Both the position numbers and the translations under genes were made by a program. The notes beneath the pieces are model-generated. The model searched no databases. It was not told where the DNA came from and saw only the letters and a program-made list of their open reading frames with translations. This document shows, one piece after another, positions 1 through 64,000 of a stretch of DNA of 64,000 nt. The stretch is from an uncultured delta proteobacterium (lineage in GTDB: Bacteria > Desulfobacterota > Syntrophobacteria > Syntrophobacterales > Syntrophobacteraceae): contig CAVUGX010000043.1 in the NCBI GenBank assembly GCA_963741035.1, positions 25,899 through 89,898 of the forward strand, written 5' to 3'. How positions within the stretch are numbered: the stretch's first letter is position 1; every line of letters starts with the position of its first letter.

Positions 1-1
1 C

Positions 2-712
2 CTTTTCGGTGAGATGAAGTGCCCTCAGCAGGATGACTTTCTCGCGGTCCTGGATGCCCTTGCCGAAGCTGACGCATACGTGGTCGCCGCTCCTGCCTAT
101 CTTCTGTCGGCAAACGGGAGCCTTAAGAAATTCATGGACCGTGGGCTTCAATTCTATGCATTTGTCGACCGGCTATGGGGCAAGCCTGCCGTGGGGGTGG
201 CAATTGCCGGGATCGAAGGTATGGAGGGGAGCACCAAGCGCGACGTGGAGAGCTTTATAAAGCTGACAATGGGCGATCTGCGCGGGTCGGCCGTGATTTA
301 CGGGGCGCTTCCCGGCGAGGCTCTGCTCTCTTCGGCAAACAGGGAACTGGCTGAAAAGCTCGCCAAAGCCATATTGGACCCTGCCGAACGAATCAGCCCC
401 GCCGTTTCGGTTTGCCCGCTCTGCGGCAGCGACACGTTCAGGTTCTTGCCGGACGGGCGCGCCAGATGCATGCTATGCTCAGCTTCCGGCCCCTGGGAAT
501 GGGAAAACGGATCGTTGCGGTTTGACTTAAATGCCGGGGGACATCCGCTTTTTCTCTGCAAGGATGACGTAATCCGTCATGCAGAGTGGCTCCGGGGAAT
601 GAAGGAAAAATTCATCGAACGAAAAAAAGAGTTGAAGGGGGTCGTCAAACAATATCTTGGGGTGGGGACATATATCGGTGGGAAGCAGAGAGCGGTGAGC
701 AGCGAGCAGTGA
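2..712 (+). CDS. NAD(P)H-dependent FMN reductase / iron-sulfur flavoprotein-like protein, 5-prime partial (frame open to the window edge)
   Basis: The ORF track gives 14..712, but the frame has no stop back to nt 2. The sequence KCPQQDDF...ADAYVVAAPAYLLSANGSLKKFMDR matches the flavodoxin-like FMN reductase core. The C-terminal CPLCGS...CMLCS looks like a zinc ribbon. The stop codon lies inside a GTGAGCA heptamer run. Confidence 0.6.
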   Translation, partial: LFGEMKCPQQDDFLAVLDALAEADAYVVAAPAYLLSANGSLKKFMDRGLQFYAFVDRLWGKPAVGVAIAGIEGMEGSTKRDVESFIKLTMGDLRGSAVIYGALPGEALLSSANRELAEKLAKAILDPAERISPAVSVCPLCGSDTFRFLPDGRARCMLCSASGPWEWENGSLRFDLNAGGHPLFLCKDDVIRHAEWLRGMKEKFIERKKELKGVVKQYLGVGTYIGGKQRAVSSEQ

Positions 713-714
713 GG
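678..714. repeat. Heptamer-type repeat (GGGAAGCAG...GCGGTGAGCAGCGAGCAGTGAGG), minus-orientation member of the TTCACTA/CTCACTG family
   Basis: It resembles the reverse complement of 3773-3840 (gggaagcaggaagcag...ggcggtgagcagtgaatc). It contains the stop codon of the flavoprotein ORF, which ends ...SSEQ. Confidence 0.5.
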
Positions 715-944
715 TACGCGATTGTCAAACCCCATCTTCCTGCCGTTTTCCATGTGCGCCATGATCTCCTCAAAAACTGAAGAGGAGGTCAGTTATGGAA
801 GGGAGAAAGGCTCCCGAACTTGCTGAAAAGTGCCGGCTCCGGCAAGCTCGGTTGGACGAGTGTAAAAGCAGCGGCCCCAACCAAGCCGGATATTGCCGTC
901 TTCACAACCTCGATTCAAGAAATTTGCAGTACTGGATGATTTTA

Positions 945-1015
945 ACAGTTTTGATCTTTACAGATATCGCCACCGATTAAACCTCCTGGAAAGTCGGCTT
1001 TGCCCGAACGCTCAC
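945..1015 (+). mobile_element. Solo IS66-family terminal sequence remnant
   Basis: The sequence acagttttgat...gccaccgattaaacctcctggaaagtcggctttgcccgaacgctcac aligns with 3683-3746. It ends in the reverse complement of the IS66-type terminus GTAAGCGTTCGGGCAAAGCC (here GTGAGCG...). No transposase ORF is adjacent. Confidence 0.45.
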
Positions 1016-1185
1016 AATTGCAAAGAATGCTGGTGTCCCTGCGTCCACCAAAAAAAGGTTTCAGGTTATTCGAATAAGAATCCGATACTTACCAAAGCAG
1101 CGGTTAACCAAAGGTGGTTTTCGGCGGCCGCATGCATCGTGGGACATTAGTAACTTTGACTGTGAGGGATGGTGGAGGATCAGGA

Positions 1186-1665
1186 ATGAAGTGGAGAATA
1201 TTTTTCCTTAGTATTTTGGTCTTGGCGGCTGTGACAACGACAGATGTCGGTACCGTTGGCGCAGGGGAGAAGGCATATGTAGGCACATCAAAATGCAAAG
1301 AGTGCCACGAAGAAATCTATAAGAATTTTTGTTCAACCGCACGCAAGGCAAGCTCTTTCGCAAGCGTGCGGATTATGAGCGAGCAGCTTACCGAGGCAGA
1401 GCTTAAGGAATGTTACGGTTGCCACACTACCGGTTACGGTAAGCCTGGTGGTTTTATAAGCGTCGAAAAGACCCCCGACCTTGCCAATGCAGGTTGTGAA
1501 GTGTGTCACGGGCCAGGGAGTGAGCACGTCGAATCTGGAGGCGATCCCGGACTCATCATCGGGAAGGGGAAAATCTCACTGAAAGAAAACTGTGGACTCT
1601 GCCACAATTCTCAACGCGTCGGGACCTTCGGTTATCGTCCCGTTCTCCATTCCGGCGCTCATTAG
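1186..1665 (+). CDS. Secreted multiheme (4 x CxxCH) c-type cytochrome
   Basis: The start was moved to the ATG at 1186, preceded by GGAGGA. The signal-like N-terminus is MKWRIFFLSILVLAAV. The heme motifs are CKECH, CYGCH, CEVCH and CGLCH. Confidence 0.8.
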   Translation: MKWRIFFLSILVLAAVTTTDVGTVGAGEKAYVGTSKCKECHEEIYKNFCSTARKASSFASVRIMSEQLTEAELKECYGCHTTGYGKPGGFISVEKTPDLANAGCEVCHGPGSEHVESGGDPGLIIGKGKISLKENCGLCHNSQRVGTFGYRPVLHSGAH

Positions 1666-1675
1666 AGGAGGCAAA

Positions 1676-3319
1676 ATGAGAGTTTCGATGCAGTCGGGAA
1701 GAGGCAAGCTCTATTTATATATTTGGATCTCTACAATCATGCTGCTTGCCTTCAGTGTACTTATCGGAGCAATTCTATCTCGACAGTATAACAGATTGTT
1801 CAACGACGTAGAAACTCAAGCTATCGGCAGAACAAATACAATTTACGCAGTCATTAAAGAGTCAATGGAACAAGGGCGTGATACATCAACACGTAGTCTG
1901 ATTGAAGATTTCGGAAAAAATTATAAGGATGCGGATTTTCATCTCGTAAACTGGAGAGGGAAAATAACTTATTCGACCAATAAAAAAGCCGAGAAGCTTA
2001 TGATCGCTCATTTGGGCGCGCAGGATCTTTTGAACTTCGGATTGGAGCTCAAAAACGATGCTGAAAATATCCTTTATGAAAATCCAGAAGTAAAAAAAGT
2101 GGTCAGCGGCGCTCTCAAAAATGAGCTGCCGGGAGAAGGTGAAGGGAAGTTTTTCAAAGTGAACGGCGATTGGTCTTATGTGAGAATCACCACGATTTTA
2201 AACAGGGCGGATTGTCAACATTGCCATGGACATCAGAAACAGGTTATCGGTGCTTCAGTTCTGGTTCAAAGCTGCGCAAGCTTTTTCCGGGGGTTTTATC
2301 AGGATGCTTTTGTCATCGCCGGTATTTGCGGGATCACGATGGCGGTCATCTTGTTCGCCCTCCGGATTGTGATCGCCAGATATGTCATTCGGCCAATCGG
2401 ATTAATCGCCCAAAGGGTTGGAGAATCCTCGGATCTGGTCGCTTCGGCATCCGGGCAGATTGCATCGGCCAGCCAAGTTCTGGCCGAAGGGTCTTCCGAG
2501 CAGGCGGCCGCGATTCAGGAAACATCTTCGGCCCTTGAAGAAATGTCTTCCATGACCAAGCAGAATGCGGATAATGCCAATCAGGCCAACACGCTAATGA
2601 TGCGAACCGCCCAGGTGGTTTCAACGGCCAATCAGTCGATGGAGAGACTCACTGCCTCCATGCTCGAAACTTCCAGGGCGAGTGAACAAACCTCAAAGAT
2701 CGTCAAAACGATTGACGATATTGCATTCCAGACAAATCTGCTGGCGCTCAATGCCGCCGTGGAAGCAGCACGGGCAGGCGTGGCGGGAGCAGGATTCGCG
2801 GTTGTCGCTGACGAGGTTAGAAACCTGGCAATGAGAGCTGCTGAAGCTGCAAAAAATACCACCGCCCTTATCGAAGGTACAGTCAAGAAAATCAAGGAAG
2901 GCTCGGAACTGGTGGAAAAGACCGGTAACGAGTTTCGAAAGGTGGCGCTAAGCGTCGAAAGATCCAGTGAGTTAGTCGGCGAAATCTCTGTCGCCTCCCA
3001 GGAGCAAGCTCACGGTATAGAGCAGGTGAACATTGCTGTGAGCGAGATGGATAACGTTGTCCAGCAAAATGTCGCCTACGCCGAAGAATCGGCTTCGGCC
3101 TCTGAGGAAATGAACACACAAGCCTTTCAAATGAAGGAATATGTGGGCGACCTAAAATCTCTGGTCAATGGCTCAAAAGGCCATGAGGTTGTGAAAAGCA
3201 CTGCATCGAGGGACAGCGAAATATTGGAAAATAAAACTGACAGGAATCCACCAGGAATTTTCAAAGGGCATCAGACCAAGAGGAATGGTCATTCCTCGAA
3301 GGTGACGGAAGGGCCCTAG
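1676..3319 (+). CDS. Methyl-accepting chemotaxis protein with a periplasmic c-type heme (CxxCH) sensor domain
   Basis: The ATG at 1676 follows GAGGAG. There are two TM segments. CQHCH at 2213-2227 sits just before TM2. The canonical MCP signalling core is present (IAFQTNLLALNAAVEAARAGVAGAGFAVVADEVRNLA). Confidence 0.85.
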   Translation: MRVSMQSGRGKLYLYIWISTIMLLAFSVLIGAILSRQYNRLFNDVETQAIGRTNTIYAVIKESMEQGRDTSTRSLIEDFGKNYKDADFHLVNWRGKITYSTNKKAEKLMIAHLGAQDLLNFGLELKNDAENILYENPEVKKVVSGALKNELPGEGEGKFFKVNGDWSYVRITTILNRADCQHCHGHQKQVIGASVLVQSCASFFRGFYQDAFVIAGICGITMAVILFALRIVIARYVIRPIGLIAQRVGESSDLVASASGQIASASQVLAEGSSEQAAAIQETSSALEEMSSMTKQNADNANQANTLMMRTAQVVSTANQSMERLTASMLETSRASEQTSKIVKTIDDIAFQTNLLALNAAVEAARAGVAGAGFAVVADEVRNLAMRAAEAAKNTTALIEGTVKKIKEGSELVEKTGNEFRKVALSVERSSELVGEISVASQEQAHGIEQVNIAVSEMDNVVQQNVAYAEESASASEEMNTQAFQMKEYVGDLKSLVNGSKGHEVVKSTASRDSEILENKTDRNPPGIFKGHQTKRNGHSSKVTEGP

Positions 3320-3339
3320 CCCCGCCTTAGCCCAGTTCC

Positions 3340-3746
3340 AGAAGGGAGAAACGCGACCTGCGCAGGGAACAAGCCGTGCCGGTCCTCCAGGAATTTAAAG
3401 CCTGGATGGACAAACGCGCCTTAGCCGGACGCCGCCCGAGGGGTTGCTCGGCCAGGCAGCGTTAATGCCGCGGCCACCCTCTACAGCCTCATTGAAACGG
3501 ACAAAGTCTGCGGACTTGAGGCCTACCGGTATCTGCGGTTTTTGTTCGAAAAAATTCCCTACGCTCAAACCGGACAGGACTACAAATCCCTGTTACCCCA
3601 GAGTCCGACTCCCGGGCGCCTCTCACTGTTTATGGCCGGCCAACAGTCGCCGGCACAGCCGAACAGCCTCCACAAGGTTCTGACAGTTTTGATGACATTG
3701 CCACCGATTCAACCTTCTGAAAAGTTGGCTTTGCCCGAACGCTTAC
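3340..3746 (+). mobile_element. IS66-family transposase C-terminal remnant plus right terminal sequence (degraded, internally deleted)
   Basis: Translated fragments PVLQEFKAWMDKRAL and ATLYSLIETDKVCGLEAYRYLRFLFEKIPYAQTGQDYKSLLPQ match the conserved IS66 TnpC C-terminus. They lie in different frames with stops. The element ends ggctttgcccgaacgcttac, the reverse complement of the GTAAGCG IS66 terminus. Confidence 0.65.
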
Positions 3747-3772
3747 ATAGATCCCAGTGCAACGTCTTTATG

Positions 3773-3840
3773 ATTCACTGCTCACCGCCCTCCGCTTTTT
3801 CTGCTTCCTGCTTCCCGCATTTTCTGCTCACTGTTCACTG
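3773..3840. repeat. Heptamer-family repeat (ccgctttttctgcttcctgc...ttctgctcactgttcactg)
   Basis: It shares the CGCTTT-CTGCTTTTTCT-(G/A)(C/T)TCACT(G/A)TTCACT pattern with 4291-4330 and 6395-6427. It overlaps the 3-prime end of the DUF4124-like gene. Confidence 0.55.
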
Positions 3841-4277
3841 TCTTGTCCCTTGAATTTGCTTTTTTCTTTTTCAATCTCTTGCAGCTTTTGTATGGCGTAA
3901 TTGTACGCAAAGGGGTTTTTGGCGCCGTCACGTAAATTTTGGAAATTTTTCTCTTCGGCTTTGAGCTTTTCGTATTCCTCTTTCTTCTTGTTTACCTGAG
4001 CCTGCTTTTGGTTTTTTTCTAAGTCTTCGGCCTCTTTAGCCTTTTCTTCTTCCTGGGAACGGTAGAAGCTATCGTCTTTTTCAGCGCCCTCCCTTTGAGG
4101 TGTCGCGTATTTCATTTCCTGCACATTTTCTGTGCCCGAGGGTTTTTGATCGCTGATGTGGGGGTTTCCCTCCTCATCCGTCCAGATATAGGCGGATTTT
4201 TGCCCCATCAGCGCACAAGCACAAATCAGAATACCTAAGAGGAGAATTATCTTCTTAATGGACCTGCCCCTTTGCAC
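3828..4277 (-). CDS. DUF4124-like lipoprotein with a Lys/Glu-rich coiled tail
   Basis: A lipobox-like LLGILICAC is followed by YIWTDEEGNPHISDQKP, typical of the DUF4124 N-terminal motif. The protein ends ...QDSEQ inside a heptamer repeat. Confidence 0.6.
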   Translation of the reverse strand: MQRGRSIKKIILLLGILICACALMGQKSAYIWTDEEGNPHISDQKPSGTENVQEMKYATPQREGAEKDDSFYRSQEEEKAKEAEDLEKNQKQAQVNKKKEEYEKLKAEEKNFQNLRDGAKNPFAYNYAIQKLQEIEKEKSKFKGQDSEQ

Positions 4278-4290
4278 GGTTCGCCACTCT

Positions 4291-4330
4291 CCGCTTTGTC
4301 CCTGCTTTTTCTATTCACTATTCACTATTC
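4291..4330. repeat. Heptamer array (ccgctttgtccctgctttttc TATTCAC TATTCAC TATTC)
   Basis: This is a tandem 7-nt period. It contains the pilT-like stop codon (protein ends ...YQNSE). It is a direct repeat of 3773-3840, on the other side of the DUF4124 gene. Confidence 0.6.
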
Positions 4331-5586
4331 TGATAGATGCCGGATTTATTTATTTTGTTGACGACTTCTTCGAGACTTGTGGGTTCCTCGATTACATGTT
4401 CCTTTAATCGCCTTGAGGGTTCGCTGTCGAGGGTCTCGACGGCAATGCCGTCGATAGCTTCGTCCGCTTCCTGCAGCTCAGGAGGACATTGCTCAGGGAA
4501 ACCCCGCTGGGCGCCCGCGTCGACAAGGGGAGAATAATAAGGCGCCTCCCGGACCGATTCGGGTGTGGGCCGGAAAACATCCGCCGGGGAAGCAAAGGAG
4601 GTCAGCCTGTCGATATAATCTTTTACATATCCCTCCGTTGTAAACATCCCGTCGCTCCTCCCGGTCTGGATCGCGCTTTCGATCTGGGCGAGCTTGTTTT
4701 CACGGATCAAATTGCGAATGGCGGAAGTGCCCTTCATTATGGAGAGCAGCGGGACTCTGAAACCCGCCCTCTGATGGAATTCAAGCCGCTGGACCAAGAG
4801 CCAGGTCAAGGTCGAGGCAAGCTGAGTCCGGACTGCCTCCTGCGCTTCGGGCGGAAAGGAGTTGAAAATCCGGTAGAGGGCATCTTCCGAGTTGCTCGCG
4901 TGGAGTGAAGCTATGACGAGATGGCCCGATTCGGCGGCGTTCAGGGCAAGTCTCATTGTCTTGGTCTCCCGAAGCTCGCCGACAACTATGACATCGGGGT
5001 CTTCTCTCAATACGTCGATCAGCCCCTGTTCAAACGACGGCATATGCGTACCGAGTTCCCGCTGTTCTACAAAGGACATGGCCGAACTGAACCGGTACTC
5101 GATGGGGTCTTCCAGTGTTACTACATGTACCGTCTTCTCCCTGTTGATTTCATCTACTATGGCTGCAATCGTGGTCGTCTTTCCCGAGCCCGTGGCGCCG
5201 CAAACCAGCACTAACCCGGCGCGCACCCCGGCTATCTGCTGTATTGACGGGTGAAGATTGATGCCGGGAATACTGGGTATCGTGCCGGGCAAGATCCTGA
5301 CCGCGATGCTGAGTCCGCGGATAGTGTTGAAGACATTTATGCGGAGCCGTACGTGGCTGACCGACATGGCAAGATCGACCGACGACCGGCGCCTTAGTAT
5401 CTTCAACTGCCAGGGTGTCAGGAGGCCGCTCACCAGGCGGTCGACCTGCTCGTGCGACCACCTGATGCCTCTCTCAAAACTAACGAGTCCATGTTTTCGA
5501 AAAACAACGGGGTGGCCGCCGGTTATGTGCACGTCGGAGTATCCTTCGCCAACGGCGGTGAGCATCAGGTTGTCAAATCGTTCCAT
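4318..5586 (-). CDS. pilT: Type IV pilus retraction ATPase, PilT/PilU family, with a ~70 aa C-terminal extension
   Basis: Walker A is GATGSGKTTT, Walker B is DVIVVGELR, and the His box is AESGHLVIASLHA. Confidence 0.85.
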   Translation of the reverse strand: MERFDNLMLTAVGEGYSDVHITGGHPVVFRKHGLVSFERGIRWSHEQVDRLVSGLLTPWQLKILRRRSSVDLAMSVSHVRLRINVFNTIRGLSIAVRILPGTIPSIPGINLHPSIQQIAGVRAGLVLVCGATGSGKTTTIAAIVDEINREKTVHVVTLEDPIEYRFSSAMSFVEQRELGTHMPSFEQGLIDVLREDPDVIVVGELRETKTMRLALNAAESGHLVIASLHASNSEDALYRIFNSFPPEAQEAVRTQLASTLTWLLVQRLEFHQRAGFRVPLLSIMKGTSAIRNLIRENKLAQIESAIQTGRSDGMFTTEGYVKDYIDRLTSFASPADVFRPTPESVREAPYYSPLVDAGAQRGFPEQCPPELQEADEAIDGIAVETLDSEPSRRLKEHVIEEPTSLEEVVNKINKSGIYQNSE

Positions 5587-5615
5587 TTAGATTGTTCCAG
5601 TCTGCGGGTTTGATT

Positions 5616-5646
5616 CAGTGAGCAGTGGAAATTTTACTGCTCACTG
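5616..5646. repeat. Perfect 10-bp inverted repeat hairpin built from the CTCACTG heptamer (cagtgagcag-N11-ctgctcactg)
   Basis: Read directly from the sequence, 30 nt upstream of the pilT-like start codon. Confidence 0.6.
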
Positions 5647-5710
5647 CCCTGATACCGTCCAGGTTACCATCATAGCGTGTCACAAAGTACGGGTGTGAAA
5701 TAATCGGCGC

Positions 5711-5795
5711 TTCATGCGTGATTGCCGGCGGAACGTTTGTGTCAAATTGTTATTGCCACTGTTACCCGTTGCATCAAAATTCAATACGGAGTCAC
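5711..5795. repeat. Copy A of an ~85 nt direct repeat
   Basis: The sequence ttcatgcgtgattgccggcggaacgtttgtgtcaaattgttattgccactgttaccc... aligns by hand at roughly 75 percent with 6211-6295. Confidence 0.5.
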
Positions 5796-6210
5796 TATTT
5801 AACTTCGGAATTTTTCAATAATAAATTAAATATTAGTCATTAGCCGGTGAAAACCATCTTCCAAGAATCAGAGAAGCCGAGCCCGGCCGCGATGAGCGTG
5901 CCTTCCATTTTAAACTCTGCCCCCTGTGCCGGTAGCTTGCCGGAGAATCAGCATCAGTGTCCAGTTTATGCTGATGTACGCCTCGCAACAAGTTGAGATC
6001 AAGACCGGGTATAAACCCAGCCCCCACAGCATTGTCGCGCTGCTACATTCGCAGGGGAGGGCTGACATCCCGGAGCACCATACTTGCGCGCAACGTGGGT
6101 GCGCGACAGGGAAACAGCCGAGGCCTCGCTGCTTCAGATGACGTTCGTGAAGTTCGGGCAAATGTCTTGTCGGACCGCTTGAGTCATAGCAATCCTTGCA
6201 GGTTTGGTGT

Positions 6211-6295
6211 TTCATGAGCGATCGCCAGCGGAACGCCTCGCGTCAAATTATTATTACCATATTACCTATCGTGTCAAACTTCGATACAGTTCATG
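6211..6295. repeat. Copy B of an ~85 nt direct repeat
   Basis: The sequence is ttcatgagcgatcgccagcggaacgcctcgcgtcaaattattattaccatattacc... On the minus strand it carries TTGACA-N16/17-AATAAT, a promoter-like pattern. Confidence 0.5.
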
Positions 6296-6394
6296 TGCGT
6301 CAAGGACACCCTGTAACCATGAAAAGACCCGTAAAACCTGTAGGGTAAGCGGGAGCGCAGCCCGCCAAAACTTTTCGGAAAAGAATTAACAACA

Positions 6395-6500
6395 CGCTTT
6401 GTTCCTGCTTTTTCTGCTCACTGTTCCTCGCGAAGCGATAGAACCAAAAGGAATTATTTTCTTTTGCTTTTTCTATTCACTATTCACTGCTCACTATTGA
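6395..6500 (+). repeat. Composite repeat holding two heptamer-family units and an ~85 nt element shared with 18745-18832
   Basis: The segment 6414-6500 reads ctgctcactgttcctcgcgaagcgatagaaccaaaaggaattattttcttttgctttttctattcactattcac. It matches the reverse complement of 18745-18832 at roughly 88 percent by hand alignment. Confidence 0.7.
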
Positions 6501-6729
6501 CTATTTAAATGGTAAAGAGTCAGTTCCATTTTTCCGATTAAATACTCAAAGTTGGTAGCCGGCATGGTGCTGTTTTTCGTCGAGCTTCTTTGAAACCAAC
6601 GCCGGGATTGATAAGAGGTTTAGTGGAAAGGACAGGAGTTGCTCACCCCCCTGGAAACCGGCGCTGGTCGAGAATAAGGATGTTATTTTTGAACTGCCGG
6701 TATTGGGCGTTGAGGCAAAGGTATAGGGC

Positions 6730-7212
6730 ATGAAATTATCGAAGAAAGATTCGCCTGGTTTTACCATGATCGAAGTCATAGCGGTGCTCGTGATCCTGGG
6801 CATAATTTCCGCCGTTGTGATAGCCAAAGTATCCTCCGTCATCGCCCAATACAACCTGGATTCCGAGGCGGACGTCATAAAGGGACATCTTCGTTACGCC
6901 CAGGCGCTATCCATGAATAGTACCGTGAATTGGGGGATAACCTTTTCGAGTGGAAGTTACACCATTTTCACCAATCCAAGCTCTACCGTAGCGCTGCCTG
7001 GAACAAGTAATACCGCCGCCCTCGCCACTGCGAACTTACCATCAGGGATGACAATCTCAACCGGAACGGTTTCCTTTGACTCCTGGGGGACGCCTTATAC
7101 GGACATTCACGCTACCAGTTTGCAAACGGGTGGACCGCAATCCTACACTTTATCCCTGGGGAACAATTCGGTGGCCATTCTAATCTGGGACGACACCGGG
7201 CTTATTCCATGA
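6730..7212 (+). CDS. Prepilin-type N-terminal cleavage/methylation domain protein (minor pilin, GspH/FimT-like)
   Basis: The class III signal is KKDSPGFTMIEVIAVLVILGIISAVV. It is the first gene of a four-gene pseudopilin operon. Confidence 0.8.
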   Translation: MKLSKKDSPGFTMIEVIAVLVILGIISAVVIAKVSSVIAQYNLDSEADVIKGHLRYAQALSMNSTVNWGITFSSGSYTIFTNPSSTVALPGTSNTAALATANLPSGMTISTGTVSFDSWGTPYTDIHATSLQTGGPQSYTLSLGNNSVAILIWDDTGLIP

Positions 7213-7664
7213 AGACACCATACCCATCGAAATGCAGATCACTCGGTTTTACTCTTATAGAGGTGATAGTAACGATTGTAATTGCCGCTGTCATGGCGCA
7301 TATGCTCTTCACATTGTCTTTTACATTTCTTAAGATGAGCGCTAATCAGGTTAGCGCTATCCAAAACAATATGGCCTTTTTTCAGGTAATGGAAAATATG
7401 GTTGCAGATTATAAAGCTAAAATGTCTTCCACTACCGATACCAGTCCATTATCAACTTTTAGTACAAGTGTTACGGCTAATGCTACAACAACATATTATG
7501 GACAAACCTACACTCTTGTCAATAACACTCCGTGTTATGCTACATACAATGGAAGTGGGGCTGAAACATCGTGCGTAAGTTCTCCTGTTCCTGCACCTCC
7601 GAGCACACTCAAGATCCAGATTTCAAATGGGACTATGACTCTGACATCACTTTTCACGCAATGA
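7209..7664 (+). CDS. Prepilin-type minor pilin (PilV/MshO-like)
   Basis: It carries GFTLIEVIVTIVIAAVM. An ATGA start/stop overlap with the upstream gene indicates translational coupling. Confidence 0.75.
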   Translation: MKTPYPSKCRSLGFTLIEVIVTIVIAAVMAHMLFTLSFTFLKMSANQVSAIQNNMAFFQVMENMVADYKAKMSSTTDTSPLSTFSTSVTANATTTYYGQTYTLVNNTPCYATYNGSGAETSCVSSPVPAPPSTLKIQISNGTMTLTSLFTQ

Positions 7665-7670
7665 TTTTAC

Positions 7671-8603
7671 GTGAAAGGAAAGAATAAAGTGAAAAACAAA
7701 GCCGGTTTTACTCTTATCGAACTTATTGTTACATTGGTTATTATTGGTATCGTAGCTGCCATTGCCGGCCTTGGGGTCCCGATGTATGCCCGAAGTTATC
7801 TGTTTGTGCGGAATAACTCGGCTATAAGCCAGAAAGCCCAAATAGCCCTGGTAAGGATAGGGCGGGAGCTTGTCGATTTGCAGTCCATTACCTCAACCAG
7901 TTCATCCCCTACGAGTATTACGTACACCAGGCTGTCCACCAGCCAGGCTATAATGACCCAGACTCTCGCGTATAATTCAACGAACAAAACGATCACGCTG
8001 CTCAGCACGGGCGGACCGTTTTCCGAATCTGCCAATACTTTGCTCGATAATGTGACTGCTTTTACGTTGTCTTATTATGCGGGGAGTTCGGCGTGGGTTA
8101 GCGGGACCAGCAGCCTCAACCTGCTCTCCACTATTGCGATAAGTATCACGGAGACGGGCACCGGCGTGTATGGCAGTAGCTCTACGACAACTTTTACGAC
8201 TACCGTCAGTCCGCGTAATAATGGGAACACAGGCGGCGTAGCTCCGCCTACTCCCTCGACCCAACCGGCTTTCACCAAGAATTGCTTCGTCGCAACCGCC
8301 GCTTACGGGCAGGTGGACCATCCCACGGTCGTGCTGCTGAGGGAATTCAGGGACCGGTTTCTTCAGAAGTGCTATTTGGGCAGGTGTTTCATCGATGCGT
8401 ACTATAAAGTCGGACCGTCTTTGGCGGACGTGATCCGAAATCGTCCATGGGCCTGTTTTGCAACACGTGTGTTGCTGTCGCCCGTTGCGGGAATGGTTCT
8501 TTTGATGATGTACTTTCCGGCATCGATTCCGGTGATTTTCATCATTTCCTGGGGCAGCTTTTATTTCATGCGTCGTAAATGTTTAAGACTCAAGGATCGA
8601 TAG
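7671..8603 (+). CDS. Prepilin-type minor pilin fused to a C-terminal CFIATAAYG-type (CFI-box-like) membrane-anchored domain
   Basis: The start is GTG, and an alternative GTG at 7689 would give MKNKAGFTLIE. The N-terminus has AGFTLIELIVTLVIIGIVAAIAG. From 8283 the sequence is CFVATAAYGQVDHPTVVLLREFRDRFL...YYKVGPSLA, followed by hydrophobic segments. Confidence 0.75.
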   Translation: MKGKNKVKNKAGFTLIELIVTLVIIGIVAAIAGLGVPMYARSYLFVRNNSAISQKAQIALVRIGRELVDLQSITSTSSSPTSITYTRLSTSQAIMTQTLAYNSTNKTITLLSTGGPFSESANTLLDNVTAFTLSYYAGSSAWVSGTSSLNLLSTIAISITETGTGVYGSSSTTTFTTTVSPRNNGNTGGVAPPTPSTQPAFTKNCFVATAAYGQVDHPTVVLLREFRDRFLQKCYLGRCFIDAYYKVGPSLADVIRNRPWACFATRVLLSPVAGMVLLMMYFPASIPVIFIISWGSFYFMRRKCLRLKDR

Positions 8604-8605
8604 GC

Positions 8606-10684
8606 ATGCTGAAGGATCAAAAAGGGTCGGTACTCATCGCAGCTATCGTGACCATAGCCGTCATGGGAATCCTGATGGCCGCCATGACTGCATTTCTACC
8701 GACGTCCAGTTGGGGTCCGTCAAATAGTTATGCTTCCAAAAAGGCTTATTATATGGCCGAATCAGGCTATAGATACGCATCCTCTCAGTTTATCCATGCG
8801 AGCACTGGAACCAGCGCGGCAGCACAAGCCGCTAAGTTTGCGGAACTTAATACGCTTAATGGTTTACAGGGTGCATCAGCGGTGAACGTTAAAGCCGGGA
8901 GCGGATCGGCCGGCAAATTCGCGCTGACCGTCACACCTTATTTCTTGACCTTCAGTAACGGCTACTCTTCCACGAGCAGTTCTTTGTCGGTGGCGCTGCA
9001 ATATCCAGGTACGGCGCCTGCCACAGCCTACCAGCTACCCGCCGCCTCCGGTGCATTGGACGTTAGCACTACTACTATACCATCGGTAGTAACCTACACC
9101 AACTGCTCATCGACTAAAATCGGCTTTTCATTGACGATATCAAGCCTTCCCAATTCGGTTTTGGCTTATAACAGCGTCCGATATGCAACACAACCAACGA
9201 GCGCAGCTACGGTTCAGAAGGGCGGCAATCTTACTTTGACTAATGCAGGGCCATTTCCATCAACAAATGGAACTTTTAGAACAAAGACCGGCGTTGTATA
9301 TGCCTACCAATCTAAATCAGGAAATACTCTCCAGAATATAACTTTTAGCGACAGCAGTAATCCGGGTACTAATATGCCACTGACGGTTGCTGCGACCGAT
9401 TATATAGTATCCAACGAATATGTTCAGATAGCTTCTACCGGAACGGTATCCTCAGGAAGCGCCACATTATCGGATACGGTAAATTATTATGTACCCCTTG
9501 GATTTGTCCAGACCCCGAGCACTGGTTCTTCCTCTCCCTCGCCGCCAACATTGACAGGCAGTCCTGATACAATGAACTCTGCCACCGACCCCGGTTTTGC
9601 CGGCGTGGTTTCGGGAGCAGCTGCGTTTAATGTTAGCGATCCTAATAATTCCGGTAATAAATATTTGCAGATGACTTCAGTAAGTGGAGATACTGCGTAT
9701 GAGAATGATATCGGACTCGGCAGCAATAGTGGATCTCTGGCACTGTTGCCTCTAAACAGTTCACTTTTAAATAGCCTCAGTTCTGCATGGAACAATGGGA
9801 ATCATTATTATGAGGCACAGGTAAAGGTTAGCACTTATCAAACTAACTATAATAACCTGCCTAATTACCTGGCTGGAATTAATTTTGGGTTGAAACAATC
9901 CGGAAGCTCATATTATGGTTATGGAATTTCATTTGCTTACTTTCCATCTGGTGCTACTACTAGTAAGAGTAATATGGATGGTATACCCGCTGGACTGTTG
10001 CCCAATAATAACTTAACAGGCCAACAAATGATTTTGTTATGGGAAAACACGCAGAATAACGGGTTCCAGTGGATCGCCTACCAGACGCTGCCATCCCCCA
10101 TTTCTAACGGCAGCACTAACCCGGGTATCGAGAATTGGACCACTCTGTTGGTAAGTATTAACGAGATAGATACGGGAAGCGGATCACCATACAATTTGAT
10201 CAGGGCCTACTACGGAACTGTCACGAACCAGGGGACTGGTCAAAATACTATCCCGACCGACAATAACAGCGGTTCAGATCCACTATGGGGTGCCACCCCA
10301 AGTCCCAACTGGGTGCCTCTCGATGCAACGGCAACGCACTGGACAACCGGCTGTAACGGTGGAAGCTGCGATAATTACACGCTTGTAAACTGGACCGCTG
10401 TCAATTCCAGTTCAACCGCCAATCTCGCCCCGTCCTCCGTCTTACCAAGCGGAGACAGTGCGGAGACAGGCTGCGTTATTCAGGACTCCACATTTACAAC
10501 GGGAGCTTCCGGCTCCCTTACCAGCCCGGTGATCGCTTTGCACGTGGCAGGGAGCTACGGTTGCAGCGGTATTATTATCTTTGGCTCTTGTAATAGTATC
10601 AATATCGGTTTTGATGATTTTGCTATTGGAGCACTGGGTGGAAATAATTATACAATAGGTTTTACATCACCGATTGAGCAATGA
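8606..10684 (+). CDS. Large Ser/Thr/Asn-rich pilus-associated protein with a PilX_N-like hydrophobic N-terminus (candidate tip adhesin, MshQ/PilY1 analogue)
   Basis: The start was moved to the ATG at 8606, directly after the upstream stop. The N-terminus is KGSVLIAAIVTIAVMGILMAAM, with no G-F cleavage site. The rest is 692 aa of low-complexity extracellular-type composition. It is the last gene of the pseudopilin operon. Confidence 0.6.
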   Translation: MLKDQKGSVLIAAIVTIAVMGILMAAMTAFLPTSSWGPSNSYASKKAYYMAESGYRYASSQFIHASTGTSAAAQAAKFAELNTLNGLQGASAVNVKAGSGSAGKFALTVTPYFLTFSNGYSSTSSSLSVALQYPGTAPATAYQLPAASGALDVSTTTIPSVVTYTNCSSTKIGFSLTISSLPNSVLAYNSVRYATQPTSAATVQKGGNLTLTNAGPFPSTNGTFRTKTGVVYAYQSKSGNTLQNITFSDSSNPGTNMPLTVAATDYIVSNEYVQIASTGTVSSGSATLSDTVNYYVPLGFVQTPSTGSSSPSPPTLTGSPDTMNSATDPGFAGVVSGAAAFNVSDPNNSGNKYLQMTSVSGDTAYENDIGLGSNSGSLALLPLNSSLLNSLSSAWNNGNHYYEAQVKVSTYQTNYNNLPNYLAGINFGLKQSGSSYYGYGISFAYFPSGATTSKSNMDGIPAGLLPNNNLTGQQMILLWENTQNNGFQWIAYQTLPSPISNGSTNPGIENWTTLLVSINEIDTGSGSPYNLIRAYYGTVTNQGTGQNTIPTDNNSGSDPLWGATPSPNWVPLDATATHWTTGCNGGSCDNYTLVNWTAVNSSSTANLAPSSVLPSGDSAETGCVIQDSTFTTGASGSLTSPVIALHVAGSYGCSGIIIFGSCNSINIGFDDFAIGALGGNNYTIGFTSPIEQ

Positions 10685-10730
10685 AATGTCGTGAGCGTTC
10701 ACCGCAATAACTCATACCAATAATCCGCAG

Positions 10731-10964
10731 ATGAGCAAAGATGTTTCAAAGAGAAATGAAAAAACTTATGCCGTGATTGGGGCCGCAATGACGATTCATG
10801 GCGAGTGGGAACATAGTTTTCCGGAGTCTGTTTAGCAGGAATCACTGGGAAGGCAGCTTGCGGCTCGCAGAATTCCGTGCGAGCGGGAATACCTTATGCC
10901 CGTGTTCTATCGGAGGTATTCTCTCCCAAAATCATCTGCGCTAATCTGCGACATCTGCGGATAA
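10731..10964 (+). pseudogene. GxxExxY (PD-(D/E)XK) protein pseudogene, truncated and carrying an in-frame stop
   Basis: The translation is MSKDVSKRNEKTYAVIGAAMTIHGEWEHSFPESV*QESLGRQLAARRIPCEREYLMPVFYRRY... A TAG at 10833 replaces the Tyr of the GxxExxY motif, and the C-terminal half of the family is missing. Confidence 0.7.
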
Positions 10965-11022
10965 AGAGTCACGATAGTCTGCGGTTGATTCAAGTCCTGG
11001 TGAACCGGTATGAAATATCAGC

Positions 11023-12606
11023 CTAATTTGGTTTCACATGTTCATCCGTGGCGGATTGTTCCTGCCCCGTGAGGCGCCTGCCGCTCCAGACCGTCGGCGT
11101 TACCTCGTGCCATTCGAGGCCTTCGATTTTAGGCTGTTCGCGGCGGACGAGGACCATCCTGTCCTTTTGAGTCATTTTTCCCACCCACGGGGTATAACTC
11201 TCGGGTTTTCCATTGGTGAGCTGGATATGACGGTATATTTTCAGGTCGTCATCGGGCATCCATATAGGCTCGAATCCAAGAACGTATTTCCATTCACTGT
11301 GCGGGTTGTTGTAAAATATATTGTAGAAAGCATCCATACTATCGTTGTAGAGTATCCCTCCCGGTTCCGGGAGCCATTCTCTTTGCTCTGTGTCGGACAT
11401 GTTCGGCCATGGGACTCCGGTCATGGCGGTCCAACGGCTGCCGCGGTCGTTGCTCAGCCCCAGAAAAAGCGAAAGGCAGACCGCAACTACCACCACCAGC
11501 CTGCGGGGGTCGAACTCCCCTATGTGTCTTTCCATTACCCCTTCAATTTCCGCTGCTGTCCAAAAAGCAACTGCGGGCCAACCCCAGTCACTCCAGAACC
11601 GCACGGCGACAAAACCCAATACCCAGCACAAAACGCCAAGGATGAATACGGGATTGTCCACGCAGTCATTGTTCCATTGCCCGCGCGCGGTTCTCCATAG
11701 CAACATGGCCGCAACCACTGCGACTGCAAATGGAGCGCCGTCAAAGGGTTGAAACTCGGACACGAGCTGTCTTTGGAAATCGATATGTCCCATCGCCTGC
11801 AATGCGTGGTAGATCATCTGGTGCAGGAAAGTCAGGGGGCTGCCGGTAAAAGTCGCCCCCAGTAGTATGCCCGCCACCACGGCCGCAGCCATGAGGGCCG
11901 AGACCCTCCACTGCCTGGCCAGGCCAAGCGCGCATATAGGCAGGACAAGCAAGTACCATGTGCCGTGGATCCATGTGCTCAAGGCGGATACGACCGCAAA
12001 AACAGCCAATTCGGCAATGGGTGCTTTCTTGTCCCGGATCTTTGTCCATAAAAAACAGAACACCACGACCAGAAACATGCTGAAGATAAAGGGCCTTCCA
12101 AATAAAAGGCGACTCACCGTCCCAAGGGAAAATACCGAAAATATCAGCAGCGATAAAATCCAGGCCTCGGGACGTTTGAACAAAAAGACCGGGGGGACCA
12201 CAAAAAGGAGAAACAAAAACAGGACGGAAAAATTGAGCAGCAGCGTGGAATCGGGCCGCGTTAGCCTGGAGACCTGTTTTAGAATTAAGTGCCACCCTGG
12301 ATGACTGTCCATGGTGATCTCTTCGCGCACAACCAGGATGTCCTGCCATTCTTTGCCGGAAATCACCTTGGCGACGTGCCTCAGGGCATCGTCAACGGGT
12401 GAGAACCCGTGACCCAAAATCTGCAGGCAAGTTAAGAGGAGTGCGGCAAGGCAAATGAGGAGAACGGCCGACCTGAGGACTTTTTCAAGGGCTTTAAGAC
12501 TGACATCATTTATGGGCGCCGATATTGAAAGCTGTGCGCCGCTTATGGGCGAAATACTCAGATTTCTGACTCTTGATCGGACTCCGTGAGACGGATAATC
12601 ATTCAA
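11023..12606 (-). CDS. Polytopic integral membrane protein with a C-terminal soluble domain, encoded directly downstream of pilA (possible GT-C-like pilin-modifying enzyme)
   Basis: By eye there are about 11-13 hydrophobic segments. A VDDALRH motif sits in the first extracytoplasmic loop. The ~130 aa C-terminal domain is hydrophilic and Trp/Tyr-rich. No family could be assigned from the sequence alone. Confidence 0.5.
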   Translation of the reverse strand: MNDYPSHGVRSRVRNLSISPISGAQLSISAPINDVSLKALEKVLRSAVLLICLAALLLTCLQILGHGFSPVDDALRHVAKVISGKEWQDILVVREEITMDSHPGWHLILKQVSRLTRPDSTLLLNFSVLFLFLLFVVPPVFLFKRPEAWILSLLIFSVFSLGTVSRLLFGRPFIFSMFLVVVFCFLWTKIRDKKAPIAELAVFAVVSALSTWIHGTWYLLVLPICALGLARQWRVSALMAAAVVAGILLGATFTGSPLTFLHQMIYHALQAMGHIDFQRQLVSEFQPFDGAPFAVAVVAAMLLWRTARGQWNNDCVDNPVFILGVLCWVLGFVAVRFWSDWGWPAVAFWTAAEIEGVMERHIGEFDPRRLVVVVAVCLSLFLGLSNDRGSRWTAMTGVPWPNMSDTEQREWLPEPGGILYNDSMDAFYNIFYNNPHSEWKYVLGFEPIWMPDDDLKIYRHIQLTNGKPESYTPWVGKMTQKDRMVLVRREQPKIEGLEWHEVTPTVWSGRRLTGQEQSATDEHVKPN

Positions 12607-12693
12607 GTCGCGTGAACCTCCCGAATTTCACAAACTCTTGGATCGACGCAATTCAGTTGGAGGATCGTTCCGGACCGGGGAAGTTTCCGTGCC

Positions 12694-12721
12694 GGGCGCG
12701 GCCAACGAGTTGGCCGCGCCC
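12694..12721 (-). terminator. Perfect 12-bp GC-rich hairpin between pilA and the downstream membrane-protein gene (attenuator/terminator candidate, no U-tract)
   Basis: The hairpin gggcgcggccaa-cgag-ttggccgcgccc was read directly from the sequence. Confidence 0.35.
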
Positions 12722-12849
12722 GAGGCTGGAGGTGGTGACTGCCCCGAGTCCCGCTCTCGCCCGCTACCCGCCTTATCGCCCGTCAGTTCAGAGCACCTGA
12801 TACAACAGGCTGTAGACTCCACCAGAGAGCAACGAACATGGCCCGGCGG

Positions 12850-13260
12850 CTATGGGACCAGGACCACCGACTTTGTGTTACCGGAAGTGGGCATCGTCGC
12901 ACCGGGGGTAGTGGGTACAACAGAAATGTTGATAGCAACATTGCCCGTGCCCGCCGTATAAGTGGCGTTGTAATCTCCAAGATTCGTATAATTAGTACCA
13001 GTGGTGAGTGCAGTCACCAAGGCGGCTGAAGTGGTGATGGCTGTCCCCCCGTTGATCAACGAATTTGCATACACCATGGCGACATTGGAAGCCGCTGCGG
13101 CCGCTGCACCCTGAGCAGCCGTGGAGGCTGCCGATGCCTGCATGCTCATGTATTTGGGAATGGCCACTGCGGCCAAAATACCCAAAATCACCAACACGGC
13201 GATGATTTCGATCAACGTAAAACCTTTTTGATTCCTCAATACACTCTTCCTCTTTTTCAT
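12850..13260 (-). CDS. pilA: Type IVa major pilin
   Basis: The leader is MKKRKSVLRNQKG followed by FTLIEIIAVLVILGILAAVAIPKY. The protein is short at 136 aa with an Ala/Thr-rich C-terminal region. A sigma54-type promoter lies upstream. Confidence 0.9.
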   Translation of the reverse strand: MKKRKSVLRNQKGFTLIEIIAVLVILGILAAVAIPKYMSMQASAASTAAQGAAAAAASNVAMVYANSLINGGTAITTSAALVTALTTGTNYTNLGDYNATYTAGTGNVAINISVVPTTPGATMPTSGNTKSVVLVP

Positions 13261-13330
13261 TTCTCCGCTCCTCTGAACATGAAATCAATATAAAGCTGCG
13301 CAGTAATATTCCCCATTTACATTTATGGAG

Positions 13331-13347
13331 AAGCACATTTCGTACCA
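13331..13347 (-). promoter_or_regulatory. Sigma54 (-24/-12) promoter candidate for pilA
   Basis: The minus strand reads TGGTACGAAATGTGCTT against the consensus TGGCACG-N4-TTGCW. The GG-N10-GC spacing is exact. It lies about 70 nt upstream of the pilA ATG. Confidence 0.6.
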
Positions 13348-13391
13348 ACAACCCACGCGGGCGTTGATCCCGCTGGTTTTCTTTCCGGCTG

Positions 13392-14618
13392 TCACTTGTT
13401 TACCAACTTCATCAAGTCCCACATGGGGAGGAAAATTGCAAAAGCAAAGAAACCGACGACACCTGCAAGACCAACGATCAGAACCGGCCCGATCGCCTCG
13501 GAGAGCCTTTTTACGGAGTAGGCGACCTCATCGTCGTAGTGTGCCGAGATTTCCCGGAGCATTCCGTCCAGGTTGCCGGACTCCTCCCCTATGGCGACCA
13601 TGTTTATCACCATCGGGGTGAAATACTTGGAGGAACTCAGTGGGCCGGCTATTCCCCGGCCTTCTTCGACACGCCCGCGGATGCGGTCGAACTGCCGGCC
13701 GATTGCAGTATTGCCGATTGTTCCGGAAAGGATATTCAATGAGTCGAGCACGGGAACACCGCTCGATTGGAGTATTGCGAAGATGCTGGAAAAGCGGGAC
13801 ATCGCGGTCTTGACAAAAAGCGGCCCCAAAATGGGTATTTTCAGGACCATGGAATCCTTGAGGAACCTTCCCCGCTCGGTTTTTTTGACGCAGTAAACCA
13901 GCCCAATCACAAGGCCCGCTATCCCCGCGACCAGCAAATACCAGTAAGCGGTGATTAAATGGTTGAGCAGCATGCAGACCAGGGTCGGCCAGGGCAGTTC
14001 GAGATTTGCGCTCTGAAAAACCGTGGCGAACTTGGGGACAACAAAGGTGAGGAGGAAAAAGAAAGCGCCGACAAGGGCTATGACAACGGTCGCGGGATAT
14101 TGCAGGGCCGACTTTATGTCGGACTTCACCCGGTTCTCGTGTTCGATAATATAGGTCAGCCGGGTGAGCACCTCCGGCAGCGCGCCGCTGGACTCGCCGG
14201 CGCGGACCATGCTGCAGTAGAGGTTGGAAAATGTCTTATGTTTTCGGAACGCGTCGTAAAGTGTGGCGCCTTCCTTGATGTCGGCAGACATTGTTGCAGT
14301 GATCTTCTTAAGCTTTTTGTTCGGACTCTGGTTTTCAAGCACCTGCAGGAGCTGCAGGATGGGCACCCCGGCCTGGAGAAGGGTTCGAAACTGTTTCGTG
14401 AAGAGGATAAGCTCCGGTGGACGGACGACGCTCAGTTTTTCGTCAATCGAGGAAAGGGCAGTGCCCTGTGATTGTGATGCCTTTGCTTCGGTCACGCCGG
14501 CGGGGATAAGCCCCCGGTCCGCCAGGATGTTCTGCGCCATTTCGGCCGAATCGGCTTCGATAGTGCCCGACAGGGTCTTGCCGGATTCGTTGATGGCCTG
14601 GTACGCAAACTTTTGCAC
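13392..14618 (-). CDS. pilC: Type IV pilus platform protein PilC / MshG (GspF family)
   Basis: The protein has 408 aa with the duplicated T2SS-F domain architecture and 3 TM segments. The start is GTG. It sits beside pilB and pilA. Confidence 0.9.
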   Translation of the reverse strand: MQKFAYQAINESGKTLSGTIEADSAEMAQNILADRGLIPAGVTEAKASQSQGTALSSIDEKLSVVRPPELILFTKQFRTLLQAGVPILQLLQVLENQSPNKKLKKITATMSADIKEGATLYDAFRKHKTFSNLYCSMVRAGESSGALPEVLTRLTYIIEHENRVKSDIKSALQYPATVVIALVGAFFFLLTFVVPKFATVFQSANLELPWPTLVCMLLNHLITAYWYLLVAGIAGLVIGLVYCVKKTERGRFLKDSMVLKIPILGPLFVKTAMSRFSSIFAILQSSGVPVLDSLNILSGTIGNTAIGRQFDRIRGRVEEGRGIAGPLSSSKYFTPMVINMVAIGEESGNLDGMLREISAHYDDEVAYSVKRLSEAIGPVLIVGLAGVVGFFAFAIFLPMWDLMKLVNK

Positions 14619-14647
14619 GTTGCACTAACTCCAAAAAAGCAAAGACC

Positions 14648-14674
14648 TCTCACCGCAGAGGCGCAGAGAAAAAC
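14648..14674. repeat. Collapsed solo arm of the GxxExxY cassette repeat (ctcaccgcagag|gcgcagagaaaaac)
   Basis: It equals the first 12 nt and last 14 nt of the 14760-14848 arm joined at the internal GCAGAG direct repeat. Confidence 0.5.
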
Positions 14675-14759
14675 CCTGGATAGCAATACCTCACCACCAA
14701 TAACGGTATATTGCCGGAATCTCTTCAAAGATTTTTTATTAGGGATTTAAGAAAGACAC

Positions 14760-14848
14760 TTCACCGCAGAGTCGTTCGACAATTCCAAAAAACCAGCAGC
14801 TTACTTCGAGGGGCTGCGGTCGATCTTTAGAGCGCGCAGAGAAAAACT
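14760..14848. repeat. Left inverted-repeat arm (~88 nt) of the GxxExxY cassette
   Basis: The sequence ttcaccgcagagtcgttcgacaattccaaaaaaccagcagcttacttcgaggggctgcggtcgatctttagagcgcgcagagaaaaa is the reverse complement of 15251-15338, with about 12 mismatches. Confidence 0.8.
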
Positions 14849-14894
14849 ACAGACGGAAGTACCTCTTTATTCTTTCAAGCCCAGGACAACTCGT

Positions 14895-15251
14895 TTAATT
14901 CCATCCTTGAGCAGCGGTACATCTCGCGAAGCGTCGAGACTTCTCATTTGATCCGCCAACCTTGAGATATGTAAGAAGCTGCGCTTCGTGAATCGGCAGG
15001 AGCACCTCGACTGCCTTGATCTCTACGACAACAGAGTTCGACACGAGTAAATCGAGGCGATAACCGCAATCGAGTCTGGCTTCTTTAAAAACAACCGGCA
15101 ATGGTTTCTGTCGTTCAAAGCAAACCGCACGCAGCCCCAATTCATGGCAGAGACATTCCTCATACGCGGACTCCAAAAGACCGGCTCCCAAAGCTCGGTG
15201 CACCTCGACAGCCGCCCCAATGATCTCTTTTGTCAGTTCATTGAATGGCAT
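14895..15251 (-). CDS. GxxExxY protein (PD-(D/E)XK nuclease superfamily), probable frameshift near the C-terminus
   Basis: The sequence is MPFNELTKEIIGAAVEVHRALGAGLLESAYEECL...HEAQLLTYLK. The family-typical tail PLLKDGIKRVVLGLKE is encoded in the +1 frame and ends at 14868, so the gene is either a pseudogene or there is a sequence error. Confidence 0.75.
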   Translation of the reverse strand: MPFNELTKEIIGAAVEVHRALGAGLLESAYEECLCHELGLRAVCFERQKPLPVVFKEARLDCGYRLDLLVSNSVVVEIKAVEVLLPIHEAQLLTYLKVGGSNEKSRRFARCTAAQGWN

Positions 15252-15338
15252 TTTTTCTCTGTGCTCTCTAAAGATAGACCGTAGCCCCTCGTAGTAGGCC
15301 ACCGGATTTTTGGAATTGTCGAACGGCTCTGCGGTGAA
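15251..15338. repeat. Right inverted-repeat arm (~88 nt) of the GxxExxY cassette
   Basis: It is the reverse complement of 14760-14848, and it begins at the predicted start codon of the GxxExxY ORF. Confidence 0.8.
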
Positions 15339-15359
15339 TTGCTTTTCGTTCTTTGTTTT

Positions 15360-17072
15360 TCAGACCATAACAGCCGATGCGGCCTCCTCGAGAGTGGTTA
15401 TGCCACGAAGGACCTTGTTCGCGGCATCAGCTTTCAGGGTCTGGAGCTTTCCCGCTTCCTGGGCGGCCCGGGCGATCTCCTGCGCCGGCTTTCTGCGCAG
15501 GATCATGTCCTGCACCATCTCGTCATTCACTAGAATTTCGAAAATGCCCGTCCTGCCCTTATGCCCGGTATTGTTGCAGTTGAAACAGCCCCTGCCCCGC
15601 ATGAAGTTTGCCTCCTTCCAATCATAGATCCCAAAGTGCTCGAGGGCTTTTTCCGGCGGCGTGTAGGGCTCCTTGCAAAATGGGCAGACGGTGCGCACCA
15701 GGCGCTGCGCAAAGGAGACGAGGAGCACCGAGGAGACGAGGAAAGGCTCGATTCCCATGTCAATGAGGCGGGTTATGGCGCCGGCGGCATCGTTTGTATG
15801 AATGGTGCTAAGGAGCCTGTGACCGGTGAGAGCCGCTTGAACTGCGATCGCCGCCGTCTCGCGGTCCCGGATTTCTCCGACCATGATAACGTCCGGGTCC
15901 TGGCGAAGGACCGAGCGGAGCCCGCTGGCGAAAGTCATGCCGGCCTTGGTGTTGAGCTGAACCTGTCTGATCCTTTCGACCCGGTATTCGACGGGGTCTT
16001 CAAGAGTTATGATATTGGTGTCGGGCTGGTTCACTTCCCGCAAAATAGCGTACAGGCTGGTGCTCTTGCCGCTCCCGGTCGGTCCGGTGCTAAGGATCAT
16101 GCCGTAGGGCTTGCGGATCGCGCCGTGGATCTTTTCCCTGTCGGGTTCCGACATGCCGAGTTTGTCGAGTGTGTAGTGCCGGGCGTTCATATCGAGCAGG
16201 CGGAGCACCATGTTTTCACCGTGAATAGTCGGGAGGGTGGATGCCCGGATGTTGATTTCGCGGTTGTCCATCCTGACTGTAAAACGCCCGTCCTGCGGGA
16301 CCCTTAGCACGGCAATGTCCATGCCGGCAAGGATTTTGGCCCTTGATATGATCGGGAGCAGCATGGACTTGGGGGGAGCGGGCGCGTCGTGGAGCTTTCC
16401 GTCTATTCGGAACCGCACCGAAGCGCTGTCCTTTTCGGGACTCAAGTGAATGTCGCTCGCCCCGTCCCTGACGGCCTGGGCTATTACGGAGTTAACCAGG
16501 CTCACGACCGGGGCCTGCTGTATCATGTCCATCAGGGACCCGACCTGGATTTCCTCGGCAGCCACCGCAGCAGTGGCGGATTCGGGTTCGGACCTGACCT
16601 GCATCTCCTCCAGGCTGCCCATGACCTCACCGAGGCTGCTGTGCATTCCGTAGATGGTGTTGCGAAGCTGGTTCAACATGCGTTCGGAACAGATAACCGG
16701 TTCGATCTCCCGGCCCGTAAGGGTCTCGATCATATCCAGGGTCTCGATGTTGGTTGGATCTGTCATGGCGATGGTAAGGACCCGACCGCTCCTCTTTAGA
16801 GGCACGCAGTTAAACTTGAGCGACATGTCGGACGAGAGAACGCCGGCAATCTGCATATCTATGGGATATTGCGCGGGGGTATATTCTTTCAGATTCAACT
16901 GGCGGCACAGCAGGTCTATGATGTTCGGCTCATCCACGAGCCCTTGCCGGGTCAGGTATTGTCCCAGCATGAGGCCGGTTTTTTTACTTGCGGCCAGGGC
17001 CTCCTGAAGCTGCTCTTCGGTAAGCAGCCCGGCCTTCACGATCATTTCCCCGAGTCTTTCCCTTTTCTTCAC
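15360..17072 (-). CDS. pilB: Type IV pilus assembly ATPase PilB/MshE (GspE family) with an N-terminal MshEN-type domain
   Basis: Walker A is GPTGSGKST. The tetracysteine motif is CPFC...CFNC. The N-terminal RLGEMIVKAGLLTEEQLQEALAAS and MLGQYLTRQGLVDEPNIIDLLCRQ match the tandem 24-residue MshEN pattern. The start is GTG. Confidence 0.9.
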   Translation of the reverse strand: MKKRERLGEMIVKAGLLTEEQLQEALAASKKTGLMLGQYLTRQGLVDEPNIIDLLCRQLNLKEYTPAQYPIDMQIAGVLSSDMSLKFNCVPLKRSGRVLTIAMTDPTNIETLDMIETLTGREIEPVICSERMLNQLRNTIYGMHSSLGEVMGSLEEMQVRSEPESATAAVAAEEIQVGSLMDMIQQAPVVSLVNSVIAQAVRDGASDIHLSPEKDSASVRFRIDGKLHDAPAPPKSMLLPIISRAKILAGMDIAVLRVPQDGRFTVRMDNREINIRASTLPTIHGENMVLRLLDMNARHYTLDKLGMSEPDREKIHGAIRKPYGMILSTGPTGSGKSTSLYAILREVNQPDTNIITLEDPVEYRVERIRQVQLNTKAGMTFASGLRSVLRQDPDVIMVGEIRDRETAAIAVQAALTGHRLLSTIHTNDAAGAITRLIDMGIEPFLVSSVLLVSFAQRLVRTVCPFCKEPYTPPEKALEHFGIYDWKEANFMRGRGCFNCNNTGHKGRTGIFEILVNDEMVQDMILRRKPAQEIARAAQEAGKLQTLKADAANKVLRGITTLEEAASAVMV

Positions 17073-17087
17073 GGCTGCACCGGCAAA

Positions 17088-18737
17088 TTAGAATTTCGCA
17101 TAGAAAAATGTTCCCTTATCCCGTCCGTCAACAATTCTACTTCCCGATGACAGTTGAGGCGGCAATGCCTTCATGGCGGCCGCAGCCGCTTGCTCATCGC
17201 GGCAGCACCCGCCAAGGAATATCCCGAACCTCAGGCCTTCGCGCCTGTTCCAGTGGGGAACAAGCTTGAGGGGCAGAGAGTCCCGTGAATACTTCCGAAC
17301 AAGATCATAGCCTTCCTGGAGCGTTGAGGCCACCGCAACTTGAACCAGCATACCTTTCTTCGGAGGAGGCACTGTGGCGGGTGCAGGAAAAGTGATAACC
17401 TGGTTTATCGGCAGTTTATCGATATTCTTGAGGCCGCGGTTTGCCTGAGCCACGACCCTCTGAAGCCGGGCATCGTGAGAGCCGTAAACTCTCCGCAACA
17501 TCTGGTTCAAATTTTCCCCGTGAGTTACGACAATCCGGCCAAGCATGGCGGGCGGGCCTTCGGCTAAAGGGGCGGGAGTCACGGGGACCGGAACGCTATC
17601 GCTTTGAGCTGCCACGGGTTCAGGAACCGCAGGCGCAGATTCGAGCATTGTCTCGGAAGCCGGCACCTCGCCGGGATCGTTTGCAGATTTGTCCTGTGGG
17701 GGAGGGGGCTTTTCTACGGCCGGGACCGTCATTTCCGTGCCGTGCACCGTTGCCCCGGCCGGTTGCGGTTCGTCCTGAGAAGAGGTTGTCTGCGGCTTTA
17801 GCGATCCTGGAATGATCGAGTGCACAATGTTTCCCGGTCCGAATCGCAGCAGGATCGCGGCAACCAGAACGATCGCTCCCGATGCCGCGGCCCACCGCCA
17901 TCTTGCCGGGCGCACGGGAAAAGCCATCCGCGCGCACCAGTTAACCAGTCTCCATCCCGCCTTTTTCCGGTTTTGAATTATCATCGTCAGCATAGCGCGG
18001 TGGCACAGGTGGATGATTTTCCGAGGATAACCGCCTGTTGCCCTGTATGCCGCAAAGTAGCCGGGTAGACTGAAGAGGTCGGGAAGCTTGTAGCCTTCCT
18101 TCGCCTGGTTGAGCCGGAAGCGGATCATTGACCTGGTTTCACCGAAATCGAGAGGCCCGAGATAATGAATCAGGTTAATTCGATCGGTAAAGTTGGGGTA
18201 AGCCGAAAGGACTTCCTGGAACTCCTGTTGCGCAAAAATGACGATCTGGAGCAGCTTGTATTCGTTCATCTCGAAGTTCAAAAGCTCCCGCAAAATTTCG
18301 ACAAAAAAGGCGGCGATCTTCTGACCCTCGTCCACAATGAGCGCCACGATCTTCTGTTCTTCAACACCTTTTTGGAAAAGATATTTCTGTATATTGTCCT
18401 TCAGCTTCCACTCGCTGGTCTCGCTTCCTGCGGGAGGCAACCCGAAAAGTTCATTGAGCGCTGACAGGCACTCGATTGGGTTTTTGAAATCGGGGTCGAG
18501 TATCAGGTGGGTTTCTATTCCTTCGTCTTCGGAAAACTTGCGGATAAGCTGCCGGCTGAGCGTTGTCTTCCCCGTGCCAACCTCGCCCATGACGACATTT
18601 AGCCCGCGGCGCATGCGAACCGCGATCTCCAGCTTCTGAAGACAGGAAACGTGCTTGCGGGACTGAAAGAAGAACTCAGGGTCCGGCGAGTTGGAGAAAG
18701 GCTCTTTGACCAGCCCGAGAACTTTGAAATAATTCAT
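17088..18737 (-). CDS. ExeA/MshM-like AAA+ ATPase with a Pro-rich linker and C-terminal LysM-like and SPOR-like peptidoglycan-binding regions
   Basis: The start was moved to MNYFKVLGL at 18737, with a GGAG 11 nt upstream. Walker A is GEVGTGKTT. A TM segment lies near residue 300. The LysM-like stretch is GENLNQMLRRVYG...INQVITFP, and the tail is SPOR-like. Confidence 0.75.
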   Translation of the reverse strand: MNYFKVLGLVKEPFSNSPDPEFFFQSRKHVSCLQKLEIAVRMRRGLNVVMGEVGTGKTTLSRQLIRKFSEDEGIETHLILDPDFKNPIECLSALNELFGLPPAGSETSEWKLKDNIQKYLFQKGVEEQKIVALIVDEGQKIAAFFVEILRELLNFEMNEYKLLQIVIFAQQEFQEVLSAYPNFTDRINLIHYLGPLDFGETRSMIRFRLNQAKEGYKLPDLFSLPGYFAAYRATGGYPRKIIHLCHRAMLTMIIQNRKKAGWRLVNWCARMAFPVRPARWRWAAASGAIVLVAAILLRFGPGNIVHSIIPGSLKPQTTSSQDEPQPAGATVHGTEMTVPAVEKPPPPQDKSANDPGEVPASETMLESAPAVPEPVAAQSDSVPVPVTPAPLAEGPPAMLGRIVVTHGENLNQMLRRVYGSHDARLQRVVAQANRGLKNIDKLPINQVITFPAPATVPPPKKGMLVQVAVASTLQEGYDLVRKYSRDSLPLKLVPHWNRREGLRFGIFLGGCCRDEQAAAAAMKALPPQLSSGSRIVDGRDKGTFFYAKF

Positions 18738-18744
18738 TTCAACA

Positions 18745-18832
18745 CTCCAGTGAATGGTGAATAGTGAATAGAAAAAGCGAAAGAAAATAATTCCTTTTGG
18801 CTCTATCACTTTGCGAGGAGCAGTGGGTGGCA
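18745..18832 (-). repeat. ~85 nt element shared with 6414-6500, immediately upstream of the mshM-like start codon
   Basis: The reverse complement reads cacccactgctcctcgcaaagtgatagagccaaaaggaattattttctttcgctttttctattcactattcaccattcac. Confidence 0.7.
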
Positions 18833-18920
18833 CACGTGCACCCGCCGCCGAACCTGTTCACTCAATTCGCCTTTTTTCCCTTTCCTCTTCACTGCCCACT
18901 GCCCTTGCTGTTCTTATCTG

Positions 18921-18960
18921 TTCACTATTCACCATTCACTATTCACTATTCACTATTCAG
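18921..18960. repeat. Heptamer array (TTCACTA x5-6) containing the pilQ stop codon
   Basis: The sequence is ttcactattcaccattcactattcactattcactattcag. Positions 18921-18938 form a perfect 18-bp inverted repeat with 18751-18768. Confidence 0.75.
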
Positions 18961-20553
18961 CTCCGGAAGGAGGTGGGGCGTTATAAAAATGAGCGTGTCC
19001 TCCAGGTCCTCCGTGTGTCCGTCCGATCTGAAAAGCGCGCCCAGAATAGGCAGATCCTTGAGTCCAGGCATGCCCACATTCGATTTGGTCGTCGTATTCT
19101 GAGTAAGACCGGCGATCACGATCGTCTCGCCATTTCTGCAGATAAGGGTCGTCCGGGTCTGTTTTTTGTCGATGACCGGATTGCCGGAAACCTCGTGCGT
19201 GAAGTCCACCTCGTCGTTTGTTACGAGTATCTGGAGTTTGAGATAGTCGTCGGAGATGACATGCGGTGTTATCTCGAGTCTCAAGACGGCATCTACGAAC
19301 TGGACCTCCGTGCCTCCCAGGGAGGTGGTCGAAACATAGGGGACCTTTTGGCCGTTCTCGGTATATGCCATTTGGTTGTCGAGCGTCGATACCGACGGGG
19401 TGGAGAGGATTTTCAGCAAGCTTTTCGACTGAAGGGCCGTGAGCTGCATATCCAATATATTCCCCGCGATTTTCCCGTACAATAGACCGAGACTGCCGCT
19501 TCCCGCCGCCAGCTGGGTCGCGGTGATGTTGGCGGGAAAATTCATTCCAAACCCTTGGCCGCTGATGCCCGTTACGCCTGTCTGGGGATTATAAGTATCC
19601 GTGGTGACGCCTGTGGTCGCATTAGTTGTCACCGTGCCGTTTGTACCTCCCGGTGTCACGCCGATATTTCCGGGTTTATAGAACCCGCCCCATTGAATGC
19701 CGAGCTCCAAGGCGGTTTGTTTTGAGGTCTGCACAATTATCGATTCTATATTGATCTGCCGGCCCGGCGTGTCCACTTGCCTGACAATTTCGGTTATTTT
19801 CTTCAGGTCGTCGCTGATCGCGTTGACAAGAAGAGCATTCGTGTGCTCGTGAACTGTAATCGACCCTCTCGCCTGGCCCTTATCATCCTTTGTAAGGTAA
19901 TCTTTGAGCTTCTCCTGGAGCTTCACGGGGTCGGCGTACCGCAACGGCAGGATCTTGAGCACCAGTGGCTCGTAGGCGATCCGGTTCAAGTCCTGGCTCC
20001 TCAGCTTCTCGATCTGCGTCCCGAGCCTGACTTCGTTTTCCTTGTCTGCGACCGACATGACGCGAATGAGGTCCCCTTCCCATGCCCAGGTGAGGGAATT
20101 GACCCTTAATACCCCAAGAAAAGCCTCGTCCCATGGGATGTTCTCGATATCGACGCTGATGTTTCCCTTGACGCTGTCGTTCATGATTATATTCTGGTTT
20201 ACGGACCTGGCCAGGGCACGCAGGACCACGACCAGATCGGCATTGTGCATTCGAACGTACACCTTCTGCTTTGACAGTTGCCTTTCCGGCGTTTGAGCCT
20301 TCGCATGCTCCGGAACGGCTCGTTTGACACTTTCGGGGAGTTCGATCTCCTGCTTCTCGGCGGTAGGCGAATGTCCTTTTGATTCCTCAGCCATCGCCTT
20401 CCAATCCCTGGGCGGCACTTCCGGCTTGACCTGCTTGGGTGCGGGAGGTTGGGCGCAGGAAATCATGGAAAACATCAGCAGTGCCCCAAAAATGGCGGCC
20501 CATGCCATCCGCTTACTCCTCCTCATAGGGAAAGCCGTGAGAGCCCCTCGCAT
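18946..20553 (-). CDS. pilQ: Type IV pilus secretin PilQ/MshL
   Basis: The lipoprotein-like signal is LLMFSMISC. Secretin N-domains are present. The C-terminal secretin motif is GMPGLKDLPILGALFRS...LIFITPHLL. The protein ends ...ELNSE inside a heptamer array. Confidence 0.9.
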   Translation of the reverse strand: MRGALTAFPMRRSKRMAWAAIFGALLMFSMISCAQPPAPKQVKPEVPPRDWKAMAEESKGHSPTAEKQEIELPESVKRAVPEHAKAQTPERQLSKQKVYVRMHNADLVVVLRALARSVNQNIIMNDSVKGNISVDIENIPWDEAFLGVLRVNSLTWAWEGDLIRVMSVADKENEVRLGTQIEKLRSQDLNRIAYEPLVLKILPLRYADPVKLQEKLKDYLTKDDKGQARGSITVHEHTNALLVNAISDDLKKITEIVRQVDTPGRQINIESIIVQTSKQTALELGIQWGGFYKPGNIGVTPGGTNGTVTTNATTGVTTDTYNPQTGVTGISGQGFGMNFPANITATQLAAGSGSLGLLYGKIAGNILDMQLTALQSKSLLKILSTPSVSTLDNQMAYTENGQKVPYVSTTSLGGTEVQFVDAVLRLEITPHVISDDYLKLQILVTNDEVDFTHEVSGNPVIDKKQTRTTLICRNGETIVIAGLTQNTTTKSNVGMPGLKDLPILGALFRSDGHTEDLEDTLIFITPHLLPELNSE

Positions 20554-20621
20554 ATAGTATTCTCCCCCCTCCTCACGTTCTTCGGTTGTGGATTGCCTCT
20601 GCCGGCTCGAATTCGCCTTGG

Positions 20622-21131
20622 TTAGAATATCTGACCGGTATAAGGTACGGAGAGCTTCCCCTGTTTTTCCTTACCCTCCAATACCACTACCCCCGGGGCG
20701 ATGGCGCTGACGATATAGCCCCCCGACTGCAGCATCTCGCCCACTTCGTATTCCATGCCGTTGATGACGGCAAGCCGCTTTGTGCCCGTGTCAATAAAGC
20801 CGGTGTAAGAAAAATTCGAGTCCCGTGCCTGCCCCTGTCCTGACTCTGCCGCGGCCGCCAGGCTTTTCCCGATGAAAGGGTCTTTCGACCACGCGGTATC
20901 CGCCAGCTCCAGAATAAGTTTTTCGGTCTTTGTAAGGTCCTCTTTGCTCATCTCTTCGGAAATCTTTGTTGTCAGTTCACGCAATTCGGTGAGTCTGGCC
21001 TGAGATGATGAAGATACATCGGCTTTGCCTGAAAAGGGCGACGGAACAAAAGATATGAGAGCGATAAGAATAACCACCACCATCAGTGCAACGATTATCT
21101 TTTCCCGCTTGTTCACCGATCTTCCTTTCAA
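20622..21131 (-). CDS. PilP/MshK-like pilus assembly protein
   Basis: It has a single N-terminal TM and a C-terminal beta domain (YTGFIDTGTKRLAVINGMEYEVGEML). It sits between the pilO-like gene and pilQ. Confidence 0.6.
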   Translation of the reverse strand: MKGRSVNKREKIIVALMVVVILIALISFVPSPFSGKADVSSSSQARLTELRELTTKISEEMSKEDLTKTEKLILELADTAWSKDPFIGKSLAAAAESGQGQARDSNFSYTGFIDTGTKRLAVINGMEYEVGEMLQSGGYIVSAIAPGVVVLEGKEKQGKLSVPYTGQIF

Positions 21132-21145
21132 GCAGCTAAATAGAG

Positions 21146-21709
21146 TTATTTTTTTAATGCAATCTTCATTTTCAGATTGTACTCCTTGTACCCGGAAACG
21201 TCCTGCACCCGCACCTCATCGAGACTGTTCACGTAGGAAAGATTTCTAAGATCGAGCAGGAAACCTCGAAAAGCGAAAAAGTCGCCGCGTGCGGCAACAT
21301 TGACAATAAGCAGGTTGGAGCCGCCCGCCAAAGATGTGGGGTCCGGAATCACCGAAATGGTTTCGATATTTGATTTTTTCGCTACCTCACGAAGTATTTC
21401 CGCGATGTGGTCCACCTGGCCCTGAGCGAGTCCATCCCTGGGTACAGGCGCCTCGGATACAGCCTTGAGACGGGTCTTGGCCAGCAGTTCGCTATATATG
21501 GGAAACAACAACTTCTGTTCCTCGAGCCGGCCCTTGGCTTCGGTAATTTCGCTGCCCAGCTTTCGGATGGACATTTGAGAGGGATAATTGGCAATCATCA
21601 TTAAAACGACAATTGCCGCCGAATAAAGCACAATCCGTGATAAAACCTCTTTGGGGACCCGGATGGGTTTACCGTTTTTCATAACGACAACTCTCTCATA
21701 CCAGGCCAA
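21146..21709 (-). CDS. PilO/MshJ-like pilus assembly protein
   Basis: It has an N-terminal TM, a coiled-coil region and a ferredoxin-like C-terminal region. It sits after the fused pilMN. The start is uncertain, with an alternative ATG at 21682. Confidence 0.6.
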   Translation of the reverse strand: MAWYERVVVMKNGKPIRVPKEVLSRIVLYSAAIVVLMMIANYPSQMSIRKLGSEITEAKGRLEEQKLLFPIYSELLAKTRLKAVSEAPVPRDGLAQGQVDHIAEILREVAKKSNIETISVIPDPTSLAGGSNLLIVNVAARGDFFAFRGFLLDLRNLSYVNSLDEVRVQDVSGYKEYNLKMKIALKK

Positions 21710-23609
21710 TTGTCAGCATGAACCGGAGTACCTCGCCTTCGTCCTGGTAGAACTCAATTTTGCTCGACTGCACCGCCGGGTCCGCAAAAATAGCTGAAAA
21801 ACCCAGCCGCATCAGGTACCGCGTAAGAGTAGCCTCCAGTACAAGACGATCTCCCCTGACTATGCCATCGAGGATTAGCGTCTTCTGAGCTTCTTTGGCT
21901 GGTGACCCGGCGGCAGCCCCCCTGGCCTGTTGGGCCGGAGCGCCGGCAAGGTCCATTGTTATGCTGATGAGGCGCACATTTTCGGGAGTAAGGGCAGACA
22001 GTTCGCTTAGCACCGCCATGGGCATGAAGCCCCTGCTCAACTCTCTCAGGCTCTGGATATGGGATTTGGCCTTAGCCTCGGTCTGGATTATCATATTCTG
22101 ATCGACCGGAGGGTTGTACCGCGCCAACTGCTGTTGGAGGTTCGCGAGTTCGTGTTTCCTTGTCTCAATGATACGCCCTTGCCACATGTACACTCCTGCA
22201 AGGATGCACATTATGAAAAATGAGGCTAGCGCTATACCCCGATTGATAAAGCCGATTTTTTCCGATTCCTGCTTTTCCGAGTAAGTAAAAAGCAGGTTGG
22301 GCGTGCGGGCGTTCGAGAGGGCCAGGCCGAGCGCAGAGGAATAGGCGAGCCTCTCGTTTACTGAAGCAGGAAGGATCACGTTGCTCTGGAAGTTCACCTC
22401 GGGAGAGAGGGGATCAAGGACTTCGCCCTGGAGGCCAAGCTGGTCTCCAATGTATTTACTGAGCCTTTCCCAATTTCGAAGGACCCCTGAGATATAAATC
22501 TTGCTCACACTGACGGGGTCGGCAGTTTTCGAATGATGGTGAAGAGTCATTTCGATCTGCCTCGCCAGCCTTTCGACAGCAGGGCCGACAGCCTGGAAGA
22601 CTTCCTCCTCTTCCTGGCCGTCCATGAGCCTATGACCTGAATCAGAGCCGAGGCTGACAAGCAGGTTACGGGCACGATCCCGTTCGGGATTGCCGACCCT
22701 GTCGGGGGGAGCGGCCGTTTCCTCCGGACGGGCTCCGGGTGGCAGGGCGTCGCTTGGCGGGATCGAGCCGAGCGGCGTACCCGTGGACTTCATAAGACAC
22801 TCGGCCATACTGTTCAGGCCGGTTTTTATCGCGCGCGTTAAAATGAGATTTCCATTCGAGAAGATATGGATGCGCGAAATATCGTCCTCGATATGAAGGC
22901 AGGCGACAGAGTCATTTGAACCCGGCATCCATCCGGTTTGGAACAGGTTCTGAGTAACAAAAGGGTTTAAAGTTATTCCTGAAAGTGGCAGACCGCTGTT
23001 TGAAAAAATATCCTTTATCTTCCGGGCCTCCTCGGCTGGAATGATGTAGGCGCGGATCAGCAGCTTTGTAACCCCTTTTTCCCGGACCTCGCCCTGGACA
23101 TCGAAATCAAAGACCGACTTGTCGTCGAAGTCAACCTCCTTTTTCATTGTCCAGTAGACGGCATTGAAAATCTGTTTCTTGGATACTTTCGGGACTCGAA
23201 GGTGACGAATCTCCTCGTGCGAAGAAGGTGCAAGCGCCCAGAGACTATAGTTTCTCGATGAGTTCACGAAATCGAGAACGGCGTATCTAAGAAACTCACC
23301 GAAATTTGAGGAATCTTGTGATGGGCAGGTTACCGAACGAAGGTCCAGGAGTTGTGCCTTTCGATCCGACCCCGCGCTGACTTTAACCAGCCTTACCTCA
23401 CCAGGACCAAAATCGATTCCGACCACGACCCGCTTGCGAGCCGGAAATGGATTCTTTATTATAGGCATCCATCTGTGAGAGACCCCGGCAGCATTGATCT
23501 GCTCGTGGCCGGCAGTGCGGGGCTGCGAGGCAGAGGAATTGCCGCGAATCACTTCGAGCAGCCTTTCGGTCGAAGAAATCTCATCCATTTTCGACGAGTC
23601 TTTACGCAT
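21696..23609 (-). CDS. Fused PilM-PilN (MshI-like) pilus assembly protein
   Basis: The N-terminal actin-like ATPase fold signature is VVGIDFGPGEVRLVKV. A TM segment lies near residue 470 (IALASFFIMCILAGVYMW) and is followed by a PilN-like periplasmic region. Confidence 0.75.
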   Translation of the reverse strand: MRKDSSKMDEISSTERLLEVIRGNSSASQPRTAGHEQINAAGVSHRWMPIIKNPFPARKRVVVGIDFGPGEVRLVKVSAGSDRKAQLLDLRSVTCPSQDSSNFGEFLRYAVLDFVNSSRNYSLWALAPSSHEEIRHLRVPKVSKKQIFNAVYWTMKKEVDFDDKSVFDFDVQGEVREKGVTKLLIRAYIIPAEEARKIKDIFSNSGLPLSGITLNPFVTQNLFQTGWMPGSNDSVACLHIEDDISRIHIFSNGNLILTRAIKTGLNSMAECLMKSTGTPLGSIPPSDALPPGARPEETAAPPDRVGNPERDRARNLLVSLGSDSGHRLMDGQEEEEVFQAVGPAVERLARQIEMTLHHHSKTADPVSVSKIYISGVLRNWERLSKYIGDQLGLQGEVLDPLSPEVNFQSNVILPASVNERLAYSSALGLALSNARTPNLLFTYSEKQESEKIGFINRGIALASFFIMCILAGVYMWQGRIIETRKHELANLQQQLARYNPPVDQNMIIQTEAKAKSHIQSLRELSRGFMPMAVLSELSALTPENVRLISITMDLAGAPAQQARGAAAGSPAKEAQKTLILDGIVRGDRLVLEATLTRYLMRLGFSAIFADPAVQSSKIEFYQDEGEVLRFMLTIGLV

Positions 23610-24036
23610 GGTTTTCCGATCGATCCAGGAAAGTCCCGGATAGCTCTTTAGTGTTTAGAATGTTTGGGATTTGTCGAGAGCTACCCACCACATCATATCG
23701 GCTGTTTTTTCTTTGATGGCAATCATACTTAAAGCGCACAGATTCATCAATTGATTTTCCTGAAAGCAATAGTGATGGAGCCGGAGTTACGGTCAATAAG
23801 TCTTTAATTCTGGTCCCGGACCCTCTTTATGGTTGCCTCATCCGGAGTGTTCCGGGAACCCCCGGGCTTCTCAAGGGCGGGCCTTCCCTGGTAATAGCAA
23901 TGACCACCTGTAACCATCTTTTAACTTGCATCTCACAAAACCGTCATAGAAGACTTCTATACTCTCGCCATTTCACAATAAGAAAAAATTAGTACGGAAC
24001 GCCTCTATTCAACTGAAAAGCAGGAGCTTGAATCTT

Positions 24037-25905
24037 ATGGAAGATATCGGCGGTGCAGTGGAAGCATTTTGCAGGCATGATGGAAACAGCCGAAAATCGT
24101 TGTGGGCAAAGCGTTTCAAGTCTTTGCTCATCAAGCGCGTACTGCCGGTCAAACGGCTAAACGACCTCCGTTGGCGGGTTAATTCGCTGCCAAACGAGAC
24201 GGCAATTCCGGATCGCATCCTTGAAGTGCTTGGCGTCACCTATGAGATTTCTGCAAACGATCTAGCCAGGACGCCTTCTGAAGGGCCCCTGGTAGTGGTT
24301 GCCAATCATCCCTTTGGCGCAATTGAAGGCTTGATTCTCGCCTCGATCCTGCTGAAGACGAGAGGCGATACCAAGGTCATGGCCAATTATTTGCTGAGCG
24401 GCCTGGTGGGAGTTCGTGAACTCAACGAATTGATGATTTACGTAGATCCTTTCGAAAGGCGGGGGTCTACGGCGCATAACCTAAAGCCTTTGAGAGAGGC
24501 CATCGAGTGGGTTCGGGGCGGACGGGCTCTGGGAATCTTTCCGGCTGGAGAGGTTTCCCACATGCACTTGAGCAGCATGAGCGTCATTGACCGGAAATGG
24601 AACCAGTCGGTAGCCCGGATTGTCAGGAAGACCAGGGCGAACGTGCTTCCGGTCTACTTCGAAGGCCACAACAGTCCGCTCTTTTGCGGGCTCGGTCTTG
24701 TGCATCCTCTGCTTCGTACGTTGATGATACCGGGAGAGAACCTCAAAAAGCGGCCCCGGATGGTGCGGGCCCATGTCGGCAAACCGGTCCCTTTCAAGAG
24801 GTTGGCTGAACTCGATGATTCGGCAATAATGGATTACCTGCGCTTAAGGACTTACAATCTGCAGAATCGCACATGCGAAAAGCATCGGCGCCTGTTTTTC
24901 CAGCCGTCAATTAATGGCGCCTCAAGCTATCGCGCGGTTGCAAGAGCGAAAGAGACCGGCTCGATAGCCTCAGAAATCCGCCGTTTGCCTCCCGAACAGC
25001 TCCTTTTTTCCTCCAGGGACTTCGATGTAGTAAGCGCCTCTGCCGCACAAATCCCAAACGCGCTTCACGAAATCGGCCGCCTGCGGGAAATCACCTTTCG
25101 AAAAGCAGGCGAGGGGACCGGGAACGCCATCGATATCGACCGCTTTGATGACTTTTATCAGCACATAATTCTCTGGGACCGGGAGCACGATCAAATTGCC
25201 GGGGCATACCGGCTTGGCCGCGCTGATGCAATCCTGAATGAGCGCGGTTTTAAGGGCCTGTATACAAGCACTCTTTTTGAATACAGGGACGGGCTGACCC
25301 CCGTATTCGGTTCGGCCCTCGAGTTAGGCAGATCTTTTGTCCGTCCCGAGCATCAGAAGACATATCAGCCCCTTATGCTTCTGTGGTCGGGGATCGGACG
25401 CTTTGTCGCAAGCCATCCCCAATACCGGTTTCTATTCGGGGCGGTAAGCATAAACAATGAATATCTCGGTGTCTCCCGTAAGCTGATGGTGGAATTCCTT
25501 AGAGAGGGCCATACACATTCAGATCTGGCAAGATTCGTGCGGGCCAGGAATGCCCCGCCGTCGATGAGGAAAAAGAACCGGGGACTGGCCTATTCGATGG
25601 TTCATGACATCCAGGATTTTTCGGAATTGATATCGGACATCGAGCATGACGGAACCGGCATTCCCATACTGCTGAAGCATTATATGAAACTAGGCGGAAA
25701 GTTTCTGGGTTTCAGCGTTGACCCGAAGTTCAACAATGCGCTCGATGCCCTCGTATTGGTCGATTTGGTTAGAGCCGATCCTCGAATCCTGGGGCGCTAC
25801 ATGGGACAGCAGGGGGTGGTTTCTTTTCGACGCTTCAACGGAGCCGGACCAGGGTCAGGGTGCGGCAGCGCCGATTGCGACTTGCCGGACGACAAGTGCG
25901 CATGA
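24037..25905 (+). CDS. Fused lysophospholipid acyltransferase (PlsC-like) and GNAT N-acyltransferase (OlsB-like); OlsF-like aminolipid synthase candidate
   Basis: The ATG at 24037 lies 10 nt after CAGGAG (the track start at 24028 is TTG). The N-terminal half carries VVVANHPFGAIEGLIL. The C-terminal half carries EIGRLREITFRKAGEGTGNAIDIDRFDDFYQHIILWD, typical of OlsB/hemolysin-like GNATs. Confidence 0.7.
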   Translation: MEDIGGAVEAFCRHDGNSRKSLWAKRFKSLLIKRVLPVKRLNDLRWRVNSLPNETAIPDRILEVLGVTYEISANDLARTPSEGPLVVVANHPFGAIEGLILASILLKTRGDTKVMANYLLSGLVGVRELNELMIYVDPFERRGSTAHNLKPLREAIEWVRGGRALGIFPAGEVSHMHLSSMSVIDRKWNQSVARIVRKTRANVLPVYFEGHNSPLFCGLGLVHPLLRTLMIPGENLKKRPRMVRAHVGKPVPFKRLAELDDSAIMDYLRLRTYNLQNRTCEKHRRLFFQPSINGASSYRAVARAKETGSIASEIRRLPPEQLLFSSRDFDVVSASAAQIPNALHEIGRLREITFRKAGEGTGNAIDIDRFDDFYQHIILWDREHDQIAGAYRLGRADAILNERGFKGLYTSTLFEYRDGLTPVFGSALELGRSFVRPEHQKTYQPLMLLWSGIGRFVASHPQYRFLFGAVSINNEYLGVSRKLMVEFLREGHTHSDLARFVRARNAPPSMRKKNRGLAYSMVHDIQDFSELISDIEHDGTGIPILLKHYMKLGGKFLGFSVDPKFNNALDALVLVDLVRADPRILGRYMGQQGVVSFRRFNGAGPGSGCGSADCDLPDDKCA

Positions 25906-25953
25906 TTCGAGAGGGATTGATTCGGATTAGTTCATTGATAAGGGGAAAGAGAA

Positions 25954-26154
25954 ATGCGCTGGGATCTTCTTGCACTCTTTGGGGTCGTGCTTGGTTTCCT
26001 GCTTATCATCGGAGGATTGGACACGTTGGTGGCATGGCGTGCCTGGTTCCTGGGCATAAGCGGTCTGGTATTGTTCCTGCCGGGTATAATCCGAATCTGT
26101 CTGCGAATCAGGCGTTTGCTGACTAGCGATAGTTTAACGGAAGACAAGAATTAA
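25954..26154 (+). CDS. Small two-TM membrane protein
   Basis: The protein has 66 aa with two hydrophobic helices. GGGGAAAGAG lies upstream of the ATG. No family was recognised. Confidence 0.4.
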   Translation: MRWDLLALFGVVLGFLLIIGGLDTLVAWRAWFLGISGLVLFLPGIIRICLRIRRLLTSDSLTEDKN

Positions 26155-26223
26155 GGCCGCAACCGCCAGTGCAGTCCCTTCATGCAAACTGGCGGTTCCA
26201 CCGAGGCAAACCGCAAAAACCGT

Positions 26224-27681
26224 CTACACCTCAGGTTTTTGGAGATGAAACGGGGTGGCCTGTTCGAATTGGTGGGCTATCCGTAAAATCAGTTCCTCCC
26301 GGAAATGAGGCCCGAGAATCTGAAGCCCGATCGGCAGCTTTTCCGAAGTGAAACCGCATGGCACGGAAATCCCCGGTATTCCAGCCAGGCTTGCCGGGAG
26401 CGTAAATACGTCGCTCAGGTACATCTGGAGGGGATCATCGAATTTTTCCCCTATCCTGAATGCCGGTATTGGTGAGACGGGAGCCAATATCGCGTCGCAT
26501 TTTTCGAACGCGTCCAGGAAATCCTGCCTTATGAGCGTCCTGACCTGGGACGCTTTCCTGTAGTAAGCATCGTAATAGCCGGCCGACAGTACGTATGTGC
26601 CCAGCATGATGCGGCGCTTGACCTCTGGGCCGAACCCCTGTGAGCGGCTTTTGCTGTACATCTCGATGAGGTTCCCGGCGTCCTTGGCCCGATGCCCGTA
26701 TTTTACGCCGTCATAGCGCGCCAGATTCGAGGAGGCTTCCGCCGGGGCGATTATGTAGTAAGCCGCAATGCCGTATTCGGTGTGCGGCAGGGAAATATCG
26801 ACAGTTTGCGCGCCGAGGTCCCGGCAGGTAGAGATTGCGTCGCGCACAGCCTGTGCAACTTCCGGAGCGGTTCCCTCGATGAAATACTCACGGGGAATCC
26901 CGAGGCGCAGACCCCTTATCGGTTCTTTCAGGGCGGCCCTGTAATCGGGAACGGGCAGTTCGACGGAAGTGGATTCCCCGGGATCGTACCCGGCGATTGC
27001 CTGGAGCATTATGGCGGCATCCTCCACGTCCTTTGTTATCGGCCCGATCTGGTCCAAGGAAGAGGCAAAAGCCACCAGCCCGAAGCGCGAAACCCGGCCA
27101 TACGTGGGTTTTATGCCCACAACGCCGCAGAACGAGGCCGGCTGCCGGATAGAGCCTCCGGTGTCGGTCCCGAGCGCCCCGGCGCACAGCCCTGCGGCCA
27201 CCGCAGCGGCCGAACCTCCGCTCGATCCGCCTGGAACGCGGTCCAGGTCCCACGGATTGTGGGTCTTTACGAAGGCGGAATTCTCCGTGGATGATCCCAT
27301 GGCGAATTCGTCCATGTTTGTCTTTCCGATAAAAATAGCACCCGCATGCCTGAGCTTTTCCGTAACCGTAGCGTCATAGGGGGCAACGAATCCTTCAAGG
27401 ATACGCGAGCCGCAGGTGGTAGCAGATCCCTGGATACAGATCACGTCTTTTATGGCGATCGGCACACCTGCCAGTGGTGATGCCGAATAATTCTTCGCTC
27501 CGGAGTCGAAAAGCTTTGCTTCCTCCAGGGCTTGTTCTGCCATTGTGCTCAGATAGGCGTTTACCTTCGGGTCGATTGTACGAATTCGATCGAGAAATGC
27601 GGAGACCGTTTCTACAGCTCCGATTTTTCCGCCTTGCAGAAGGTCGTGTATCTCATGAATCGAAAGTGAGTGGATTTGCAT
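26224..27681 (-). CDS. gatA: Glutamyl/aspartyl-tRNA amidotransferase subunit A
   Basis: The amidase signature is [12 protein letters not shown]. The start was moved to [11 protein letters not shown] at 27681, 20 nt after the gatC stop. Confidence 0.9.
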
Positions 27682-27700
27682 TTGAACCGGCCTTTTCTGG

Positions 27701-27991
27701 CTAAAGTATCTTGGGTACCACAAAGTTGACGCCGTCAGTCCCCGGAGCGTTGGCCAGGGCCTCTTTGCGGTCCAGGGGACACTTGACTACATCCGGGCGA
27801 AAGACATTCTGCAACTGGATGGCGTGGGTCGTGGGCTCAACGTTTTTTGTGTCGAGTTCATTTAGCTTATCCATGTATCCGAGAATACCGTTCATCTGGC
27901 CGGTCATCCGTTCTTCTTCCGACTCGGAGAGTTCCAGCCTTGCCAGCAGAGCGACGTGTCGAACCTCTTGTCTGGTTATCCTTGTTTCCAT
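27701..27991 (-). CDS. gatC: Glutamyl/aspartyl-tRNA amidotransferase subunit C
   Basis: The 96 aa protein begins [29 protein letters not shown] and continues ...PTTHAI. Confidence 0.85.
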
Positions 27992-28040
27992 TTCGTTTCC
28001 TTTATCTCGGGCCGAAGGGCCGGCCTCAGTTTTTTCCATT

Positions 28041-28574
28041 TCAACCTGCAAGAAAATTTTCCATTGTCCGGCAGTCTTTGAAGGCGGCCAGAACTTCCGG
28101 CAAACCCTGAATGCGGGTCTTTTGCAGCAGATCGTACGTAAGAGAGTGCACCCGCGTTTCCTCGGCGTCCTGCTCGGCGACTGTGGAATCGAATCGCTGG
28201 AGAAATTTGGCAAACCGGACAACGTGAATGAGTTCATGAATGACTATGTAAGCGGTCAGCGGAAAAAGTCCGATTTGCCTGTCTCGCTCGACCGCCCTGC
28301 GGATCACATGGTCCTGGACGCAGATTTTGAAAAAATCGCCCGGTTCGCTCCCCCGCGTCCTGTCGCCGGGACGCATCAAATATCGCCGGATTTGGGCAAA
28401 AGCAATATCCGTGACTTCCTCTTCGTCGAGGTCTTTCAGGCTCTGAATATCATAGCGGTACCTTTTCCATTCGGAGGTGGATATCTTGTAAGAATCGCTT
28501 ATAAGCTCTTCCGAAACGGAGATGGCCTGCGCCAGGATACCGATTTCTTGTGCCTCGAAAGGAAGGCGTATCAT
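28041..28574 (-). CDS. Hypothetical protein with an HExxH motif
   Basis: The motif IVIHELIHVVRF contains HELIH. The gene lies upstream of gatCA on the same strand. No family was recognised. Confidence 0.5.
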   Translation of the reverse strand: MIRLPFEAQEIGILAQAISVSEELISDSYKISTSEWKRYRYDIQSLKDLDEEEVTDIAFAQIRRYLMRPGDRTRGSEPGDFFKICVQDHVIRRAVERDRQIGLFPLTAYIVIHELIHVVRFAKFLQRFDSTVAEQDAEETRVHSLTYDLLQKTRIQGLPEVLAAFKDCRTMENFLAG

Positions 28575-28772
28575 CTACGCTGCTCCGGTAATATTTTTTA
28601 CTCAACCGCCGAAACTCCGGCGCGTTTCCTTTATGTACAAAACTTCCTTGCTCAGTTCAACTGATTCCGAAGTATTTTCGCCGAGGATGCGAAGTCGACC
28701 CACTCTAAAAACTGAGGGCGGGGATGAAACCCCGCCCTTCAAGAGAAGCCGCTTTATTCGGACCGAGATAGG

Positions 28773-30056
28773 TCAATGATGCTCATGGACATAGAATGGC
28801 CATTTGTGGAAAAACCACTCGTTCCAAAGAAGAGGAATAATATACCAGAAATTCCAGATAAGAGACTCGCCGGTGAGGTATCTTTCGGCAAGCTCTCCTT
28901 GCATATGATGGATTCCCAGTCCCCAGTACCCAAAATTTATTACATAGTAGAAAACATAACCTATAACCATCAAGACTAAAACACCGAACGTCCTGAACCA
29001 GAATGCGCCCCATGAATCCTTATCGGCCATTGGCGCCATATCATCGAAGTAATGGTGCCAGGCCAGGAATGGAATCAGTGTAAACCCTGCTATTTCCGCA
29101 GCGTGATACCAGAAAAAGCGAGCAGGATTACCGGCGTCAGCGGCGGGGAGGTGATGGGTGAGTTCCTCCATGTTTACCCAGGTGGGTATCAGCTTAACGC
29201 AGAGCGAGGCAAGCAGGTAGGCGAGTACAAAATTGCAGATGAAAGAAATTATTCCCTTCCATGGCTGGGGAAGCTTTATCAGGGACCACGGCTTCATTCG
29301 CCACACGTTAGGGGTCATGAACAAGACTATGATCATCCATTCCCACCAGCCGAATACCCAGTGTACGTGACCTGTGCCCGCAAGACCGCTCCACCATGGG
29401 CGACCCAGAGCGTTTGCTATGCCGAAGCTTGATTCCCACACCGCTCCCCAGAAAGGTACAATGAGGACAGTGTAGAAGAAAAGAGTCAACAGCGAAGCCC
29501 AGCCGAGTTCAGCAAAGCCTGCCTGGGGCTGAGTGAGATCGCTCGGGCGCACGGGCCATTTCCCAAAAAGAATGGTAACGAAAGGGTATGAGTAAAACCC
29601 TATGAGAACAAATGTAACAACGGCCCGTTCGGCAAATCTGCGACTCGGCTCTATAAACGCTGCGAGATCGAGCGAAGCTTTGCCCTTAATCGGTCCGGCG
29701 GCTAAAACCACTTCCATGCCGGACTGGCTCAGAAAATTGAAACCCAGCCCCAATACCCTGTAGAAAACAACATGAATGACGAACCAGACTATAATGAGAT
29801 TCATTATTGTCTGGACAACGCCTCTTAGCGGCGGGGAAAGGTCCTGAAAAGGCCAGTCGCCAAAGAACATGTGTTGCCAGAGGCCTACAAGGATCATCAT
29901 TGCGAGGTACATAACGAAAGGGTATGGGAAAGATCCCACAGGACCTCTGGGATCACTGAAAATGTACCATGTAAACCATGCGACCAGAAGAAATACGATG
30001 TTCGAGATGATGCCGGTGGCCGGCTGACCCCAGCGGGGTTTCAGAACGTCTGCCAT
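28773..30056 (-). CDS. Trp-rich polytopic integral membrane protein of unknown function
   Basis: The protein has 427 aa with about 10-12 hydrophobic segments and many W/F/Y residues. It has a clean long ORF and is divergent from the mutase operon. Confidence 0.55.
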   Translation of the reverse strand: MADVLKPRWGQPATGIISNIVFLLVAWFTWYIFSDPRGPVGSFPYPFVMYLAMMILVGLWQHMFFGDWPFQDLSPPLRGVVQTIMNLIIVWFVIHVVFYRVLGLGFNFLSQSGMEVVLAAGPIKGKASLDLAAFIEPSRRFAERAVVTFVLIGFYSYPFVTILFGKWPVRPSDLTQPQAGFAELGWASLLTLFFYTVLIVPFWGAVWESSFGIANALGRPWWSGLAGTGHVHWVFGWWEWMIIVLFMTPNVWRMKPWSLIKLPQPWKGIISFICNFVLAYLLASLCVKLIPTWVNMEELTHHLPAADAGNPARFFWYHAAEIAGFTLIPFLAWHHYFDDMAPMADKDSWGAFWFRTFGVLVLMVIGYVFYYVINFGYWGLGIHHMQGELAERYLTGESLIWNFWYIIPLLWNEWFFHKWPFYVHEHH

Positions 30057-30800
30057 ATTACCCTCCTCCTTGGATAAATGCTATGCACTGCCTTTTAGAA
30101 GTGCCCCTAACCTCGGCATTCTGAAACCATCTCACCTCCCTTCCGGCTTGCAGGTTATCGGTCCATGGCGGACCGCATTCCCGGCAAACGGTTCACAACA
30201 TCTTTGGAAAAGATTGGTGCGGGTACGGAAAGGAAAGATCAAGACCGGGGCGGGGGCATGCGCTATAAGTTCTCTAGGGTGTTGAGGATTCCCGCCTGGC
30301 GATCAGATACAATATCCCTGGGTGAGCTTTTCCCGGAGCCGATCAGATAGGAGACTAACACAGAGCTATTATGAGCAGGACAGATTACCGAAATGCGGAA
30401 CTCAGGGATTCACACAGTTTTTACTACTCCAAATAGGGTTAAACGGTCAAGAAGAAATCGTTTGACAATATTTCGGCAATTTGGTTAAGTTCCGTTGATG
30501 GGTGTCCCAGCGTGACCTGTTCGCATCGATTTCCTTGCTCGATTCATGCCTTCCATTGCTCTCTTGCCTTATTTGTCCGGTCCGCCCTCCAGTTCGGCAG
30601 TCGTCTCCTGGCCGGTGCCAGGCATTTGTTGCTTCCGCACTTCTTTTTTGGATCATCGCCTTATATTTATATGAGTATCTGTATTATTTCCTGTTCTTTT
30701 GCTATTGAACTTTGTTTTCGTAACGCACAAGGTGGAGCGGCTTTCCAGTTGAATCTGTTTTGAACGGGACCCTCTTTCATCGCTTTCAGGAGGTAAAAAA

Positions 30801-32501
30801 ATGGGAAAAAAAATTCTTTCCGAATCAGCACTTGAGAGCATGGAAAAAGAATACTCCGAGTGGCTGGAGGAATACACGAAGGCCCTCCGGAAAATGCCGG
30901 AACGGTTCAGCCGATTTTCCACAGTTTCCGACCTGGAGGTTAAGCCGCTTTACACTCCTCTCGACATTGGAAACAGGGACTTCTTCGACGATATCGGTTT
31001 TCCAGGTAAATACCCTTTCACCAGGGGCGTGCAGAGTACCATGTATCGGGCCCGGCTCTGGACCATGCGCATGTTCGCGGGACTCGGCACCTCCGAAGAC
31101 ACGAACAAGCGGTTTCACTACCTGATTAATCACGGCGAAACCGGCCTTAGCACCGCTTTCGACTTCCCCACTCTTATGGGATACGATACCGATTCGCCTC
31201 TTGCGCGGGGCGAGTGCGGCAAATGCGGCGTGGCAATCGACACCCTTGAGGACATGCAGCGGTTGTTTGAAAACATCAATCTGGAAGAAGTCACCGCTTC
31301 GATGACGATCAACCCGCCGGCTTCGATAATATGGGCCATGTATATCGCCAACGCCGAGAACGAGGGCTACTCGCGCAAGAAGCTGGGCGGCACCATTCAG
31401 AACGACTGCCTGAAGGAATTCATAGCGCAGAAGACGCTCATGCTTCCTCCCGAGCCGAGCCTTAGACTGGTAACGGACACCGTTGAGTTCGGAACCAGAG
31501 AGGTTCCCCGCTGGAACACCATCAGTATAAGCGGATACCACATCAGGGAAGCCGGATCGACTGCCGTTCAGGAACTTGCCTTCACGATTTACGACGGCAT
31601 CACCTATGTTGAGGAAGCAGTCAGGAGGGGACTCAAAGTCGACGAATTCGCGTGCAGGCTCTCCTTCTTCTGGAATTCCCATATCGACTTCTTCGAAGAA
31701 ATAGCCAAGATGCGTGCGAGCCGGCGTATATGGGCTCGTATAATGAAAGAGCGCTTTGGGGCACTGGATCCCAGGTCGATGCTGATGCGTTTCCACACCC
31801 AGACGGCCGGATGTTCGCTCACCTCCCAGGAACCGTATAACAACGTCATCCGAACCACCACTGAAGCCCTCGCGGCGATTCTCGGCGGCACCCAGTCTTT
31901 ACATACCAATTCGCTCGATGAGGTCTACATGATTCCAAGCGAGGAGGCGGTGCTTATCGCTTTGCGCACGCAGCAGATACTGGGTGACGAATGCGGAGTC
32001 ACCAACGTGATAGATCCGCTGGCAGGCTCCTACTTCGTCGAGGCCCTTACCGATAAGATGGAAGAAGAAGCCAACGCTTATATCCGCAAGCTCGATGAAA
32101 TGGGCGGGATGGTTTTGGCCATAGAACGCGACTACCCGCAGATGGAAATCGCCGATGCGGCTTTCCATTTCCAGCAGCAGGTCGAGTCCGGAGAAAAGAT
32201 CATAATCGGGGTGAATAAATATCCCTCCGACCGGCCGGAGCTGGAATTCGTGCTGAAGATAGACGACGAAATCGAACGGATGCAGGTCGAGCGCACAAAC
32301 CTGTTCAAGGAAAAGCGCGATAAAGTCAGGCTCCGCAAAGCAATGGACGAGTTGAGGCGCAGATGCGAAGGTCCGCCGTGCTGGGAGAACAACGTCATGC
32401 CTGCACTCATCGAGGCGGTCCGGGCGGGGGCCACAGAACAGGAATGCTGCGATCTTTACAGGGAAGTTTTTGGAATTTATACCGATCCCGGGACTTTCTA
32501 G
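30801..32501 (+). CDS. Methylmalonyl-CoA mutase family, large (catalytic) subunit
   Basis: The sequence is [65 protein letters not shown]. The Tyr in TMY favours methylmalonyl-CoA-type specificity, but this was not verified. Confidence 0.85.
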
Positions 32502-32554
32502 CTGAGGCTGATGCAATCGAATTGTCTTCACTTTTGTTAAGGAGGAAGGTTTCC

Positions 32555-32980
32555 ATGGAAAAAGAAAGGAAACTTCGTATATTGGTTGCCAAGCCAGGTC
32601 TGGACGGCCACGACCGCGGCGCTCGCGTAGTAGCCCGTGCCCTTCGTGATGCCGGGTTCGAGGTCATCTATACCGGTTGTCATCAGACGCCGGAGCAGAT
32701 CGTAAGCGCGGCCATCCAGGAGGACGTGGACCTGATCGGGCTAAGCATTCTGTCGGGGGCGCACACGTATTCTTTTCCCCGCATAATCGAGGTCTTAAGG
32801 GAAAACAATGCAGATGATATATCTGTGATAGGAGGAGGCATATTCCCTCTCGAGGATATCGCCAAGCTCAAAGGGATCGGTATAAAGGAAATCTTCGAAC
32901 CAGGGGCAAAACTTAAGGATATCACGGACTGGGTGAGAGCAAACATCAAGGCGCGCAGAGGGGTTGTTCTGAAAAGATAG
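32555..32980 (+). CDS. Acyl-CoA mutase B12-binding small subunit
   Basis: The ATG at 32555 follows AAGGAGGA. The cobalamin-binding DxHxxG motif appears as [11 protein letters not shown]. Confidence 0.85.
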
Positions 32981-33068
32981 GCACACCGGAGCGGCGGGCG
33001 GCCTCCCCGATCATTAAGTTTCAGTTGCTGGATGAATTCATTCCGCTGCTTACTGCAGGGTTTAGCGC

Positions 33069-34025
33069 ATGGACATAATAGAACAGATCGTTTCCGGCGA
33101 TGTAAGAGCCACAGCTCGTCTTCTTCGCGACATCGACGATGAGATTGCTTCGGCCAGGGATATACTCAGGGAACTCTATCCCTATACGGGGAAGGCCTTC
33201 GTTATCGGTTTGACCGGTTCTCCCGGGGTCGGCAAGAGCGCTCTCGTCGACCAGCTCGCTATCTACTATCGCAAGGCCGGGAAAACAGTCGGGATTCTAG
33301 CGGTCGATCCGACAAGCCCGTTTACCGGGGGGGCCATACTCGGCGACCGCATACGCATGCAGCGGCATTTTCTCGACCCGGGGGTTTTCATCCGGAGCCT
33401 CGCCACCCGGGGTCATTTTGGCGGCCTCACCAAGTCCACCAATGATATGGTTAACGTCCTGGATGCGGCGGGTAAGGACATAATCATTGTCGAAACTGTG
33501 GGCGTTGGTCAGGACGAGGTGGAAATTGCAAACAGCGCCCACACGACCATACTCGTTACAGTGCCGGGAATGGGGGATGACATTCAGGCGATCAAGGCCG
33601 GTATCATGGAAATCGGCAATATCTTCGTTGTGAACAAAGCCGAGCGCGAAGGTTCCCGCAAGACCGTGCGGGAACTGCTGAACCTGATCGGGCTGGGCGC
33701 CAGAAGGCGTAACGGGGGAGACTGGGAACCTCCGGTCGTGGAAACCGAGGCTATCAAATCCAAGGGGATTGAACAGCTCTACGAAGCAATAGAAAAGCAC
33801 AGGGCGCACCTGCTGGCCACTCACGCCGAAAAGTGGCGGGAGGTTCTGGAGAAGCGCGCCAAGATCCAACTCATGGGCGTCCTCAAGGACCAGGCGTTCA
33901 GGACTATCCTGGACCGGATCGAAAATCGCGGGGACTCCGTCGATGAAATGGTCCGCAAGATAGTCGATAAGGAATCTGATCCCTATACAATCGTGCAGGA
34001 GATCATCGGGAAAGAGATGGGGTAG
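33069..34025 (+). CDS. meaB: Methylmalonyl-CoA mutase-associated G-protein chaperone MeaB/ArgK
   Basis: The P-loop is GSPGVGKSAL. The NKAE motif appears as VNKAE. It is the third gene of the mutase operon. Confidence 0.85.
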   Translation: MDIIEQIVSGDVRATARLLRDIDDEIASARDILRELYPYTGKAFVIGLTGSPGVGKSALVDQLAIYYRKAGKTVGILAVDPTSPFTGGAILGDRIRMQRHFLDPGVFIRSLATRGHFGGLTKSTNDMVNVLDAAGKDIIIVETVGVGQDEVEIANSAHTTILVTVPGMGDDIQAIKAGIMEIGNIFVVNKAEREGSRKTVRELLNLIGLGARRRNGGDWEPPVVETEAIKSKGIEQLYEAIEKHRAHLLATHAEKWREVLEKRAKIQLMGVLKDQAFRTILDRIENRGDSVDEMVRKIVDKESDPYTIVQEIIGKEMG

Positions 34026-34094
34026 AGTTCTGCATAAATGCGAGTCGTCGATATTGCCCTGGAATATCTGCAGTCTCAACTATGTAGTTGACAT

Positions 34095-34131
34095 AAAAAA
34101 CCGGCGGTCCCCAAAGACCGCCGGTTTCGTC
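34095..34131. terminator. Bidirectional rho-independent terminator between meaB and hppA
   Basis: The sequence is aaaaaa-ccggcggtc-cccaaa-gaccgccgg-ttt. A 9-bp GC stem is flanked by an A-run and a T-run. Confidence 0.7.
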
Positions 34132-34166
34132 TTTATTTAGCGCGATAAAAAAAGAGCTGCGCTTTC

Positions 34167-36224
34167 TTACTTCAAAAGTGGCACGATCAGCAGCGCGACA
34201 ATGTTGACGACCTTGATCATCGGGTTGATTGCCGGGCCGGCCGTATCTTTGTACGGGTCGCCTACGGTGTCGCCGGTAACCGCTGCTTTGTGAGCTTCCG
34301 AACCCTTGCCGCCGTACATGCCGTCTTCGATGAACTTCTTTGCATTATCCCAGGCGCCGCCGCCGCTCGTCATCGCTATGGCCTGGAACAGACCGGTGAC
34401 GATCGAGCCGATGAGCACGCCGCCGAGGGCCTCTTTACCTAACCCGAATCCGACAATGATCGGTGCGGCTACCGGGATGAGCGCGGGAAGCATCATCTGC
34501 TTGATGGCGCTCTTGGTGACGATGTCAACGCACTTGCCATATTCGGGTTTTGTCGTCCCTTCCATGATGCCGGGGAGTTCGCGGAACTGGCGGCGAACTT
34601 CCTCTACAACCCCGCCTGCAGCCTTACCAACCGCTTCCATCAGGAGCGAGCCGTAGAAGTAGGGCAGAAGGCCGCCTATGAAAAGGCCGACGATGACCAG
34701 CGGGTTCGAGAGGTCGAACACGACATGGCCGGGGACCGAACGGGAGTATTCGGCGAAAAGGACCAGGGCGGCAAGAGCGGCCGAACCGATCGCGTAACCC
34801 TTCGTAACGGCCTTGGTGGTGTTGCCTACCGCATCCAGGGGATCGGTTACCTCGCGGACGCTGTCGGGAAGTTCAGCCATTTCGGCGATGCCGCCCGCGT
34901 TGTCCGTGATCGGGCCGTAGGAGTCGATGGCGACAACGATGCCTGTCATGGAGAGCATCGCAACGGCGGAAAGAGCGATTGCGAAAAGACCGCCGGTGGG
35001 ATTGCCGGCGAAACCGCCGCCGAGCTGATAGGCCCACAGGATGGCGCCGCAGATTACGAGCGCAGGGGCGGCGGTGGACTTCATGCTGACCGCCAGGCCG
35101 GCGATAACGTTGGTTCCATGGCCGGTAGCGCTGGCAGCCGCAATGTGCTTAACCGGGTTGAAGCTCTTGGATGTAAAATATTCGGTGATCATAACGATCG
35201 CGCCGGTCAAGACGAGACCGATGAGCGCGCAAGTGAAAACGCTCACTGCCGTGAAGCCGCCGGTCTTTAAGTTCGGCAGCTTCAAAAACCAGTCAGAGGC
35301 GAAATAAAAGGCCACCGCAGCCAGGATACCTGCGACCGCGAGACCCTTATAGAGTGCACCCATTATGTATTCGTTCTTGCCAAGGCGCACGAAGTAGGTG
35401 CCGATGATCGAAGCAACGATCGAGATGCCTCCGATGAGAAGGGGGAATTCCACCCAGGGGCTGTCGGCGCCAAAAACGGTTTTCGCCAGCAGCATTGCGG
35501 CGACCAGCGTAACTGTGTAGGTCTCGTAGAGGTCTGCCGCCATGCCTGCGCAGTCGCCGACATTGTCGCCGACGTTGTCAGCGATGACCGCTGCGTTTCT
35601 TGGATCGTCCTCAGGGATTCCGGCTTCCACTTTTCCGACCAGGTCGGCCCCGACGTCAGCAGCCTTGGTGTAGATGCCGCCCGCGATACGAGCGAAAACG
35701 CTCATGAGTGAGCATCCAAAGCCGAGGCCGATAAGGGCGTGGAAGACTTCGTCAATTTTGTCCGCAGGGACCATCGATTTGGCCACAAGGTAGTAGCCGG
35801 TAATGCCGAGAAGTCCCAGGCCGACGACCATGATCCCTGTAACCGACCCGCCTTTGAAAGCGACCGAAAGGGCTGCGCTCAATCCTCGTTTTGCGGCTTC
35901 CGTCGTACGCACATTGGCTTTTACGGATACCATCATGCCGATGTAACCCGCAAGGGCCGAACCGCAAACGCCGATGAGAAATCCGATCGAGGTCCATTTG
36001 CCAAGGTAGAGCAGTACTATGGCAAGCACCACCGCGACAATGGCGACTGTCTTGTATTCCCTGTTCAGAAATGCCGTGGCGCCTTCCCGGATAGCTTCCG
36101 AGATCGCTTGCATCTTTTCGGAACCGGCGCTTTGCTTGGAAACCCACGCAGCGGTCACCAGAGCATAGATTACGCCGAGACCACCACATGCAAGGGCAAA
36201 CATGGCGATCACACTTGCGTTCAT
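34167..36224 (-). CDS. hppA: Membrane-bound proton-translocating pyrophosphatase, K+-independent type
   Basis: The protein has 685 aa and is polytopic. The motifs DNVGDNVGD and [10 protein letters not shown] are present, and the Lys in GNTTKA is the K+-independent signature. Confidence 0.9.
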
Positions 36225-36729
36225 TTAATCCTCCTAGTTGAATTGTTTTTGATTCAGTTCACAAACTTGAGGGGCGGACGCCGCCCCTCGAACATTAGCC
36301 TCATTTTCCAGAATTACGCTTTCATATGATAATCTAATGGTAATCTAATCTCGAACCGCGTGAATCGCGGTTTCGGAATGAAAATCACCAGTATTTGAAA
36401 AGGGTAGCTTTTTTTACGCGGGTTGTTCCGTCTCATTCCAGCAGGTATTTATAGAACCGGATCTAATCTGACTAACCGAGGAGGAACGGACCTGAGGCGG
36501 ATTCTGACTCGCACTACGTAGACATATTCTCCAAAAACCTTCCAGAGTTTTGTCTGAGTACTGAAGGACCATAAAATATACTGGTTTCCCACGCGCGACA
36601 AACCTAATTGATGGTCGTCGGCTTGTCAAGAGAAAGTAACCTTTTCGAAATAAAGAAGACGGTTTAAGGCTGGGCTCGACTTGGTCCCGGTCTTTAACCG
36701 GCATAGCCGCTTTTTGCTATGACCTTCCA

Positions 36730-37494
36730 TCAAATCTCAACCTCATCCCCGGGTTCGGGCATCAAGACCTCGAGATCCTTGACTTCTGCACTCACACGCA
36801 AAATGTCATCCCGCCTCTCACGCCGTTCCTGACGCTGGATGTGCACCAGGGCCAGCGAGCGGGCTTTCGCCTTTCGAGCGAAGCCGATGCAGCTATTGAT
36901 GCTTGCGTGTCCCGGGACATTCGTTTCCAGGCGGAAAGCCTCGTGAATCACAAGATCGGCGGCGCGCGCGAGCGAGAGCGTTTCATCGGTTGAAAGTCCG
37001 TCCCCGCTGTAGGATACCGATTTGCCTCCCTTTTCGATGCGGACGGCCAAGTCTCTTTGAGGATGCCCATTTACGGCGGTTTGCCACGTAACACCTGCGG
37101 CTTCGACAACATCTCCCGGTTCGACCGTCAGATAGCGGATATCGTAGGCAAACCTGTCCGCGACAGACGAATAGGCCAGCTTAAGCACCCGGGGCACTAT
37201 TTCGTCTATTGCTTGCTGGCCCAGGATAAAGAGAGGCTTTGTACGCTTCATTTCCCAGAAACGAGTAAGCATGGCGGGCAGGCCGAAGAAATGATCCCCG
37301 TGAAAATGCGATATCCAGATTGCGTCAAGATCGTCCGCATCCGTGCAACTTTTCCAGAATGGGGGAGGGGAAGTGAAGCCGCAGTCCAATAGGATCGAAC
37401 TTTTATTGAGGCGCTCTGTCCCCCTGACCCATATGGACGTGTTTGGAAGGTCCTCGTCGAAAGCTTCACCGACCCCGATGAATTTTATTCGCAC
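36730..37494 (-). CDS. MBL-fold metallo-hydrolase (RNase Z-like)
   Basis: The HxHxDH motif appears as SHFHGDH, and downstream His/Asp ligands are present. Confidence 0.75.
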   Translation of the reverse strand: MRIKFIGVGEAFDEDLPNTSIWVRGTERLNKSSILLDCGFTSPPPFWKSCTDADDLDAIWISHFHGDHFFGLPAMLTRFWEMKRTKPLFILGQQAIDEIVPRVLKLAYSSVADRFAYDIRYLTVEPGDVVEAAGVTWQTAVNGHPQRDLAVRIEKGGKSVSYSGDGLSTDETLSLARAADLVIHEAFRLETNVPGHASINSCIGFARKAKARSLALVHIQRQERRERRDDILRVSAEVKDLEVLMPEPGDEVEI

Positions 37495-37688
37495 TGTTTT
37501 CCTCTTCGCACCCGGGTTATTCGACTTTCATATATAATTTAGTACAGGTATTTAGATTCAGCAAAAGGGGTTTGTTCCGGAAGACCGCGTGTCTTACATT
37601 ATCCGGGCAGTCGATTGTACTGTGCCGGATTGCGAAGGACGGGTTCATTGTAATTAATGTGAGTATACTTTCATAATGGAGAGAGCCT

Positions 37689-40610
37689 ATGGCGGCAAAA
37701 AGCGAATTTGAACTGATTTTTGAGAAGGAAATTCCCGAGCTGAAGGGCCTCGTCCGGTTTTACCGGCACATCCGGACCGGCGCCGAATTGCTTTCGATAA
37801 TAAACGAGGAAGATAATAAAGTATTCGGCATCTGCTTTCGCACGCCGCCGCCCGACTCGAGCGGGGTCGCACATATCCTGGAACACTCGGTCCTTTGCGG
37901 TTCAAGGAAATACCCGGTGAAGGAGCCCTTCATCGAGCTGGTGAAAGGTTCACTCAAGACATTTCTCAATGCCTTCACATATCCTGACAAAACCTGCTAT
38001 CCCGTGGCCAGCCAGAACGTCCAGGATTTCTACAACCTGGTCGACGTCTATCTGGATGCGGTTTTCTATCCGCGCTTGACGCCTTTTGTCCTCCAGCAGG
38101 AAGGATGGCATTACGAACTCGATGACCCTGAAGGTCCACTGACAATCAAGGGAGTCGTCTACAACGAGATGAAGGGGGTCTATTCCTCGCCCGACAGTAT
38201 GCTCTCGGAGATATCCCAGCAGTCTCTTTTCCCGGACACGACATACGGGCTGGATTCGGGCGGAGACCCGCGGGTAATCCCCAGCCTGAGCTTCCAACAG
38301 TTCAAGTCATTCCACGAGAGATTCTGCCACCCTTCAAACGCAAGGATATATTTTTACGGCAACGACGACCCTGACCGAAGGTTGGAAATAATTCATGAAT
38401 ACCTCAAGGACTTCAACCGGACCGAGCCCGAATCCGGTGTCCCCCTTCAAGGGTCCAAGACCGAGCCGGTCCGGATCGTCAGATCGTTTGCGGTGGGTGA
38501 AGACGAGGCTGCGGGGGGAGAGCCCAAAAGCATGGTGACGGTAAACTGGCTTCTTCCGGAAACAACCGACCCCAGCCTCAATCTTGGTTTCCAAATCCTC
38601 GAGTACGTTCTTCTCGGCATGCCCGGGTCCCCGCTGAAGAAGGCCCTGATCGAATCCGGGCTGGGCGAAGACATTGCTGGAGGGGGCCTTGAGACCGAAC
38701 TGCGTCAACTCTACTTCTCTACCGGTCTCAAGGGAATCCGCGCTGAAGATGCCGACAAGGTCGAAAAGCTTATCCTCGAAACTCTATCTTCTCTCACGCA
38801 GAAGGGTATCGACCCTGCAACAGTCGAAGCGGGGGTGAACACGATTGAATTCCGGCTCCGCGAAAATAACTATGGCAATTTTCCGCAGGGGTTGGCGATC
38901 ATGCTGCGCTCACTGTCCGCCTGGCTCTATGATGCCGATCCGACCTCTCTATTGGCCTTTGAATCGTCTCTGAACCAAGTAAAGCAAAATCTGAAATCGG
39001 GCGGTTTTTTGGAAGGCCTCATTGACCGGCACCTTCTTGGAAACCCGCATCGGACTGTTGTTTTGCTGCAACCGGAGCCAGGACTTGGGGCAAAGGAACT
39101 TGAAGAGGAAGCCAAAAAGCTTGCGGGAATCAAGAATTCGCTTTCTCATGATGAAATCCACCGGGTAATCGAAAACGCCAAAACGTTGAAGGGTATGCAG
39201 TCGAGTCCGGATTCACCGGAAGCATTGGCCACCATCCCCGTACTCAGGGTTTCCGATCTGGACAGGCGCAACAAAATAATTCCCGTGGAACCGATGTCTG
39301 TCGAAGGCGCGTCCGGGTTTTACCACGATCTTTTTACAAGCGGCGTAACTTACCTGGACGTTGGATTCAATCTTCAGGCACTCCCTCGGGAGTATCTGCC
39401 CTATGCGCCTCTTTTCGGCCGGGCTCTCCTCGAGATGGGGACGGCCTTTCAGGATTTTGTATCCCTTTCCCAAAAAATCAGCCGCAAGACAGGCGGCATT
39501 CGCTCAGAGGTGTTCACCTCCGCCGTGATCGGTGACAGCGCCCCGGCCACATGGCTTTTTTTGCGGGGCAAGAGCATGATTCCGCAGGTCGGCGATCTTG
39601 TCGATATCCTTGCGGAAGTGCTCGGCTCCGTTAAACTGGATGACAGGGAAAGGTTCCGTCAAATCGTGTTGGCGGAAAAGGCTAAACAGGAAAGAAAAAT
39701 TGTTCCCAACGGCCATCAGGCAGTCAATCAGCGTATCCGCGCTCACTTCAACCAGGCGGACTGGGTGAAGGAGTTGACCGACGGAATAAGTTATTTCCTT
39801 TTCCTGGGAGAGCTTGCCAGGGAGATCGATGAAAACTGGAGCAAAGTGGTTTCAGATTTGGAAGAGGTCCGCAGACTGCTCGCCAGTCGTTCAAACATGG
39901 CTTTCAATTTGACGAGTGAAAGGAAAGACTTCCACCCTGTCGAGCTTGCATTGCGTAATTTTCTCAGTGCCATTCCGGACCGACCGACAGCGATAGAGTC
40001 ATGGCAGCCCCGGCTTTTCCCTGAATTCGAAGGGATAATTATCCCTTCGCAGGTAAACTACGTTGGAAAAGGCGCGGACCTCTACCGGGCGGGCTACGAA
40101 CTGCACGGTTCGAGCAAGGTCATAACCGGCTATCTTCGCACTTCCTGGCTTTGGGAAAAGGTGCGGGTCCAGGGAGGCGCCTACGGAGGGTTCTGCCTCT
40201 TCGACCGTATATCCGGCGTCTTCACCTTTGTTTCCTACCGCGACCCGAACCTGCTCAAAACTATTGAAAACTTCGACGGTACCGCGAATTTCCTGCGCAC
40301 AGCCGATCTTTCCGACGATGAAGTCCGCAAGGCTATAATCGGAGCGATCGGTGAACTCGATTCCTACATGCTGCCGGATATGAAAGGATATGTTTCGATG
40401 CTGCGCCACCTCACCGGCGACTCCGAGGAAGTCCGCCTGAGGATGCGCGACCAGATATTGGGGACTACCGCAAAAGATTTCAGGGCCTTTGCGGAGGCAC
40501 TCGAAAAGGTGAACAGGGACGGAATTGTCAAAGTACTGGGGGCACAGGCAGCCATCGACTCCGCTCTGGCCGAACGCCCCCGGTGGCTGAACACTTTCCG
40601 GCTATTGTAA
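37689..40610 (+). CDS. Peptidase M16 (insulinase/PreP-like) zinc metalloprotease
   Basis: The inverted zinc motif HxxEH appears as HILEH within AHILEHSVLCGSRKYP. The ~970 aa four-domain length is typical of PreP-like enzymes. Confidence 0.85.
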   Translation: MAAKSEFELIFEKEIPELKGLVRFYRHIRTGAELLSIINEEDNKVFGICFRTPPPDSSGVAHILEHSVLCGSRKYPVKEPFIELVKGSLKTFLNAFTYPDKTCYPVASQNVQDFYNLVDVYLDAVFYPRLTPFVLQQEGWHYELDDPEGPLTIKGVVYNEMKGVYSSPDSMLSEISQQSLFPDTTYGLDSGGDPRVIPSLSFQQFKSFHERFCHPSNARIYFYGNDDPDRRLEIIHEYLKDFNRTEPESGVPLQGSKTEPVRIVRSFAVGEDEAAGGEPKSMVTVNWLLPETTDPSLNLGFQILEYVLLGMPGSPLKKALIESGLGEDIAGGGLETELRQLYFSTGLKGIRAEDADKVEKLILETLSSLTQKGIDPATVEAGVNTIEFRLRENNYGNFPQGLAIMLRSLSAWLYDADPTSLLAFESSLNQVKQNLKSGGFLEGLIDRHLLGNPHRTVVLLQPEPGLGAKELEEEAKKLAGIKNSLSHDEIHRVIENAKTLKGMQSSPDSPEALATIPVLRVSDLDRRNKIIPVEPMSVEGASGFYHDLFTSGVTYLDVGFNLQALPREYLPYAPLFGRALLEMGTAFQDFVSLSQKISRKTGGIRSEVFTSAVIGDSAPATWLFLRGKSMIPQVGDLVDILAEVLGSVKLDDRERFRQIVLAEKAKQERKIVPNGHQAVNQRIRAHFNQADWVKELTDGISYFLFLGELAREIDENWSKVVSDLEEVRRLLASRSNMAFNLTSERKDFHPVELALRNFLSAIPDRPTAIESWQPRLFPEFEGIIIPSQVNYVGKGADLYRAGYELHGSSKVITGYLRTSWLWEKVRVQGGAYGGFCLFDRISGVFTFVSYRDPNLLKTIENFDGTANFLRTADLSDDEVRKAIIGAIGELDSYMLPDMKGYVSMLRHLTGDSEEVRLRMRDQILGTTAKDFRAFAEALEKVNRDGIVKVLGAQAAIDSALAERPRWLNTFRLL

Positions 40611-40725
40611 GAGTTTTTAGTTTTTAGTTTTGAGTTTTGTGAGTCTTGAAGAGTTTTGAGTTTTTGAGTGTAAAACCAAAAGATGCTGTGATCCATGCCC
40701 AGCTCAAAACTCAAAACTCCTCGGG
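40611..40725. repeat. GAGTTTT heptamer array plus a 17-bp inverted repeat (candidate bidirectional terminator hairpin)
   Basis: The array reads gagtttttagtttttagttttgagttttgtgagt... The arm gagttttgagtttttgag at 40651 pairs with ctcaaaactcaaaactc at 40703-40719. It lies between convergent genes. Confidence 0.55.
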
Positions 40726-40729
40726 TCTT

Positions 40730-40915
40730 TTATAGCTTCTCCGGCTTGCAAAGGTTTCCCGCATCAGCGGCAGCCCGTCCGCAATTGCCGCAGACGTATT
40801 TCGGATTGCGCACCAGTTCTTTGTACTCCTTCAAGTTAGATTCGACAAAACCGATATTCTGAAGATAGCACAGGTGCTCCTCATGACTCGGATGTGGCAT
40901 TTTTTTCTCAGCCAT
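40730..40915 (-). CDS. Small conserved Cys-containing protein (61 aa)
   Basis: The start was moved to MAEKKMPHPSHEEHLCYLQNIGF at 40915, which has GAGGAAAAA upstream. The protein also carries YVCGNCGR...NLCKP. Confidence 0.5.
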   Translation of the reverse strand: MAEKKMPHPSHEEHLCYLQNIGFVESNLKEYKELVRNPKYVCGNCGRAAADAGNLCKPEKL

Positions 40916-41149
40916 TTTATTTTTCCTCATAATTGGTATTATAGAAATAAGCAAGCCCAAGCTTTTCGATTGCGCGGCCGAACTCACAGTACCTTTCCCG
41001 GAAGAAAACATCTCGTGCCGCACCGCCAATAACCTCTGGAGGTTGCACAGTTAAATTAAAATAAGAATAGTCTCGAAGCTGAACAAGCGGGTTGGGGTTC
41101 CGGTGATTTTGCTGCTGAAGATACTATTTCCGGGCATGCGCCGCGCTTC

Positions 41150-41329
41150 TCAGCTCGCGCCCGAGTCCCCTCCGCCTATAATAGCGTTCAATTGGTTTAT
41201 GAGGTTTTCCTGGGACTTCGAGCATTTATCGCACGAACTCAGGTGGTCCAAAAACGCGGTGATGTTCCAACCTTCGTAGGTTTTTATCCCCAATTCGATG
41301 GGGTCCTTCCCGCAAAGCAGGTTAAGCAT
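41150..41329 (-). CDS. Possible small protein (59 aa) with an HxxxCxxC (ZAS-like) motif, below the ORF-track length cutoff
   Basis: Hand translation gives MLNLLCGKDPIELGIKTYEGWNITAFLDHLSSCDKCSKSQENLINQLNAIIGGGDSGAS. GGGAG lies 7-8 nt upstream of the ATG. Confidence 0.3.
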   Translation of the reverse strand: MLNLLCGKDPIELGIKTYEGWNITAFLDHLSSCDKCSKSQENLINQLNAIIGGGDSGAS

Positions 41330-41487
41330 AGTAAGCTCCCGTATATATGTTCAAATTGTCTATACCGCAAATGAGCCGGATGCGGAATAAAAAAGCGATC
41401 CCTGCATAGGGGTTTCCATTTGCTATAAGTTTTTGCATACTTTTTCGGTAGTCTTTACTCCTTAACCATTTTCTTCAACTTTTCGTT

Positions 41488-41515
41488 TTGACATTCAAAT
41501 CGAACCAGATATTTT
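41488..41515 (+). promoter_or_regulatory. Sigma70-type promoter candidate for the XRE-S24/TcmP-like operon
   Basis: The pattern is TTGACA-N16-TATTTT. It is followed by a 7-bp inverted repeat, GTGGTGA at 41518-41524 and TCACCAC at 41550-41556, which could be an operator or a leader hairpin. Confidence 0.4.
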
Positions 41516-41581
41516 GTGTGGTGAACCCGATCCGAAAAGAGGGAAGCGCTCACCACGAAAAGCAGATAGGCAGGCAGGAAA

Positions 41582-42286
41582 TTGCTGTCCGAGAGACTTA
41601 AAAAAATCATCCGTGATTCCGGTTTGACGCTCGGGCAATTTGCCCAAAAAACCGGAGTTTCCAAAAACACGTTGATAAACTACCGCGACGGAGTAACTTC
41701 TCCTTCTGCAGAGTTTCTGGAGTCTGTTTGCCGGGAGTTTTCGACTGATCCATGCTGGTTGCTCCTGGGCGAGCAAGCCGCCGGGACCGGATTAGTAGCG
41801 GGCAAATCGGCAATTGAGGAAATCACGTGCTATTCCCTCATTCCACTCCTGGAATCGCGTGTGACAGCCGGGCCGCAAGGAGAAATCCTTTACGGCGAAA
41901 TCTCTGACCATCTCCCTTTCAAGAAATGCTGGATCGAAAAGTTGGCGGGAAAAAGCTCGGAACGGCATAGGAGTCTTTTCCTGATGCGAGTCAGGGGAGA
42001 TTCGATGTCGCCAATTATAAACCAGGGAGAGATAGTTCTGGTGGACGGCAGCGATGCTGAGCGCCTCGCGGTGCTCGCGGGGCGCATATACCTGGTAATT
42101 CTGCCCGACGGGACCACGGCTCTCAAAAGATTAGTCCTGAGCTCGAATGTGAGCGGCCTCAAGCTGGTTTGCCTATCCGACAACACCGCAGACTATCGTC
42201 CGTTCGAATTTGCCCTGGATTCGGAAAGAAAACTTAAGTCGTATGTGTTGGGGCGGGTGCGGTGGGCAGGGAAAGAGTTTGAATGA
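41582..42286 (+). CDS. XRE-family HTH plus S24 (LexA/CI-like) self-cleaving repressor
   Basis: The start is TTG. The HTH region is LTLGQFAQKTGVSKNTLINYRDG. The S24 domain carries catalytic Ser in RGDSMSP and Lys in TALKRLV. Confidence 0.8.
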   Translation: MLSERLKKIIRDSGLTLGQFAQKTGVSKNTLINYRDGVTSPSAEFLESVCREFSTDPCWLLLGEQAAGTGLVAGKSAIEEITCYSLIPLLESRVTAGPQGEILYGEISDHLPFKKCWIEKLAGKSSERHRSLFLMRVRGDSMSPIINQGEIVLVDGSDAERLAVLAGRIYLVILPDGTTALKRLVLSSNVSGLKLVCLSDNTADYRPFEFALDSERKLKSYVLGRVRWAGKEFE

Positions 42287-42302
42287 CCGGAAAGGGGGGG
42301 GA

Positions 42303-43463
42303 ATGGCTACTGCGAATTATACCGAAAAAGAAGCGGCATCCATTAGAAATGAGCTGCTAAAGGCCTATCTGGAGCCGCTCTTTATGATCAACGGTCAGCG
42401 GGAAGCGAGGATTAATTACATAGACTGCTTTTCCGGACCCTGGCAGAAGGCAAAGCAGGACCCGGAAGATACTTCAGTAGCCATCTCTCTCGGCATTATG
42501 GAGAAGTGCCACAATGATTTATCGGAAAAATTCCGGAAAGACGTTCACTTTCGCGCGTTATTCATTGAAGGCGACAAAAACTCTTTTGGCCGGCTCGAGA
42601 GCTTTCTGAAATCCGAATCCTGGGGTGGTGTCGATACCTTTTGCCTCAAGGGTGATTTCTACGATCTGCGGGAGGAAATATTGTCGTGGTGCGGTAATCG
42701 GGATTTGAGCATTTTCTTCGTCGATACGACGGTATTGAGGCATATGGCGATTCAAACCCTGCAACCTCTTCTGGGAAGAGCATCTTCCGAGTTTCTCATC
42801 AGTTCCAGCTTTGGTTCCATCCTTCGAGGCAATGCTCAAACGAGCTTTGAGGAGCAATTAAAGTCAGTTTTCGGCGAGGTGCCGGATACTTCGCATATCG
42901 CGCCGGAAGAAAAGGAAAGATTCTTGCTCGACCTGTATTGCCGGGAACTTAGAGTTTCTGCGTCTACATTGGAAGGGCAAACTCCGCGTTGCGCACATAT
43001 GAGGCTCCCGAATCCAAAAAAAGACCGCGCAGCTCATGATCTTGTCTATCTGAGCTGGGATGCGCCGGGCATAGTAACTTTCATGGAAGCCTCCGAACAA
43101 CTGGAAATTGAACGGAGGAAGGAAGGCGCCCTGGCAAGTCAATCCAAAAAAATCAAGCGCAGCGGTCAGCTCGAGCTTTTTTCAGCGGACAAATTGGTTG
43201 GAGAAGAACCGGCGGCCGATCCGGGAAAAGTAAAAGAGTACTGGCTGACCAGACTGTCAAAGACTCCTGAACGGTTCGGGGTTGCCGAGTTCGCCGACAT
43301 GATGGAAGAAACCGGTTGGTTTATGAGCGATTTTCAAAAGGCGTTTTTAGAGCTGGAACGCGAAGGAAAGGTCAAAAACCTCGCCTCTACCGGCATGCGA
43401 ACCGAAAACCCCGTTCATTATTGGGCAAATGGAAATCGGGGCGAGCTTCTGGTAAAGGTGTGA
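42303..43463 (+). CDS. TcmP-like (three-Cys-motif partner protein family) protein with a C-terminal winged-helix-like extension
   Basis: The ATG at 42303 follows a G-rich SD, 16 nt after the repressor stop. The motifs YIDCFSGPW, ALFIEGDKNSFGRLESFL, IFFVDTT and HDLVYLSWD resemble the TcmP / methyltransferase-like fold as recalled. No Gp37/Gp68-type partner gene is present. Confidence 0.5.
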   Translation: MATANYTEKEAASIRNELLKAYLEPLFMINGQREARINYIDCFSGPWQKAKQDPEDTSVAISLGIMEKCHNDLSEKFRKDVHFRALFIEGDKNSFGRLESFLKSESWGGVDTFCLKGDFYDLREEILSWCGNRDLSIFFVDTTVLRHMAIQTLQPLLGRASSEFLISSSFGSILRGNAQTSFEEQLKSVFGEVPDTSHIAPEEKERFLLDLYCRELRVSASTLEGQTPRCAHMRLPNPKKDRAAHDLVYLSWDAPGIVTFMEASEQLEIERRKEGALASQSKKIKRSGQLELFSADKLVGEEPAADPGKVKEYWLTRLSKTPERFGVAEFADMMEETGWFMSDFQKAFLELEREGKVKNLASTGMRTENPVHYWANGNRGELLVKV

Positions 43464-43591
43464 GAGCGCACTTGCACCCAGGCCTGCCATGTCCGTACTG
43501 TGCAGGAAAAGTGCGCGCTGGATGTTGCCGGGTTAGGAACCTCCCTGTGCTCTTGGGGGCCGCGATGAGACGCAGGTCCCCAAATTCCGAT

Positions 43592-44833
43592 TCAGAACAA
43601 AACCTGCAGCACAGAGTCTGTCCTAAGGAGCTGGTTGCCGATTGCCAGCGTTTGCTCCCTGCCTATTCTGCCGGTCTTTTGGAGCGAATGGAGACGCTGA
43701 ACTGCCCCGAACACTCCGTTGACAGCAGACGGCGTATCGAGATCGTTGTTCATCGCCGTTTCGAATGAAACTTTCATCTCCACGGTCAGCTCGCTTACAG
43801 CCTTGTCATTTATGGTCTTTTCAACACCGGCTCCCCGCAGCAGGTCCGCGGCCATTTCTCTCAGGGCCTCCAGCTTCGAACGTGCTTTGTGGGCTTGATC
43901 CATGTTCAAGTCGATCCTTTTACGGTAATGCCTCGACATCAGATAAAAGCGGATTTGCTCCCAGGAAAAACCCTTATCGACGAGATCTTCCGGGTAAACT
44001 ATATTGTGGAGGCTCTTCGACATTTTCTTCCCGCCGACCAGGACATGCTGGCCGTGCAGCCAGTAGCGCGACAACTCTTTACCTGAGACCGATTCCATGA
44101 CGGCAATATTGTAATCGTGATGCCTGTACAGGTTGTCTATGCCTCCGCAGAATATGTCCAGGGAATAGCCCATGGTTTCGGATATCATAGCCGGGTCCTG
44201 AATGTTCCATGAAGGCCTACCCTTGCCTATCTCCGTGTCCCAGCAAACCTTATCCCTGTTCTTGCACCCATGCCATAGGATGAAATCGCCAAGGTTCCAT
44301 CTGCGTCCGGGGTAGGTGTCCTGTTTGAACCGTTTTCTGGTTTTTGGCCATTTGCTCATGTCCAGCCGAAACAGTTTGCCGAAGCCCTCAAACTTGAGAG
44401 GATCGAAGAAAATATCGGCTTTGTACCGGTAGGCGCAACCGTTCTCGAGCAGCTCGCGGATCAGGTGGGCAGCCTGCTCCACGCTTGTGGACGACCGCGG
44501 GATCTTCGCGGGCAATTCGATCCTGAGCCTCCGCGCTTCGTCGATAAATCGCGTGGCTATTTCCCCGGTAAGTTCGCCGACTGTCACGCCGCGCTCCTGA
44601 GCTTCCTCGATGGCCTTGTCTTCTACATCCGTTAAATTTATGCCGCGTTTGACCTCATATCCCAGGTAATTCAGGTATCTCTGAAGAAGATCCTGCCAGA
44701 TAAAAGTGCGGTAATTTCCGATATGAGGCGGGGCGTATATGGATGGACCGCAACTAAACATCTTGACCACACGGCCGTCTCTTGGTTGAAAAGGTTCTTT
44801 TTGACGACTCATCGTATTGTAGAGCTGGAGCAT
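43592..44833 (-). CDS. Cysteine--tRNA ligase-like class I aminoacyl-tRNA synthetase (divergent)
   Basis: The protein begins MLQLYNTMSRQKEPF. HIGN replaces HIGH. KMSKS is intact. The DDLDTPSA anticodon-domain motif is present. The start could instead be 44920, which overlaps the upstream gene by 8 nt. Confidence 0.7.
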   Translation of the reverse strand: MLQLYNTMSRQKEPFQPRDGRVVKMFSCGPSIYAPPHIGNYRTFIWQDLLQRYLNYLGYEVKRGINLTDVEDKAIEEAQERGVTVGELTGEIATRFIDEARRLRIELPAKIPRSSTSVEQAAHLIRELLENGCAYRYKADIFFDPLKFEGFGKLFRLDMSKWPKTRKRFKQDTYPGRRWNLGDFILWHGCKNRDKVCWDTEIGKGRPSWNIQDPAMISETMGYSLDIFCGGIDNLYRHHDYNIAVMESVSGKELSRYWLHGQHVLVGGKKMSKSLHNIVYPEDLVDKGFSWEQIRFYLMSRHYRKRIDLNMDQAHKARSKLEALREMAADLLRGAGVEKTINDKAVSELTVEMKVSFETAMNNDLDTPSAVNGVFGAVQRLHSLQKTGRIGREQTLAIGNQLLRTDSVLQVLF

Positions 44834-44912
44834 CGATCCTGGTCCCCTTCCAATTGAGAATTTAGAGCGATTCTGCATTTTTTTAATCCGTGGTTCTCGG
44901 TCCATCACCGGT

Positions 44913-46277
44913 TCACTCATTTACCTGCTCTTTTTCCAACTCAGCCTCGCTTCTCTCCAGTTTTGTCACCAGGACCTTTCGGACCCTGCGCCCCTCCATG
45001 TCAACAACTTCGAAACTGTAGCCGCAGCACTCGAAGCGGTCGGATACAGCCGGGACGCGTTTAAGTTGAGCCATGGTAAAGCCGCCCAGGGTCTGAAAGC
45101 GCCCGGCCCGCTCACCGGGCAGTTTGCGGATGTGCAAAAAGTACTTCAGCTCGTCAACAGGCAGCGTGCCTTCCACCAGCCACTCGCCTTCCGCCTGCTG
45201 GATTATCGGCGCCTCCTCGGGTTCCTCTGCCGAGGGAATGTCACCGACTATGGCCTCCAGAATATCCGTCAGGGTTATAATTCCTTCTATCGTCCCGTAT
45301 TCATCGACAACAAGGGCCAATTGCTGGCCCGATTCCCTGAAGCGTTCCAGGACTTTGAGCGCGTGGGCGCCCTCGTGGACGTAGAGCGGTTTGTGCATCA
45401 ATGCCTTGAGGTCAAGAGCCCTTCCGCTCAAGCAACTGGTGGCGATGTCACGAACATGGATGACCCCCTTGATGTTTCCCGGCTTCTGGCCGACGGGAAA
45501 CCTTGAGTAAGGTCTTTGGGTGATTTTTCGCCTCGTCTTCTCCGGCGGGTCGTTTACGTCGAGCCACACGACTTTGTTGCGCGGAGTCATCATGACCCCC
45601 ACGCGGCGGTCTCCCAGCCGGAAGATTCGCTCGACCATATCCTGCTCGGCTTCTTCAAATATACCGGCAACCGTAGCCTGCCCGATCAGCATGCGGATTT
45701 CCTCTTCGGTTACCGGCGCCTCCTTGGAAGGCCCGAACCTGAACAGGCGCAGCACGGAATCCGTCGAAATGCTCAGGACTTGGATGACGGGTGAAGTCAT
45801 TCTCAAAAGTCTTGCCATCGGCTTTGCAATAGCCGCCGCTATAGCCTCGGGGGCGAATACAGCGATCCTTTTCGGAACGAGTTCGGCCAGGAGCGACAAG
45901 TAGGTGATTACTCCGACAACGAGCACCATGGCAATAGATCCGCTATAGCGCCCGATGTATGGGAGCGAGGAAAGCGTTTGAGCCAGACGGCCGGCAAGGC
46001 TCGCACCGCCGAAAGCCCCGCTTAGAACGCCTATAAGCGTGATCCCGATCTGCACGGTTGCCAGGAAGCGATGCGGGTTGCGGGCCAGCTCAAGGGCCAC
46101 GCGGGCATTTGAATTCCCCTCCTCGGCCCGCCTCTCCAGCCGTGTTTTATTCGACGAGACTACGGCAAGCTCCGACATGGCCAAAAGGCCGTTTGTCACA
46201 ATGAGGAGTAGAACTATGATTATGTAGACAATGCCCAGAAACATTTTTTCTCCGATTGGCTCAGTATTCCTGAACAC
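44913..46277 (-). CDS. CNNM/HlyC family protein (DUF21-CBS pair-CorC_HlyC)
   Basis: It has an N-terminal 4-TM DUF21 region, a CBS pair, and a C-terminal CorC/HlyC transporter-associated domain. Confidence 0.8.
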   Translation of the reverse strand: MFRNTEPIGEKMFLGIVYIIIVLLLIVTNGLLAMSELAVVSSNKTRLERRAEEGNSNARVALELARNPHRFLATVQIGITLIGVLSGAFGGASLAGRLAQTLSSLPYIGRYSGSIAMVLVVGVITYLSLLAELVPKRIAVFAPEAIAAAIAKPMARLLRMTSPVIQVLSISTDSVLRLFRFGPSKEAPVTEEEIRMLIGQATVAGIFEEAEQDMVERIFRLGDRRVGVMMTPRNKVVWLDVNDPPEKTRRKITQRPYSRFPVGQKPGNIKGVIHVRDIATSCLSGRALDLKALMHKPLYVHEGAHALKVLERFRESGQQLALVVDEYGTIEGIITLTDILEAIVGDIPSAEEPEEAPIIQQAEGEWLVEGTLPVDELKYFLHIRKLPGERAGRFQTLGGFTMAQLKRVPAVSDRFECCGYSFEVVDMEGRRVRKVLVTKLERSEAELEKEQVNE

Positions 46278-46517
46278 CTCAACCTACATACTCAAATTCA
46301 GTTGTTGAGGAATTCAGAAATTGAGGGTGTCATTAAAATCCTCGCTTTCCGCCCTTTATGTAAAGAGCATCGTTAAAAGCAGACCTTCAGGGAGAGGATT
46401 ATCAGTTTCCGGCGGCCCCAACGAGTGGATTACCCAACCGCGGAACCAAAGAGGCGGGTCGATCCCCGCCTCCAGCAGACATAATCCGACGCAATCCGGA
46501 TCAGACCCGGCGGCACG

Positions 46518-47048
46518 TCAAGCCATGGATACAGAGCTTGCCTGTGCTCCCTTGTCTCCGGTTTTTTCAATAAATGTTACCTCCACGCCTACCGTCAGAA
46601 CCGCAAATTTCCCATCCAGCACCGCGTTTTCATGAAAGTAGACCTCCCGGCCTTCATGCGTTACCAGGAACCCATAGCCTTCTTCCGGGAATATCCTCGC
46701 CACCCTTGCCATCGGCTTCTCAAAGTGGGTTTTCACCTCGCCCCTTTGCTTTTCCGCGTATTCTTTAACGCGCCGTTGGGCGGCTTCGAAGGAATTTATT
46801 ATTGCAGCATGAAGGTCTTCGTCCGGTTCACGTTTGACGATCAACTCACCGCCCGGTACGGTTATATCGATCCTGACGTTATAAGTCATTCCGCTGCGCT
46901 GACTGCGGTGAGGCATGTCCACTTTCACCCGGCACCCGATGATCCGGTCATAGAACTTATCGAGTTTTGAGGCTTTGTCACGGATGAGATCTTCGGTTTC
47001 ATCATTGATGCGCACGTCACGAGCGCTGATTTCAAGCGGTAATTTCAT
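46518..47048 (-). CDS. HPF/RaiA (S30EA) ribosome-associated domain fused to a cold-shock-like domain
   Basis: The N-terminal ~100 aa is S30EA-like. The C-terminal EEGYGFLVTHEGREVYFHENAV...VEVTFIEKTGDKGAQA has the CSD pattern. Confidence 0.7.
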   Translation of the reverse strand: MKLPLEISARDVRINDETEDLIRDKASKLDKFYDRIIGCRVKVDMPHRSQRSGMTYNVRIDITVPGGELIVKREPDEDLHAAIINSFEAAQRRVKEYAEKQRGEVKTHFEKPMARVARIFPEEGYGFLVTHEGREVYFHENAVLDGKFAVLTVGVEVTFIEKTGDKGAQASSVSMA

Positions 47049-47183
47049 AAGTTTTATCCCCCTTACAATCTTTATAAATTCGTCCGGGTCATCAGGAAAG
47101 GTCCATTTACCAGTCTAAGTGGCCCCGACGCAACGATTTTTTAATTTATTTCAGTTTCGGCCGGTCCGCTACGGGTGATCGTC

Positions 47184-48407
47184 CTATTGTTTGAGTTTCG
47201 AGGTGATCCGGCTCCCTGATTCCAGTGTCCTGTGAACCGGACACCGGTCGGCGATTTCGAGCATTTTCTGCGCAGCCGCCTGGTCAAGATCCCCCTGCAA
47301 TTCGATTTCTCTTTCTATGAAATCTATTTTGCTCTTGGGATCTTCGCAATCCTGACAGTCTTCTGCATGGATCTTCTGATGCCTAAGTCTCACGATAACG
47401 GCTTCCAGTGGCAGTTTCTTATGGTCCGCATACATCCTGAGGGTCATCCCCGTGCAGGCGCCGAGGGCCGATACCAGCAGGTCGTAGGGCGTTGGCCCCG
47501 AATTGGCCCCCCCCGCCGAGATGGGTTCGTCGGCTACCAAGTGGTGCCCGTTGGCTATGATTTCGGTCCGAAAGCCGGTCTTGCCCGTGCGGGCTACTAT
47601 CCGGTTATCTGACAATTCGAGCTGGGGATATTCTTTCTCAGAAATCTTGAGATATTTCGAGACCCAGGCCCCGAGCACGGAACCCACGTATAGGCTGTCT
47701 TCCCGGTTGGAGAGTAGATGGTCGGCTTTGTCCAGTGAAATAAAGCTCTTCGGGTGCCTGGCCGCCGTAAAAATCTTTGCGGCGTTATCGATTGATACGA
47801 TCCGGTCCAGCGGAGAATGGAAGATCAGAAGAGGTCTTCTTAGATTGCGTATGGCCTCATCCATGCAATTTTGCTTCAAATCTTCGATAAACTGCTTCCT
47901 GATTTTGAAATCTCTGCCGGAAATATTGATTGCAGTCTCGCCGTCTTTTTCGAGCTTCTCTAGCCATGGGCCATCAATGAAGGGGAATAATCCATCGAGT
48001 TGGGCAGGTGCGGCAATGGTCGAAACCGCTTCGGCCGAAGGGATTTTTTCAGCCGCCTGAATAACCGCCGCCCCGCCAAGCGAATGACCTATGAGAAGCC
48101 TGGGCGCCTCGTAGGCTTCTTTTAAAAAGTCGGCCGCTGAGATGAGGTCCGCCACGTTGGTAGAGAAATTCGTTTCGGAAAAATCCCCCTCACTTTCACC
48201 AATGCCGGTAAAATCGAACCTCAGGACAGCTATCCCATTCATGGACAGCGCCCGGTCGATATTTACGACCGCGTTGAGGTTCTTGGTGCAGGTGAAGCAA
48301 TGGGCAAAGATGGCAAAAGCTGTTGGTTTCTCATCGAGCGGCAGGTCCAGACGCGCGGCGAGCCGTTTCCCATCGGGGTTCTTAAAGTAGAGCTTCTGAA
48401 ATTGCAT
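47184..48407 (-). CDS. Bifunctional alpha/beta hydrolase / OsmC family protein
   Basis: The start was moved to MQFQKLYF, after AGGAGA. The nucleophile elbow is GHSLGG. The C-terminal OsmC signature is GGANSGPTPYDLLVSALGACTGMTL. Confidence 0.8.
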   Translation of the reverse strand: MQFQKLYFKNPDGKRLAARLDLPLDEKPTAFAIFAHCFTCTKNLNAVVNIDRALSMNGIAVLRFDFTGIGESEGDFSETNFSTNVADLISAADFLKEAYEAPRLLIGHSLGGAAVIQAAEKIPSAEAVSTIAAPAQLDGLFPFIDGPWLEKLEKDGETAINISGRDFKIRKQFIEDLKQNCMDEAIRNLRRPLLIFHSPLDRIVSIDNAAKIFTAARHPKSFISLDKADHLLSNREDSLYVGSVLGAWVSKYLKISEKEYPQLELSDNRIVARTGKTGFRTEIIANGHHLVADEPISAGGANSGPTPYDLLVSALGACTGMTLRMYADHKKLPLEAVIVRLRHQKIHAEDCQDCEDPKSKIDFIEREIELQGDLDQAAAQKMLEIADRCPVHRTLESGSRITSKLKQ

Positions 48408-48741
48408 GACTCTCCTTCGTTCTGGCCGGGCGATGAGATCGCCCCGGATATTGACTTTAATCATTCTGCCATGTTCCGCAATCGGAAGAAGATGGAAGTG
48501 GGCACCTGAACATTATGGATTTTAAGACAAATTTCCTTGCGGAAAGGGAAAAAATTCACTAGAATGCCGCTGGCTTGATAGTTCGTTTTTCTTTCAGTAC
48601 ATTGACAGGCTGTTTTCGTGGGTTTAGCTGGCGTTCATCCGGAAAGGGCACAGGCAGTTTCCGCCAAGGTGTAAATCCTGAAAAATCTTCTCCGGCCGGA
48701 AACTGGTTGGCGAGGCAAAAACAAAAGGAGGATAGCCCGGA

Positions 48742-49191
48742 ATGAAAAAAGGAAAGTTAGTCTCGTGTTTGGTCATCGCGGCTGTATTCATGTTTTCGGC
48801 TGCGCTGCTGGCATTGGCACAGCAGAAGGCGCCTGATGAGATAACCATTAAATCTCCGCTTTGGCCCACTCCGACCAAGGCGCCCGTGAAGTTCGACCAC
48901 AAGAAGCATGCGCAGGACTACAAGGTTGCCTGCAATCAGTGCCATCATGTCTATAAAGACGGCCAGAATACATGGAAAGAAGGCGACCCGGTTCAAACAT
49001 GCGAAAAATGCCACACTGAAGCCACTATCCAGGGCGAGGGGAAACTTCCCCCGGATCAAAAGAAACTCAACCTCAAACTCGCATTTCACACTAATTGTAT
49101 ACCTTGCCACAAGAAGGCAAAGACTGAAAAGCCGGATTCTAAGGCCCCGATTACCTGCGCCGGGTGCCATCCGAGCGAGAAGGGCCAGTAG
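48742..49191 (+). CDS. Periplasmic tetraheme cytochrome c3 family protein
   Basis: A signal peptide is present. The four heme motifs are CNQCH, CEKCH, CIPCH and CAGCH. The mature protein is about 120 aa. Confidence 0.85.
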   Translation: MKKGKLVSCLVIAAVFMFSAALLALAQQKAPDEITIKSPLWPTPTKAPVKFDHKKHAQDYKVACNQCHHVYKDGQNTWKEGDPVQTCEKCHTEATIQGEGKLPPDQKKLNLKLAFHTNCIPCHKKAKTEKPDSKAPITCAGCHPSEKGQ

Positions 49192-49228
49192 GAATAAAAA
49201 TAGTCCTTTGCCGGTTACCGACATGAGA

Positions 49229-49257
49229 AAGGCCTGCGCTGCGCGGGCCTTTTTTTT
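49229..49257 (+). terminator. Rho-independent terminator after the cytochrome c3 gene
   Basis: The GC stem aaggcctgcgc/gcgcgggcctt is followed by T8. Confidence 0.7.
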
Positions 49258-49418
49258 AGTACTTTAGCACCAGCAGCAATGATACCGCCGGATATGAGTT
49301 GGGCGGCAGGGGGGCAATTTAACGGAGCGGCTAACGACAAAGCCGCTTGCTCTAGAAGAGTCAAGCGGCTTGCTTTCAGGATGGGACCAAATTCTTTGTC
49401 AGGTTCAGACCAGCCTGG

Positions 49419-49607
49419 CTATACTTCCTCGACGGTGATCGCGCTCTGTTCGCACACTTCCACACAGCTTTCGCAACCCAGGCACTCATCCTCGTTTACA
49501 GGTTCGGCCTTGCCATCGACCAGTTCGTATACATCGACGGGGCAAACATCTACGCATTCAGCGTCGCCGGTGCACTTGTCCTTGTCAACTGTTACTTTAA
49601 AGCCCAT
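49419..49607 (-). CDS. Small ferredoxin (two Fe-S cluster motifs, the first with Asp in place of the second Cys)
   Basis: The motifs are CTGDAECVDVCP and CLGCESCVEVCE, in a 62 aa protein. Confidence 0.85.
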   Translation of the reverse strand: MGFKVTVDKDKCTGDAECVDVCPVDVYELVDGKAEPVNEDECLGCESCVEVCEQSAITVEEV

Positions 49608-49879
49608 TTTTACCTCCAGTTGAGTTTTGAGAAGTAGAGCACAATTGCATCAGGAATTATTCTTAACTCCATTGCTTCCAGTGCGTGCAGCACTGTTTCG
49701 TACCCTCATACAAAGTTAAAGTCAAGACGGAAATCGAAAATAAATCCCGGCTAGTTCGAGCAAAAAACACGCCTCATCAGGGCAGGCGCCAAGAGCTGAT
49801 GTCCAGCAACGAGCGGCCATGCGTGAAATAAAACACAAAACGCGTCCGCAATCCTTTTACAACGCTTTTGTGAGTGTGC

Positions 49880-50021
49880 AAAGAAAAAAGAACGAGCCCG
49901 AGCAGGTGAGTGGGTAAAAGCGCAGAGGTGTTGGTTGGCGGGGCAGGAGCGAGGCTGAGCCCCGCCCCTGCGAACAGGCGAATGGGTAGAATCGGTTGAC
50001 CGATTTTACCCATTCACCTGC
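49880..50021 (-). terminator. Large nested stem-loop structure followed by a U-run, downstream of dsrC
   Basis: The 18-nt arms at 49902-49919 and 50004-50021 are complementary with one mismatch and enclose two inner hairpins. The A-run at 49883-49889 becomes a U-run on the minus-strand transcript. Confidence 0.5.
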
Positions 50022-50051
50022 TTAGATCGATTTAGCGTATTGATTTCCGGT

Positions 50052-50369
50052 CTAAACGCAGCCGGTCGGTTTGGGCAACCCGGCCATCTTGCATGCGCCC
50101 TTACCCGGTCCCGAGGGAAAAAGCTCATAGATGTACTTGAGCTTGTATCCGGTAACCTTGGTGAGGATGCGGACCATCGGAGCTATCCCGTGCTTTCTGT
50201 AGTAATCCTGGAGCACGTGAATAACCTGCCAGTGCTCATCGGTGAGTTCGGTGATGCCCTCGGAAGTCTTAACGTATTCAACCCACTCTGTGGTCCATGT
50301 GTCGAAGCTGGCAATGAAGCCATCCTCGTCTACCTCAAAAGTCTTTCCTTTGAATTCAATCTGGGACAT
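50052..50369 (-). CDS. dsrC: DsrC (TusE/DsrC/DsvC family)
   Basis: The C-terminal arm ...KGACKMAGLPKPTGCV carries the two conserved Cys. Confidence 0.92.
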   Translation of the reverse strand: MSQIEFKGKTFEVDEDGFIASFDTWTTEWVEYVKTSEGITELTDEHWQVIHVLQDYYRKHGIAPMVRILTKVTGYKLKYIYELFPSGPGKGACKMAGLPKPTGCV

Positions 50370-50381
50370 TAAATTTCTCCT

Positions 50382-51869
50382 TCAATAGAGCGTGGGAAAG
50401 CTCTGCGATTCCGGCCGAACCCGGTCCAATCCGGAATCTGCAGAAAATGATGTTTTAAGCCTCTTATATGATCCCGCGGCGGTTATCATTGCATCAGCCC
50501 AATTGCCGTTTCCGGCCGCGTGCAGATGCGAATAGGCCGCAAGAACGTTCTTATAACATATGCCGTCCCAGCCTGACACGATTCCGTGCCCCTTCTTCAA
50601 CCTGAAGACGAAGGGGTAGGAGCCAGGGTCAAGCCGGTCGGCAATTCTCGAATAATGGAATTCATGTCCCCGAATAGTCGTTCCTTTTGGGAAAAAAGGA
50701 TTGGCGTTGACGCACTCCATAACCGTATAGCCGTGACCCTGCGGTTTTGTCCCAAGAATTACCTCGAAGGGAAATACACCCACCATCGGATGGAGTTTTT
50801 CCCCGTGACGAATTCCGCGGCACAGAAACATCAGGCCGCCGCATTCCGCATAGACAGGCAAGCCGGCCTCCACGGCGGATTTGACAGAGTCCCGGAACAC
50901 CTCGTTGGCGGCAAGCTTGTCCAGATGGGTTTCCGGAAATCCACCGCCAATATAGAGTGCATCGACTTCGGGCAAAGGCGCGTTCTCCAGGCTGGAAATC
51001 CAGACAACAGACGCACCTCTGTCTTCAAGAGCTTCAAAGTTCTCCGGGTAGTAAAACTGAAACGCGGAATCCCGGATTACACCGATCTTAACCGAACCAC
51101 TGCTCGTCTCGGGCGCCGCAGCCGGCATCGGGCCAGCCAGGGCAGGCGCGGAAGTCGCTAATTTCCAGAGCCCATCGAGATCGAGGTATTCACTCATTTT
51201 AGCTGCCGCAATCGAAAGGGAGCCCGAGATGTCCTCGGCTTCCTCGGGTGGAACCAGTCCGAGATGGCGCTCGGGGAAAAAGTCGCGGGCTTGCCGTGGG
51301 ACCACGCCCAGGACCGGAACCCCGCACCACTGCTCGATTGATTCCCTGAGTACCTTCTCATGGCGTTTTCCGGCCACCTGGTTCAAAATGACACCAGCGA
51401 TATTTACATCGGCATCGAGCTTCTGGCACCCCAGTACCATGGCGGCGGCCGTGCGCGTCACCTTTGTCGCGTCCAAAACGAGGACAATCGGGCAACTGAG
51501 AAGTTTGGCAAGCTCGGCGGTCGAATAACTGCCGTTTGCGTCGACCCCGTCATAGAGCCCCCGATTTCCCTCGATCAGGCTGCCGTCCCCCTTTGCCGAG
51601 CGCATCACAAACGACTGTACGATCTGCTCCGGGCTCATGAGAAACGGGTCCAGATTATAGCAGGGGCCGCCCGAAGCCGCGCTCAACCATCCCGCGTCAA
51701 TATAATCGGGTCCCTTCTTGAAGGTGACGATACGCAGCCCGAGGTGGCGTTTCCATGCAGCGCAGAGTCCCACTGAGACAACTGTCTTTCCTGCACCCCC
51801 GCGCATGGCCGCCACAATCAGCCGCGCTCTGTTAAATTCCATACCCCATCCAAAAAGGTCATAGGTCAT
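50382..51869 (-). CDS. dsrN: Cobyrinic acid a,c-diamide synthase homologue (DsrN, siroheme amidase candidate)
   Basis: It has the CbiA/CobB family architecture (an ATP-binding N-domain and a GATase C-domain with ECGG). It sits between dsrB and dsrC. Confidence 0.8.
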   Translation of the reverse strand: MTYDLFGWGMEFNRARLIVAAMRGGAGKTVVSVGLCAAWKRHLGLRIVTFKKGPDYIDAGWLSAASGGPCYNLDPFLMSPEQIVQSFVMRSAKGDGSLIEGNRGLYDGVDANGSYSTAELAKLLSCPIVLVLDATKVTRTAAAMVLGCQKLDADVNIAGVILNQVAGKRHEKVLRESIEQWCGVPVLGVVPRQARDFFPERHLGLVPPEEAEDISGSLSIAAAKMSEYLDLDGLWKLATSAPALAGPMPAAAPETSSGSVKIGVIRDSAFQFYYPENFEALEDRGASVVWISSLENAPLPEVDALYIGGGFPETHLDKLAANEVFRDSVKSAVEAGLPVYAECGGLMFLCRGIRHGEKLHPMVGVFPFEVILGTKPQGHGYTVMECVNANPFFPKGTTIRGHEFHYSRIADRLDPGSYPFVFRLKKGHGIVSGWDGICYKNVLAAYSHLHAAGNGNWADAMITAAGSYKRLKTSFSADSGLDRVRPESQSFPTLY

Positions 51870-51907
51870 ATAAATCCATTTGGACTTATATGACCTATTA
51901 TAGTGTT

Positions 51908-53008
51908 CTAAAACTTGAACTGAGTGGTCGTTCTCCAGGTCGTCATGGCAAGACGGTAATCGTCAATGTGCTCATGGCTGAACTCAAGACCTGTCCGTGC
52001 AAAGAAACGCTCCCAGCCGATCCGTTTGATCCATTCGCCAATCCGCTCGTAACGACGCCCGCCCGCGGCGTAAGCCTCGACGATCGTCTTGACCGTCTGA
52101 ACCGTGGTGGGCCATCTGGGCGGTTCGTTGGGAATGAAGGGCACAGCCAGCTTGGAGAACATCGGGGGCGATTTCACGTTGGAGACCTTGCCGCCCACCC
52201 AAATAGCGATCCCGTCGCCCTCGCCGTCTGCCAGGGGCAGAGCAGGACACATGGTGTAGCAGTTACCGCAGAACATGCACCGGTTGTTGTTGATTTCGAC
52301 GCTCTTCATTTCGCCGACCTTTTTAGGCTTGATTGCAGCCGTAGGGCATGCGGCAACTACCAGTGGAATTTCGCACACGTTCTGGACGCGTTCATTCTCG
52401 ACGAAGGGCGGCTTCCTGTGAACGCCCAGAATTGCGATATCCGAGCAGTGAACGGCGCCGCACATGTTGAGGCAGCACGCCAGGGCGATGCGAATCTGCG
52501 CGGGCAGCTTGTGGCTGCCGAAATACTCGAACAGCTCGTCCATAACGGCCTTAACGACACCGGAGGCATCGATGGCGGGGGTATGGCAGTGTGCCCAACC
52601 CTGTGTGTGGACGATATTGGTGATGCTGCTTCCGGTCCCGCCAACGGGGAACCAGTTGCCTCGGGCGCGCAGTGCGGCCAGGAGCGGCTGGAGCTTTGTT
52701 TTGTCGCTCACCAGGAACTCGACGTTGTTTCTGGTAGTCCAGCGCAGGTATCCGCCGCAGAACTTATCGGCCAGATCGCACAACTCAAGGATATATTCGG
52801 TGCTGACAAGACGCGCCGACCCAATGCGAACCGAGTAGACTTCGGCGCCGGATTCAGCCACGTGCACCAGGACGCCCGGCTCAAGAATTTCGTGGTATTT
52901 CCATTTACCGAAATTCTCTTTGATAACGGGCGGGAAGAACTTGTCATATCTTGGGGGACCAATGTCGGTAATACGGTCTTTCATGAGATTGTTCGGATCA
53001 AAAGCCAT
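51908..53008 (-). CDS. dsrB: Dissimilatory sulfite reductase beta subunit
   Basis: The protein begins [27 protein letters not shown]. The ATG follows AGGAGG, 12 nt after the dsrA stop. Siroheme/Fe-S Cys clusters and a ferredoxin insert are present. Confidence 0.92.
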
Positions 53009-53020
53009 CTTTTGCACCTC

Positions 53021-54292
53021 CTAAGCTTGATGCCGTTGACGGAACGCAGCGCCATCATGCTCCCAGCCGCCGGGAACAGTCGCCGGATCGTAGAAAATGT
53101 AGGGGTTGAACCGCGGGGTATTAACCATGCGCGGATCTGGTTCCAGCTCGACTGCCTTGAGAAGCTCGCGCATGCTGAGGCGCTGAATCGTCTCTCCAAG
53201 GCGTTCGCGGTTCTTGCCTTCTTCCATCCACCAATCCCACAGTTTTTCGACGAAACCCTTGAACTCGGTGTAGGGAGACTCCATCTTCATAAACGGAATA
53301 ACAACGCTCGACATCTGCGCGCCGTCAAGAATAGGAGCCTTGGCGCCAAGCAGAATCGTTGCGCCCAGGTCAAGGCCCGGCCTCAAAGCGCGCGGCATCA
53401 CCCGAATACAGTGCATGCAGCGAACGCAGTCTTCATTGTAAATCTTGAGTGCTCCGTCATACTCCATGCAGCCGGTCGGGCAAAGATCGACTACTTCGGC
53501 CTTAATGTCGAAATCCTTGCGCTTGCCGCCGCCTCCGGCATGGGGAGAAAGTTCGCCACCAACATAGGCTTTGACCGCAGCCTGGTCAATGCGGATTTCG
53601 TCGCGCCAGGTCCCGATAATGGAACAGTCGGAACGTGCGATGGCCGCAACGCAGTCCATCGGGCAGCCGGACGCCTTGAACTTGAACTTGTAGGGGAACA
53701 TCGGCCGATGAAGAGCGTCCTGGAATTCCTGGGTAATGTCGTAAATAATGTCCTGAGTGTTGATGCATGACCACTCGCAACGGGACATGCCCAGGCAGCT
53801 TTCCGGGGTTCTCATATTGGAGCCCGAACCGCCGAGGTCCATTTCGAGCTCATGGGTCAGTTCGTAGAAAAGAGGCTCGAGCTGGTCGGTCGTGGTGCCG
53901 AGCAGAACAATGTCACCCGTTGAACCGTGCATGTTGGTCAGCCCGCTGCCGCGCGCATCCCACAACTGGCAAATCTTGCGCAGAACTTCCGTGTTGTAGT
54001 ACTTGCTTGCAGGCTGGTTTACGCGCACTGTGTGGAAGTGCGCAACACTGGGGAAAAGGTCGGGCCGGTCGCAGTAGCGGCCGATAACACCCCCGCCGTA
54101 GCCGAGGACGCCAACTATACCGCCGTGTTTCCAGTGGCCTTCCTTGTCCCTGAAAGACATCTCCATCAGGCCAAGCCAGTCCTCACACATTTTGTTGCCT
54201 TTGGCCGCCATTCTCTTAACGTCAGTTACGAAGCTCGGCCAGGGGCCCTTATCGAGCTCGTCAAGCATAGGGGTTGCATGTTTCAGTGCCAT
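53021..54292 (-). CDS. dsrA: Dissimilatory sulfite reductase alpha subunit
   Basis: The protein begins MALKHATPMLDELDKGPWPSFVTD and includes ...HWKHGGIVGVLGYGGGVIGRY, a reductive-type N-terminus. Confidence 0.92.
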   Translation of the reverse strand: MALKHATPMLDELDKGPWPSFVTDVKRMAAKGNKMCEDWLGLMEMSFRDKEGHWKHGGIVGVLGYGGGVIGRYCDRPDLFPSVAHFHTVRVNQPASKYYNTEVLRKICQLWDARGSGLTNMHGSTGDIVLLGTTTDQLEPLFYELTHELEMDLGGSGSNMRTPESCLGMSRCEWSCINTQDIIYDITQEFQDALHRPMFPYKFKFKASGCPMDCVAAIARSDCSIIGTWRDEIRIDQAAVKAYVGGELSPHAGGGGKRKDFDIKAEVVDLCPTGCMEYDGALKIYNEDCVRCMHCIRVMPRALRPGLDLGATILLGAKAPILDGAQMSSVVIPFMKMESPYTEFKGFVEKLWDWWMEEGKNRERLGETIQRLSMRELLKAVELEPDPRMVNTPRFNPYIFYDPATVPGGWEHDGAAFRQRHQA

Positions 54293-54485
54293 TCGTTTAC
54301 CTCCGTTAGTGTGTCTCTTCATCTGTCACTTGTACACATTTTGACACGGAATTCGATCCGTTAGCTTCTTCTCACCTCCCTTTCAAAGAACATATTCATA
54401 CTTATTAAAAAGAATGCCTCAAGTTTCGGTCTTCATTCAAATTCGCGACTGGAAGACTCATCGGCGGGTCGGGGAAGGCAGGGTC

Positions 54486-54722
54486 TTAGTTCATTCCCTC
54501 TTCTTCTTTCGCTACATCGCCTTCGCTGGGGAGCATGTACATGGTCGTGCTGCCGCTCGACCAATACTTGAGCTTCCCTTCGCTCACCAGCTCGTTTATG
54601 ATTTTCTTGGCCGCCATCATCTTGATTTCGGGGACGGCCTTGCAAAGGTCGTTAAAATAGAGTTTGGTCTTCTTCTGCTGTTTTACCCACTCAATAATTT
54701 TTTGCTTTGCATCTTCGCTCAT
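54486..54722 (-). CDS. dsrD: DsrD
   Basis: The 78 aa protein carries AKQKIIEWV...KLYFNDL...KKIINELVSEGKLKYWSSGSTTMYML, which matches the DsrD winged-helix signature YWSSGSTTMY. Confidence 0.88.
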   Translation of the reverse strand: MSEDAKQKIIEWVKQQKKTKLYFNDLCKAVPEIKMMAAKKIINELVSEGKLKYWSSGSTTMYMLPSEGDVAKEEEGMN

Positions 54723-55111
54723 TCGTTTGCTCTCCTGTTAGTCGCCTTTGTTTGAACAAAACGGGACGATGCTCTCATCCTCGGTTAAGGTCGGAAAAAT
54801 TGCGCCGGTCGCGAAAAGCGCCGGAAAACCAACGCTTAACTATCCGGTGGCCTCTTGTCAATAAAGGAAAACGATTTATTCAACAGTACCCGGTTGTTGG
54901 CGAAAAAATCAACGGCGCGAGCTCGAGTGCTTGAGCATGAGCTTTTCAACGGGGAAGCCGTGAGTTAGAATGTCTCGATTGGCACGGTTCGCGGTGCGTG
55001 GACAATAGGTATCGGGACTGCACTCATCAGCGAAAAGCACCGGGGATCGGAGATTTTCCGCTTCTCTTTGCTCGAACCTCGTTCATATACTCCAAAGAAA
55101 GAGAAAATACA

Positions 55112-55717
55112 ATGACAAATACCTCCAAGGAAACAGACGCCAAACTCAACCTGTACATCAAATTCTTAAAAGAGAGGCTTTTCTTCGAACCAGCCTCGGA
55201 AACCTTGCACTATAATCTCGGACTGGCCTACACCCATAAGGGTCTTATCGATGAAGCCATCTCGGAATTCAAGCAGTCCCTCGAATGCAACCCGAATCTG
55301 GCCCAGGCCTATGTGAACCTGGGCGGCCTCTATATGACAGCCGAGGCCGACCCTGCAAAAAGCATAGAGGCGAACCTCAAGGCATTGGAACTTGACCCGG
55401 ATCTTGCCCCTGCTCACAGCAACCTGGCCTTTGGCTATCTACGAGGCGGGCAGCCGGAAAAGGCAATCCTCCACGGCCAAAAAGCACTCGAACTCATACC
55501 CGACTCTCCGCAGGCTTATCAACTGCTTGCCACCGCGTATCTGCAAGCGGGTCAGGCTGAAGCCTCAGCCGAGCTTTCGATGAAAATGATCGAGGCGGAC
55601 GGCTCGTTTGCGGCAGCACATTTCAACCTTGCTACCGCTCTGCGCGCACTGGGCAAAGACCGGCAGGCCGATGAACATGCCAAAAAAGCCAAAGAACTGG
55701 GGTACCAAAGCGAATAA
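55112..55717 (+). CDS. Tetratricopeptide repeat protein
   Basis: Repeated TPR-like A/L/Y/G patterns are present (NLGLAYTHKGLIDEAI, AYVNLGGLY, AHSNLAFGY, AYQLLATAY, AHFNLATAL). Confidence 0.7.
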   Translation: MTNTSKETDAKLNLYIKFLKERLFFEPASETLHYNLGLAYTHKGLIDEAISEFKQSLECNPNLAQAYVNLGGLYMTAEADPAKSIEANLKALELDPDLAPAHSNLAFGYLRGGQPEKAILHGQKALELIPDSPQAYQLLATAYLQAGQAEASAELSMKMIEADGSFAAAHFNLATALRALGKDRQADEHAKKAKELGYQSE

Positions 55718-55785
55718 GTCCTACAAGAACGATAGGACATATTCTTTTTTTGCTCCGACATCAGTGCCCAATTTTTGAGGAAACG

Positions 55786-56283
55786 ATGCAAATAACAAAA
55801 AATAGCTTTGTTGTCATAGAATACAGTCTGCGCCTGGATGACGGTTGGTTTGTGAAAGGCGAAAATGCCCCGGCGTCTATGAATTTCATCGCAGGATACG
55901 GCCAAATTCTTCCAGCCCTGGAAAATGGGCTGATCGGGCTCGAGCAGGGGGCGCAGGCAGAGCTTAAGATCCCCGCCCGGGAGGGCTTCGGCGATCGCGA
56001 CGAGGGGCTGGTGAGGACCATGTCCCTTTCAGAATTTCCCGCCGGCCGCGGTCTGGAGCCCGGCAGGTGGGCGACAGCCAAGAACGAAGCTACCGGGGCA
56101 CAATACAGCTATCTTGTCTGCGAAAAAACGGATTCGACCATTACGGTGGACTACAACCATCCTCTGGCGGGAAAAGACCTCAATTACAGTCTCCGGGTGG
56201 TGCTGGTGAGGCTGGCGCTGGCCGACGAATTGGAATATGTACGCCCGTGCGAACATGGGCAGGCGGCCTCACAGGAAGATTAG
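55786..56283 (+). CDS. FKBP-type peptidyl-prolyl isomerase, SlyD-like
   Basis: The protein begins MQITKNSFVVIEYSLRLDDG and includes ...VDYNHPLAGKDLNYSLRVV. Confidence 0.8.
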   Translation: MQITKNSFVVIEYSLRLDDGWFVKGENAPASMNFIAGYGQILPALENGLIGLEQGAQAELKIPAREGFGDRDEGLVRTMSLSEFPAGRGLEPGRWATAKNEATGAQYSYLVCEKTDSTITVDYNHPLAGKDLNYSLRVVLVRLALADELEYVRPCEHGQAASQED

Positions 56284-56365
56284 CCTGTTTTCGTGTGCCC
56301 GGTCGCCGCAGCAGAGGCGCAAGCCCGTGCGAAGGCGTATCGATCACTCTGCTTCGAAAAGTTCT

Positions 56366-56397
56366 TTCACGCGGAGACGCGGAGACGCAGAGAAAAG
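56366..56397. repeat. Octamer tandem repeat / solo cassette arm (ttcac GCGGAGAC GCGGAGAC GCAGAGAA aag)
   Basis: Its ends (TTCACGCGGAG ... GCAGAGAAAAG) resemble the termini of the 14760-14848 arm. Confidence 0.5.
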
Positions 56398-56794
56398 ATG
56401 CGCACGGATAAATCGGAAGACACAGGCATGGGTTTGCGCGTTCGCAGCGCCGGGTCTTTTCATGGTTTCAGGGTGACCCGAAGGGACATAAAAAGCTGCT
56501 ACGTTCCTTTTTCATATCCAATAAAGTGCCCTTTGCGTCTAAGATCGAGGGATCCGGATCAGATGGAAAACTCGATCGTTACATCTTGCGGTGATTCATA
56601 CATCGCTCACCGTTCGTGGCTTCTTTTTTGCATGCAGACAATGAGGGCGCCTGATTCTTTAATGCGAGCAGCATTTATCAGCCAGCCTATTTATATGCGG
56701 CCGGACAGGTGATATAAGAGCCTTTCTTTGTGGACTGTCCGCGATTTTGTCTGCCGGTACAGCGGTCCTATAACCTGACATAAGGATAAAAACT

Positions 56795-58039
56795 ATGGGG
56801 AGAAGTGCTCTGATTGTCATGGCCGCCTGTTTGCTGTCGATGAGCGCATCGGGCGCGCGGGCGGATGTAACCGTTAGTGAACAACGGGTGACAGTCCCTG
56901 CAGAAAAGCGGGTGACCGGAGGGCCCGAAGGGTGGAGGGCAACCCCCCATTATCGCGTCAACAAAGCCGCGGCCGCTCCCGGGGGCGCCCGACCGGAATA
57001 CATAACCGGCCAGGGTTACGAGCCTGCCCAGATTCTGGCTGCTTATGGGATAAGCGGTACTGGAGCCGGGCAGACTGTCGCCATTGTCGATGCGTGCGGG
57101 AGTCCCGGTATTGCCGCCGATCTGGCGGCGTTTAATTCAGCCTATGGTTTGCCGGCCGCAACTTTGAATATTATCCCCGTAAGCGGGACGTATAATGACT
57201 GTTCCGGTGGCAACGCCACCAGTTGGGCTTTCGAAACGAGCCTGGATGTCGAATGGGTGCATGCGCTTGCGCCCGAAGCAACGATCGATCTTGTGGTCGC
57301 GTCAAGCGACTACTTCTCGGACCTGTTCACCGCCGTCCAGTATGCGGGGCAGAGTCTGCATGCCCAGGTCGTGAGCATGAGCTGGGGCGGCACGGAATTT
57401 TCCTATGAAAGGTATTTCGGTTACATATTCGAAAATCCCGGAACGGTGTTCGTTGCATCAGGCGGGGACGCCGGGTCCGGGACCGAGTACCCTGCCACCT
57501 CCCCGGACGTAGTGGCTGTGGGCGGCACGAGCCTTTATCTTCAACCGGGGACCGGAACGCTCAAGTGGCCTGAGGTCGCCTGGGAAGACTCCGGGGGCGG
57601 ACCGAGTCAATTTGAGGCCAAGCCCCGTTACCAGACCGCGTTTGGCATCCCCGGCACCGCCAAACGCTGCATTCCGGATGTGGCTTTTGCCGGCGACCCT
57701 TATACAGGCGTTCTGGTATATGACAGCAATTACGATCCTTCTTCCGGGAACGTGTGGATAGTCGGCGGCACCAGCCTGTCGGCCCAATGCTGGGCGGCAA
57801 TTATAGCCCTTGCCGATCAGGGCCGCGCCGCCGCCAAGCTCGCACCCTTGACGGACGGCCACAACGCCCTCTACCAACTGGCCGGAACCAGAAAGAGGTA
57901 TAATCGCCACGGTTTTTATCGCGACATTACCTGGGGATACAACGGAAATTATGCCGCGACGAGAGGCTACGACTTTGTTACCGGCCTTGGCTCTCCACTG
58001 GCCGGCGCTCTTATTCCGAACCTGGCAATCTGGCAATAA
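56795..58039 (+). CDS. Secreted S53 (sedolisin/kumamolisin-like) serine peptidase, copy 1
   Basis: A signal peptide is present. The catalytic motifs are ETSLDVEW (Glu/Asp), SGGDAGSG (Asp) and GGTSLSAQ (Ser). Confidence 0.75.
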   Translation: MGRSALIVMAACLLSMSASGARADVTVSEQRVTVPAEKRVTGGPEGWRATPHYRVNKAAAAPGGARPEYITGQGYEPAQILAAYGISGTGAGQTVAIVDACGSPGIAADLAAFNSAYGLPAATLNIIPVSGTYNDCSGGNATSWAFETSLDVEWVHALAPEATIDLVVASSDYFSDLFTAVQYAGQSLHAQVVSMSWGGTEFSYERYFGYIFENPGTVFVASGGDAGSGTEYPATSPDVVAVGGTSLYLQPGTGTLKWPEVAWEDSGGGPSQFEAKPRYQTAFGIPGTAKRCIPDVAFAGDPYTGVLVYDSNYDPSSGNVWIVGGTSLSAQCWAAIIALADQGRAAAKLAPLTDGHNALYQLAGTRKRYNRHGFYRDITWGYNGNYAATRGYDFVTGLGSPLAGALIPNLAIWQ

Positions 58040-58110
58040 TGAACTAATAAGACCGCTCCGGCGCCCGCGCGTCAAGAGCGGTTCAATACTTTGGAACCAA
58101 GGAGGCAACG

Positions 58111-59253
58111 ATGAGGTTGACATTCCTGATTGCTATGGTCAGCGGTCTGTTCCTGGTGAGCGCATCGGGCTTGTGCGCGGGAAATCTGCCGGGCGCCCCC
58201 GAAGGGTGGGCGGCAACTCCGTCACTGCACGTCAAAGGCCACGGGGGGCCTGTCAAGAATATGCAACCGGATTTAATAACCGGCTACGGTTACCTCCCTG
58301 CACAGATTAAGGCTGCCTATGGGATAAACGGTACCGGCGCCGGACAGACGATCGCCATTGTCGATGCTTATGGAAGCCCGACTATATACGAGGACCTGTC
58401 GGCCTTCTGCCGGACATACAAGTTGCCGCAGGCAAATTTGCAAGTTCACTATATGGGGACCACGGGGTCTGACGCCAACTGGGCCCTGGAAACGAGCCTG
58501 GATGTCGAATGGGCGCATGCGCTTGCCCCCGGCGCAGTAATTTTGCTTGTAGTAGCTCAATCCGCCAGCGCTACCGATTTGTTTGCCGCCGTCCAGTATG
58601 CGGGACAGAATGCTCAGGTCGTCAGCATGAGCTGGGGCGGCGATGAGTTTTCCGATGAAGCCAGCTTAGACAGCGCTTTGCAACACCCCGGAACAGTATT
58701 TGTTGCGGCGAGCGGTGACTCGGGGTCCGGGGCCCAGTACCCGGCAGCGTCCCCGAACGTAGTGGCTGCGGGCGGCACGACTCTTTACCTCAAGCCGAAC
58801 ACCGGAGTGCTCAAGTTCCCCGAAACGGCATGGGAGGGGTCAGGCGGCGGCATCAGCCAATACGAGTTTATTCCTTCTTACCAAGCCATGTTGGGCATCG
58901 GAGGCGCTAACCGCTGCATCCCGGATGTGGCTTTTGCCGCCGACCCCAATACGGGTGTGTGGGTTTATGACCAGGGCTGGTCTGTCGTGGGCGGCACCAG
59001 TGTAGCGGCGCCCTGTTGGGCCGCGGTCGTGGCCCTTGTCAATCAGGCGCGCGCCGCCAAACACCAGGCGCTTTTAACGGACGGCCACCAGGAACTCTAC
59101 GATCTGGCCGTAACCAGTTACCGGAAATGTTACCACGACATCACAGCGGGATTTAACGGGGATTTTGCGGCGGGGTATGGCTATGACCTTATTACAGGCC
59201 TCGGCTCTCCAAGGGCAAGAGCGCTGGTCTCTGCTTTAAGGTCCATTCCGTAA
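58111..59253 (+). CDS. Secreted S53 (sedolisin/kumamolisin-like) serine peptidase, copy 2 (tandem paralogue)
   Basis: AAGGAGG precedes the ATG. The motifs are ETSLDVEW, SGDSGSG and GGTSVAAP. It is collinear with copy 1. Confidence 0.75.
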   Translation: MRLTFLIAMVSGLFLVSASGLCAGNLPGAPEGWAATPSLHVKGHGGPVKNMQPDLITGYGYLPAQIKAAYGINGTGAGQTIAIVDAYGSPTIYEDLSAFCRTYKLPQANLQVHYMGTTGSDANWALETSLDVEWAHALAPGAVILLVVAQSASATDLFAAVQYAGQNAQVVSMSWGGDEFSDEASLDSALQHPGTVFVAASGDSGSGAQYPAASPNVVAAGGTTLYLKPNTGVLKFPETAWEGSGGGISQYEFIPSYQAMLGIGGANRCIPDVAFAADPNTGVWVYDQGWSVVGGTSVAAPCWAAVVALVNQARAAKHQALLTDGHQELYDLAVTSYRKCYHDITAGFNGDFAAGYGYDLITGLGSPRARALVSALRSIP

Positions 59254-59456
59254 CGCCTGGCCGGTCCTCTTCGACGCGGTTATGGGGGAAGGGGATGAGG
59301 CGGACGGACCGCCTGAATTCGGTCACAGTGTCCCAGCGCCCCGGTGTCAGCGCCAGGTCCTGTTTTCCTGCCGGCAGGTCATTTCGGCCTCTTCAATGTT
59401 GAGCAGGTCATAGATCCGGCGAAGCTCATGCGGGCGATCATGATTTGCCTCCCGCG

Positions 59457-60536
59457 TCAGTCAACCCTGCCGAACAGCTCTTTCATGCGCAGCAGCAGAG
59501 ACATGTCTCCTGTAGCCTTATACTTTCGCTTCATAAACAACCATTTTCCGTCGGATTTGCCTGTTGTCACATCCATCCAGAGCTCAAAGGGCGATTCGAC
59601 GATCAAATCAGGCTTTTCCGGCGCCCCCTCTTTGGCCTCGATCTTTGCGTCTTCAATCCTGAAATGACAGCTCCCCACGACTTCGCCGGAAAAGGTGAAC
59701 TGGATGACGGCCCTGGTCTGTGCGGCGCGCTCGGGGTTGAAGCCCCTTAACATTATCATCATGAAGGTTTCGATTGAATCAGGACGCGGGACCAGATTGC
59801 GCTGATGAAACTGCCTCGGCGTTAACCCTTCCCGGATGCAGGACTTCCAAAACAGATTGGCCATAACCGAGTAGGAGTCAAAATCACCTCCGACGGGCTG
59901 AGTTATCCCTTCCATCGTTGCCGCGCAGATACCTCCGGATTGTACGATTTCCCGGCCGGCCTGGACAGTTGCCTTCAGGATGTCTTTTTTTGCCTCGGCG
60001 AGTTCGGGCAGGGTAAGCATTTCGGCCCCCGGCCGGTAGATCTCCGCCAGTAGATCCTTGCGGAACAGGAAGTTGACATACCGGGAAAGTTGGTCAAAGA
60101 CCGATGGCTCGGGGAAACCTGCCACCGAAAGGACTATACTTCGCGGAGCGTTGAGATTATGACGCAGCGGGTGAAAGCTCTTCCCGTCCCGCCTGTGGAT
60201 AAAAGGCTCCAGAACCGGCAGCGTGCGTTCAATGAAAGCCTTCATGGAAGCGTTCACGGTGAAGTGGTACAAGGGGGTCGCATACACCGCGACGTCGGCC
60301 TCCAACCATTTCGGGAACAACTCACGCGTCATGTCGTCCTTGTGAATGCAGATTCCCGGAGACTTCGACCAACAGGTGAAGCAGCCAATGCAGTTGTTTA
60401 TCTTTTTTTGACGCAGATGGATCGTCTCTACCTGCGCTCCGGCCTCGCGCATGCCTTCCACCAATGCGTCCAGCAACATGCCGGTCTTGCTGATGCCCTC
60501 ATCTCTGGGGCTGGAGTTAAGAGCGATCACTTTCAT
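59457..60536 (-). CDS. Flavodoxin-like FMN reductase / iron-sulfur flavoprotein fused to an SCP2 sterol-carrier-like domain
   Basis: The N-terminus is MKVIALNSSPRDEG...CIGCFTCW. The C-terminal ~100 aa, ...WMDVTTGKSDGKWLFMKRKYKATGDMSLLLRMKELF, has the SCP2 pattern. Confidence 0.7.
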   Translation of the reverse strand: MKVIALNSSPRDEGISKTGMLLDALVEGMREAGAQVETIHLRQKKINNCIGCFTCWSKSPGICIHKDDMTRELFPKWLEADVAVYATPLYHFTVNASMKAFIERTLPVLEPFIHRRDGKSFHPLRHNLNAPRSIVLSVAGFPEPSVFDQLSRYVNFLFRKDLLAEIYRPGAEMLTLPELAEAKKDILKATVQAGREIVQSGGICAATMEGITQPVGGDFDSYSVMANLFWKSCIREGLTPRQFHQRNLVPRPDSIETFMMIMLRGFNPERAAQTRAVIQFTFSGEVVGSCHFRIEDAKIEAKEGAPEKPDLIVESPFELWMDVTTGKSDGKWLFMKRKYKATGDMSLLLRMKELFGRVD

Positions 60537-61788
60537 GGCGGTCTCCTAATGTAATGATCCTATCCACCTTGGATTTGACCATCATTTTCACCAGTCCCGG
60601 CGTGGTGATTTTCCCCCGGGCTCTTCCCAGCTTAATAGAGGTATCGATGATATCTTTGGGTACCTCTCGTTGTTCAGATGGAGGCTTTCGAACCAACGTA
60701 AGCGAACCGGCAGGGCAGGTGGAAACGCAGAGTCCGCAGCCGATGCAGCGATCGACATCCAACAGTACTGCGTCGGCTTCGAGCTTCAGGGCGTCCATCT
60801 GGCAGCGATCCACGCAGACCCCGCAAGTTTTACAGTTTTCAGGATTATAGGCTGCAAAAAAAGGGCTGGACACCATTGCGGCCGGCCTGGCCTGACGTTT
60901 GAAGAATTTCAGGACCTGACAACAGCAGCCGCAACAGAGACAAATCCACAGAGCATCCTTGGCGTTGGCGGGCTGAAGGACGAGACCGGCCTTATCGGCC
61001 CATTTGAGAATATCCAGTGTCTCCTGCAGGTCAATCTCCCGGCCCACACCATTGCGTTTCCGATAGTCCACCGCCATGCCGAATCCCAAACAACTCTCCT
61101 CCCGTTTGTCACACCCCTTTCCCACCATAGTGTGCTCACGGCGGCAGATGCAGGGGCCAACAGAGAATTTCTTCTGGGCCCGGACCATTTCCTCGGCCAT
61201 CTCGTACGGCAGCACTTCAAGTTCCGGAGTCACACTGCGACCTACAGGAATGGTACGCATCTGAGGGACCTTCCATGCCTGTTCGGAAAGGGCCGGAAAA
61301 TATTCGCTCATATCCTGTATAAGCTCTTTGTCCAGATCGTTAACGTGGTACTCCCAGATCCCTACAAGATACTGGGCTGCCATGTAGCTTATGGAACCCG
61401 TTCCCAGTTCCCTTCTCAAAATAAGACCCTTTTTCGCCATCTCCTCCAGACGCTCAGCGGCCTCATCCCGAGGCATCCCCGCCCTGCGCGCAACGACCCG
61501 TGGTTCCTCGGGAAGCAGGGTGAGATGAAGGGCAAGTTCTGCTTCCCGCGGGGTAAAGAGCCTCTTCAGGATACGCAGTTCCACTCCGCTTTCAGTTGGT
61601 GGAAAGCCGCCCGGGAGGTTGTCCAGATGCTTGGCCAGTTTTTTATAGATTTCCTCTTCCACGGCATGCTCCTTTTCCAAAAGGTGTGACGGTGAAAAGT
61701 TGTCGAGTGTCCGCCAGCCGGTGCCGGTCCCGTGGGGCGCCAGGGGGCGGTCTTTGCTGTACGAGTGGATCGCTTCACACGTTTTCAT
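60517..61788 (-). CDS. Fe-S protein with an N-terminal winged-helix-like region and a C-terminal 2x[4Fe-4S] ferredoxin domain
   Basis: The ferredoxin motifs are CKTCGVCVDRC and CIGCGLCVSTCP, with additional Cys clusters CICRRE...C...C and CLCCGCCC. The start is uncertain. The gene overlaps both neighbours, which suggests an operon. Confidence 0.7.
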   Translation of the reverse strand: MKTCEAIHSYSKDRPLAPHGTGTGWRTLDNFSPSHLLEKEHAVEEEIYKKLAKHLDNLPGGFPPTESGVELRILKRLFTPREAELALHLTLLPEEPRVVARRAGMPRDEAAERLEEMAKKGLILRRELGTGSISYMAAQYLVGIWEYHVNDLDKELIQDMSEYFPALSEQAWKVPQMRTIPVGRSVTPELEVLPYEMAEEMVRAQKKFSVGPCICRREHTMVGKGCDKREESCLGFGMAVDYRKRNGVGREIDLQETLDILKWADKAGLVLQPANAKDALWICLCCGCCCQVLKFFKRQARPAAMVSSPFFAAYNPENCKTCGVCVDRCQMDALKLEADAVLLDVDRCIGCGLCVSTCPAGSLTLVRKPPSEQREVPKDIIDTSIKLGRARGKITTPGLVKMMVKSKVDRIITLGDRHESDRS

Positions 61789-62299
61789 CTTTCAGGGCCG
61801 CGGTCATCATGGAGATATCGCGGGCCAGATTCTCAAAATAGCGAACACCCATCTGAAAGCAGAGGTACTGGAAGCGGTCCGCGCGGGCTTCAATCTGCGG
61901 GCGGGCAGCCTCGAGTTCTTTGCGCAGCCCCTCGACGGAATCGCGTTGCGCGCGAGCAATCGCCTCCCGTTCTTCGGGGCAGAGATGGGCGAAAAAGAAA
62001 AGCCTCATCAAGAAAGTACTCCTGGGTTGCTCGGGGACAAACGGGGATTTCAGGGTGTCGAGGAAAACCCTCTTTCCAGCTTCAGTTATGGTGTAAATTT
62101 TGCGGTTTGGCGGCCCGTCCTGGATCTCAACCTGCTTGGAGATCAACCCCTTGGACTCCATCTTCTTGAGGCTCGGGTAAATGGAGCCGTAGCTCAGTCC
62201 TGAGAAAAACGAAAACGACATTGAGAAAGCTTTCCTGAGATCGTAGCCCGTCATGCTCGAGCGCATAAGAAAACCGAGTAGAACCGATTGAACGTCCAT
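61775..62299 (-). CDS. PadR family transcriptional regulator
   Basis: The sequence LLGFLMRSSMTGYDLRKAF...GSIYPSLKKMESKGLI...KIYTITEAGK is the PadR winged-helix signature. Confidence 0.85.
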   Translation of the reverse strand: MDVQSVLLGFLMRSSMTGYDLRKAFSMSFSFFSGLSYGSIYPSLKKMESKGLISKQVEIQDGPPNRKIYTITEAGKRVFLDTLKSPFVPEQPRSTFLMRLFFFAHLCPEEREAIARAQRDSVEGLRKELEAARPQIEARADRFQYLCFQMGVRYFENLARDISMMTAALKDENV

Positions 62300-62440
62300 A
62301 GGGCCTCCGTTTTAGATCAATATGATATATATCGACTCGATATGTGTCAAGAAAAAATATATCTGAAAAGGCTGTAAAATTTTACTCCGGTCGCAACCAC
62401 AAAAAGGAGGGTCTTCCGGCAAATGAGCACCTCCAATATT

Positions 62441-62473
62441 TTTCACGCGAAGACGCGAAGACGCGAAGAAAGA
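62441..62473. repeat. Octamer tandem repeat (tttcac GCGAAGAC GCGAAGAC GCGAAGAA ag), left arm of a decayed inverted-repeat cassette
   Basis: The terminus tttcacgcgaag is the reverse complement, at 11 of 12 positions, of cttcgcgtgcaa at 62781-62792. Confidence 0.55.
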
Positions 62474-62748
62474 GAAGGCGGAGAACAGGGATAGCGAGCG
62501 GGGAGATGGCTTTCTTTGTGCTTCGGCCCTCGGTTCTCGCTACTGCCTACGCAACTTCTTGGTAACGCATTTAACTGTGTCATCTTCTTTTCATCTTAGC
62601 GTAATCGGTCCATTCCATTTCCCAGGACTTCACGCCGTCCATTGTAAGCTCTTAGCCTGGAGCTCCGTGTCCAAACAACACAGTACATGTTTGCCTGAAG
62701 CCCCACAAAACCTGTTCTCTTGCGCCGCCGTGGAAGACGGCGCTACCG

Positions 62749-62792
62749 CTTCTTCGCGTTCTTCGACGTCAAAAACGAGGCTTCGCGTGCAA
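62749..62792. repeat. Right arm of the decayed inverted-repeat cassette
   Basis: The sequence cttcttcgcgttcttcgacgtcaaaaacgaggcttcgcgtgcaa contains the reverse complement of the CGCGAAGA octamers. Confidence 0.5.
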
Positions 62793-62915
62793 ACCGTCCA
62801 GGTACGCGTTTGCCGGATGGACCCAAAAGGAGACCTCTATTAGCGCGCAAATACTATAGATTACAAATGCATCCGGTGGGCGCGTCCTTGCTGAGAATCT
62901 TTTTGGGGTGAGGCC

Positions 62916-63254
62916 CTAAAGCTCACCCGCTCCGATCCTTTTCTTCAGCCAGGCGCAAAAATCCACGATGGTTTTTGCCCGGCTCTCTCCCTGGAGAAGG
63001 CCACGGCACAAATCGAATAAATCTTTATTGATCGCAACCGATTCCTGCTTATTCCCGGCTGCTTTGTAGTATTCCTGGACGAGAGCGCCGGCCTTGACGC
63101 TTTCGGAGCTGAAGATCCTCTCCCTGGGGTCCTTGGGTTCCTCGAACGGGTCCCAGTTTTCGTATCCGATCCTGAGGATTCGCTCCCGGCCGCGCTTAGC
63201 CATCCCATCGAAAATAGCTTTTTTTCGCAAATCGTACTCTTCCCTATCACTCAT
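62916..63254 (-). CDS. Hypothetical protein (112 aa)
   Basis: The start was moved to MSDREEYDLRKK. No motif was recognised, and it has a clean ORF upstream of nothing obvious. Confidence 0.4.
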   Translation of the reverse strand: MSDREEYDLRKKAIFDGMAKRGRERILRIGYENWDPFEEPKDPRERIFSSESVKAGALVQEYYKAAGNKQESVAINKDLFDLCRGLLQGESRAKTIVDFCAWLKKRIGAGEL

Positions 63255-63327
63255 TTCACACTCCAGGCGGTGGGACCGCCGGCATGGGTTGCCGCTCAAA
63301 TGAACTCCGCTTGCCCCCTGCTGCTGC

Positions 63328-64000
63328 CTACCAAAAGAGTTTCAGCCTTATTTTCTTGTATTCCTTCATACTGAAAAGAATCCGGAAATTATCAAGCCCG
63401 GTTGCGTGCGCGAGCCTGTGCGCAATGGAATCGCACTCTTCAGGGCTGCGTCCATGGATCATGGCATAAAGATTATAGGGCCACTCAGGATAGGCGGGCC
63501 TGTTGTAGCAATGGCTGACCTCGGGGAATGATGCCAGGATATCGCCAATCCTGTCTATCCGGTCCTGGGGACAGTTCCAAACGACCATCCCGTTTGCGCT
63601 AAAACCCACTCGGCGATGATCCAGGACGGCGGCGAACCGCCGAATCGTTCCGTGGCCCATCCAGCCGGAAATAGTTGCGAGCAGCTCGGACTCCTGCATT
63701 TTCAGTGAATCGGCCCACACACCGAAAGGTCTTTGAACAAGGGGCAAGTCTTCCTGGATGCATTTGACGATTCGTATATTTGCGGAGGTAGGCCTGAAGC
63801 TTGTGTCCGATTCGGTGGGAGGCAGCTCGGATTTTTCTTCCGGGAGGTCCCAGTCCCCATCTTCCAAAACGTCGAGAACCACGGCCAGCTTATATTTTTT
63901 TACAGCAGGCAGGACCAGTGCGGGCAAGGCGGCAGGGCCGTCCCCAGCGTATGCGGCTTTGGCGGAAAGCTCAGACACTACCGCCTCCAGGTTCTGCCCG
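63328..64000 (-). CDS. Siroheme decarboxylase (AhbA/AhbB, NirDL-like), N-terminus outside the window
   Basis: The sequence LPLVQRPFGVWADSL...GTIRRFAAVLDHRRVGFSANGMVVWNCP...VSHCYNRPAYPEWPYNLYAMIHG is the Ahb/NirD family signature. The frame stays open to nt 64000, and the upstream residues resemble the end of a preceding Ahb domain. Confidence 0.75.
   Translation of the reverse strand, partial: GQNLEAVVSELSAKAAYAGDGPAALPALVLPAVKKYKLAVVLDVLEDGDWDLPEEKSELPPTESDTSFRPTSANIRIVKCIQEDLPLVQRPFGVWADSLKMQESELLATISGWMGHGTIRRFAAVLDHRRVGFSANGMVVWNCPQDRIDRIGDILASFPEVSHCYNRPAYPEWPYNLYAMIHGRSPEECDSIAHRLAHATGLDNFRILFSMKEYKKIRLKLFW

Follow-up and report, generated by a model that had tools for sequence, protein, structure and literature searches.

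A CFI-box membrane module at the junction between J- and K-position minor pilins in an uncultured member of the Syntrophobacteraceae

The window analysed here, which is the whole 64-kb stretch of DNA (64,000 nucleotides), carries four minor-pilin genes on the forward strand in the order H-I-J-K, starting at positions 6730, 7209, 7671 and 8606, the K signal being without Glu5. The operon opens with a GspH-like gene (6730..7212; N_methyl, 28.5 bits) that matches the gspH model TIGR01708 with an E-value of 1.6e-9, under the cutoff of the model, and Pfam GspH at E 0.0023. The next gene (7209..7664; N_methyl, 29 bits) was assigned to the I position from its place in the operon and is weakly GspI/PilV-like (gspI, E 0.012; PilV, E 0.016). 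A PilT-like ATPase gene (4318..5586, reverse strand; T2SSE, 133 bits) is divergent from the operon, and such a gene adjoins J-K in 8 of 21 loci. On the other side, all on the reverse strand, lie genes for a candidate major pilin of the same filament system with a GspG/PilA-type N-terminus (12850..13260; N_methyl, 38 bits), a platform protein of the GspF/PilC family (13392..14618; T2SSF, 195.7 bits), an MshE-type assembly ATPase with an MshEN domain (15360..17072; T2SSE, 432 bits; MshEN, 58 bits) and a secretin (18946..20553; Secretin, 146.5 bits; Secretin_N and GspD N0 domains). No A24 prepilin peptidase gene was detected among the large ORFs of the window, and an Rfam scan of the 64 kb gave zero matches.

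The longest ORF at the J position (7671..8603, forward strand) encodes 310 aa from its first GTG and combines a minor pilin with a linker, a CFI box, a transmembrane helix and a basic tail. The preliminary description had taken this entire ORF as the protein; the ORF is there, and its true start is probably GTG 7689, with a product of 304 aa, since AAGGA is present upstream at 7675-7679 and every homologue begins with MKNKAG|FTLIE. Residue numbers given here (e.g., Cys205) count from the 310-aa ORF beginning at the first GTG. The six-residue class III leader MKNKAG (7689..7706) is predicted to be cut by prepilin peptidase after its Gly (codon 7704-7706), and the N-terminus MKNKAG|FTLIELIV displays the Gly-1, Phe+1, Glu+5 and hydrophobic helix of type IV pilin and pseudopilin class III signals. 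This signal, already recognised in the preliminary description, scores above the cutoff with both Pfam N_methyl PF07963 (36.4 bits, cutoff 21.2; aa 8-32) and TIGR02532 (33 bits, cutoff 16.3). The mature pilin domain (7707..8225) is composed of an alpha1 helix (residues 15-68) and a beta-sheet (strands within 70-179) in the AlphaFold2 model of J (pLDDT 89), and closes with the motif SPRNNGNTGG, whose PRN is invariant at the end of the pilin domain in the family. Foldseek analysis of this domain retrieved EpsJ (2ret, 3cfi) and XcpW (5bw0) with E-values of 2e-4 to 1e-3 and a probability of 1.0, the target-normalised TM-scores of 0.50-0.63 referring to a predicted, not a solved, J structure. The GspJ sequence models TIGR01711 and PRK08808 did not match J at E<=1, and the window protein is J-like by its modelled fold and its gene position only.

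The pilin domain is followed by a Pro-rich linker (8226..8282) modelled with low confidence (pLDDT 58-72); the spacing from PRN to Cys is near-constant across the family (21-28 residues, mostly 22-28). The CFI box (8283..8513) consists of Cys205-Phe206 and four predicted helices (residues 207-212, 218-231, 235-255 and 259-281). As the preliminary description had proposed from residue 205 onwards, with an HMM search as the check, this region corresponds to the CFI-box-CTERM domain: NCBIfam NF041770 matches J at aa 205-272 with 80.5 bits (cutoff 40; E 5.8e-23), covering 68 of 69 model positions, and the C-terminal 106 aa alone score 83.1 bits. The match stops 38 residues before the stop codon, Pfam has no model covering the region, and this is the sole CFI box in the window. 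It contains the motifs LRxFRD and YY..GP, conserved R266, L269 and P271 in helix 4, and a Cys205 and Phe206 that are invariant in 59 relatives. Neither sequence nor fold searches of the PDB retrieved a relative of this box. An intramolecular disulfide involving Cys205 was considered and rejected, as there is no conserved partner Cys and two relatives (P0056 and P0069) are without any other Cys.

Two hydrophobic stretches (about aa 260-283 and 285-301), which appear as two consecutive hydrophobic helices in the AlphaFold2 model, precede the basic tail RRKCLRLKDR. Both had been seen in the preliminary description; only one of them is likely to span the membrane. The second is the better candidate across the 59 relatives on a simple insertion-energy scale and is predicted from hydropathy as a single transmembrane helix (aa 285-301; 8523..8573) preceded by a conserved Pro283. 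This single-span topology is based on that scale, on the positive-inside rule and on parity with 'mini' relatives (see below), which have exactly one transmembrane helix at the corresponding junction. The presumably cytoplasmic tail, with the stop codon (8574..8603), looks like a remnant of a J-K cytoplasmic loop; beyond RRK it is not conserved even among close relatives, diverging between proteins that are 75-89% identical. We thus infer a topology with the N-terminus inside, pilin domain and CFI box in the periplasm, one transmembrane helix and the C-terminus inside. The N-terminal signal and the C-terminal helix together predict a protein whose two ends are both anchored in the inner membrane, in agreement with the preliminary description.

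The K-position gene (8606..10684, forward strand) encodes a large minor pilin or adhesin with the leader MLKDQKG, predicted to be cut after Gly (8624-8626), and with AAGGA at 8592-8596. The longest ORF containing K opens at 8579; ATG 8606 is also kept in two related loci, L085 and L086. The N-terminus, MLKDQKG|SVLIAAIV...AYYMAESG, is without Glu5; its Gly-1 is conserved in 80 relatives, and the extreme C-terminus is conserved as well (...FDDFA...GFTSPIEQ). Assignment to K relies on gene position, on the absence of Glu5 and on weak GspK and PilX_N matches. The window protein gives a weak match to the GspK N-terminal region (E 0.09) and only 12.3 bits with NF037980 (cutoff 130), PilX_N remains below threshold with the K orthologue of locus L001 (20.7 bits, E 4e-4; cutoff 25.5), and 1 of 41 K members matches PilX_N at E<=0.01. 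Two one-off neighbours were observed next to K, a UbiA gene in L001 only and a VKOR-thioredoxin gene directly after K in L087 only.

The preliminary description had presented J as a fusion of a pilin with a membrane domain. Its sequence relatives show that this is not a one-off: the tail module is the conserved junction between J and K, which are usually encoded as a single polyprotein containing a second, internal prepilin-type signal. When 1.84 billion representatives were searched with a profile, 186 cluster representatives matched at E<=1e-30; most of the top matches are about 900-1,380 aa long, and their N-terminal part covers the entire J, CFI-box and transmembrane unit. J and K are fused in 80 of the 156 relatives examined. 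Among 15 reference-genome loci inspected, from Syntrophales, Smithella, Desulfobacterales and other MAGs, at least 12 have a single ORF for both. The C-terminal placement of the CFI box is accordingly not a general feature, since the box is internal in most family members (e.g., residues 196-263 of the 1000-aa protein P0027). CF(I/V) is present in all fused proteins examined, 21-28 residues past the PRN motif, and its position is the same whether the CFI box is complete or only about its first seven residues are left. The latter is the case in the 'mini' form, common in the family, which has lost the four-helix unit and kept CF(I/V)xTAA at an unchanged distance from the pilin domain; the gap from Cys to the transmembrane helix is 10-28 residues in these relatives versus about 75 in the window protein.

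Fused junctions run from CF(I/V) through one transmembrane helix to a loop with a median length of 19 aa and a median of 5 Lys plus Arg and 0 Asp plus Glu. The second signal follows: in 71 of 80 fused relatives a Gly is located 40 residues before AYYLAESG, and after it comes a helix of about 20 hydrophobic residues with a mean hydropathy of 2.4. Glu5 is present in none of the 80 second signals, versus 76 of 78 N-terminal signals, and the N_methyl models do not recognise the internal K-type signal of the fused proteins. Our literature searches on pilin polyproteins and internal prepilin sites retrieved nothing relevant; no description of the tandem J-K arrangement, or of the combination of prepilin and CFI box that the preliminary description had presented as apparently undescribed, was found in the searchable literature.

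Within this family, the window carries a split J/K derivative of the fused form, to judge from sequence comparison. J and K lie 2 nt apart and are read in different frames; followed upstream of ATG 8606, the frame of K (..GSIGMLKDQKG) shows homology to the loop that is intact in P0027, RRKSPIGIASDQKG. The K gene lies directly 3' of J in four lineages, and a 4-nt overlap of the two genes is seen in three lineages other than that of the window. In a neighbour-joining tree the split forms are scattered among the fused forms; J-K splits arose repeatedly, always inside the cytoplasmic loop. Within the split clade, dN/dS is 0.18-0.23 for the CFI box versus 0.29-0.35 for the pilin domain; by these estimates the CFI box has been under purifying selection after fission. 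A programmed -1 frameshift linking J to K was rejected, given that CGT AAA TGT provides no slippery heptamer, that relatives have intergenic inserts of 100-240 bp and that K is equipped with an AAGGA and an ATG of its own. The preliminary description had also allowed for a sequencing frameshift that joined two genes. A sequencing or assembly error might have fused a pilin gene to the gene of an unrelated small membrane protein; it could equally have parted J from K falsely, and a 1-nt change would indeed join the two genes, as in most relatives. We nevertheless consider an artefact extremely improbable. The 304-aa J is identical to a database protein (P0001) present on five contigs, full-length relatives at 89, 88, 75 and about 39-40% identity show the same pilin-CFI architecture in independent assemblies, and more than 100 sequences retain the junction between pilin and CFI box. 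J and K are separate genes, too, in the relatives at 88, 89 and 75% identity, whose tails differ, and two of these relatives have the insert between J and K (L085 and L086); the properly spaced AAGGA and conserved ATG of K and the 4-nt overlaps elsewhere likewise argue against an error.

The CFI box extends well beyond pilins. The preliminary description placed it mainly on archaeal and on some bacterial surface proteins, a view that our searches do not support: most occurrences seen are bacterial (Myxococcota, Paracoccus, Nitrospirota, Desulfobacterota and others), and one match is archaeal. Stand-alone small CFI-box proteins begin directly with MSCFIATAAYG, without any passenger, and other CFI boxes are located behind cytoplasmic-type zinc ribbons. 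These two types of occurrence indicate that the box is not merely a surface-protein tag and that, in its full form, it is not simply a one-sided cleavable tag. A profile built from 29 CFI boxes retrieved short proteins only. In the profile search that had yielded the 186 J-K family representatives, 13,472 representatives fell within E<=1e-10, apparently mostly CFI-box matches. Literature searches with the domain name and motif strings returned no paper, function or structure for the domain.

Comparison with known systems delimits what is particular to this protein. The window J shares with GspJ, EpsJ, XcpW, PilW and MshO the class III signal (Gly-1, Phe+1, Glu+5), the predicted alpha-beta fold and the third place in the operon. 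The described J subunits stop at the globular domain, whereas the window J runs 125 residues further, and in most of its relatives J is covalently continuous with K. Its CFI box scores twice the NF041770 cutoff, in a pilin family where the box is usually internal and joins two pilin modules. Modular type IV pilins such as PilB of S. sanguinis (PMC8179133) similarly carry extra C-terminal modules on a pilin module; theirs are soluble and travel with the filament, while the J module is a predicted membrane anchor and is followed by a second pilin in most relatives. In a census of archaeal type IV pili, C-terminal transmembrane helices are mentioned only on S-layer-like proteins and not on pilins (PMC4858521). 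K-type subunits, i.e., GspK and CpaL (PMC13533445), combine an adhesin with a C-terminal strand of their own, and the K found here is large with a conserved extreme C-terminus, as expected of a subunit that provides its own assembly strand. The closest parallel to the junction itself is offered by MYXO-CTERM sorting signals, which have in common with it an invariant Cys on the periplasmic side, a transmembrane helix and a basic cytoplasmic cluster. In the 'mini' junctions these elements are arranged in precisely this way. In contrast to known tripartite signals, the window J has about 75 residues of helical domain between Cys and membrane helix, and CFI boxes also occur without a passenger or in apparently cytoplasmic proteins. 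The MYXO-CTERM model gives 16.3 bits with a 'mini' junction (cutoff 20), mainly over the transmembrane and basic part, and sorting-signal models do not match the window protein.

We propose, with a probability of about 60%, that the window protein is a J minor pilin bearing the junction tail of an ancestral J-K polyprotein, that its anchor holds J by K and that J is released by proteolysis near the Cys. The ORF would encode the J subunit (GspJ/PilW/MshO-like) of an H-I-J-K operon serving an MSHA/T2SS-like type IV filament machine. The last 125 residues of this subunit (linker, CFI box, one transmembrane helix and basic tail) would correspond to the J-K junction. In the polyprotein, this junction would return the chain from the periplasm to the cytoplasm, after which the second, K-type class III signal would insert with its N-terminus in and its C-terminus out and be cut by prepilin peptidase, a cleavage at an internal site suggested by the conserved Gly and hydrophobic helix. 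The split within the cytoplasmic loop would have left J of the window lineage ending in an anchor and given K its own seven-residue leader. The anchor may keep J beside K in the inner membrane during formation of the tip complex; J would then be released at or just before the invariant Cys-Phe-(Val/Ile), before the tip complex leaves the membrane. A need for such a release follows from the location of I-J-K complexes at the filament tip, where they assemble around the C-terminal strand of K (PMC13533445). A precedent is provided by MYXO-CTERM signals (invariant Cys motif, transmembrane helix and Arg-rich tail), which undergo a Cys-dependent cut by a CPBP intramembrane protease (PMC11980579; bioRxiv 10.1101/2023.06.07.544157). 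According to a more specific version of this scheme, which we put forward tentatively and hold to be somewhat unlikely, the tandem pilin is matured by two cuts, one by prepilin peptidase at the cytoplasmic internal site and one by a Cys-dependent sorting protease at the periplasmic CF(I/V). The CFI box would then be a new Cys-type sorting and release signal, and J release would license filament extension.

The conserved neighbouring processing enzyme that the preliminary description suggested looking for did not emerge: no gene for a CPBP protease, rhomboid, exosortase or prepilin peptidase was located in the window, and none recurs around the 21 J-K and 65 CFI-only loci. All-versus-all ORF clustering of the 65 CFI-only loci detected only lineage-specific synteny, in Polyangia. 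Around the 21 J-K loci, recurrent neighbours were minor pilins, an ECF sigma factor, PilT, a GT2 glycosyltransferase and a protein of about 210 aa with three transmembrane helices and no Pfam match; a protease was not among them. This result favours the alternative, which the preliminary description had named beside removal of the C-terminal module, that J is never released and, fixed in the inner membrane at both ends, acts as a primer, stopper or checkpoint gating filament extension; linker and CFI box would reach only about 8 nm, so that only a short stem could form. The tight length of the linker is expected of a spacer with a defined reach, and the purifying selection on the CFI box persists in split forms. 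Likewise, the existence of the CFI box as an autonomous small membrane protein makes a stable end-product possible, and the PilT-like ATPase and (in relatives) the ECF sigma factor flanking the operon suggest regulated dynamics. However, the characterised I-J-K complexes sit at the tip and exit the membrane (PMC13533445; PMC7541494), and a permanent tether would hold K, a presumed adhesin of 700-1,200 aa, at the inner membrane. Moreover, closely related operons use a plain, anchor-free J of 170-200 aa (L004), implying that a stopper is not intrinsic to the system, and we regard this alternative as unlikely.

Less probable still is that the CFI box is a self-contained helical module that serves for oligomerisation or docking via its lone Cys and positions J-K units, the C-terminal helix being pulled out with alpha1 at tip extrusion or cut non-specifically. 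The confident four-helix unit of the AlphaFold2 model fits such a role, as do the stand-alone CFI proteins and the boxes behind both exported and cytoplasmic-type N-terminal regions; an invariant Cys without a partner in cis could be the site of an intermolecular bond or a modification, for which the VKOR-thioredoxin gene right after K at one locus might be taken as a hint. That neighbour does not recur, however, and the 'mini' forms, devoid of the four-helix unit, indicate that the indispensable parts are the motif and the transmembrane helix rather than a folded domain. In addition, a tail bearing five or six positive charges would be energetically costly to drag across the membrane. Release of J near the invariant Cys remains our preferred reading of the junction.

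If the proposed scheme is true, the translation of two tip subunits into a single polyprotein that contains an internal prepilin-type signal and a topology-reversing junction would represent a new mode of tip-complex biogenesis, one that enforces a 1:1 stoichiometry and co-insertion of J and K, and the substrates of prepilin peptidase would extend to internal sites. The loop has repeatedly been broken by gene fission, a natural experiment that imitates the proposed cleavage. The J-K junction also provides a first context for the CFI box; should the two-cut version hold, J release would be a checkpoint for filament extension, and this widespread, unstudied domain would define a new class of sorting signals.

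J (7671-8603, +; 310 aa counted from the first GTG), the third of four co-directional prepilin genes in the window, encodes a minor pilin that continues into a CFI box, the domain described by NF041770 CFI_box_CTERM. It follows genes for a GspH-like minor pilin (6730-7212, +) and a weakly GspI/PilV-like minor pilin (7209-7664, +) and precedes K (8579/8606-10684, +), whose product of ~700 aa has a weak GspK match at its N-terminus. Around these genes are encoded a PilT-like ATPase, a candidate major pilin, GspF, a MshEN-domain ATPase, a secretin, an ExeA/MshM-like AAA protein and a PilM-like protein; this is a MSHA/T2SS-like type IV filament locus, and the remainder of the window carries housekeeping genes.

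Both ends of J recognised in the preliminary description were recovered by profile searches. The class III signal matches N_methyl of Pfam (aa 8-32, 36.4 bits, cutoff 21.2) and TIGR02532 of NCBIfam (33 bits, cutoff 16.3), and aa 205-272 match the CFI box over 68 of 69 model positions (80.5 bits, cutoff 40, E 5.8e-23), the C-terminal region having no match in Pfam. No other CFI box was found in the 64-kb window. The hydropathy profile displays the N-terminal pilin helix and the two C-terminal hydrophobic stretches already noted (~260-283 and 285-301), followed by the tail RRKCLRLKDR. GTG 7689, with AAGGA 9 nt before it, is probably the real start, in line with the N-terminus MKNKAG/FTLIE of all homologues; the resulting 304-aa product (database entry P0001) is present on 5 contigs. 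A sequencing frameshift joining two genes, the initial worry about this fusion, is ruled out by full-length relatives sharing its architecture at 89, 88, 75 and ~40% identity in a word-indexed search, one of them annotated from a Syntrophales MAG. The same search returned shorter relatives (186-207 aa) that end just past the pilin-C-terminal SPRNN motif.

The AlphaFold2 model of J, built from a 59-sequence alignment (pLDDT 89, pTM 0.60), comprises a long alpha1 helix (15-68), a beta-sheet domain (70-179), a low-confidence linker (181-206) and C-terminal helices at 207-212, 218-231, 235-255, 259-281 and 285-309. In a Foldseek search of the PDB, the pilin domain alone was matched, to EpsJ (2ret, 3cfi) and XcpW (5bw0), with E-values of 2e-4 to 1e-3 and probability 1.0. 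GspJ sequence models do not match J in profile searches; the predicted fold, together with gene order, identifies the product as the J subunit. The helical CFI module has no PDB relatives by fold or by profile.

In many relatives, J and K form a single polyprotein. A profile of this fused family, searched against 1.84 billion cluster representatives, gave 186 matches at E<=1e-30, most of the top ones ~900-1,380 aa long, with the first ~300 residues covering the whole pilin, CFI and transmembrane (TM) unit. At least 12 of 15 pilin+CFI loci examined in reference genomes (L005-L019; Syntrophales, Syntrophaceae, Smithella, Desulfobacterales and other 'Deltaproteobacteria' MAGs) contain a single fused ORF. 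In family members the pilin domain terminates with PRN(N/T)xNxGG and a Pro-rich linker, and C-F-(I/V) sits 21-28 residues past PRN, followed by either the full CFI box or just its first ~7 residues ('mini' forms), then by a TM helix and a loop (median length 19 aa; median counts 5 for K+R and 0 for D+E). A Gly after the loop has a fixed position, 40 residues ahead of AYYLAESG in 71/80 fused sequences, and precedes a helix of ~20 residues with a mean hydropathy of 2.4; Glu at +5 occurs in 0/80 of these internal signals, and Glu5 in 76/78 N-terminal ones. The fused proteins close with a large domain ending ...YFDDFA...GFLxPIQQ. Because the window K begins MLKDQKG/SVLIAAIV...AYYMAESG, the same signal as the internal one of its fused relatives, the family consists of tandem J-K pilins that carry a K-type class III signal inside the chain. 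The extreme C-terminus of the large K proteins (window 8606-10684 and relatives; alignments A2 and A4) is strongly conserved as YFDDFAxQ........GFLxPIQQ (in the window, ...FDDFAIGALGGNNYTIGFTSPIEQ); in other systems a C-terminal beta-strand licenses assembly of the tip complex, and this segment is a candidate for that strand.

On sequence grounds, the window J-K pair is a split derivative of this family. K starts at its own ATG (8606), which the split loci L085 and L086 share, has a leader of 7 residues and follows an AAGGA at a distance of 9 nt. Immediately before this ATG, the K reading frame preserves a stretch (..GSIGMLKDQKG) homologous to the loop that is still intact in P0027, a fused relative of 1000 aa (RRKSPIGIASDQKG). 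Past RRK, the J tail varies among close relatives (CLRLKDR, FS, FSKVFTTEAG...). L085 and L086 carry a palindrome-flanked insert of ~100-240 bp between J and K; in L001, L087 and L088, which represent three more split lineages, the two genes share 4 nt. The insert is MITE-like, with inverted repeats CACCACAGAGGC ... GCCTCTGTGGTG (L085:10890-11130, L086:~5495-5590), lies precisely between the J stop and the K start and is absent at window 8603-8606; one near-copy of its 12-mer, at window 14651-14662, is not above chance. In a neighbour-joining tree of J and the CFI region, split forms are interspersed among fused ones, which implies that fission was repeated, each time in the cytoplasmic loop. 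The CFI module was maintained afterwards: dN/dS within the window's clade is 0.18-0.23 for the CFI box versus 0.29-0.35 for the pilin domain.

Since a single TM helix separates the periplasmic CF motif from the basic loop in the 'mini' forms, the full forms must have an odd number of spans. The first C-terminal hydrophobic helix belongs to the CFI model, bears the conserved R266, L269, P271 and G274, and is amphipathic in CFI proteins without a TM helix. On a simple insertion-energy scale applied to 59 sequences, the second helix (median 0.9 kcal/mol, below 0 in 17/59) is a better membrane span than the first (median 1.9 kcal/mol, below 0 in 3/59). Span parity, these energies and the positive-inside rule point to an N-in protein with alpha1N, a periplasmic J domain, linker and CFI box, one TM helix and a cytoplasmic tail, although the two C-terminal helices may instead form a membrane hairpin. 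The proposal that J is held in the membrane at both ends thus stands as a predicted topology, through alpha1 and one C-terminal TM helix.

Several neighbouring features of the window and related loci are worth recording. The 1.1 kb upstream of the minor-pilin operon (5587-6729) contains short direct repeats (~6400-6510), no convincing ORF and no Rfam match; an ECF sigma factor and a 3-TM protein (~210 aa, no Pfam match) occupy the pre-operon position in 13-14 related loci. The gene that immediately follows the candidate major pilin gene (11023-12606, -), and is conserved there in L085, encodes a 527-aa protein with ~8 TM helices and no Pfam, NCBIfam or PDB match; this protein could be a pilin-modifying enzyme. 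The GspF and MshE genes of the pilus operon are separated by a PDDEXK_3 nuclease-family gene (14895-15302, -), an arrangement shared by L085. A 626-aa ORF without Pfam match (51890-53770, +), overlapping a NIR_SIR-domain gene on the opposite strand (53021-54322), is probably spurious.

For the second class III signal of a fused protein to insert correctly, the topology demands a stop-transfer element. Conservation of Gly-1, and the fact that fission of the loop has repeatedly been tolerated, suggest that the loop would normally be severed by prepilin peptidase; cut or not, mature J would be left with a second membrane anchor. Only the CF(I/V) motif, the TM helix and the basic loop survive in every family member. 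The motif is kept throughout at a near-constant distance from the pilin domain and is therefore the best candidate site for a releasing cut. Its Cys is invariant, without a conserved partner Cys. A documented analogue is the MYXO-CTERM class, with an invariant Cys motif, a TM helix and an Arg-rich tail, in which cleavage is Cys-dependent and carried out by a CPBP intramembrane protease (PMC11980579; bioRxiv 10.1101/2023.06.07.544157). K has a VKOR-thioredoxin fusion gene immediately downstream in one split locus (L087:5710-6756) and a UbiA-family prenyltransferase gene at its flank in another (L001:13559-14446); either could bear on the invariant Cys, and neither recurs in other loci.

Several observations speak against release. 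The conserved neighbouring processing enzyme envisaged earlier did not emerge, no protease recurring near J-K loci or other CFI-box loci, and sorting-signal models gave no match above threshold. No A24 peptidase, rhomboid, CPBP or exosortase was found among the large ORFs of the window, including its multi-TM ORFs of no known family. Two rivals are live: a permanent tether, with anchored J acting as a stopper or checkpoint, and an autonomous clustering role of the CFI box. Release is also opposed by the occurrence of the full CFI box as an autonomous module in more than one context, not merely as a cleavable tag, since it forms stand-alone proteins (90-125 aa, opening with MSCFIATAAYG or MKCFIATAAYG) and is found behind a lipoprotein-type signal or behind cytoplasmic-type zinc ribbons without signal peptide (P0171, P0183, P0185, P0182, P0195, P0199 and P0227 represent these forms); its location seems not to be confined to one side of the membrane. 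Large non-pilin proteins also carry internal CFI boxes (P0167, 1661 aa, two copies; P0136, 2009 aa). In Myxococcota, a TM-less CFI-box family has two recurrent neighbours in L029 and 14 other Polyangia loci: a 387-aa protein with a signal peptide that, by eye, resembles an outer-membrane barrel (L029:6635-7798), and a GAF/GGDEF-like protein. This may reflect functional partnership or just orthologous synteny.

Minor pilins, class III signals and the CFI HMM are already known. The literature searched contains no mention of the CFI box, its motif, pilin polyproteins or internal prepilin sites, in agreement with the suspicion that the prepilin and CFI-box combination was undescribed, and public annotations name these proteins only as 'prepilin-type N-terminal cleavage/methylation domain-containing protein' or 'CFI-box-CTERM domain-containing protein'. 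As far as we found, the tandem J-K architecture, its internal signal and a doubly anchored J are undescribed. In more distant operons (L004), J is plain and K a separate gene, with neither CFI nor TM element; the junction is a lineage-specific elaboration. In characterised systems (PMC13533445; PMC7541494), the I-J-K complex assembles around a C-terminal strand from K or PilY1, forms the filament tip and leaves the membrane; by analogy, the anchor would hold J beside K while the tip complex forms and would then be removed.

Follow-up and report, generated by a model that had tools for sequence, protein, structure and literature searches.

In the 64-kb stretch of DNA analysed here (the window), the spacer between pilB-like and pilC-like genes holds a small GxxExxY gene framed by long inverted repeats (Table 1). 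The sequence-only reading had described arms of about 88 nt that are reverse complements of each other, set tightly on the GxxExxY open reading frame within a 741-bp gap between pilB and pilC, and our data agree with it on all these points. The gap is indeed 741 bp. An inverted-repeat search returned two 96-nt arms, 85% complementary and separated by 405 nt, and direct arm-to-arm comparison over 100 nt gave 84/100 identical positions. Both arms open with TTCACCGCAGAG, the left one ending in GCGCAGAGAAAAA and the right one in GCACAGAGAAAAA. The ATG (15251-15249) directly abuts the end of the right arm at 15252, and 20 nt separate the frame-corrected stop codon (TAA, 14869-14867) from the left arm. 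In the window the 10-mer CACCGCAGAG is found, without mismatch, three times, each time within this spacer. BLAST within the window found no further copy of the long arm or of the GxxExxY gene; arm-like sites elsewhere in the window came only from a later, unit-based pattern search. No Rfam family was matched (gathering thresholds for the whole window; E<=1 for 14600-15400), and a search of the window for tRNA and tmRNA returned none.

Table 1. Features in and around the pilB-pilC spacer (window coordinates)
Feature	Position	Strand	Remarks
pilC-like T2SSF platform gene (downstream host gene)	13392..14618	-	co-oriented with cassette
Third arm, short canonical form (TCACCGCAGAG+GCGCAGAGAAAAA)	14650..14673	+	orientation as 3' arm
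Segment between third arm and 3' arm	14674..14750	.	conserved in all relatives, gene-less L094 included
Downstream (3') arm, long form	14751..14846	+	
3' arm, first unit TTCACCGCAGAG	14760-14771	+	
3' arm, 62-nt module	14772-14833	+	
3' arm, last unit and A-run GCGCAGAGAAAAA	14834-14846	+	
20-nt trailer, GAGGTACTTCCGTCTGTAG in sense	14847..14866	-	stop codon to 3' arm
GxxExxY / PD-(D/E)XK ORF (PF13366, TIGR04256)	14895..15251	-	118 aa as it stands
33-nt patch	14918..14950	-	replaces 32 nt encoding ~WKVGLLINFNV in the intact gene
Upstream (5') arm, long form	15252..15347	-	abuts ATG
5' arm, last unit and A-run GCACAGAGAAAAA	15264-15252	-	gene sense
5' arm, 62-nt module	15326-15265	-	gene sense
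5' arm, first unit TTCACCGCAGAG	15338-15327	-	gene sense
5' arm, GAAAAGCAA	15347-15339	-	gene sense
pilB-like T2SSE ATPase gene (upstream host gene)	15360..17072	-	co-oriented with cassette

The basic repeat, however, is not the arm of about 88 nt but a tandem-octamer arm of about 25 nt together with a separate 62-nt module. This conserved hairpin module lies between the first and the last unit of each window arm, and it is only because it separates them that the window arms are long; metagenome contigs unrelated to it carry this module too, at that very place in their arms. A third arm, absent from the sequence-only reading, consists of the two arm end motifs joined directly. Its counterpart contains the 62-nt module in two relatives (L001 and L004) and a different insert of about 105 nt in L094. 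A trailer related to the one next to the 3' arm precedes the third arm as well (direct repeat D1), and a terminator-like hairpin lies at this arm, immediately upstream of pilC. The segment between the third arm and the 3' arm holds an TAAATCCC octamer tract whose copy number differs among relatives, and is probably a remnant of the 3' end of an older cassette.

The window gene is a member of the GxxExxY family by descent, but a damaged one. It matches PF13366 with 119.7 bits (cut-off 22, E=1e-34) and TIGR04256 with 124.2 bits (cut-off 35, E=3e-36), and carries the motifs GLLESAY, RLDLLV and VEIK, the D...ExK catalytic motif being present. An alignment of 112 sequences shows no variation at G24, E27, D67 and K79 and little at Y30 and E77 (conserved in >=90%). 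The C-terminal frame break seen from sequence is real, since the profile match reaches only positions 1-97 of 117 and leaves the conserved C-terminal GLLINFN...GIxR strand-helix incomplete. It is produced by the 33-nt patch, which contains a small palindrome (TCTCG-N8-CGAGA) and shifts the frame by +1; beyond it the homologous frame picks up again and runs to the TAA given above. Resequencing had been proposed to confirm the frameshift; it is not needed, as the patch is common to four relatives (L001-L004) and hence not a sequencing error. Codon changes among the damaged copies are 10 synonymous versus 4 non-synonymous, which suggests that the 118-aa product may still fold and act. AlphaFold run on 14 near-identical sequences was of no use (pLDDT 43), while the 112-sequence alignment gave a pLDDT of 95.6. 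With this predicted structure Foldseek found generic PD-(D/E)XK neighbours only (best TM 0.44-0.50, I-Bth0305I being among the weak ones), which point neither to DNA nor to RNA as the substrate. The window protein had no match in PDB by sequence, in PADLOC or in PHROGs.

That pilB and pilC are normally adjacent is borne out by relatives, where the two genes stand next to each other with spacers of 20-59 bp (20-43 bp in L090-L093, the syntenic L090 having 43 bp). The cassette-free spacers that the sequence-only reading proposed to look for thus exist, both in these four and in L094, whose PilC is 93% identical and which is without the gene and without arms 1 and 2. L094 does not provide a clean empty site: about 130 nt of other sequence take the place of the cassette. 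The arm-framed structure recurs in independent assemblies from several samples (L001-L004); locus L005 is a scaffold containing Ns. The window copy is old and vertically inherited. Elsewhere in the family, the spacer at tyrA holds cassettes in two alphaproteobacteria, and the spacer between methylmalonyl-CoA mutase subunits does so in five Acidobacteriota loci. Such cassettes in the same spacer of different genera indicate long vertical residence or site preference, not frequent jumping.

Framing by inverted repeats is a family-wide property, not a local one. We set 84 GxxExxY loci, non-redundant and drawn from more than 10 phyla with archaea included, against 237 control ORFs. Flanking inverted repeats exceeded the 95th percentile of controls at 56 of the 84 loci and reached at least the 99th at 42; at about one third of the genes no arms can be detected. 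The median arm is 31.5 nt long; upstream arms stop 18 nt short of the ATG, and downstream arms begin 11 nt beyond the stop codon. In its canonical form (about 30 nt) the arm consists of TTCACC, tandem 8-9-nt units (RCRCRRAG) and an A-run abutting the ATG. RCRCRRAG units are found in the window and at most related loci, ACAGAT and ACGGAT variants at loci L114 and L115. In 5 of the 42 strong cases arm polarity is inside-out, so that some genes lie outside their arms. The same plan is seen in a clade of 45% identity (L123), in viral contigs L119 and L121 (the latter with AT-rich, 11-nt units) and in isolates such as Bacteroides finegoldii and Bernardetia, and the association persists down to 36% protein identity. 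The earlier view of gene and arms as a discrete cassette therefore stands, as arms of the same kind accompany GxxExxY genes in many phyla.

Both arms of a cassette have the same unit variant at 25 of 26 loci, against 24% expected, and several variants coexist within one genome (GCAGAG, GCGGAG and GCGAAG in the window); thus the arm type goes with the element rather than with its host. Protein identity is 0.66 within an arm type versus 0.61. Close homologues (74-88% amino-acid identity) are found in unrelated contexts, similarity ending at the outer ends of the arms, and phylogenetic spread is broad and mixed, with 57-70% protein identity between phyla. GxxExxY genes are usually multi-copy per genome; a second copy was seen at only two of our loci. 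The family (GxxExxY/PF13366) comprises 22,129 clusters at 50% identity from bacteria, archaea and a few viruses, and is listed with the function 'Unknown' and 'multiple transfers'. The window cassette is one copy of a very large class of repeat-wrapped GxxExxY genes across bacteria and archaea.

The suggestion of a mobile or selfish cassette fares unevenly. Gene-less arm pairs of the R-loop-Y kind number at least 12 in about 580 kb of loci, and the window itself has gene-less arm-like sites at 56365-56397 and 62440-62793. A hairpin may be nested in a hairpin, as in L114, where the arms hold another one, and other contents between or within arms include a 154-aa ORF (L019), the 62-nt module and the insert of L094. 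The gene-less pairs, the nested copies and the gene- and arm-free L094 site mark a discrete, insertable unit. On the other side, a direct sign of current or recent movement is lacking: the target-site duplications that the sequence-only reading had proposed to look for were absent at the arm boundaries inspected (flanks of 20 cassettes compared), and no transposase or integrase with a recognisable role was seen in the neighbourhoods read, where an IS110-family transposase gene adjoins L007 only. Identical copies at different sites were not found in any case, and P0351 sits at one single locus in all 24 contigs read.

Cassette genes tend to follow the direction of their neighbours: the upstream gene is co-oriented in 66 of 78 cases (p=0.004) and the downstream gene in 69 of 79 (p=0.0005), the baseline being 0.71. 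No sigma-70-like promoter was found in the pilB-pilC spacer. The predicted RNA fold has -264.8 kcal/mol (z=-14) and a closing stem of about 95 bp, so a transcript folding into a stem of about 90 bp, as anticipated from sequence, is borne out as a prediction.

The best reading, in our analysis, would be an IVS-like selfish cassette transcribed by read-through (IVS, intervening sequence), and we lean on balance towards seeing in the window element an old, partly decayed copy of such a widespread cassette. What has been observed in its favour is the anatomy, the family-wide gene-arm association, presence and absence in relatives, derivatives without the gene or nested in each other, and the fold as predicted. 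The unit would be a promoterless GxxExxY (PD-(D/E)XK) nuclease gene of about 125 codons in the loop of a palindromic element, whose arms combine TTCACC, tandem 8-9-nt purine-rich units (here of the GCAGAG type) and an A-run abutting the start codon, with one 62-nt hairpin module per arm in this lineage. It would have entered the short pilB-pilC spacer co-oriented with the host genes and beside what is left of an earlier element (the third arm). Transcription would come by read-through from pilB, and in that transcript the arms would pair into a duplex of about 95 bp around the ORF. The intervening sequences of 23S rRNA share this architecture, and by that analogy RNase III should cut the duplex; the cassette RNA would be excised, and a transcription unit could tolerate the insertion. 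At the DNA level the cassette presumably spreads slowly, and this is the least certain step. The nuclease that it encodes would probably act on the arms in hairpin or cruciform form, and recombination would then copy the element, with no DDE-type cut-and-paste involved.

Much of this evidence could also be read in favour of a domesticated RNA device, in which arms and cassette serve the host at the RNA level only. The pilB-pilC stem would then be an RNase III processing site, an insulator or a stabiliser setting relative expression, the ORF a passenger, and the element no longer, or never, mobile as DNA. A very stable predicted stem, in-operon and co-oriented placement as the rule, the vertical retention of cassettes in one spacer over long times, seen in several lineages, and the terminator-like hairpin just upstream of pilC all fit, as does the fact that the window ORF is damaged, yet the arms are still 85% complementary; the Coxiella authors, too, rate the RNA part of the IVS above its ORF (PMC4990558). 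We nevertheless consider such a device unlikely. Arm mismatches compatible with G-U pairing on the sense strand are not in excess (58 versus 67, p=0.47), so the stem has no RNA-specific signature of selection; arm sequence motifs are conserved across phyla beyond what mere pairing asks for; the protein is under strong purifying selection throughout the family, as the identities between phyla and the ratio of codon changes attest; relatives have the same two genes without the cassette; and gene-less and nested copies resemble proliferation. A different account of that proliferation, which we rate lower still, has REP/MITE-like hairpins spread independently by an unlinked enzyme, their loops being landing or retention sites for small acquired genes and the nuclease taking no part in making or moving the arms. 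It does not sit well with an association that spans more than 10 phyla down to 36% identity with arm sequence changing along with lineage, with arms lying within about 10-20 nt of start and stop codons, or with the somewhat higher protein identity within an arm type, and no candidate unlinked enzyme was seen. What it does accommodate is that gene-less arm pairs are common, that arms hold quite other contents, that arms go undetected at about a third of GxxExxY genes and that some genes lie outside the arms in inside-out cases.

Conventional transposition, with the arms as terminal inverted repeats (TIRs) of a TIR transposon or MITE moved in trans by a DDE-type transposase, seems very improbable to us. 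Besides the absence of target-site duplications at the inspected boundaries and of a transposase consistently nearby, tandem short units in variable number are unlike typical TIRs; the conserved outer ends TTCACC...GGTGAA of the inverted repeats would suit such an element, and so at first sight would the IS110-family gene beside L007, but IS110-family elements are generally devoid of TIRs. We give practically no weight to readings confined to this contig, whether similarity by chance, a local inverted duplication or faulty assembly: metagenome assemblies can collapse repeats, and L005 is a scaffold with Ns, but the same structure is present in independent assemblies (L001-L004) and in isolate genomes, and the control ORFs never reach the observed score.

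A selfish cassette of this kind would matter in several ways. GxxExxY genes, which typically occupy the loop of a stereotyped palindrome and lie in operons, acquire a testable biology, and cultured hosts exist for experiments, for example Bacteroides finegoldii with its radA-GxxExxY arrangement. The arms account for many spurious, repeat-encoded 'hypothetical proteins' and predict RNase III processing sites within operons such as pilB-pilC. The family also becomes tied to a 30-year-old puzzle, the origin and movement of ORF-bearing rRNA intervening sequences. We put forward tentatively, as a possibility that we ourselves rather doubt, that palindromic mobile elements with arms of tandem 8-11-nt units form a vast class, so far unrecognised, and that GxxExxY nucleases are its dedicated enzymes; the ORF-bearing rRNA IVSs would be the long-known tip of this class. 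If so, the nuclease might recognise an extruded hairpin or cruciform, or a four-way junction formed by the folded 62-nt modules, and trigger copying into new transcribed spacers, which would amount to a mechanism of transposition or homing without DDE enzymes, HUH enzymes or serine/tyrosine recombinases.

Several known systems share parts of this plan. In REP/REPIN-RAYT (TnpA-REP) 'REPtrons' a short palindromic repeat reportedly stands, in inverted copies, on either side of the RAYT gene. RAYTs are relatives of HUH/Y1 (IS200/IS605-like) transposases, usually single-copy and vertically inherited. As there, a small nuclease-type gene stands between inverted repeats, the repeat also forms gene-less intergenic hairpins, and its sequence co-varies with the gene lineage; unlike there, the gene is of the PD-(D/E)XK and not the HUH/Y1 type, it is horizontally mixed, and each arm strings together tandem 8-9-nt units instead of forming a single REP hairpin. 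Like free-standing and intron-encoded homing endonucleases of the PD-(D/E)XK fold (for example I-Bth0305I, I-Ssp6803I), the cassette has a small, putatively selfish nuclease gene lodged between genes that are conserved and transcribed together, is present or absent among close relatives and lacks a target duplication, but inverted repeats frame its gene, as they do not in homing endonucleases, and the structural likeness is at the level of the generic fold only. MITEs and TIR transposons likewise have terminal inverted repeats, short gene-less derivatives, nesting and an intergenic location; tandem-unit arms, and the lack of target-site duplications and of a cognate transposase in the neighbourhoods read, set the cassette apart, and a DDE-type MITE was rejected on anatomy. 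An integron cassette resembles it in having a promoterless small ORF that would here, too, be expressed by read-through, together with an imperfect palindrome. That identification was also rejected on anatomy: there is an arm on each side where integron cassettes have a single downstream attC, the arm ends are TTCACC/GGTGAA and not attC core sites (R''/R', RYYYAAC / GTTRRRY), and no array or integrase was seen in the neighbourhoods.

The sequence-only reading had called the element uncharacterised. In the literature searched (GxxExxY/PF13366/TIGR04256, PDDEXK with inverted repeats, IVS protein) we did not find the gene-arm association described, so that much holds; the general plan, however, is that of the Coxiella 23S rRNA IVS, which is the closest known system. 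The two differ in host site, an mRNA intergenic spacer here and an rRNA helix there; rRNA had no Rfam match in the window, and rRNA motifs were absent from the first 89 loci fetched. They differ in cargo, PD-(D/E)XK (PF13366) against the four-helix-bundle S23p (PF05635), and by eye we recognised no S23p-type four-helix-bundle candidate among the 52 arm-adjacent ORFs of the fetched loci; the look at about 130 loci and at the surroundings of plasmid-borne copies likewise yielded no such cargo. RNase III excision, demonstrated for the Coxiella IVS (PMC4990558), would here follow from the predicted duplex. The likenesses are many. IVSs with an S23p ORF (Coxiella burnetii, Leptospira; PMC4990558) are inserts of about 0.4-0.6 kb, selfish and transcribed as part of the host RNA, as our cassette would be. 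In both, terminal inverted repeats form a stem whose loop holds a small ORF, the stem having about 95 bp here and 28 bp in Coxiella (PMC4990558). Purine-rich tandem units precede the ATG in both, a resemblance that goes by one paper's description: 2-3 tandem GACAGAT heptamers, variable in number, and GACAGAA right before the ATG of the Coxiella ORF (PMC4990558), 8-9-nt RCRCRRAG units in our cassettes. Both have a weak AG-rich ribosome-binding site, and in both the ORF may decay, as it has in some Coxiella copies (PMC4990558) and in the window, after horizontal acquisition followed by vertical maintenance.

The sequence-only reading had placed a GxxExxY (PD-(D/E)XK) gene framed by inverted repeats between pilB and pilC, and repeat search, direct comparison and profile matches confirm this in every particular. 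The minus strand is the coding strand for the pilus genes and for the GxxExxY ORF alike. The two 96-nt arms are 85% complementary over a separation of 405 nt and identical at 84 of 100 positions when compared directly. The ORF is unambiguously a member of the GxxExxY/PF13366/TIGR04256 family, although it covers only positions 1-97 of the 117 in the profile. The upstream arm (arm 1) stops one base short of the ATG, and the downstream arm (arm 2) starts 20 nt beyond the frame-corrected stop. All three exact copies of the 10-mer CACCGCAGAG in the 64 kb lie inside the pilB-pilC spacer; the third belongs to a previously overlooked arm 3, in which the end motifs TCACCGCAGAG and GCGCAGAGAAAAA directly abut, oriented like the downstream arm. 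The octamer tract between arms 2 and 3 varies in copy number among close relatives, with roughly 1.5 copies in the window at one extreme and 5-6 degenerate ones in the related locus L094 at the other (L001 and L004 were also aligned).

Features of the cassette region and of related sites in the window
Feature	Position	Strand	Remark
pilB-like T2SSE ATPase gene	15360-17072	-	
Arm 1 (upstream, 5')	15252-15347		long
118-aa GxxExxY ORF	15251-14895	-	PF13366/TIGR04256 profile match
Replacement patch	14918-14950		33 nt
Frame-corrected TAA	14869-14867	-	
Arm 2 (downstream, 3')	14751-14846		long
Octamer tract	14700-14740		TAAATCCC-type
Arm 3 (extra)	14650-14673		short
Terminator-like hairpin	14645-14662	-	arm 3 outer unit plus flank, then CTTTGCTTTT; consensus match only; ~25 nt 5' of pilC start
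pilC-like T2SSF gene	14618-13392	-	
Type IV pilin gene	13260-12850	-	
CTGC-bounded repeat	56351-56497	+	41 kb from the pilB-pilC spacer
Solo arm	56365-56397	+	inside the CTGC-bounded repeat
Arm of other unit type	62440-62470	+	TTTTCAC-GCGAAG x3-AAAG
Degenerate complementary partner	62740-62793		~270 nt from its arm

The C-terminal frame break, for which resequencing had been advised, is real and inherited. Four independent assemblies (L001-L004) carry the same cassette, the same flanking genes and the same aberrant C-terminus (proteins P0002 and P0003), while L005 and L006 have an intact 127-aa gene (P0001, 96% identical) at the same site. In the alignment, 32 nt encoding approximately WKVGLLINFNV are exchanged for an unrelated 33-nt patch, past which the homologous reading frame picks up again, so that resequencing is unnecessary. 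Comparison of codons 1-99 among the damaged copies, and between them and the intact gene, gives 10 synonymous changes and 2-4 non-synonymous ones. This suggests that the N-terminal part is kept under purifying selection or, alternatively, is corrected from intact copies.

The cassette looks like a discrete unit that can be inserted. Relatives have short spacers: the pilB-pilC spacer is 43 bp in L090, which has the same secretin-AAA_22-T2SSE-T2SSF synteny, 20 bp in L091-L093 and 59 bp in L008. L094, whose PilC is 93% identical, lacks the GxxExxY-coding sequence, arm 1 and arm 2 and retains the 120 nt nearest pilC, arm 3 among them; about 130 nt of other sequence lie at the site, so it is not a clean empty one. 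When cassettes in different contexts are compared, similarity goes no further than the outer arm ends, and the target-site duplications sought at these boundaries are absent.

The arms go with the gene well beyond this locus. Close homologues in unrelated contexts have short arms built as TTCACCGCAGAG(GCGCAGAG)n...AAAA-ATG ... stop-TTTT...(CTCTGCGC)nCTCTGCGGTGAA; one lies between flagellar genes and adjoins an IS110-family gene (L007), one is upstream of another T2SSE-T2SSF pair (L008), and L011 and L012 have surroundings of other kinds. Scanning a single genome from each species added 80 GxxExxY loci (57-88% identity) from Desulfobacterota, Acidobacteriota, Planctomycetota, Chloroflexota, Cyanobacteria, Bacteroidota, Verrucomicrobiota, Proteobacteria and two archaea. 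Each of 84 non-redundant GxxExxY genes was scored by its best upstream/downstream inverted repeat, with 237 ORFs of the same loci as controls; 56 exceed the 95th percentile of controls and 42 reach or exceed the 99th, so copies free of such association, which would have spoken against the original proposal, are clearly not the rule. The median arm is 31.5 nt long and ends 18 nt before the start codon or begins 11 nt after the stop, and everywhere the arms are built of tandem 8-9-nt RCRCRRAG units in several variants (GCAGAG, ACAGAG, ACGGAG, GCAAAG, ACGAAG). Both arms of a cassette have the same variant at 25 of 26 scorable loci (24% expected). The same plan is found in a clade about 45% identical (L123, after gatB), in annotated isolate replicons of Bacteroides finegoldii (radA-GxxExxY) and Bernardetia sp. 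(ade-GxxExxY), and in viral contigs L119 and L121. The homologue in L121 has 36% identity and lies in AT-rich DNA; its arms repeat an 11-nt AT-rich unit in 29-nt arrays that form perfect inverted repeats. The arm-framed nuclease cassette is thus real and more general than first supposed.

Several architectures were noticed alongside. Many family representatives (e.g. P0361-P0371) have 260-295 aa and two matched stretches, and may consist of GxxExxY domains fused in tandem or result from read-through between adjacent cassettes. Two divergent GxxExxY genes 3-4 kb apart on one contig, in L030 (2971-3372, 5702-6094) and L123 (4001-4384, ~8381), are consistent with multiple cassette lineages per genome. 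In L019 (687-1220) a canonical R-arm/Y-arm pair surrounds a 154-aa ORF directly upstream of the GxxExxY gene; it has no Pfam match, and its D...EAK motif is suggestive of another PD-(D/E)XK nuclease.

Compared with the canonical arm of about 30 nt, the long arm has 62 nt extra after the first unit and ahead of the last unit with its A-run. Presence of this module differs arm by arm among close relatives: L001 and L004 are long in all three arms, the window in arms 1 and 2 only, and L005 in arm 3 only. A pattern search of JGI metagenomes found it in six unrelated contigs, in arms of different unit types, always after TYCACCRCRGAG and before RCRCRGAG-AAAA; a single 13-kb contig has three copies. 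Such presence at a constant internal position means that the long arm is a composite of a tandem-unit arm and an optional conserved hairpin module. Of 19 distinct copies, sixteen fit a hairpin of two helices, UCGAC/GUCGA around GUGGCCU/GGGCUAC, and show some compensatory change; the module matched no Rfam family. It may be a rider element that targets the arm, or else represent a second kind of arm architecture, homogenised from one arm to another. In arm 3 of L094 a different insert of about 105 nt (3352-3460) occupies the module's position and is related to the CTGC-bounded repeat of the window. Both copies read TTCGAAAAGTTC ... CTTTTCRTGGTTTCAGGGTGWCCCGRAGGGACATRAAAWG with CTGC at both ends, and give the appearance of small elements nested in one another, with CTGC as a possible target.

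Many R-loop-Y arm pairs in the fetched loci hold no gene, and in L114 the loop of an ACAGAG-type hairpin that bears the module contains a second hairpin, of ACGGAT type. The solo arm of the window (TTTCAC-GCGGAG-AC-GCGGAG-AC-GCAGAG-AAAAG-ATG) precedes a 104-aa ORF lacking a Pfam match; no partner for this arm was detected. The pair at 62440-62793 encloses no convincing ORF, and may be either a decayed or gene-less cassette or one with different cargo. As these sites have other unit types, the unit type belongs to the element and not to the host genome.

How the cassette is expressed and acts can be approached from its setting and fold. GxxExxY genes share the orientation of their upstream neighbour in 66 of 78 cases (p=0.004) and of their downstream one in 69 of 79 (p=0.0005), against a baseline of 0.71 for other adjacent ORFs of the same loci; the intervals to either neighbour span a few tens of nucleotides, and no sigma-70-like promoter was detected in the window's pilB-pilC spacer. 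Read-through would be the economical explanation of expression. In a true R-loop-Y palindrome such as this, a gene in the loop, whichever way it points, has the purine-rich arm ahead of it, and that arm offers an SD-like AGAG/GGAG and then an A-run; this arrangement is seen in 35 of 42 strong cases. The suspected stem of about 90 bp is borne out by prediction: the 619-nt sense transcript folds with a closing stem of ~95 bp (-264.8 kcal/mol, z=-14). RNA duplexes this long are substrates of RNase III. In the 23S rRNA intervening sequence (IVS) of Coxiella, a terminal inverted-repeat stem surrounds an ORF, two to three GACAGAT heptamers (variable in number) and GACAGAA stand directly before the ATG, and RNase III excises the element at the first repeat (PMC4990558). 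Together these suggest that the cassette RNA may be cut out of the pilB-pilC transcript in an IVS-like manner. A role of the arms at the DNA level is favoured by conservation of the sequence itself beyond mere complementarity, by concerted evolution of units and arms, and by 213 arm mismatches free of sense-strand G-U bias (58 versus 67 transitions, p=0.47). The encoded nuclease would be the most obvious enzyme to act on the arms, but its model, though of high confidence (pLDDT 95.6), has only generic PD-(D/E)XK neighbours at TM of at most 0.5 (Cas4, lambda exonuclease, Bax1, Hjc, splicing endonuclease, I-Bth0305I).

Of the proposed mobile or selfish cassette, the selfish part is the best-supported reading, while mobility is only indirectly supported. 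No identical copies were found at different sites, and P0351 stays at one locus in 24 of 24 contigs. Cassettes also occupy the same spacers in different genera: two alphaproteobacteria have one after tyrA, and in L019, L034, L045, L048 and L053 (mostly binned Acidobacteriota, L048 labelled Saccharimonadales) the gene lies between those of the large and small (B12-binding) subunits of methylmalonyl-CoA mutase, with inside-out arm polarity. L034 also has a second copy of a 5' part of the small-subunit gene, located between arms. The family is rare in viral contigs (four matches in IMG/VR). The picture is of ancient, horizontally mixed, slowly moving residents, with which the sole literature statement found on the family (function unknown, multiple transfers) agrees. 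The copy in the window is an old insertion, damaged and passed on vertically, that adjoins the stub of an earlier one. Its closest loci (L010, L011) and the names of PilC homologues point to a Syntrophobacteraceae-like Desulfobacterota MAG as the probable source.

According to curated database comments, large paralogous families of the GxxExxY protein and of the S23p-like four-helix-bundle family presumably share the same genomes. Full-text literature searches gave two papers with the term GxxExxY and two with PF13366, and no paper listed concerned flanking repeats of these genes. The lack of target-site duplication speaks against a MITE and the lack of attC against an integron cassette, and the cassette fails the defining tests of both rRNA IVS proper and REP-RAYT proper. 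It resembles REP-RAYT in that a nuclease gene is flanked by its own dispersed palindromes, but has no HUH enzyme; it shares with rRNA IVS the stem-enclosed ORF and the tandem units before the ATG, but lies outside rRNA and has no S23p ORF. We rate it an IVS-type palindromic ORF cassette that has a nuclease as cargo and resides in mRNA operons.

Follow-up and report, generated by a model that had tools for sequence, protein, structure and literature searches.

The window, i.e. the whole stretch of 64,000 nt analyzed here, carries a gene for an XRE-type repressor with a peptidase S24 domain, followed on the same strand by a gene for a protein resembling TcmP, the three-Cys-motif partner protein; the pair is present where the initial annotation had placed it. 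Two small, conserved Cys-containing ORFs of the minus strand, sm61 and sm59, had been overlooked. The features are as follows:

40730–40915, minus strand: sm61, 61 aa from ATG, containing CGNCG; context gene of the conserved block
41150–41329, minus strand: sm59, 59 aa, with CDKC; context gene divergent from the repressor gene
41488–41515, plus strand: putative sigma-70-like promoter of the S24-TcmP operon (TTGACA, 16 nt, TATTTT; 10/12 matches)
41513–41561, no strand assigned: inverted repeat TTTGTGTGGTGA / TCACCACGAAAA, arms 25 nt apart, just 3′ of the −10 hexamer
41582–42286, plus strand: XRE-HTH/peptidase S24 repressor, 234 aa, TTG start, HTH in residues 1–64
41867–41872, 42002–42004 and 42125–42127, plus strand: repressor sites Ala96-Gly97, Ser141 and Lys182, respectively
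42287–42302, plus strand: intercistronic spacer, 16 nt, with a G-run Shine-Dalgarno sequence
42303–43463, plus strand: TcmP-like protein, whole, 386 aa
42303–43172, plus strand: its methyltransferase-like (Rossmann) N-terminal domain, residues 1–290
43221–43463, plus strand: its GMT-wHTH-like C-terminal winged helix, residues 307–386

The first gene had been described as encoding a CI/LexA-like repressor with an intact Ser/Lys dyad, and this description held. Both domains of the protein scored above their cutoffs: Peptidase_S24 (PF00717; E 3.2e-12, 46.6 bits, cutoff 23.3) and, at the N-terminus, HTH_19/HTH_3 (PF12844, 32.4 bits, cutoff 30.2; PF01381, 28.7 bits, cutoff 23). It also matched phrog_4, ‘transcriptional repressor’, at 5.9e-28. 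In the alignment Ser141 of GDSM and Lys182 of ALKRL fall on LexA Ser119 and Lys156; both motifs are unchanged in 21 orthologues, with a variable linker. The Ala96-Gly97 pair, situated in LLESRVTAGP 44 residues N-terminal to Ser141, is likewise invariant in 21 orthologues, and the dN/dS of the gene is 0.08–0.28. These data support a CI/LexA-type repressor that is predicted to be autocleavable. With its XRE-type HTH and S24 domains, Ala-Gly site and Ser/Lys dyad the protein resembles lambda CI/LexA as well as the ‘c’ repressors of Mu-like phages (MuM16-1; PMC8541194).

The product of the second gene matched the TcmP profile TIGR04474 (76.2 bits, cutoff 53, E 3.9e-21, residues 17–253), as its proposed TcmP-like character demands, and the motifs quoted for it, YIDCFSGPW, FIEGD and FFVDTT, were all found. 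Its AlphaFold model (pLDDT 84.6, pTM 0.87) retrieved in Foldseek class-I SAM methyltransferase folds alone, and these weakly (E 5e-5 to ∼1e-4, TM 0.3–0.5), in agreement with the suggested methyltransferase-like fold; no close relative was found among solved structures. With RsmD/YhhF-type class I SAM amino-methyltransferases the protein shares a Rossmann fold and a motif-I-like DCFSGPW (target-normalized TM 0.44–0.52 in Foldseek); however, the similarity is weak (E ∼1e-4, 9–14% identity), and the window protein lacks motif IV, the DPxGW of canonical TcmPs that recalls the DPPF/Y of these enzymes. The winged-helix tail of ∼100 aa, also anticipated, is modeled confidently as helices and strands (pLDDT 93–97); PF22560 (GMT-wHTH) matches it over residues 307–364 at 26.1 bits, slightly below the cutoff of 27, and many TcmP homologues carry a precomputed PF22560 match.

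Upstream of the repressor gene, the TTGACA hexamer is kept in most aligned orthologous regions (those of loci L003, L027 and L015 differ), and the element at 41488–41515 may well act as the promoter of both genes. The inverted repeat next to it could serve as an operator in autorepression; similar TTGGT..CACCAA..AACCAAAAAA elements are located 5′ of the S24 gene in relatives, loci without TcmP included. Exactly 16 nt separate the repressor gene from the ATG at 42303 and include the Shine-Dalgarno sequence, just as first read, and a scan of this spacer found neither a promoter-like nor a terminator-like site. The spacer measures 13–18 nt in most orthologous loci and 66–263 nt in L003, L019, L020, L022, L024, L025 and L027; thus, co-transcription of the two genes, which we would expect in the window, may not be universal.

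The region had also been taken for a low-GC insert, and here we have to disagree. With a GC content of 0.494 (window, 0.531) it ranks at the 7th percentile of segments of the same size, and most of this mild dip is due to AT-rich intergenic spacers (GC 0.37–0.46); the S24 gene is ordinary (0.526, z −0.7) and the TcmP gene modestly low (0.494, z −1.8). Since relatives share the entire block, in synteny and co-diverging with the chromosome, it is no insert on any recent time scale. No integrase had been seen, correctly, and transposase and tRNA genes are absent nearby as well. Given this modest GC deviation, the missing mobility genes and the synteny, we rejected a recently acquired island or prophage.

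Synteny of the block extends over more than 20 Syntrophobacteraceae genomes (the hosts are uncultured MAGs). At 22 loci we found the order sm61-sm59-S24-TcmP, as a rule immediately 3′ of the M16 peptidase gene; exceptions are L003 and L027, with a Ner/Gam cluster in between, and L055, where an IS-like element has inserted 5′ of S24. By tblastn, copies of sm61 were found in nearly all loci of this TcmP clade and in loci L094–L100, which have S24 without TcmP; copies of sm59 in relatives are 77–97% identical and unchanged in position. Neither small ORF has a match in Pfam, NCBIfam or PADLOC. Between the window and loci L009/L011, dS is equal across the three genes compared, at 0.27–0.31 for TcmP, 0.25–0.26 for S24 and 0.24–0.26 for the M16 peptidase gene. 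The block is, therefore, old and vertically inherited with the chromosome. The sequence 3′ of TcmP varies even among relatives 87–91% identical. At the same locus S24 occurs without TcmP in L094, L097 and L100, while a lineage nested within the clade (L006–8/L026) has TcmP without S24, full-length and with its Shine-Dalgarno sequence; whether TcmP was gained or lost at the locus was judged from the ranking of S24 identities and the neighbor-joining (NJ) tree.

A neighborhood survey of 88 related loci divided the TcmPs into two clades. In clade A (53–98% identical to the window TcmP) S24 is upstream in 22 loci and DUF5131, the three-Cys partner, in none. In clade B (32–49% identical) DUF5131 is adjacent or nearby in all 56 of the 56 informative loci, and tblastn with one S24 query, which very divergent S24 genes could escape, detected no S24 relative. 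The partner had been reported missing from the locus; indeed, tblastn found no DUF5131/PF07505 relative in the 64-kb window or in any clade-A locus. In the NJ tree clade A is monophyletic and nested among the DUF5131-linked TcmPs, and this orphan clade evolves faster (root-to-tip 0.447 versus 0.336). The expected linkage of homologues to S24 repressors was thus seen at 22 distinct loci, but all of these belong to a single Syntrophobacteraceae clade, inherited vertically at the same site of the chromosome, and hence reflect one event rather than repeated co-occurrence. The expected defence or mobile context was not found at this locus, which is flanked for 10 kb on each side by housekeeping genes with no defence island in sight. 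Canonical TcmP-DUF5131 pairs, by contrast, match the PADLOC phage defence candidates PDC-M30/M41 and can occur in defence islands or on conjugative plasmids.

Compared with that cassette, the window TcmP has the same length, the same methyltransferase-like plus wHTH architecture and a score above the TIGR04474 cutoff. The differences are the missing radical-SAM partner, the S24 gene upstream, the chromosomally fixed position (the cassette is scattered, in islands or on plasmids) and the erosion of motifs. Motif I (IDCFSGPW) and the acidic residues of motif II/III are intact; motif IV, already noticed as degenerate, reads VDTTVLR (42720–42740) versus the family [IV]DPxGW[KR], i.e. DTTVL in place of DPxGW, and the third family motif, SEFLINFMYDF, has become SEFLISSSFGS. 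Among partner-linked TcmPs 90 positions are ≥93% conserved; the orphan clade has lost or switched 16 of them, and the window TcmP departs at 23 of the 90 (including P142T, G144V, W145L, K146R, N167S, F168S and F172S). The orphan TcmP is probably non-catalytic, judging by these replacements, though with motifs I and II/III intact it might catalyze a reaction on a new substrate. It is still under purifying selection (dN/dS 0.16–0.29 overall, 0.19–0.36 in the N-terminal domain), strongest on the winged helix (0.02–0.13), many residues of which are the same throughout clades A and B.

Where could such a pair have come from? In the basal TcmP-bearing loci L003 and L027, and in the S24-only locus L100, the S24 gene faces a divergent operon made up of a Ner-like HTH_35 gene, small ORFs and Mu Gam; S24-only locus L094 has kept the Ner-like gene and small ORFs, with Gam absent. 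Ner and Gam are hallmark genes of Mu, and mitomycin induces Mu-like phages whose c repressors are of the HTH_19+S24 type (PMC8541194). The divergent arrangement of basal relatives is that of Mu-like phages. Unlike in these phages, transposase, structural and lysis genes are gone, the window lacks the Ner/Gam operon too, and the S24 gene is chromosomal and syntenic across a family-level lineage. The Ner/Gam cluster could also be a separate insertion beside S24 rather than its original partner.

We give an about even chance to the locus being a long-resident, domesticated remnant of the immunity end of a Mu-like phage, with a repressor that makes the orphan TcmP damage-inducible. The repressor would most likely bind the inverted repeats over its own promoter and so autoregulate a bicistronic S24-TcmP operon; upon DNA damage, RecA*-stimulated self-cleavage at Ala96-Gly97 via Ser141/Lys182 would most likely inactivate it. 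The TcmP paralogue would derive from a TcmP-DUF5131 cassette and have come to lie 3′ of a repressor gene that an ancestor of this Syntrophobacteraceae lineage already possessed. With the radical-SAM partner absent, motif IV would then have been lost, while the fold and the constrained winged helix were kept, a combination pointing to a DNA-binding role rather than that of the original enzyme. Today the orphan TcmP may be a damage-inducible DNA-binding, possibly SAM-binding protein. Domesticated phage-derived functions under S24 repressors are exemplified by Pseudomonas aeruginosa PrtR (pyocins) and AlpR (lysis cassette), two repressors acting on a separate activator or operon, and lambda rexAB is co-transcribed with cI and expressed together with active repressor. 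By analogy with all three, a CI-like repressor kept by the host may here couple an accessory gene to DNA damage or lysogeny; unlike in those systems, the cargo is an orphan methyltransferase-like/wHTH protein.

The same gene pair could be read as a defence or addiction module triggered by SOS or phage, in which S24 cleavage frees TcmP to block the phage or arrest the cell; we hold this to be unlikely. The canonical pair matches PDC-M30/M41 (DUF5131 at E 1e-108 to 1e-113, the A component at 1e-11 to 1e-15), adjoins Shedu-like, MmeI/Eco57I and T5orf172 genes in locus L093 and is found elsewhere on a conjugative plasmid; a TcmP of S. meliloti neighbors the Hna defence helicase (PMC12445080). Repressor plus cargo is also an arrangement like that of exclusion genes expressed in lysogens, and both S24 and TcmP are under purifying selection. 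However, against PDC-M30A the window protein reaches no better than E 5.6e-4, and the B component (DUF5131) is absent; we rejected PDC-M30/PDC-M41 membership on this ground. Furthermore, the protein has lost residues that do not vary in partner-linked TcmPs, the genes are inherited vertically in a fixed position between housekeeping genes, and searches of IMG/VR and INPHARED found no phage relatives. Full-length TcmP has outlived the deletion of S24 in L006–8/L026, which one would hardly expect of a toxic effector needing repression. Together with the S24-only loci L094–L100 this lineage argues against an obligate repressor-toxin pair and does not support toxin-antitoxin or addiction. The existence of both single-gene variants would suit mere adjacency, with S24 regulating itself (and ancestrally Ner/Gam) and TcmP having landed downstream to be expressed independently. 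The spacer range of 13 to 263 nt and the rearrangement-prone spot, with its variable 3′ sequence and the IS-like insert of L055, also fit this reading, which we nevertheless find rather improbable: in most of the 22 loci the genes share a strand with a gap of 13–18 nt and a Shine-Dalgarno sequence, the gap has no promoter-like site, and the pair has stayed together over 53–98% protein identity.

At least four genomes hold both S24-TcmP and a canonical pair (L017 with L031 on one contig, L030 with L036, L055 with L034, L019 with L087), and one could speculate that the orphan TcmP works with a DUF5131 protein encoded elsewhere, e.g. as a damage-inducible alternative targeting subunit. DUF5131 belongs to radical-SAM superfamily megacluster 5-2 and is listed beside spore photoproduct lyase (5-3) (PMC9477430), which would fit a link to DNA damage. 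As the orphan clade is eroded exactly at positions invariant in all partner-linked TcmPs, and DUF5131 is absent from the 64-kb window, we see little chance for this. Least credible of all, in our estimate, is a decaying relic without present function. Motif erosion, the faster evolution of the orphan clade, the loss of neighboring prophage genes and the S24 or M16 frames split in some assemblies might suggest one; the split S24 frames, though, occur in long-read MAGs with M16 also split and are likely sequencing errors. Full-length ORFs in more than 20 genomes, dN/dS values of both genes like those of the M16 peptidase gene and the invariant catalytic and cleavage residues of S24 speak against decay.

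The TcmP-DUF5131 cassette is widespread and wholly uncharacterized, its PADLOC entry marking a defence candidate only. The locus is a natural experiment in which a TcmP long survived without its radical-SAM enzyme and lost exactly the partner-linked invariant residues; their loss, set beside the constrained winged helix, points to the residues for partner-dependent chemistry as opposed to DNA binding. A regulatory input can be proposed as well, namely cleavage of S24 under the control of RecA. The region would further illustrate how a host can retain the immunity part of a prophage after its reduction to a repressor and a single cargo gene. As these bacteria have not been cultured, the practical impact is limited. 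It is conceivable, although we would put only modest weight on it, that the orphan TcmP, exapted from a defence-candidate cassette of the radical-SAM kind, is a genuine effector induced by SOS, acting once S24 has cleaved itself, through winged-helix DNA binding and perhaps SAM sensing. Such an effector would protect damaged DNA or take part in its repair, stop replication or keep phages out; it would give a first functional entry to the TcmP family and represent a novel branch of the damage response in syntrophic Deltaproteobacteria.

[quoted passage not shown]

Features of the locus (window coordinates)
37689-40610, + strand: M16/PreP-type peptidase gene, 5′ boundary of the region
40611-40729: AT-rich spacer (GC 0.37) between the convergent M16 and sm61 genes, with a long palindrome (hairpin at about 40646-40722)
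40730-40915, − strand: sm61, small ORF with a Cys pair, 61 aa from its ATG
41150-41329, − strand: sm59, small ORF with a Cys pair, 59 aa
between sm59 and the S24 ORF: 252-bp spacer
41488-41515: predicted promoter TTGACA-16-TATTTT, 10/12 matches
41513-41524 / 41550-41561: inverted repeat TTTGTGTGGTGA/TCACCACGAAAA, directly 3′ of the −10 hexamer
41582-42286, + strand: S24 ORF, 234 aa, TTG start
between the S24 and TcmP ORFs: 16-nt gap with a G-run Shine–Dalgarno sequence
42303-43463, + strand: TcmP-like ORF, 386 aa
43592-44920, − strand: CysRS-like gene, 3′ boundary of the region

The S24 and TcmP genes form the tightly coupled pair that the initial annotation described. The start of S24 was set by its orthologues, all of which start at the equivalent place in the alignment (the start codon being ATG in loci L003 and L027), and that of TcmP by its relatives, all starting near MxxAxY. 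The palindrome at 40611-40729 is probably a bidirectional terminator; the Rfam search of the AT-rich spacers found no known RNA, just a sub-threshold miRNA-like match to this palindrome (30 bits versus a gathering threshold of 53, both strands). The sm61 and sm59 products are 65–97% identical across Syntrophobacteraceae and neither matches a family. The CysRS-like protein (442 aa) scored 301.6 against a cysS equivalog cutoff of 340, with model positions 1–375 of 466 covered; it is a shortened CysRS/MshC-like paralogue, not a canonical cysteine-tRNA ligase.

The second gene of the pair had been read as a TcmP-like methyltransferase fold with a winged-helix tail, and searches and modelling agree. 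Its product scored 76.2 bits against NCBIfam TIGR04474 (cutoff 53), and residues 307–364 came near the threshold of GMT-wHTH (PF22560; 26.1 versus 27). The AlphaFold model (33 homologues) is confident (pLDDT 84.6, pTM 0.87) and has a Rossmann-type alpha/beta domain, then a long helix, then a winged-helix tail. Foldseek matched the model, weakly, to class-I SAM methyltransferases alone (histamine N-methyltransferase at 5e-5; RsmD/YhhF, TrmR and COMT at TM 0.47–0.52, normalised to target); the viral structure library gave the same picture. The profile search found no solved close relative of TcmP (chance-level match, E 0.12, at best), and no solved-structure relatives were found for DUF5131 (PF07505), the usual radical-SAM, three-Cys partner of TcmP. 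Taken together, the family match, the near-threshold wHTH, the model and the Foldseek matches support the predicted ‘methyltransferase-like fold plus wHTH’ as the correct description.

The protein search returned 288 TcmP relatives, many annotated as Syntrophobacteraceae. The 88 loci whose flanks we scored by tblastn came from GTDB species represented by one genome each (80 loci) and from assemblies (8); they showed a clean dichotomy in partner genes. TcmPs of the window type (clade A, 53–98% identical to the window protein) have S24 upstream in 22 distinct loci and never have DUF5131 nearby, whereas canonical TcmPs (clade B, 32–49% identical) have DUF5131 nearby in all 56 loci with enough flank, mostly 2–20 nt downstream, and no relative of S24 detectable upstream by tblastn of the flanks. 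The absence of the three-Cys partner, remarked in the initial annotation, is thus shared by the whole of clade A. This clade comes exclusively from Syntrophobacteraceae or ‘delta proteobacterium’ MAGs, with the usual gene order M16–sm61–sm59–S24–TcmP; the members of clade B are spread over Desulfobacterota, Nitrospirota, Planctomycetota, Beta- and Gammaproteobacteria. In the NJ tree clade A is monophyletic and nested inside clade B diversity, with L003 and L027 basal; the root-to-tip length is 0.447 for clade A versus 0.336 for clade B. No TcmP relatives were detected in IMG/VR and INPHARED phages, and only seven matches were on plasmids.

The motifs DCF[AS]GPW, [IV]DPxGW[KR] and SEFLINFMYDF are kept nearly without exception in DUF5131-linked TcmPs of very divergent phyla. 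As a reference we used the 90 positions at least 93% conserved among 55 such proteins: 52 are still conserved in clade A, 16 are lost or switched there (H16, F43, P142, G144, N167, F172, R275, D361 and others), and the window TcmP departs at 23. Motif IV, already noted as degenerate, is changed throughout in the window protein (P142T, G144V, W145L, K146R), which also carries N167S/F168S/F172S. With DPxxW still present in basal clade A members and the loss wider in the window TcmP, motif erosion came after partner loss and is furthest along in the window's sublineage. Retention of motif I, the acidic residue after strand 2 and GDF suggests that nucleotide or SAM binding may survive. Within TcmP the winged helix is more constrained (dN/dS 0.02–0.13) than the N-terminal domain (0.19–0.36).

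The S24 protein, described earlier as a CI/LexA-like repressor, has all the sequence-level features of a self-cleaving repressor of this type. Its Peptidase_S24 (E 3.2e-12) and HTH_19/HTH_3 domains are all above Pfam cutoffs, and it matches phage ‘transcriptional repressor’ PHROGs (phrog_4 at 5.9e-28). Pairwise alignment to what we take to be the E. coli LexA sequence equates Ser141 with LexA Ser119 and Lys182 with LexA Lys156. Among 21 non-identical orthologues the HTH, LLESRVTAGP (with Ala96-Gly97), RVRGDSMSP and ALKRLV are invariant, and the inter-domain linker is freely variable. Solved-structure relatives matched through the HTH alone.

In loci L094–L100 the same broader gene neighbourhood holds S24 orthologues that share 55–67% identity with the S24 of the window, and TcmP is absent. 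Their order is sm61(−)–sm59(−)–Gly-zipper(+)–small ORF(−)–[Mu Gam(−)]–small ORF(−)–HTH_35(−)<->S24(+)–PUA-SAM methyltransferase(−), with HTH_35 above the Pfam cutoff in the gene divergent from S24. The basal, TcmP-bearing L003 and L027 have the same Ner-like/Gam operon, and there TcmP occupies the place between S24 and the PUA methyltransferase gene. Mitomycin-inducible Mu-like phages have as their hallmarks Ner, Gam and a ‘c’ repressor of the HTH_19+S24 type (PMC8541194); given the divergent Ner-like/Gam operon in relatives, the simplest reading is that S24 served as immunity repressor in an ancient Mu-like prophage, of which a remnant is left. TcmP would have been added downstream of a pre-existing S24 (its loss from the more distant lineages being a less parsimonious alternative), and the Gly-zipper-to-Ner segment would have been deleted later, in the window lineage. 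On this reading the locus is an S24-repressor-controlled prophage remnant with a derived, orphan member of the uncharacterised TcmP family.

The surroundings of the pair are rearrangement-prone. There is an IS-like insert between sm59 and S24 in L055. In L019 (7738-8000) and, at the same position, in L020, S24 and TcmP are separated by an insert of 263 nt, rich in GC and in palindromes, which resembles a small repeat element or a structured RNA. Synteny breaks on the 3′ side of TcmP, where genes vary even among relatives 87–91% identical (a DACNV sensor-domain protein in L011, 9945-11279, − strand; a FIST protein and a PAS hybrid histidine kinase in L009, 9477-13165, + strand). Both sm61 and sm59 are linked to the S24 block without an adjacent M16 gene in L003, L094–L096 and L100; L027 and L097–L099, where M16 is not adjacent either, keep one of the two.

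The pair is not a recent arrival. Between the window and its 87–91% relatives, dS is the same for TcmP (0.27–0.31), S24 (0.25–0.26) and the M16 peptidase (0.24–0.26), with dN/dS of 0.16–0.29, 0.08–0.28 and 0.12–0.22, respectively; therefore, the pair has been under purifying selection while diverging in step with the chromosome, and the dN/dS values rule out a pseudogene. The ‘low-GC islet’ of the initial annotation did not survive closer analysis: the region has GC of 0.494 versus 0.531 in the window (7th percentile among same-size windows), with AT-rich spacers (0.37–0.46), an ordinary S24 gene (0.526, z −0.7) and a modestly low TcmP gene (0.494, GC3 0.54, z about −1.7). A recent horizontal island is ruled out: composition deviates only mildly, synteny is conserved and dS matches that of the flanking M16 gene. 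Split S24 or M16 frames occur in long-read MAGs (L005/L018 7281-7983; L028 5771-6474; L001/L021 3213-6132); since the housekeeping M16 is also split, they are probably assembly indel errors and not pseudogenes.

As had been observed for the integrase, no integrase, transposase or defence gene is present within ∼10 kb on either side of the pair, and no tRNA in the 64-kb window. The flanks hold genes for methylmalonyl-CoA mutase, MeaB, H+-PPase, an MBL hydrolase, CNNM/CorC, HPF-CSD, hydrolase-OsmC and a CobB/Q-type amidotransferase. The neighbourhood survey thus bore out linkage to S24 repressors (all within clade A) and excluded a defence-island context at the window locus, the 10 kb on each side being housekeeping; with these flanks and the M16-like dS, the suggested mobile or defence setting is wrong or at least unsupported. 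The 176-aa product of 46518-47048 (−) joins a Ribosomal_S30AE hibernation factor domain to a C-terminal cold-shock domain, an uncommon fusion. The MBL-fold hydrolase (36730-37494, −) has a weak, sub-threshold likeness to the anti-Pycsar nuclease Apyc1 (23.8 bits versus a cutoff of 50); its gene is kept 5′ of M16 in most relatives examined (L001, L006–L008; not L005).

The canonical cassette keeps different company. Its DUF5131 partner matches the PADLOC models PDC-M30B/M41B at 1e-108 to 1e-113, and canonical TcmPs match PDC-M30A at 1e-11 to 1e-15 versus 5.6e-4 for the window TcmP; PDC-M30/M41 are unvalidated ‘phage defence candidates’. DUF5131 belongs to the radical-SAM superfamily, megacluster 5-2, listed beside spore photoproduct lyase (PMC9477430). 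In L093 the cassette belongs to a defence island that also holds SduA_C, MmeI/Eco57I, T5orf172 and IS605 genes, and in L004 it lies near a DDE transposase. In L089 (9001-10916) it interrupts a cluster of Liv-type ABC transporter genes for branched-chain amino acids, where it separates the permease genes from the periplasmic binding protein gene and behaves as a self-contained two-gene insert. On the P. aeruginosa conjugative plasmid NZ_CP124633.1 (L101) TcmP adjoins a DEAD-box helicase, echoing S. meliloti, where the TcmP gene adjoins the Hna defence helicase (PMC12445080). This plasmid's cargo region (2431-10497) encodes a DUF6094 protein and a DEAD/DEAH helicase and also has two different tcmP genes; the 1-kb gap that separates these two is unannotated and is probably DUF5131. 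Literature on TcmP, DUF5131, PF22560 and PDC-M30/M41 yielded passing mentions only and no functional study.

How the pair might work can be outlined in four steps. S24, as a dimer, would bind at the inverted repeat and thereby keep its own promoter repressed; upon DNA damage RecA* would, judging by family features, induce self-cleavage at Ala96-Gly97; the operon would be derepressed and the TcmP level would rise; and one could speculate that TcmP, no longer a partner-dependent enzyme, would act on DNA via its constrained winged helix. We give this scheme as a whole about an even chance of being right, and hold its first two steps with greater confidence. The −35 hexamer is conserved in most orthologous loci, and related TTGGT...CACCAA...AACCAAAAAA elements occur 5′ of S24 in relatives, TcmP-less loci included; alignment was poor for the regions upstream of S24 in L003, L027 and L015, and the shared pattern that could be drawn from the loci is a loose TTGGT/CACCAA. 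The promoter, the inverted repeat and the lack of any promoter-like or terminator-like site found between S24 and TcmP fit an autoregulated bicistronic operon.

A damage- or phage-triggered defence or addiction effector, as initially proposed, seems unlikely to us: in L006–8 and L026, nested inside clade A, S24 is cleanly deleted, and full-length TcmP with its Shine–Dalgarno sequence is kept directly after sm59, which fits poorly with a toxic effector needing repression. These loci, together with the TcmP-less L094–L100, show that S24 and TcmP are not an obligate pair; that the two are merely adjacent, with no coupling, we consider somewhat less probable still. Both kinds of locus coexist in single genomes (L017 and L031 on one contig; L030 and L036; L055 and L034; L019 and L087); that the window TcmP acts in trans, together with a DUF5131 from another site in the genome, is, in our estimate, improbable. 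A functionless relic is very hard to credit, as the dN/dS of both genes indicates purifying selection. Should the orphan TcmP of the four-step scheme indeed be a damage-induced effector, the locus would gain in interest.
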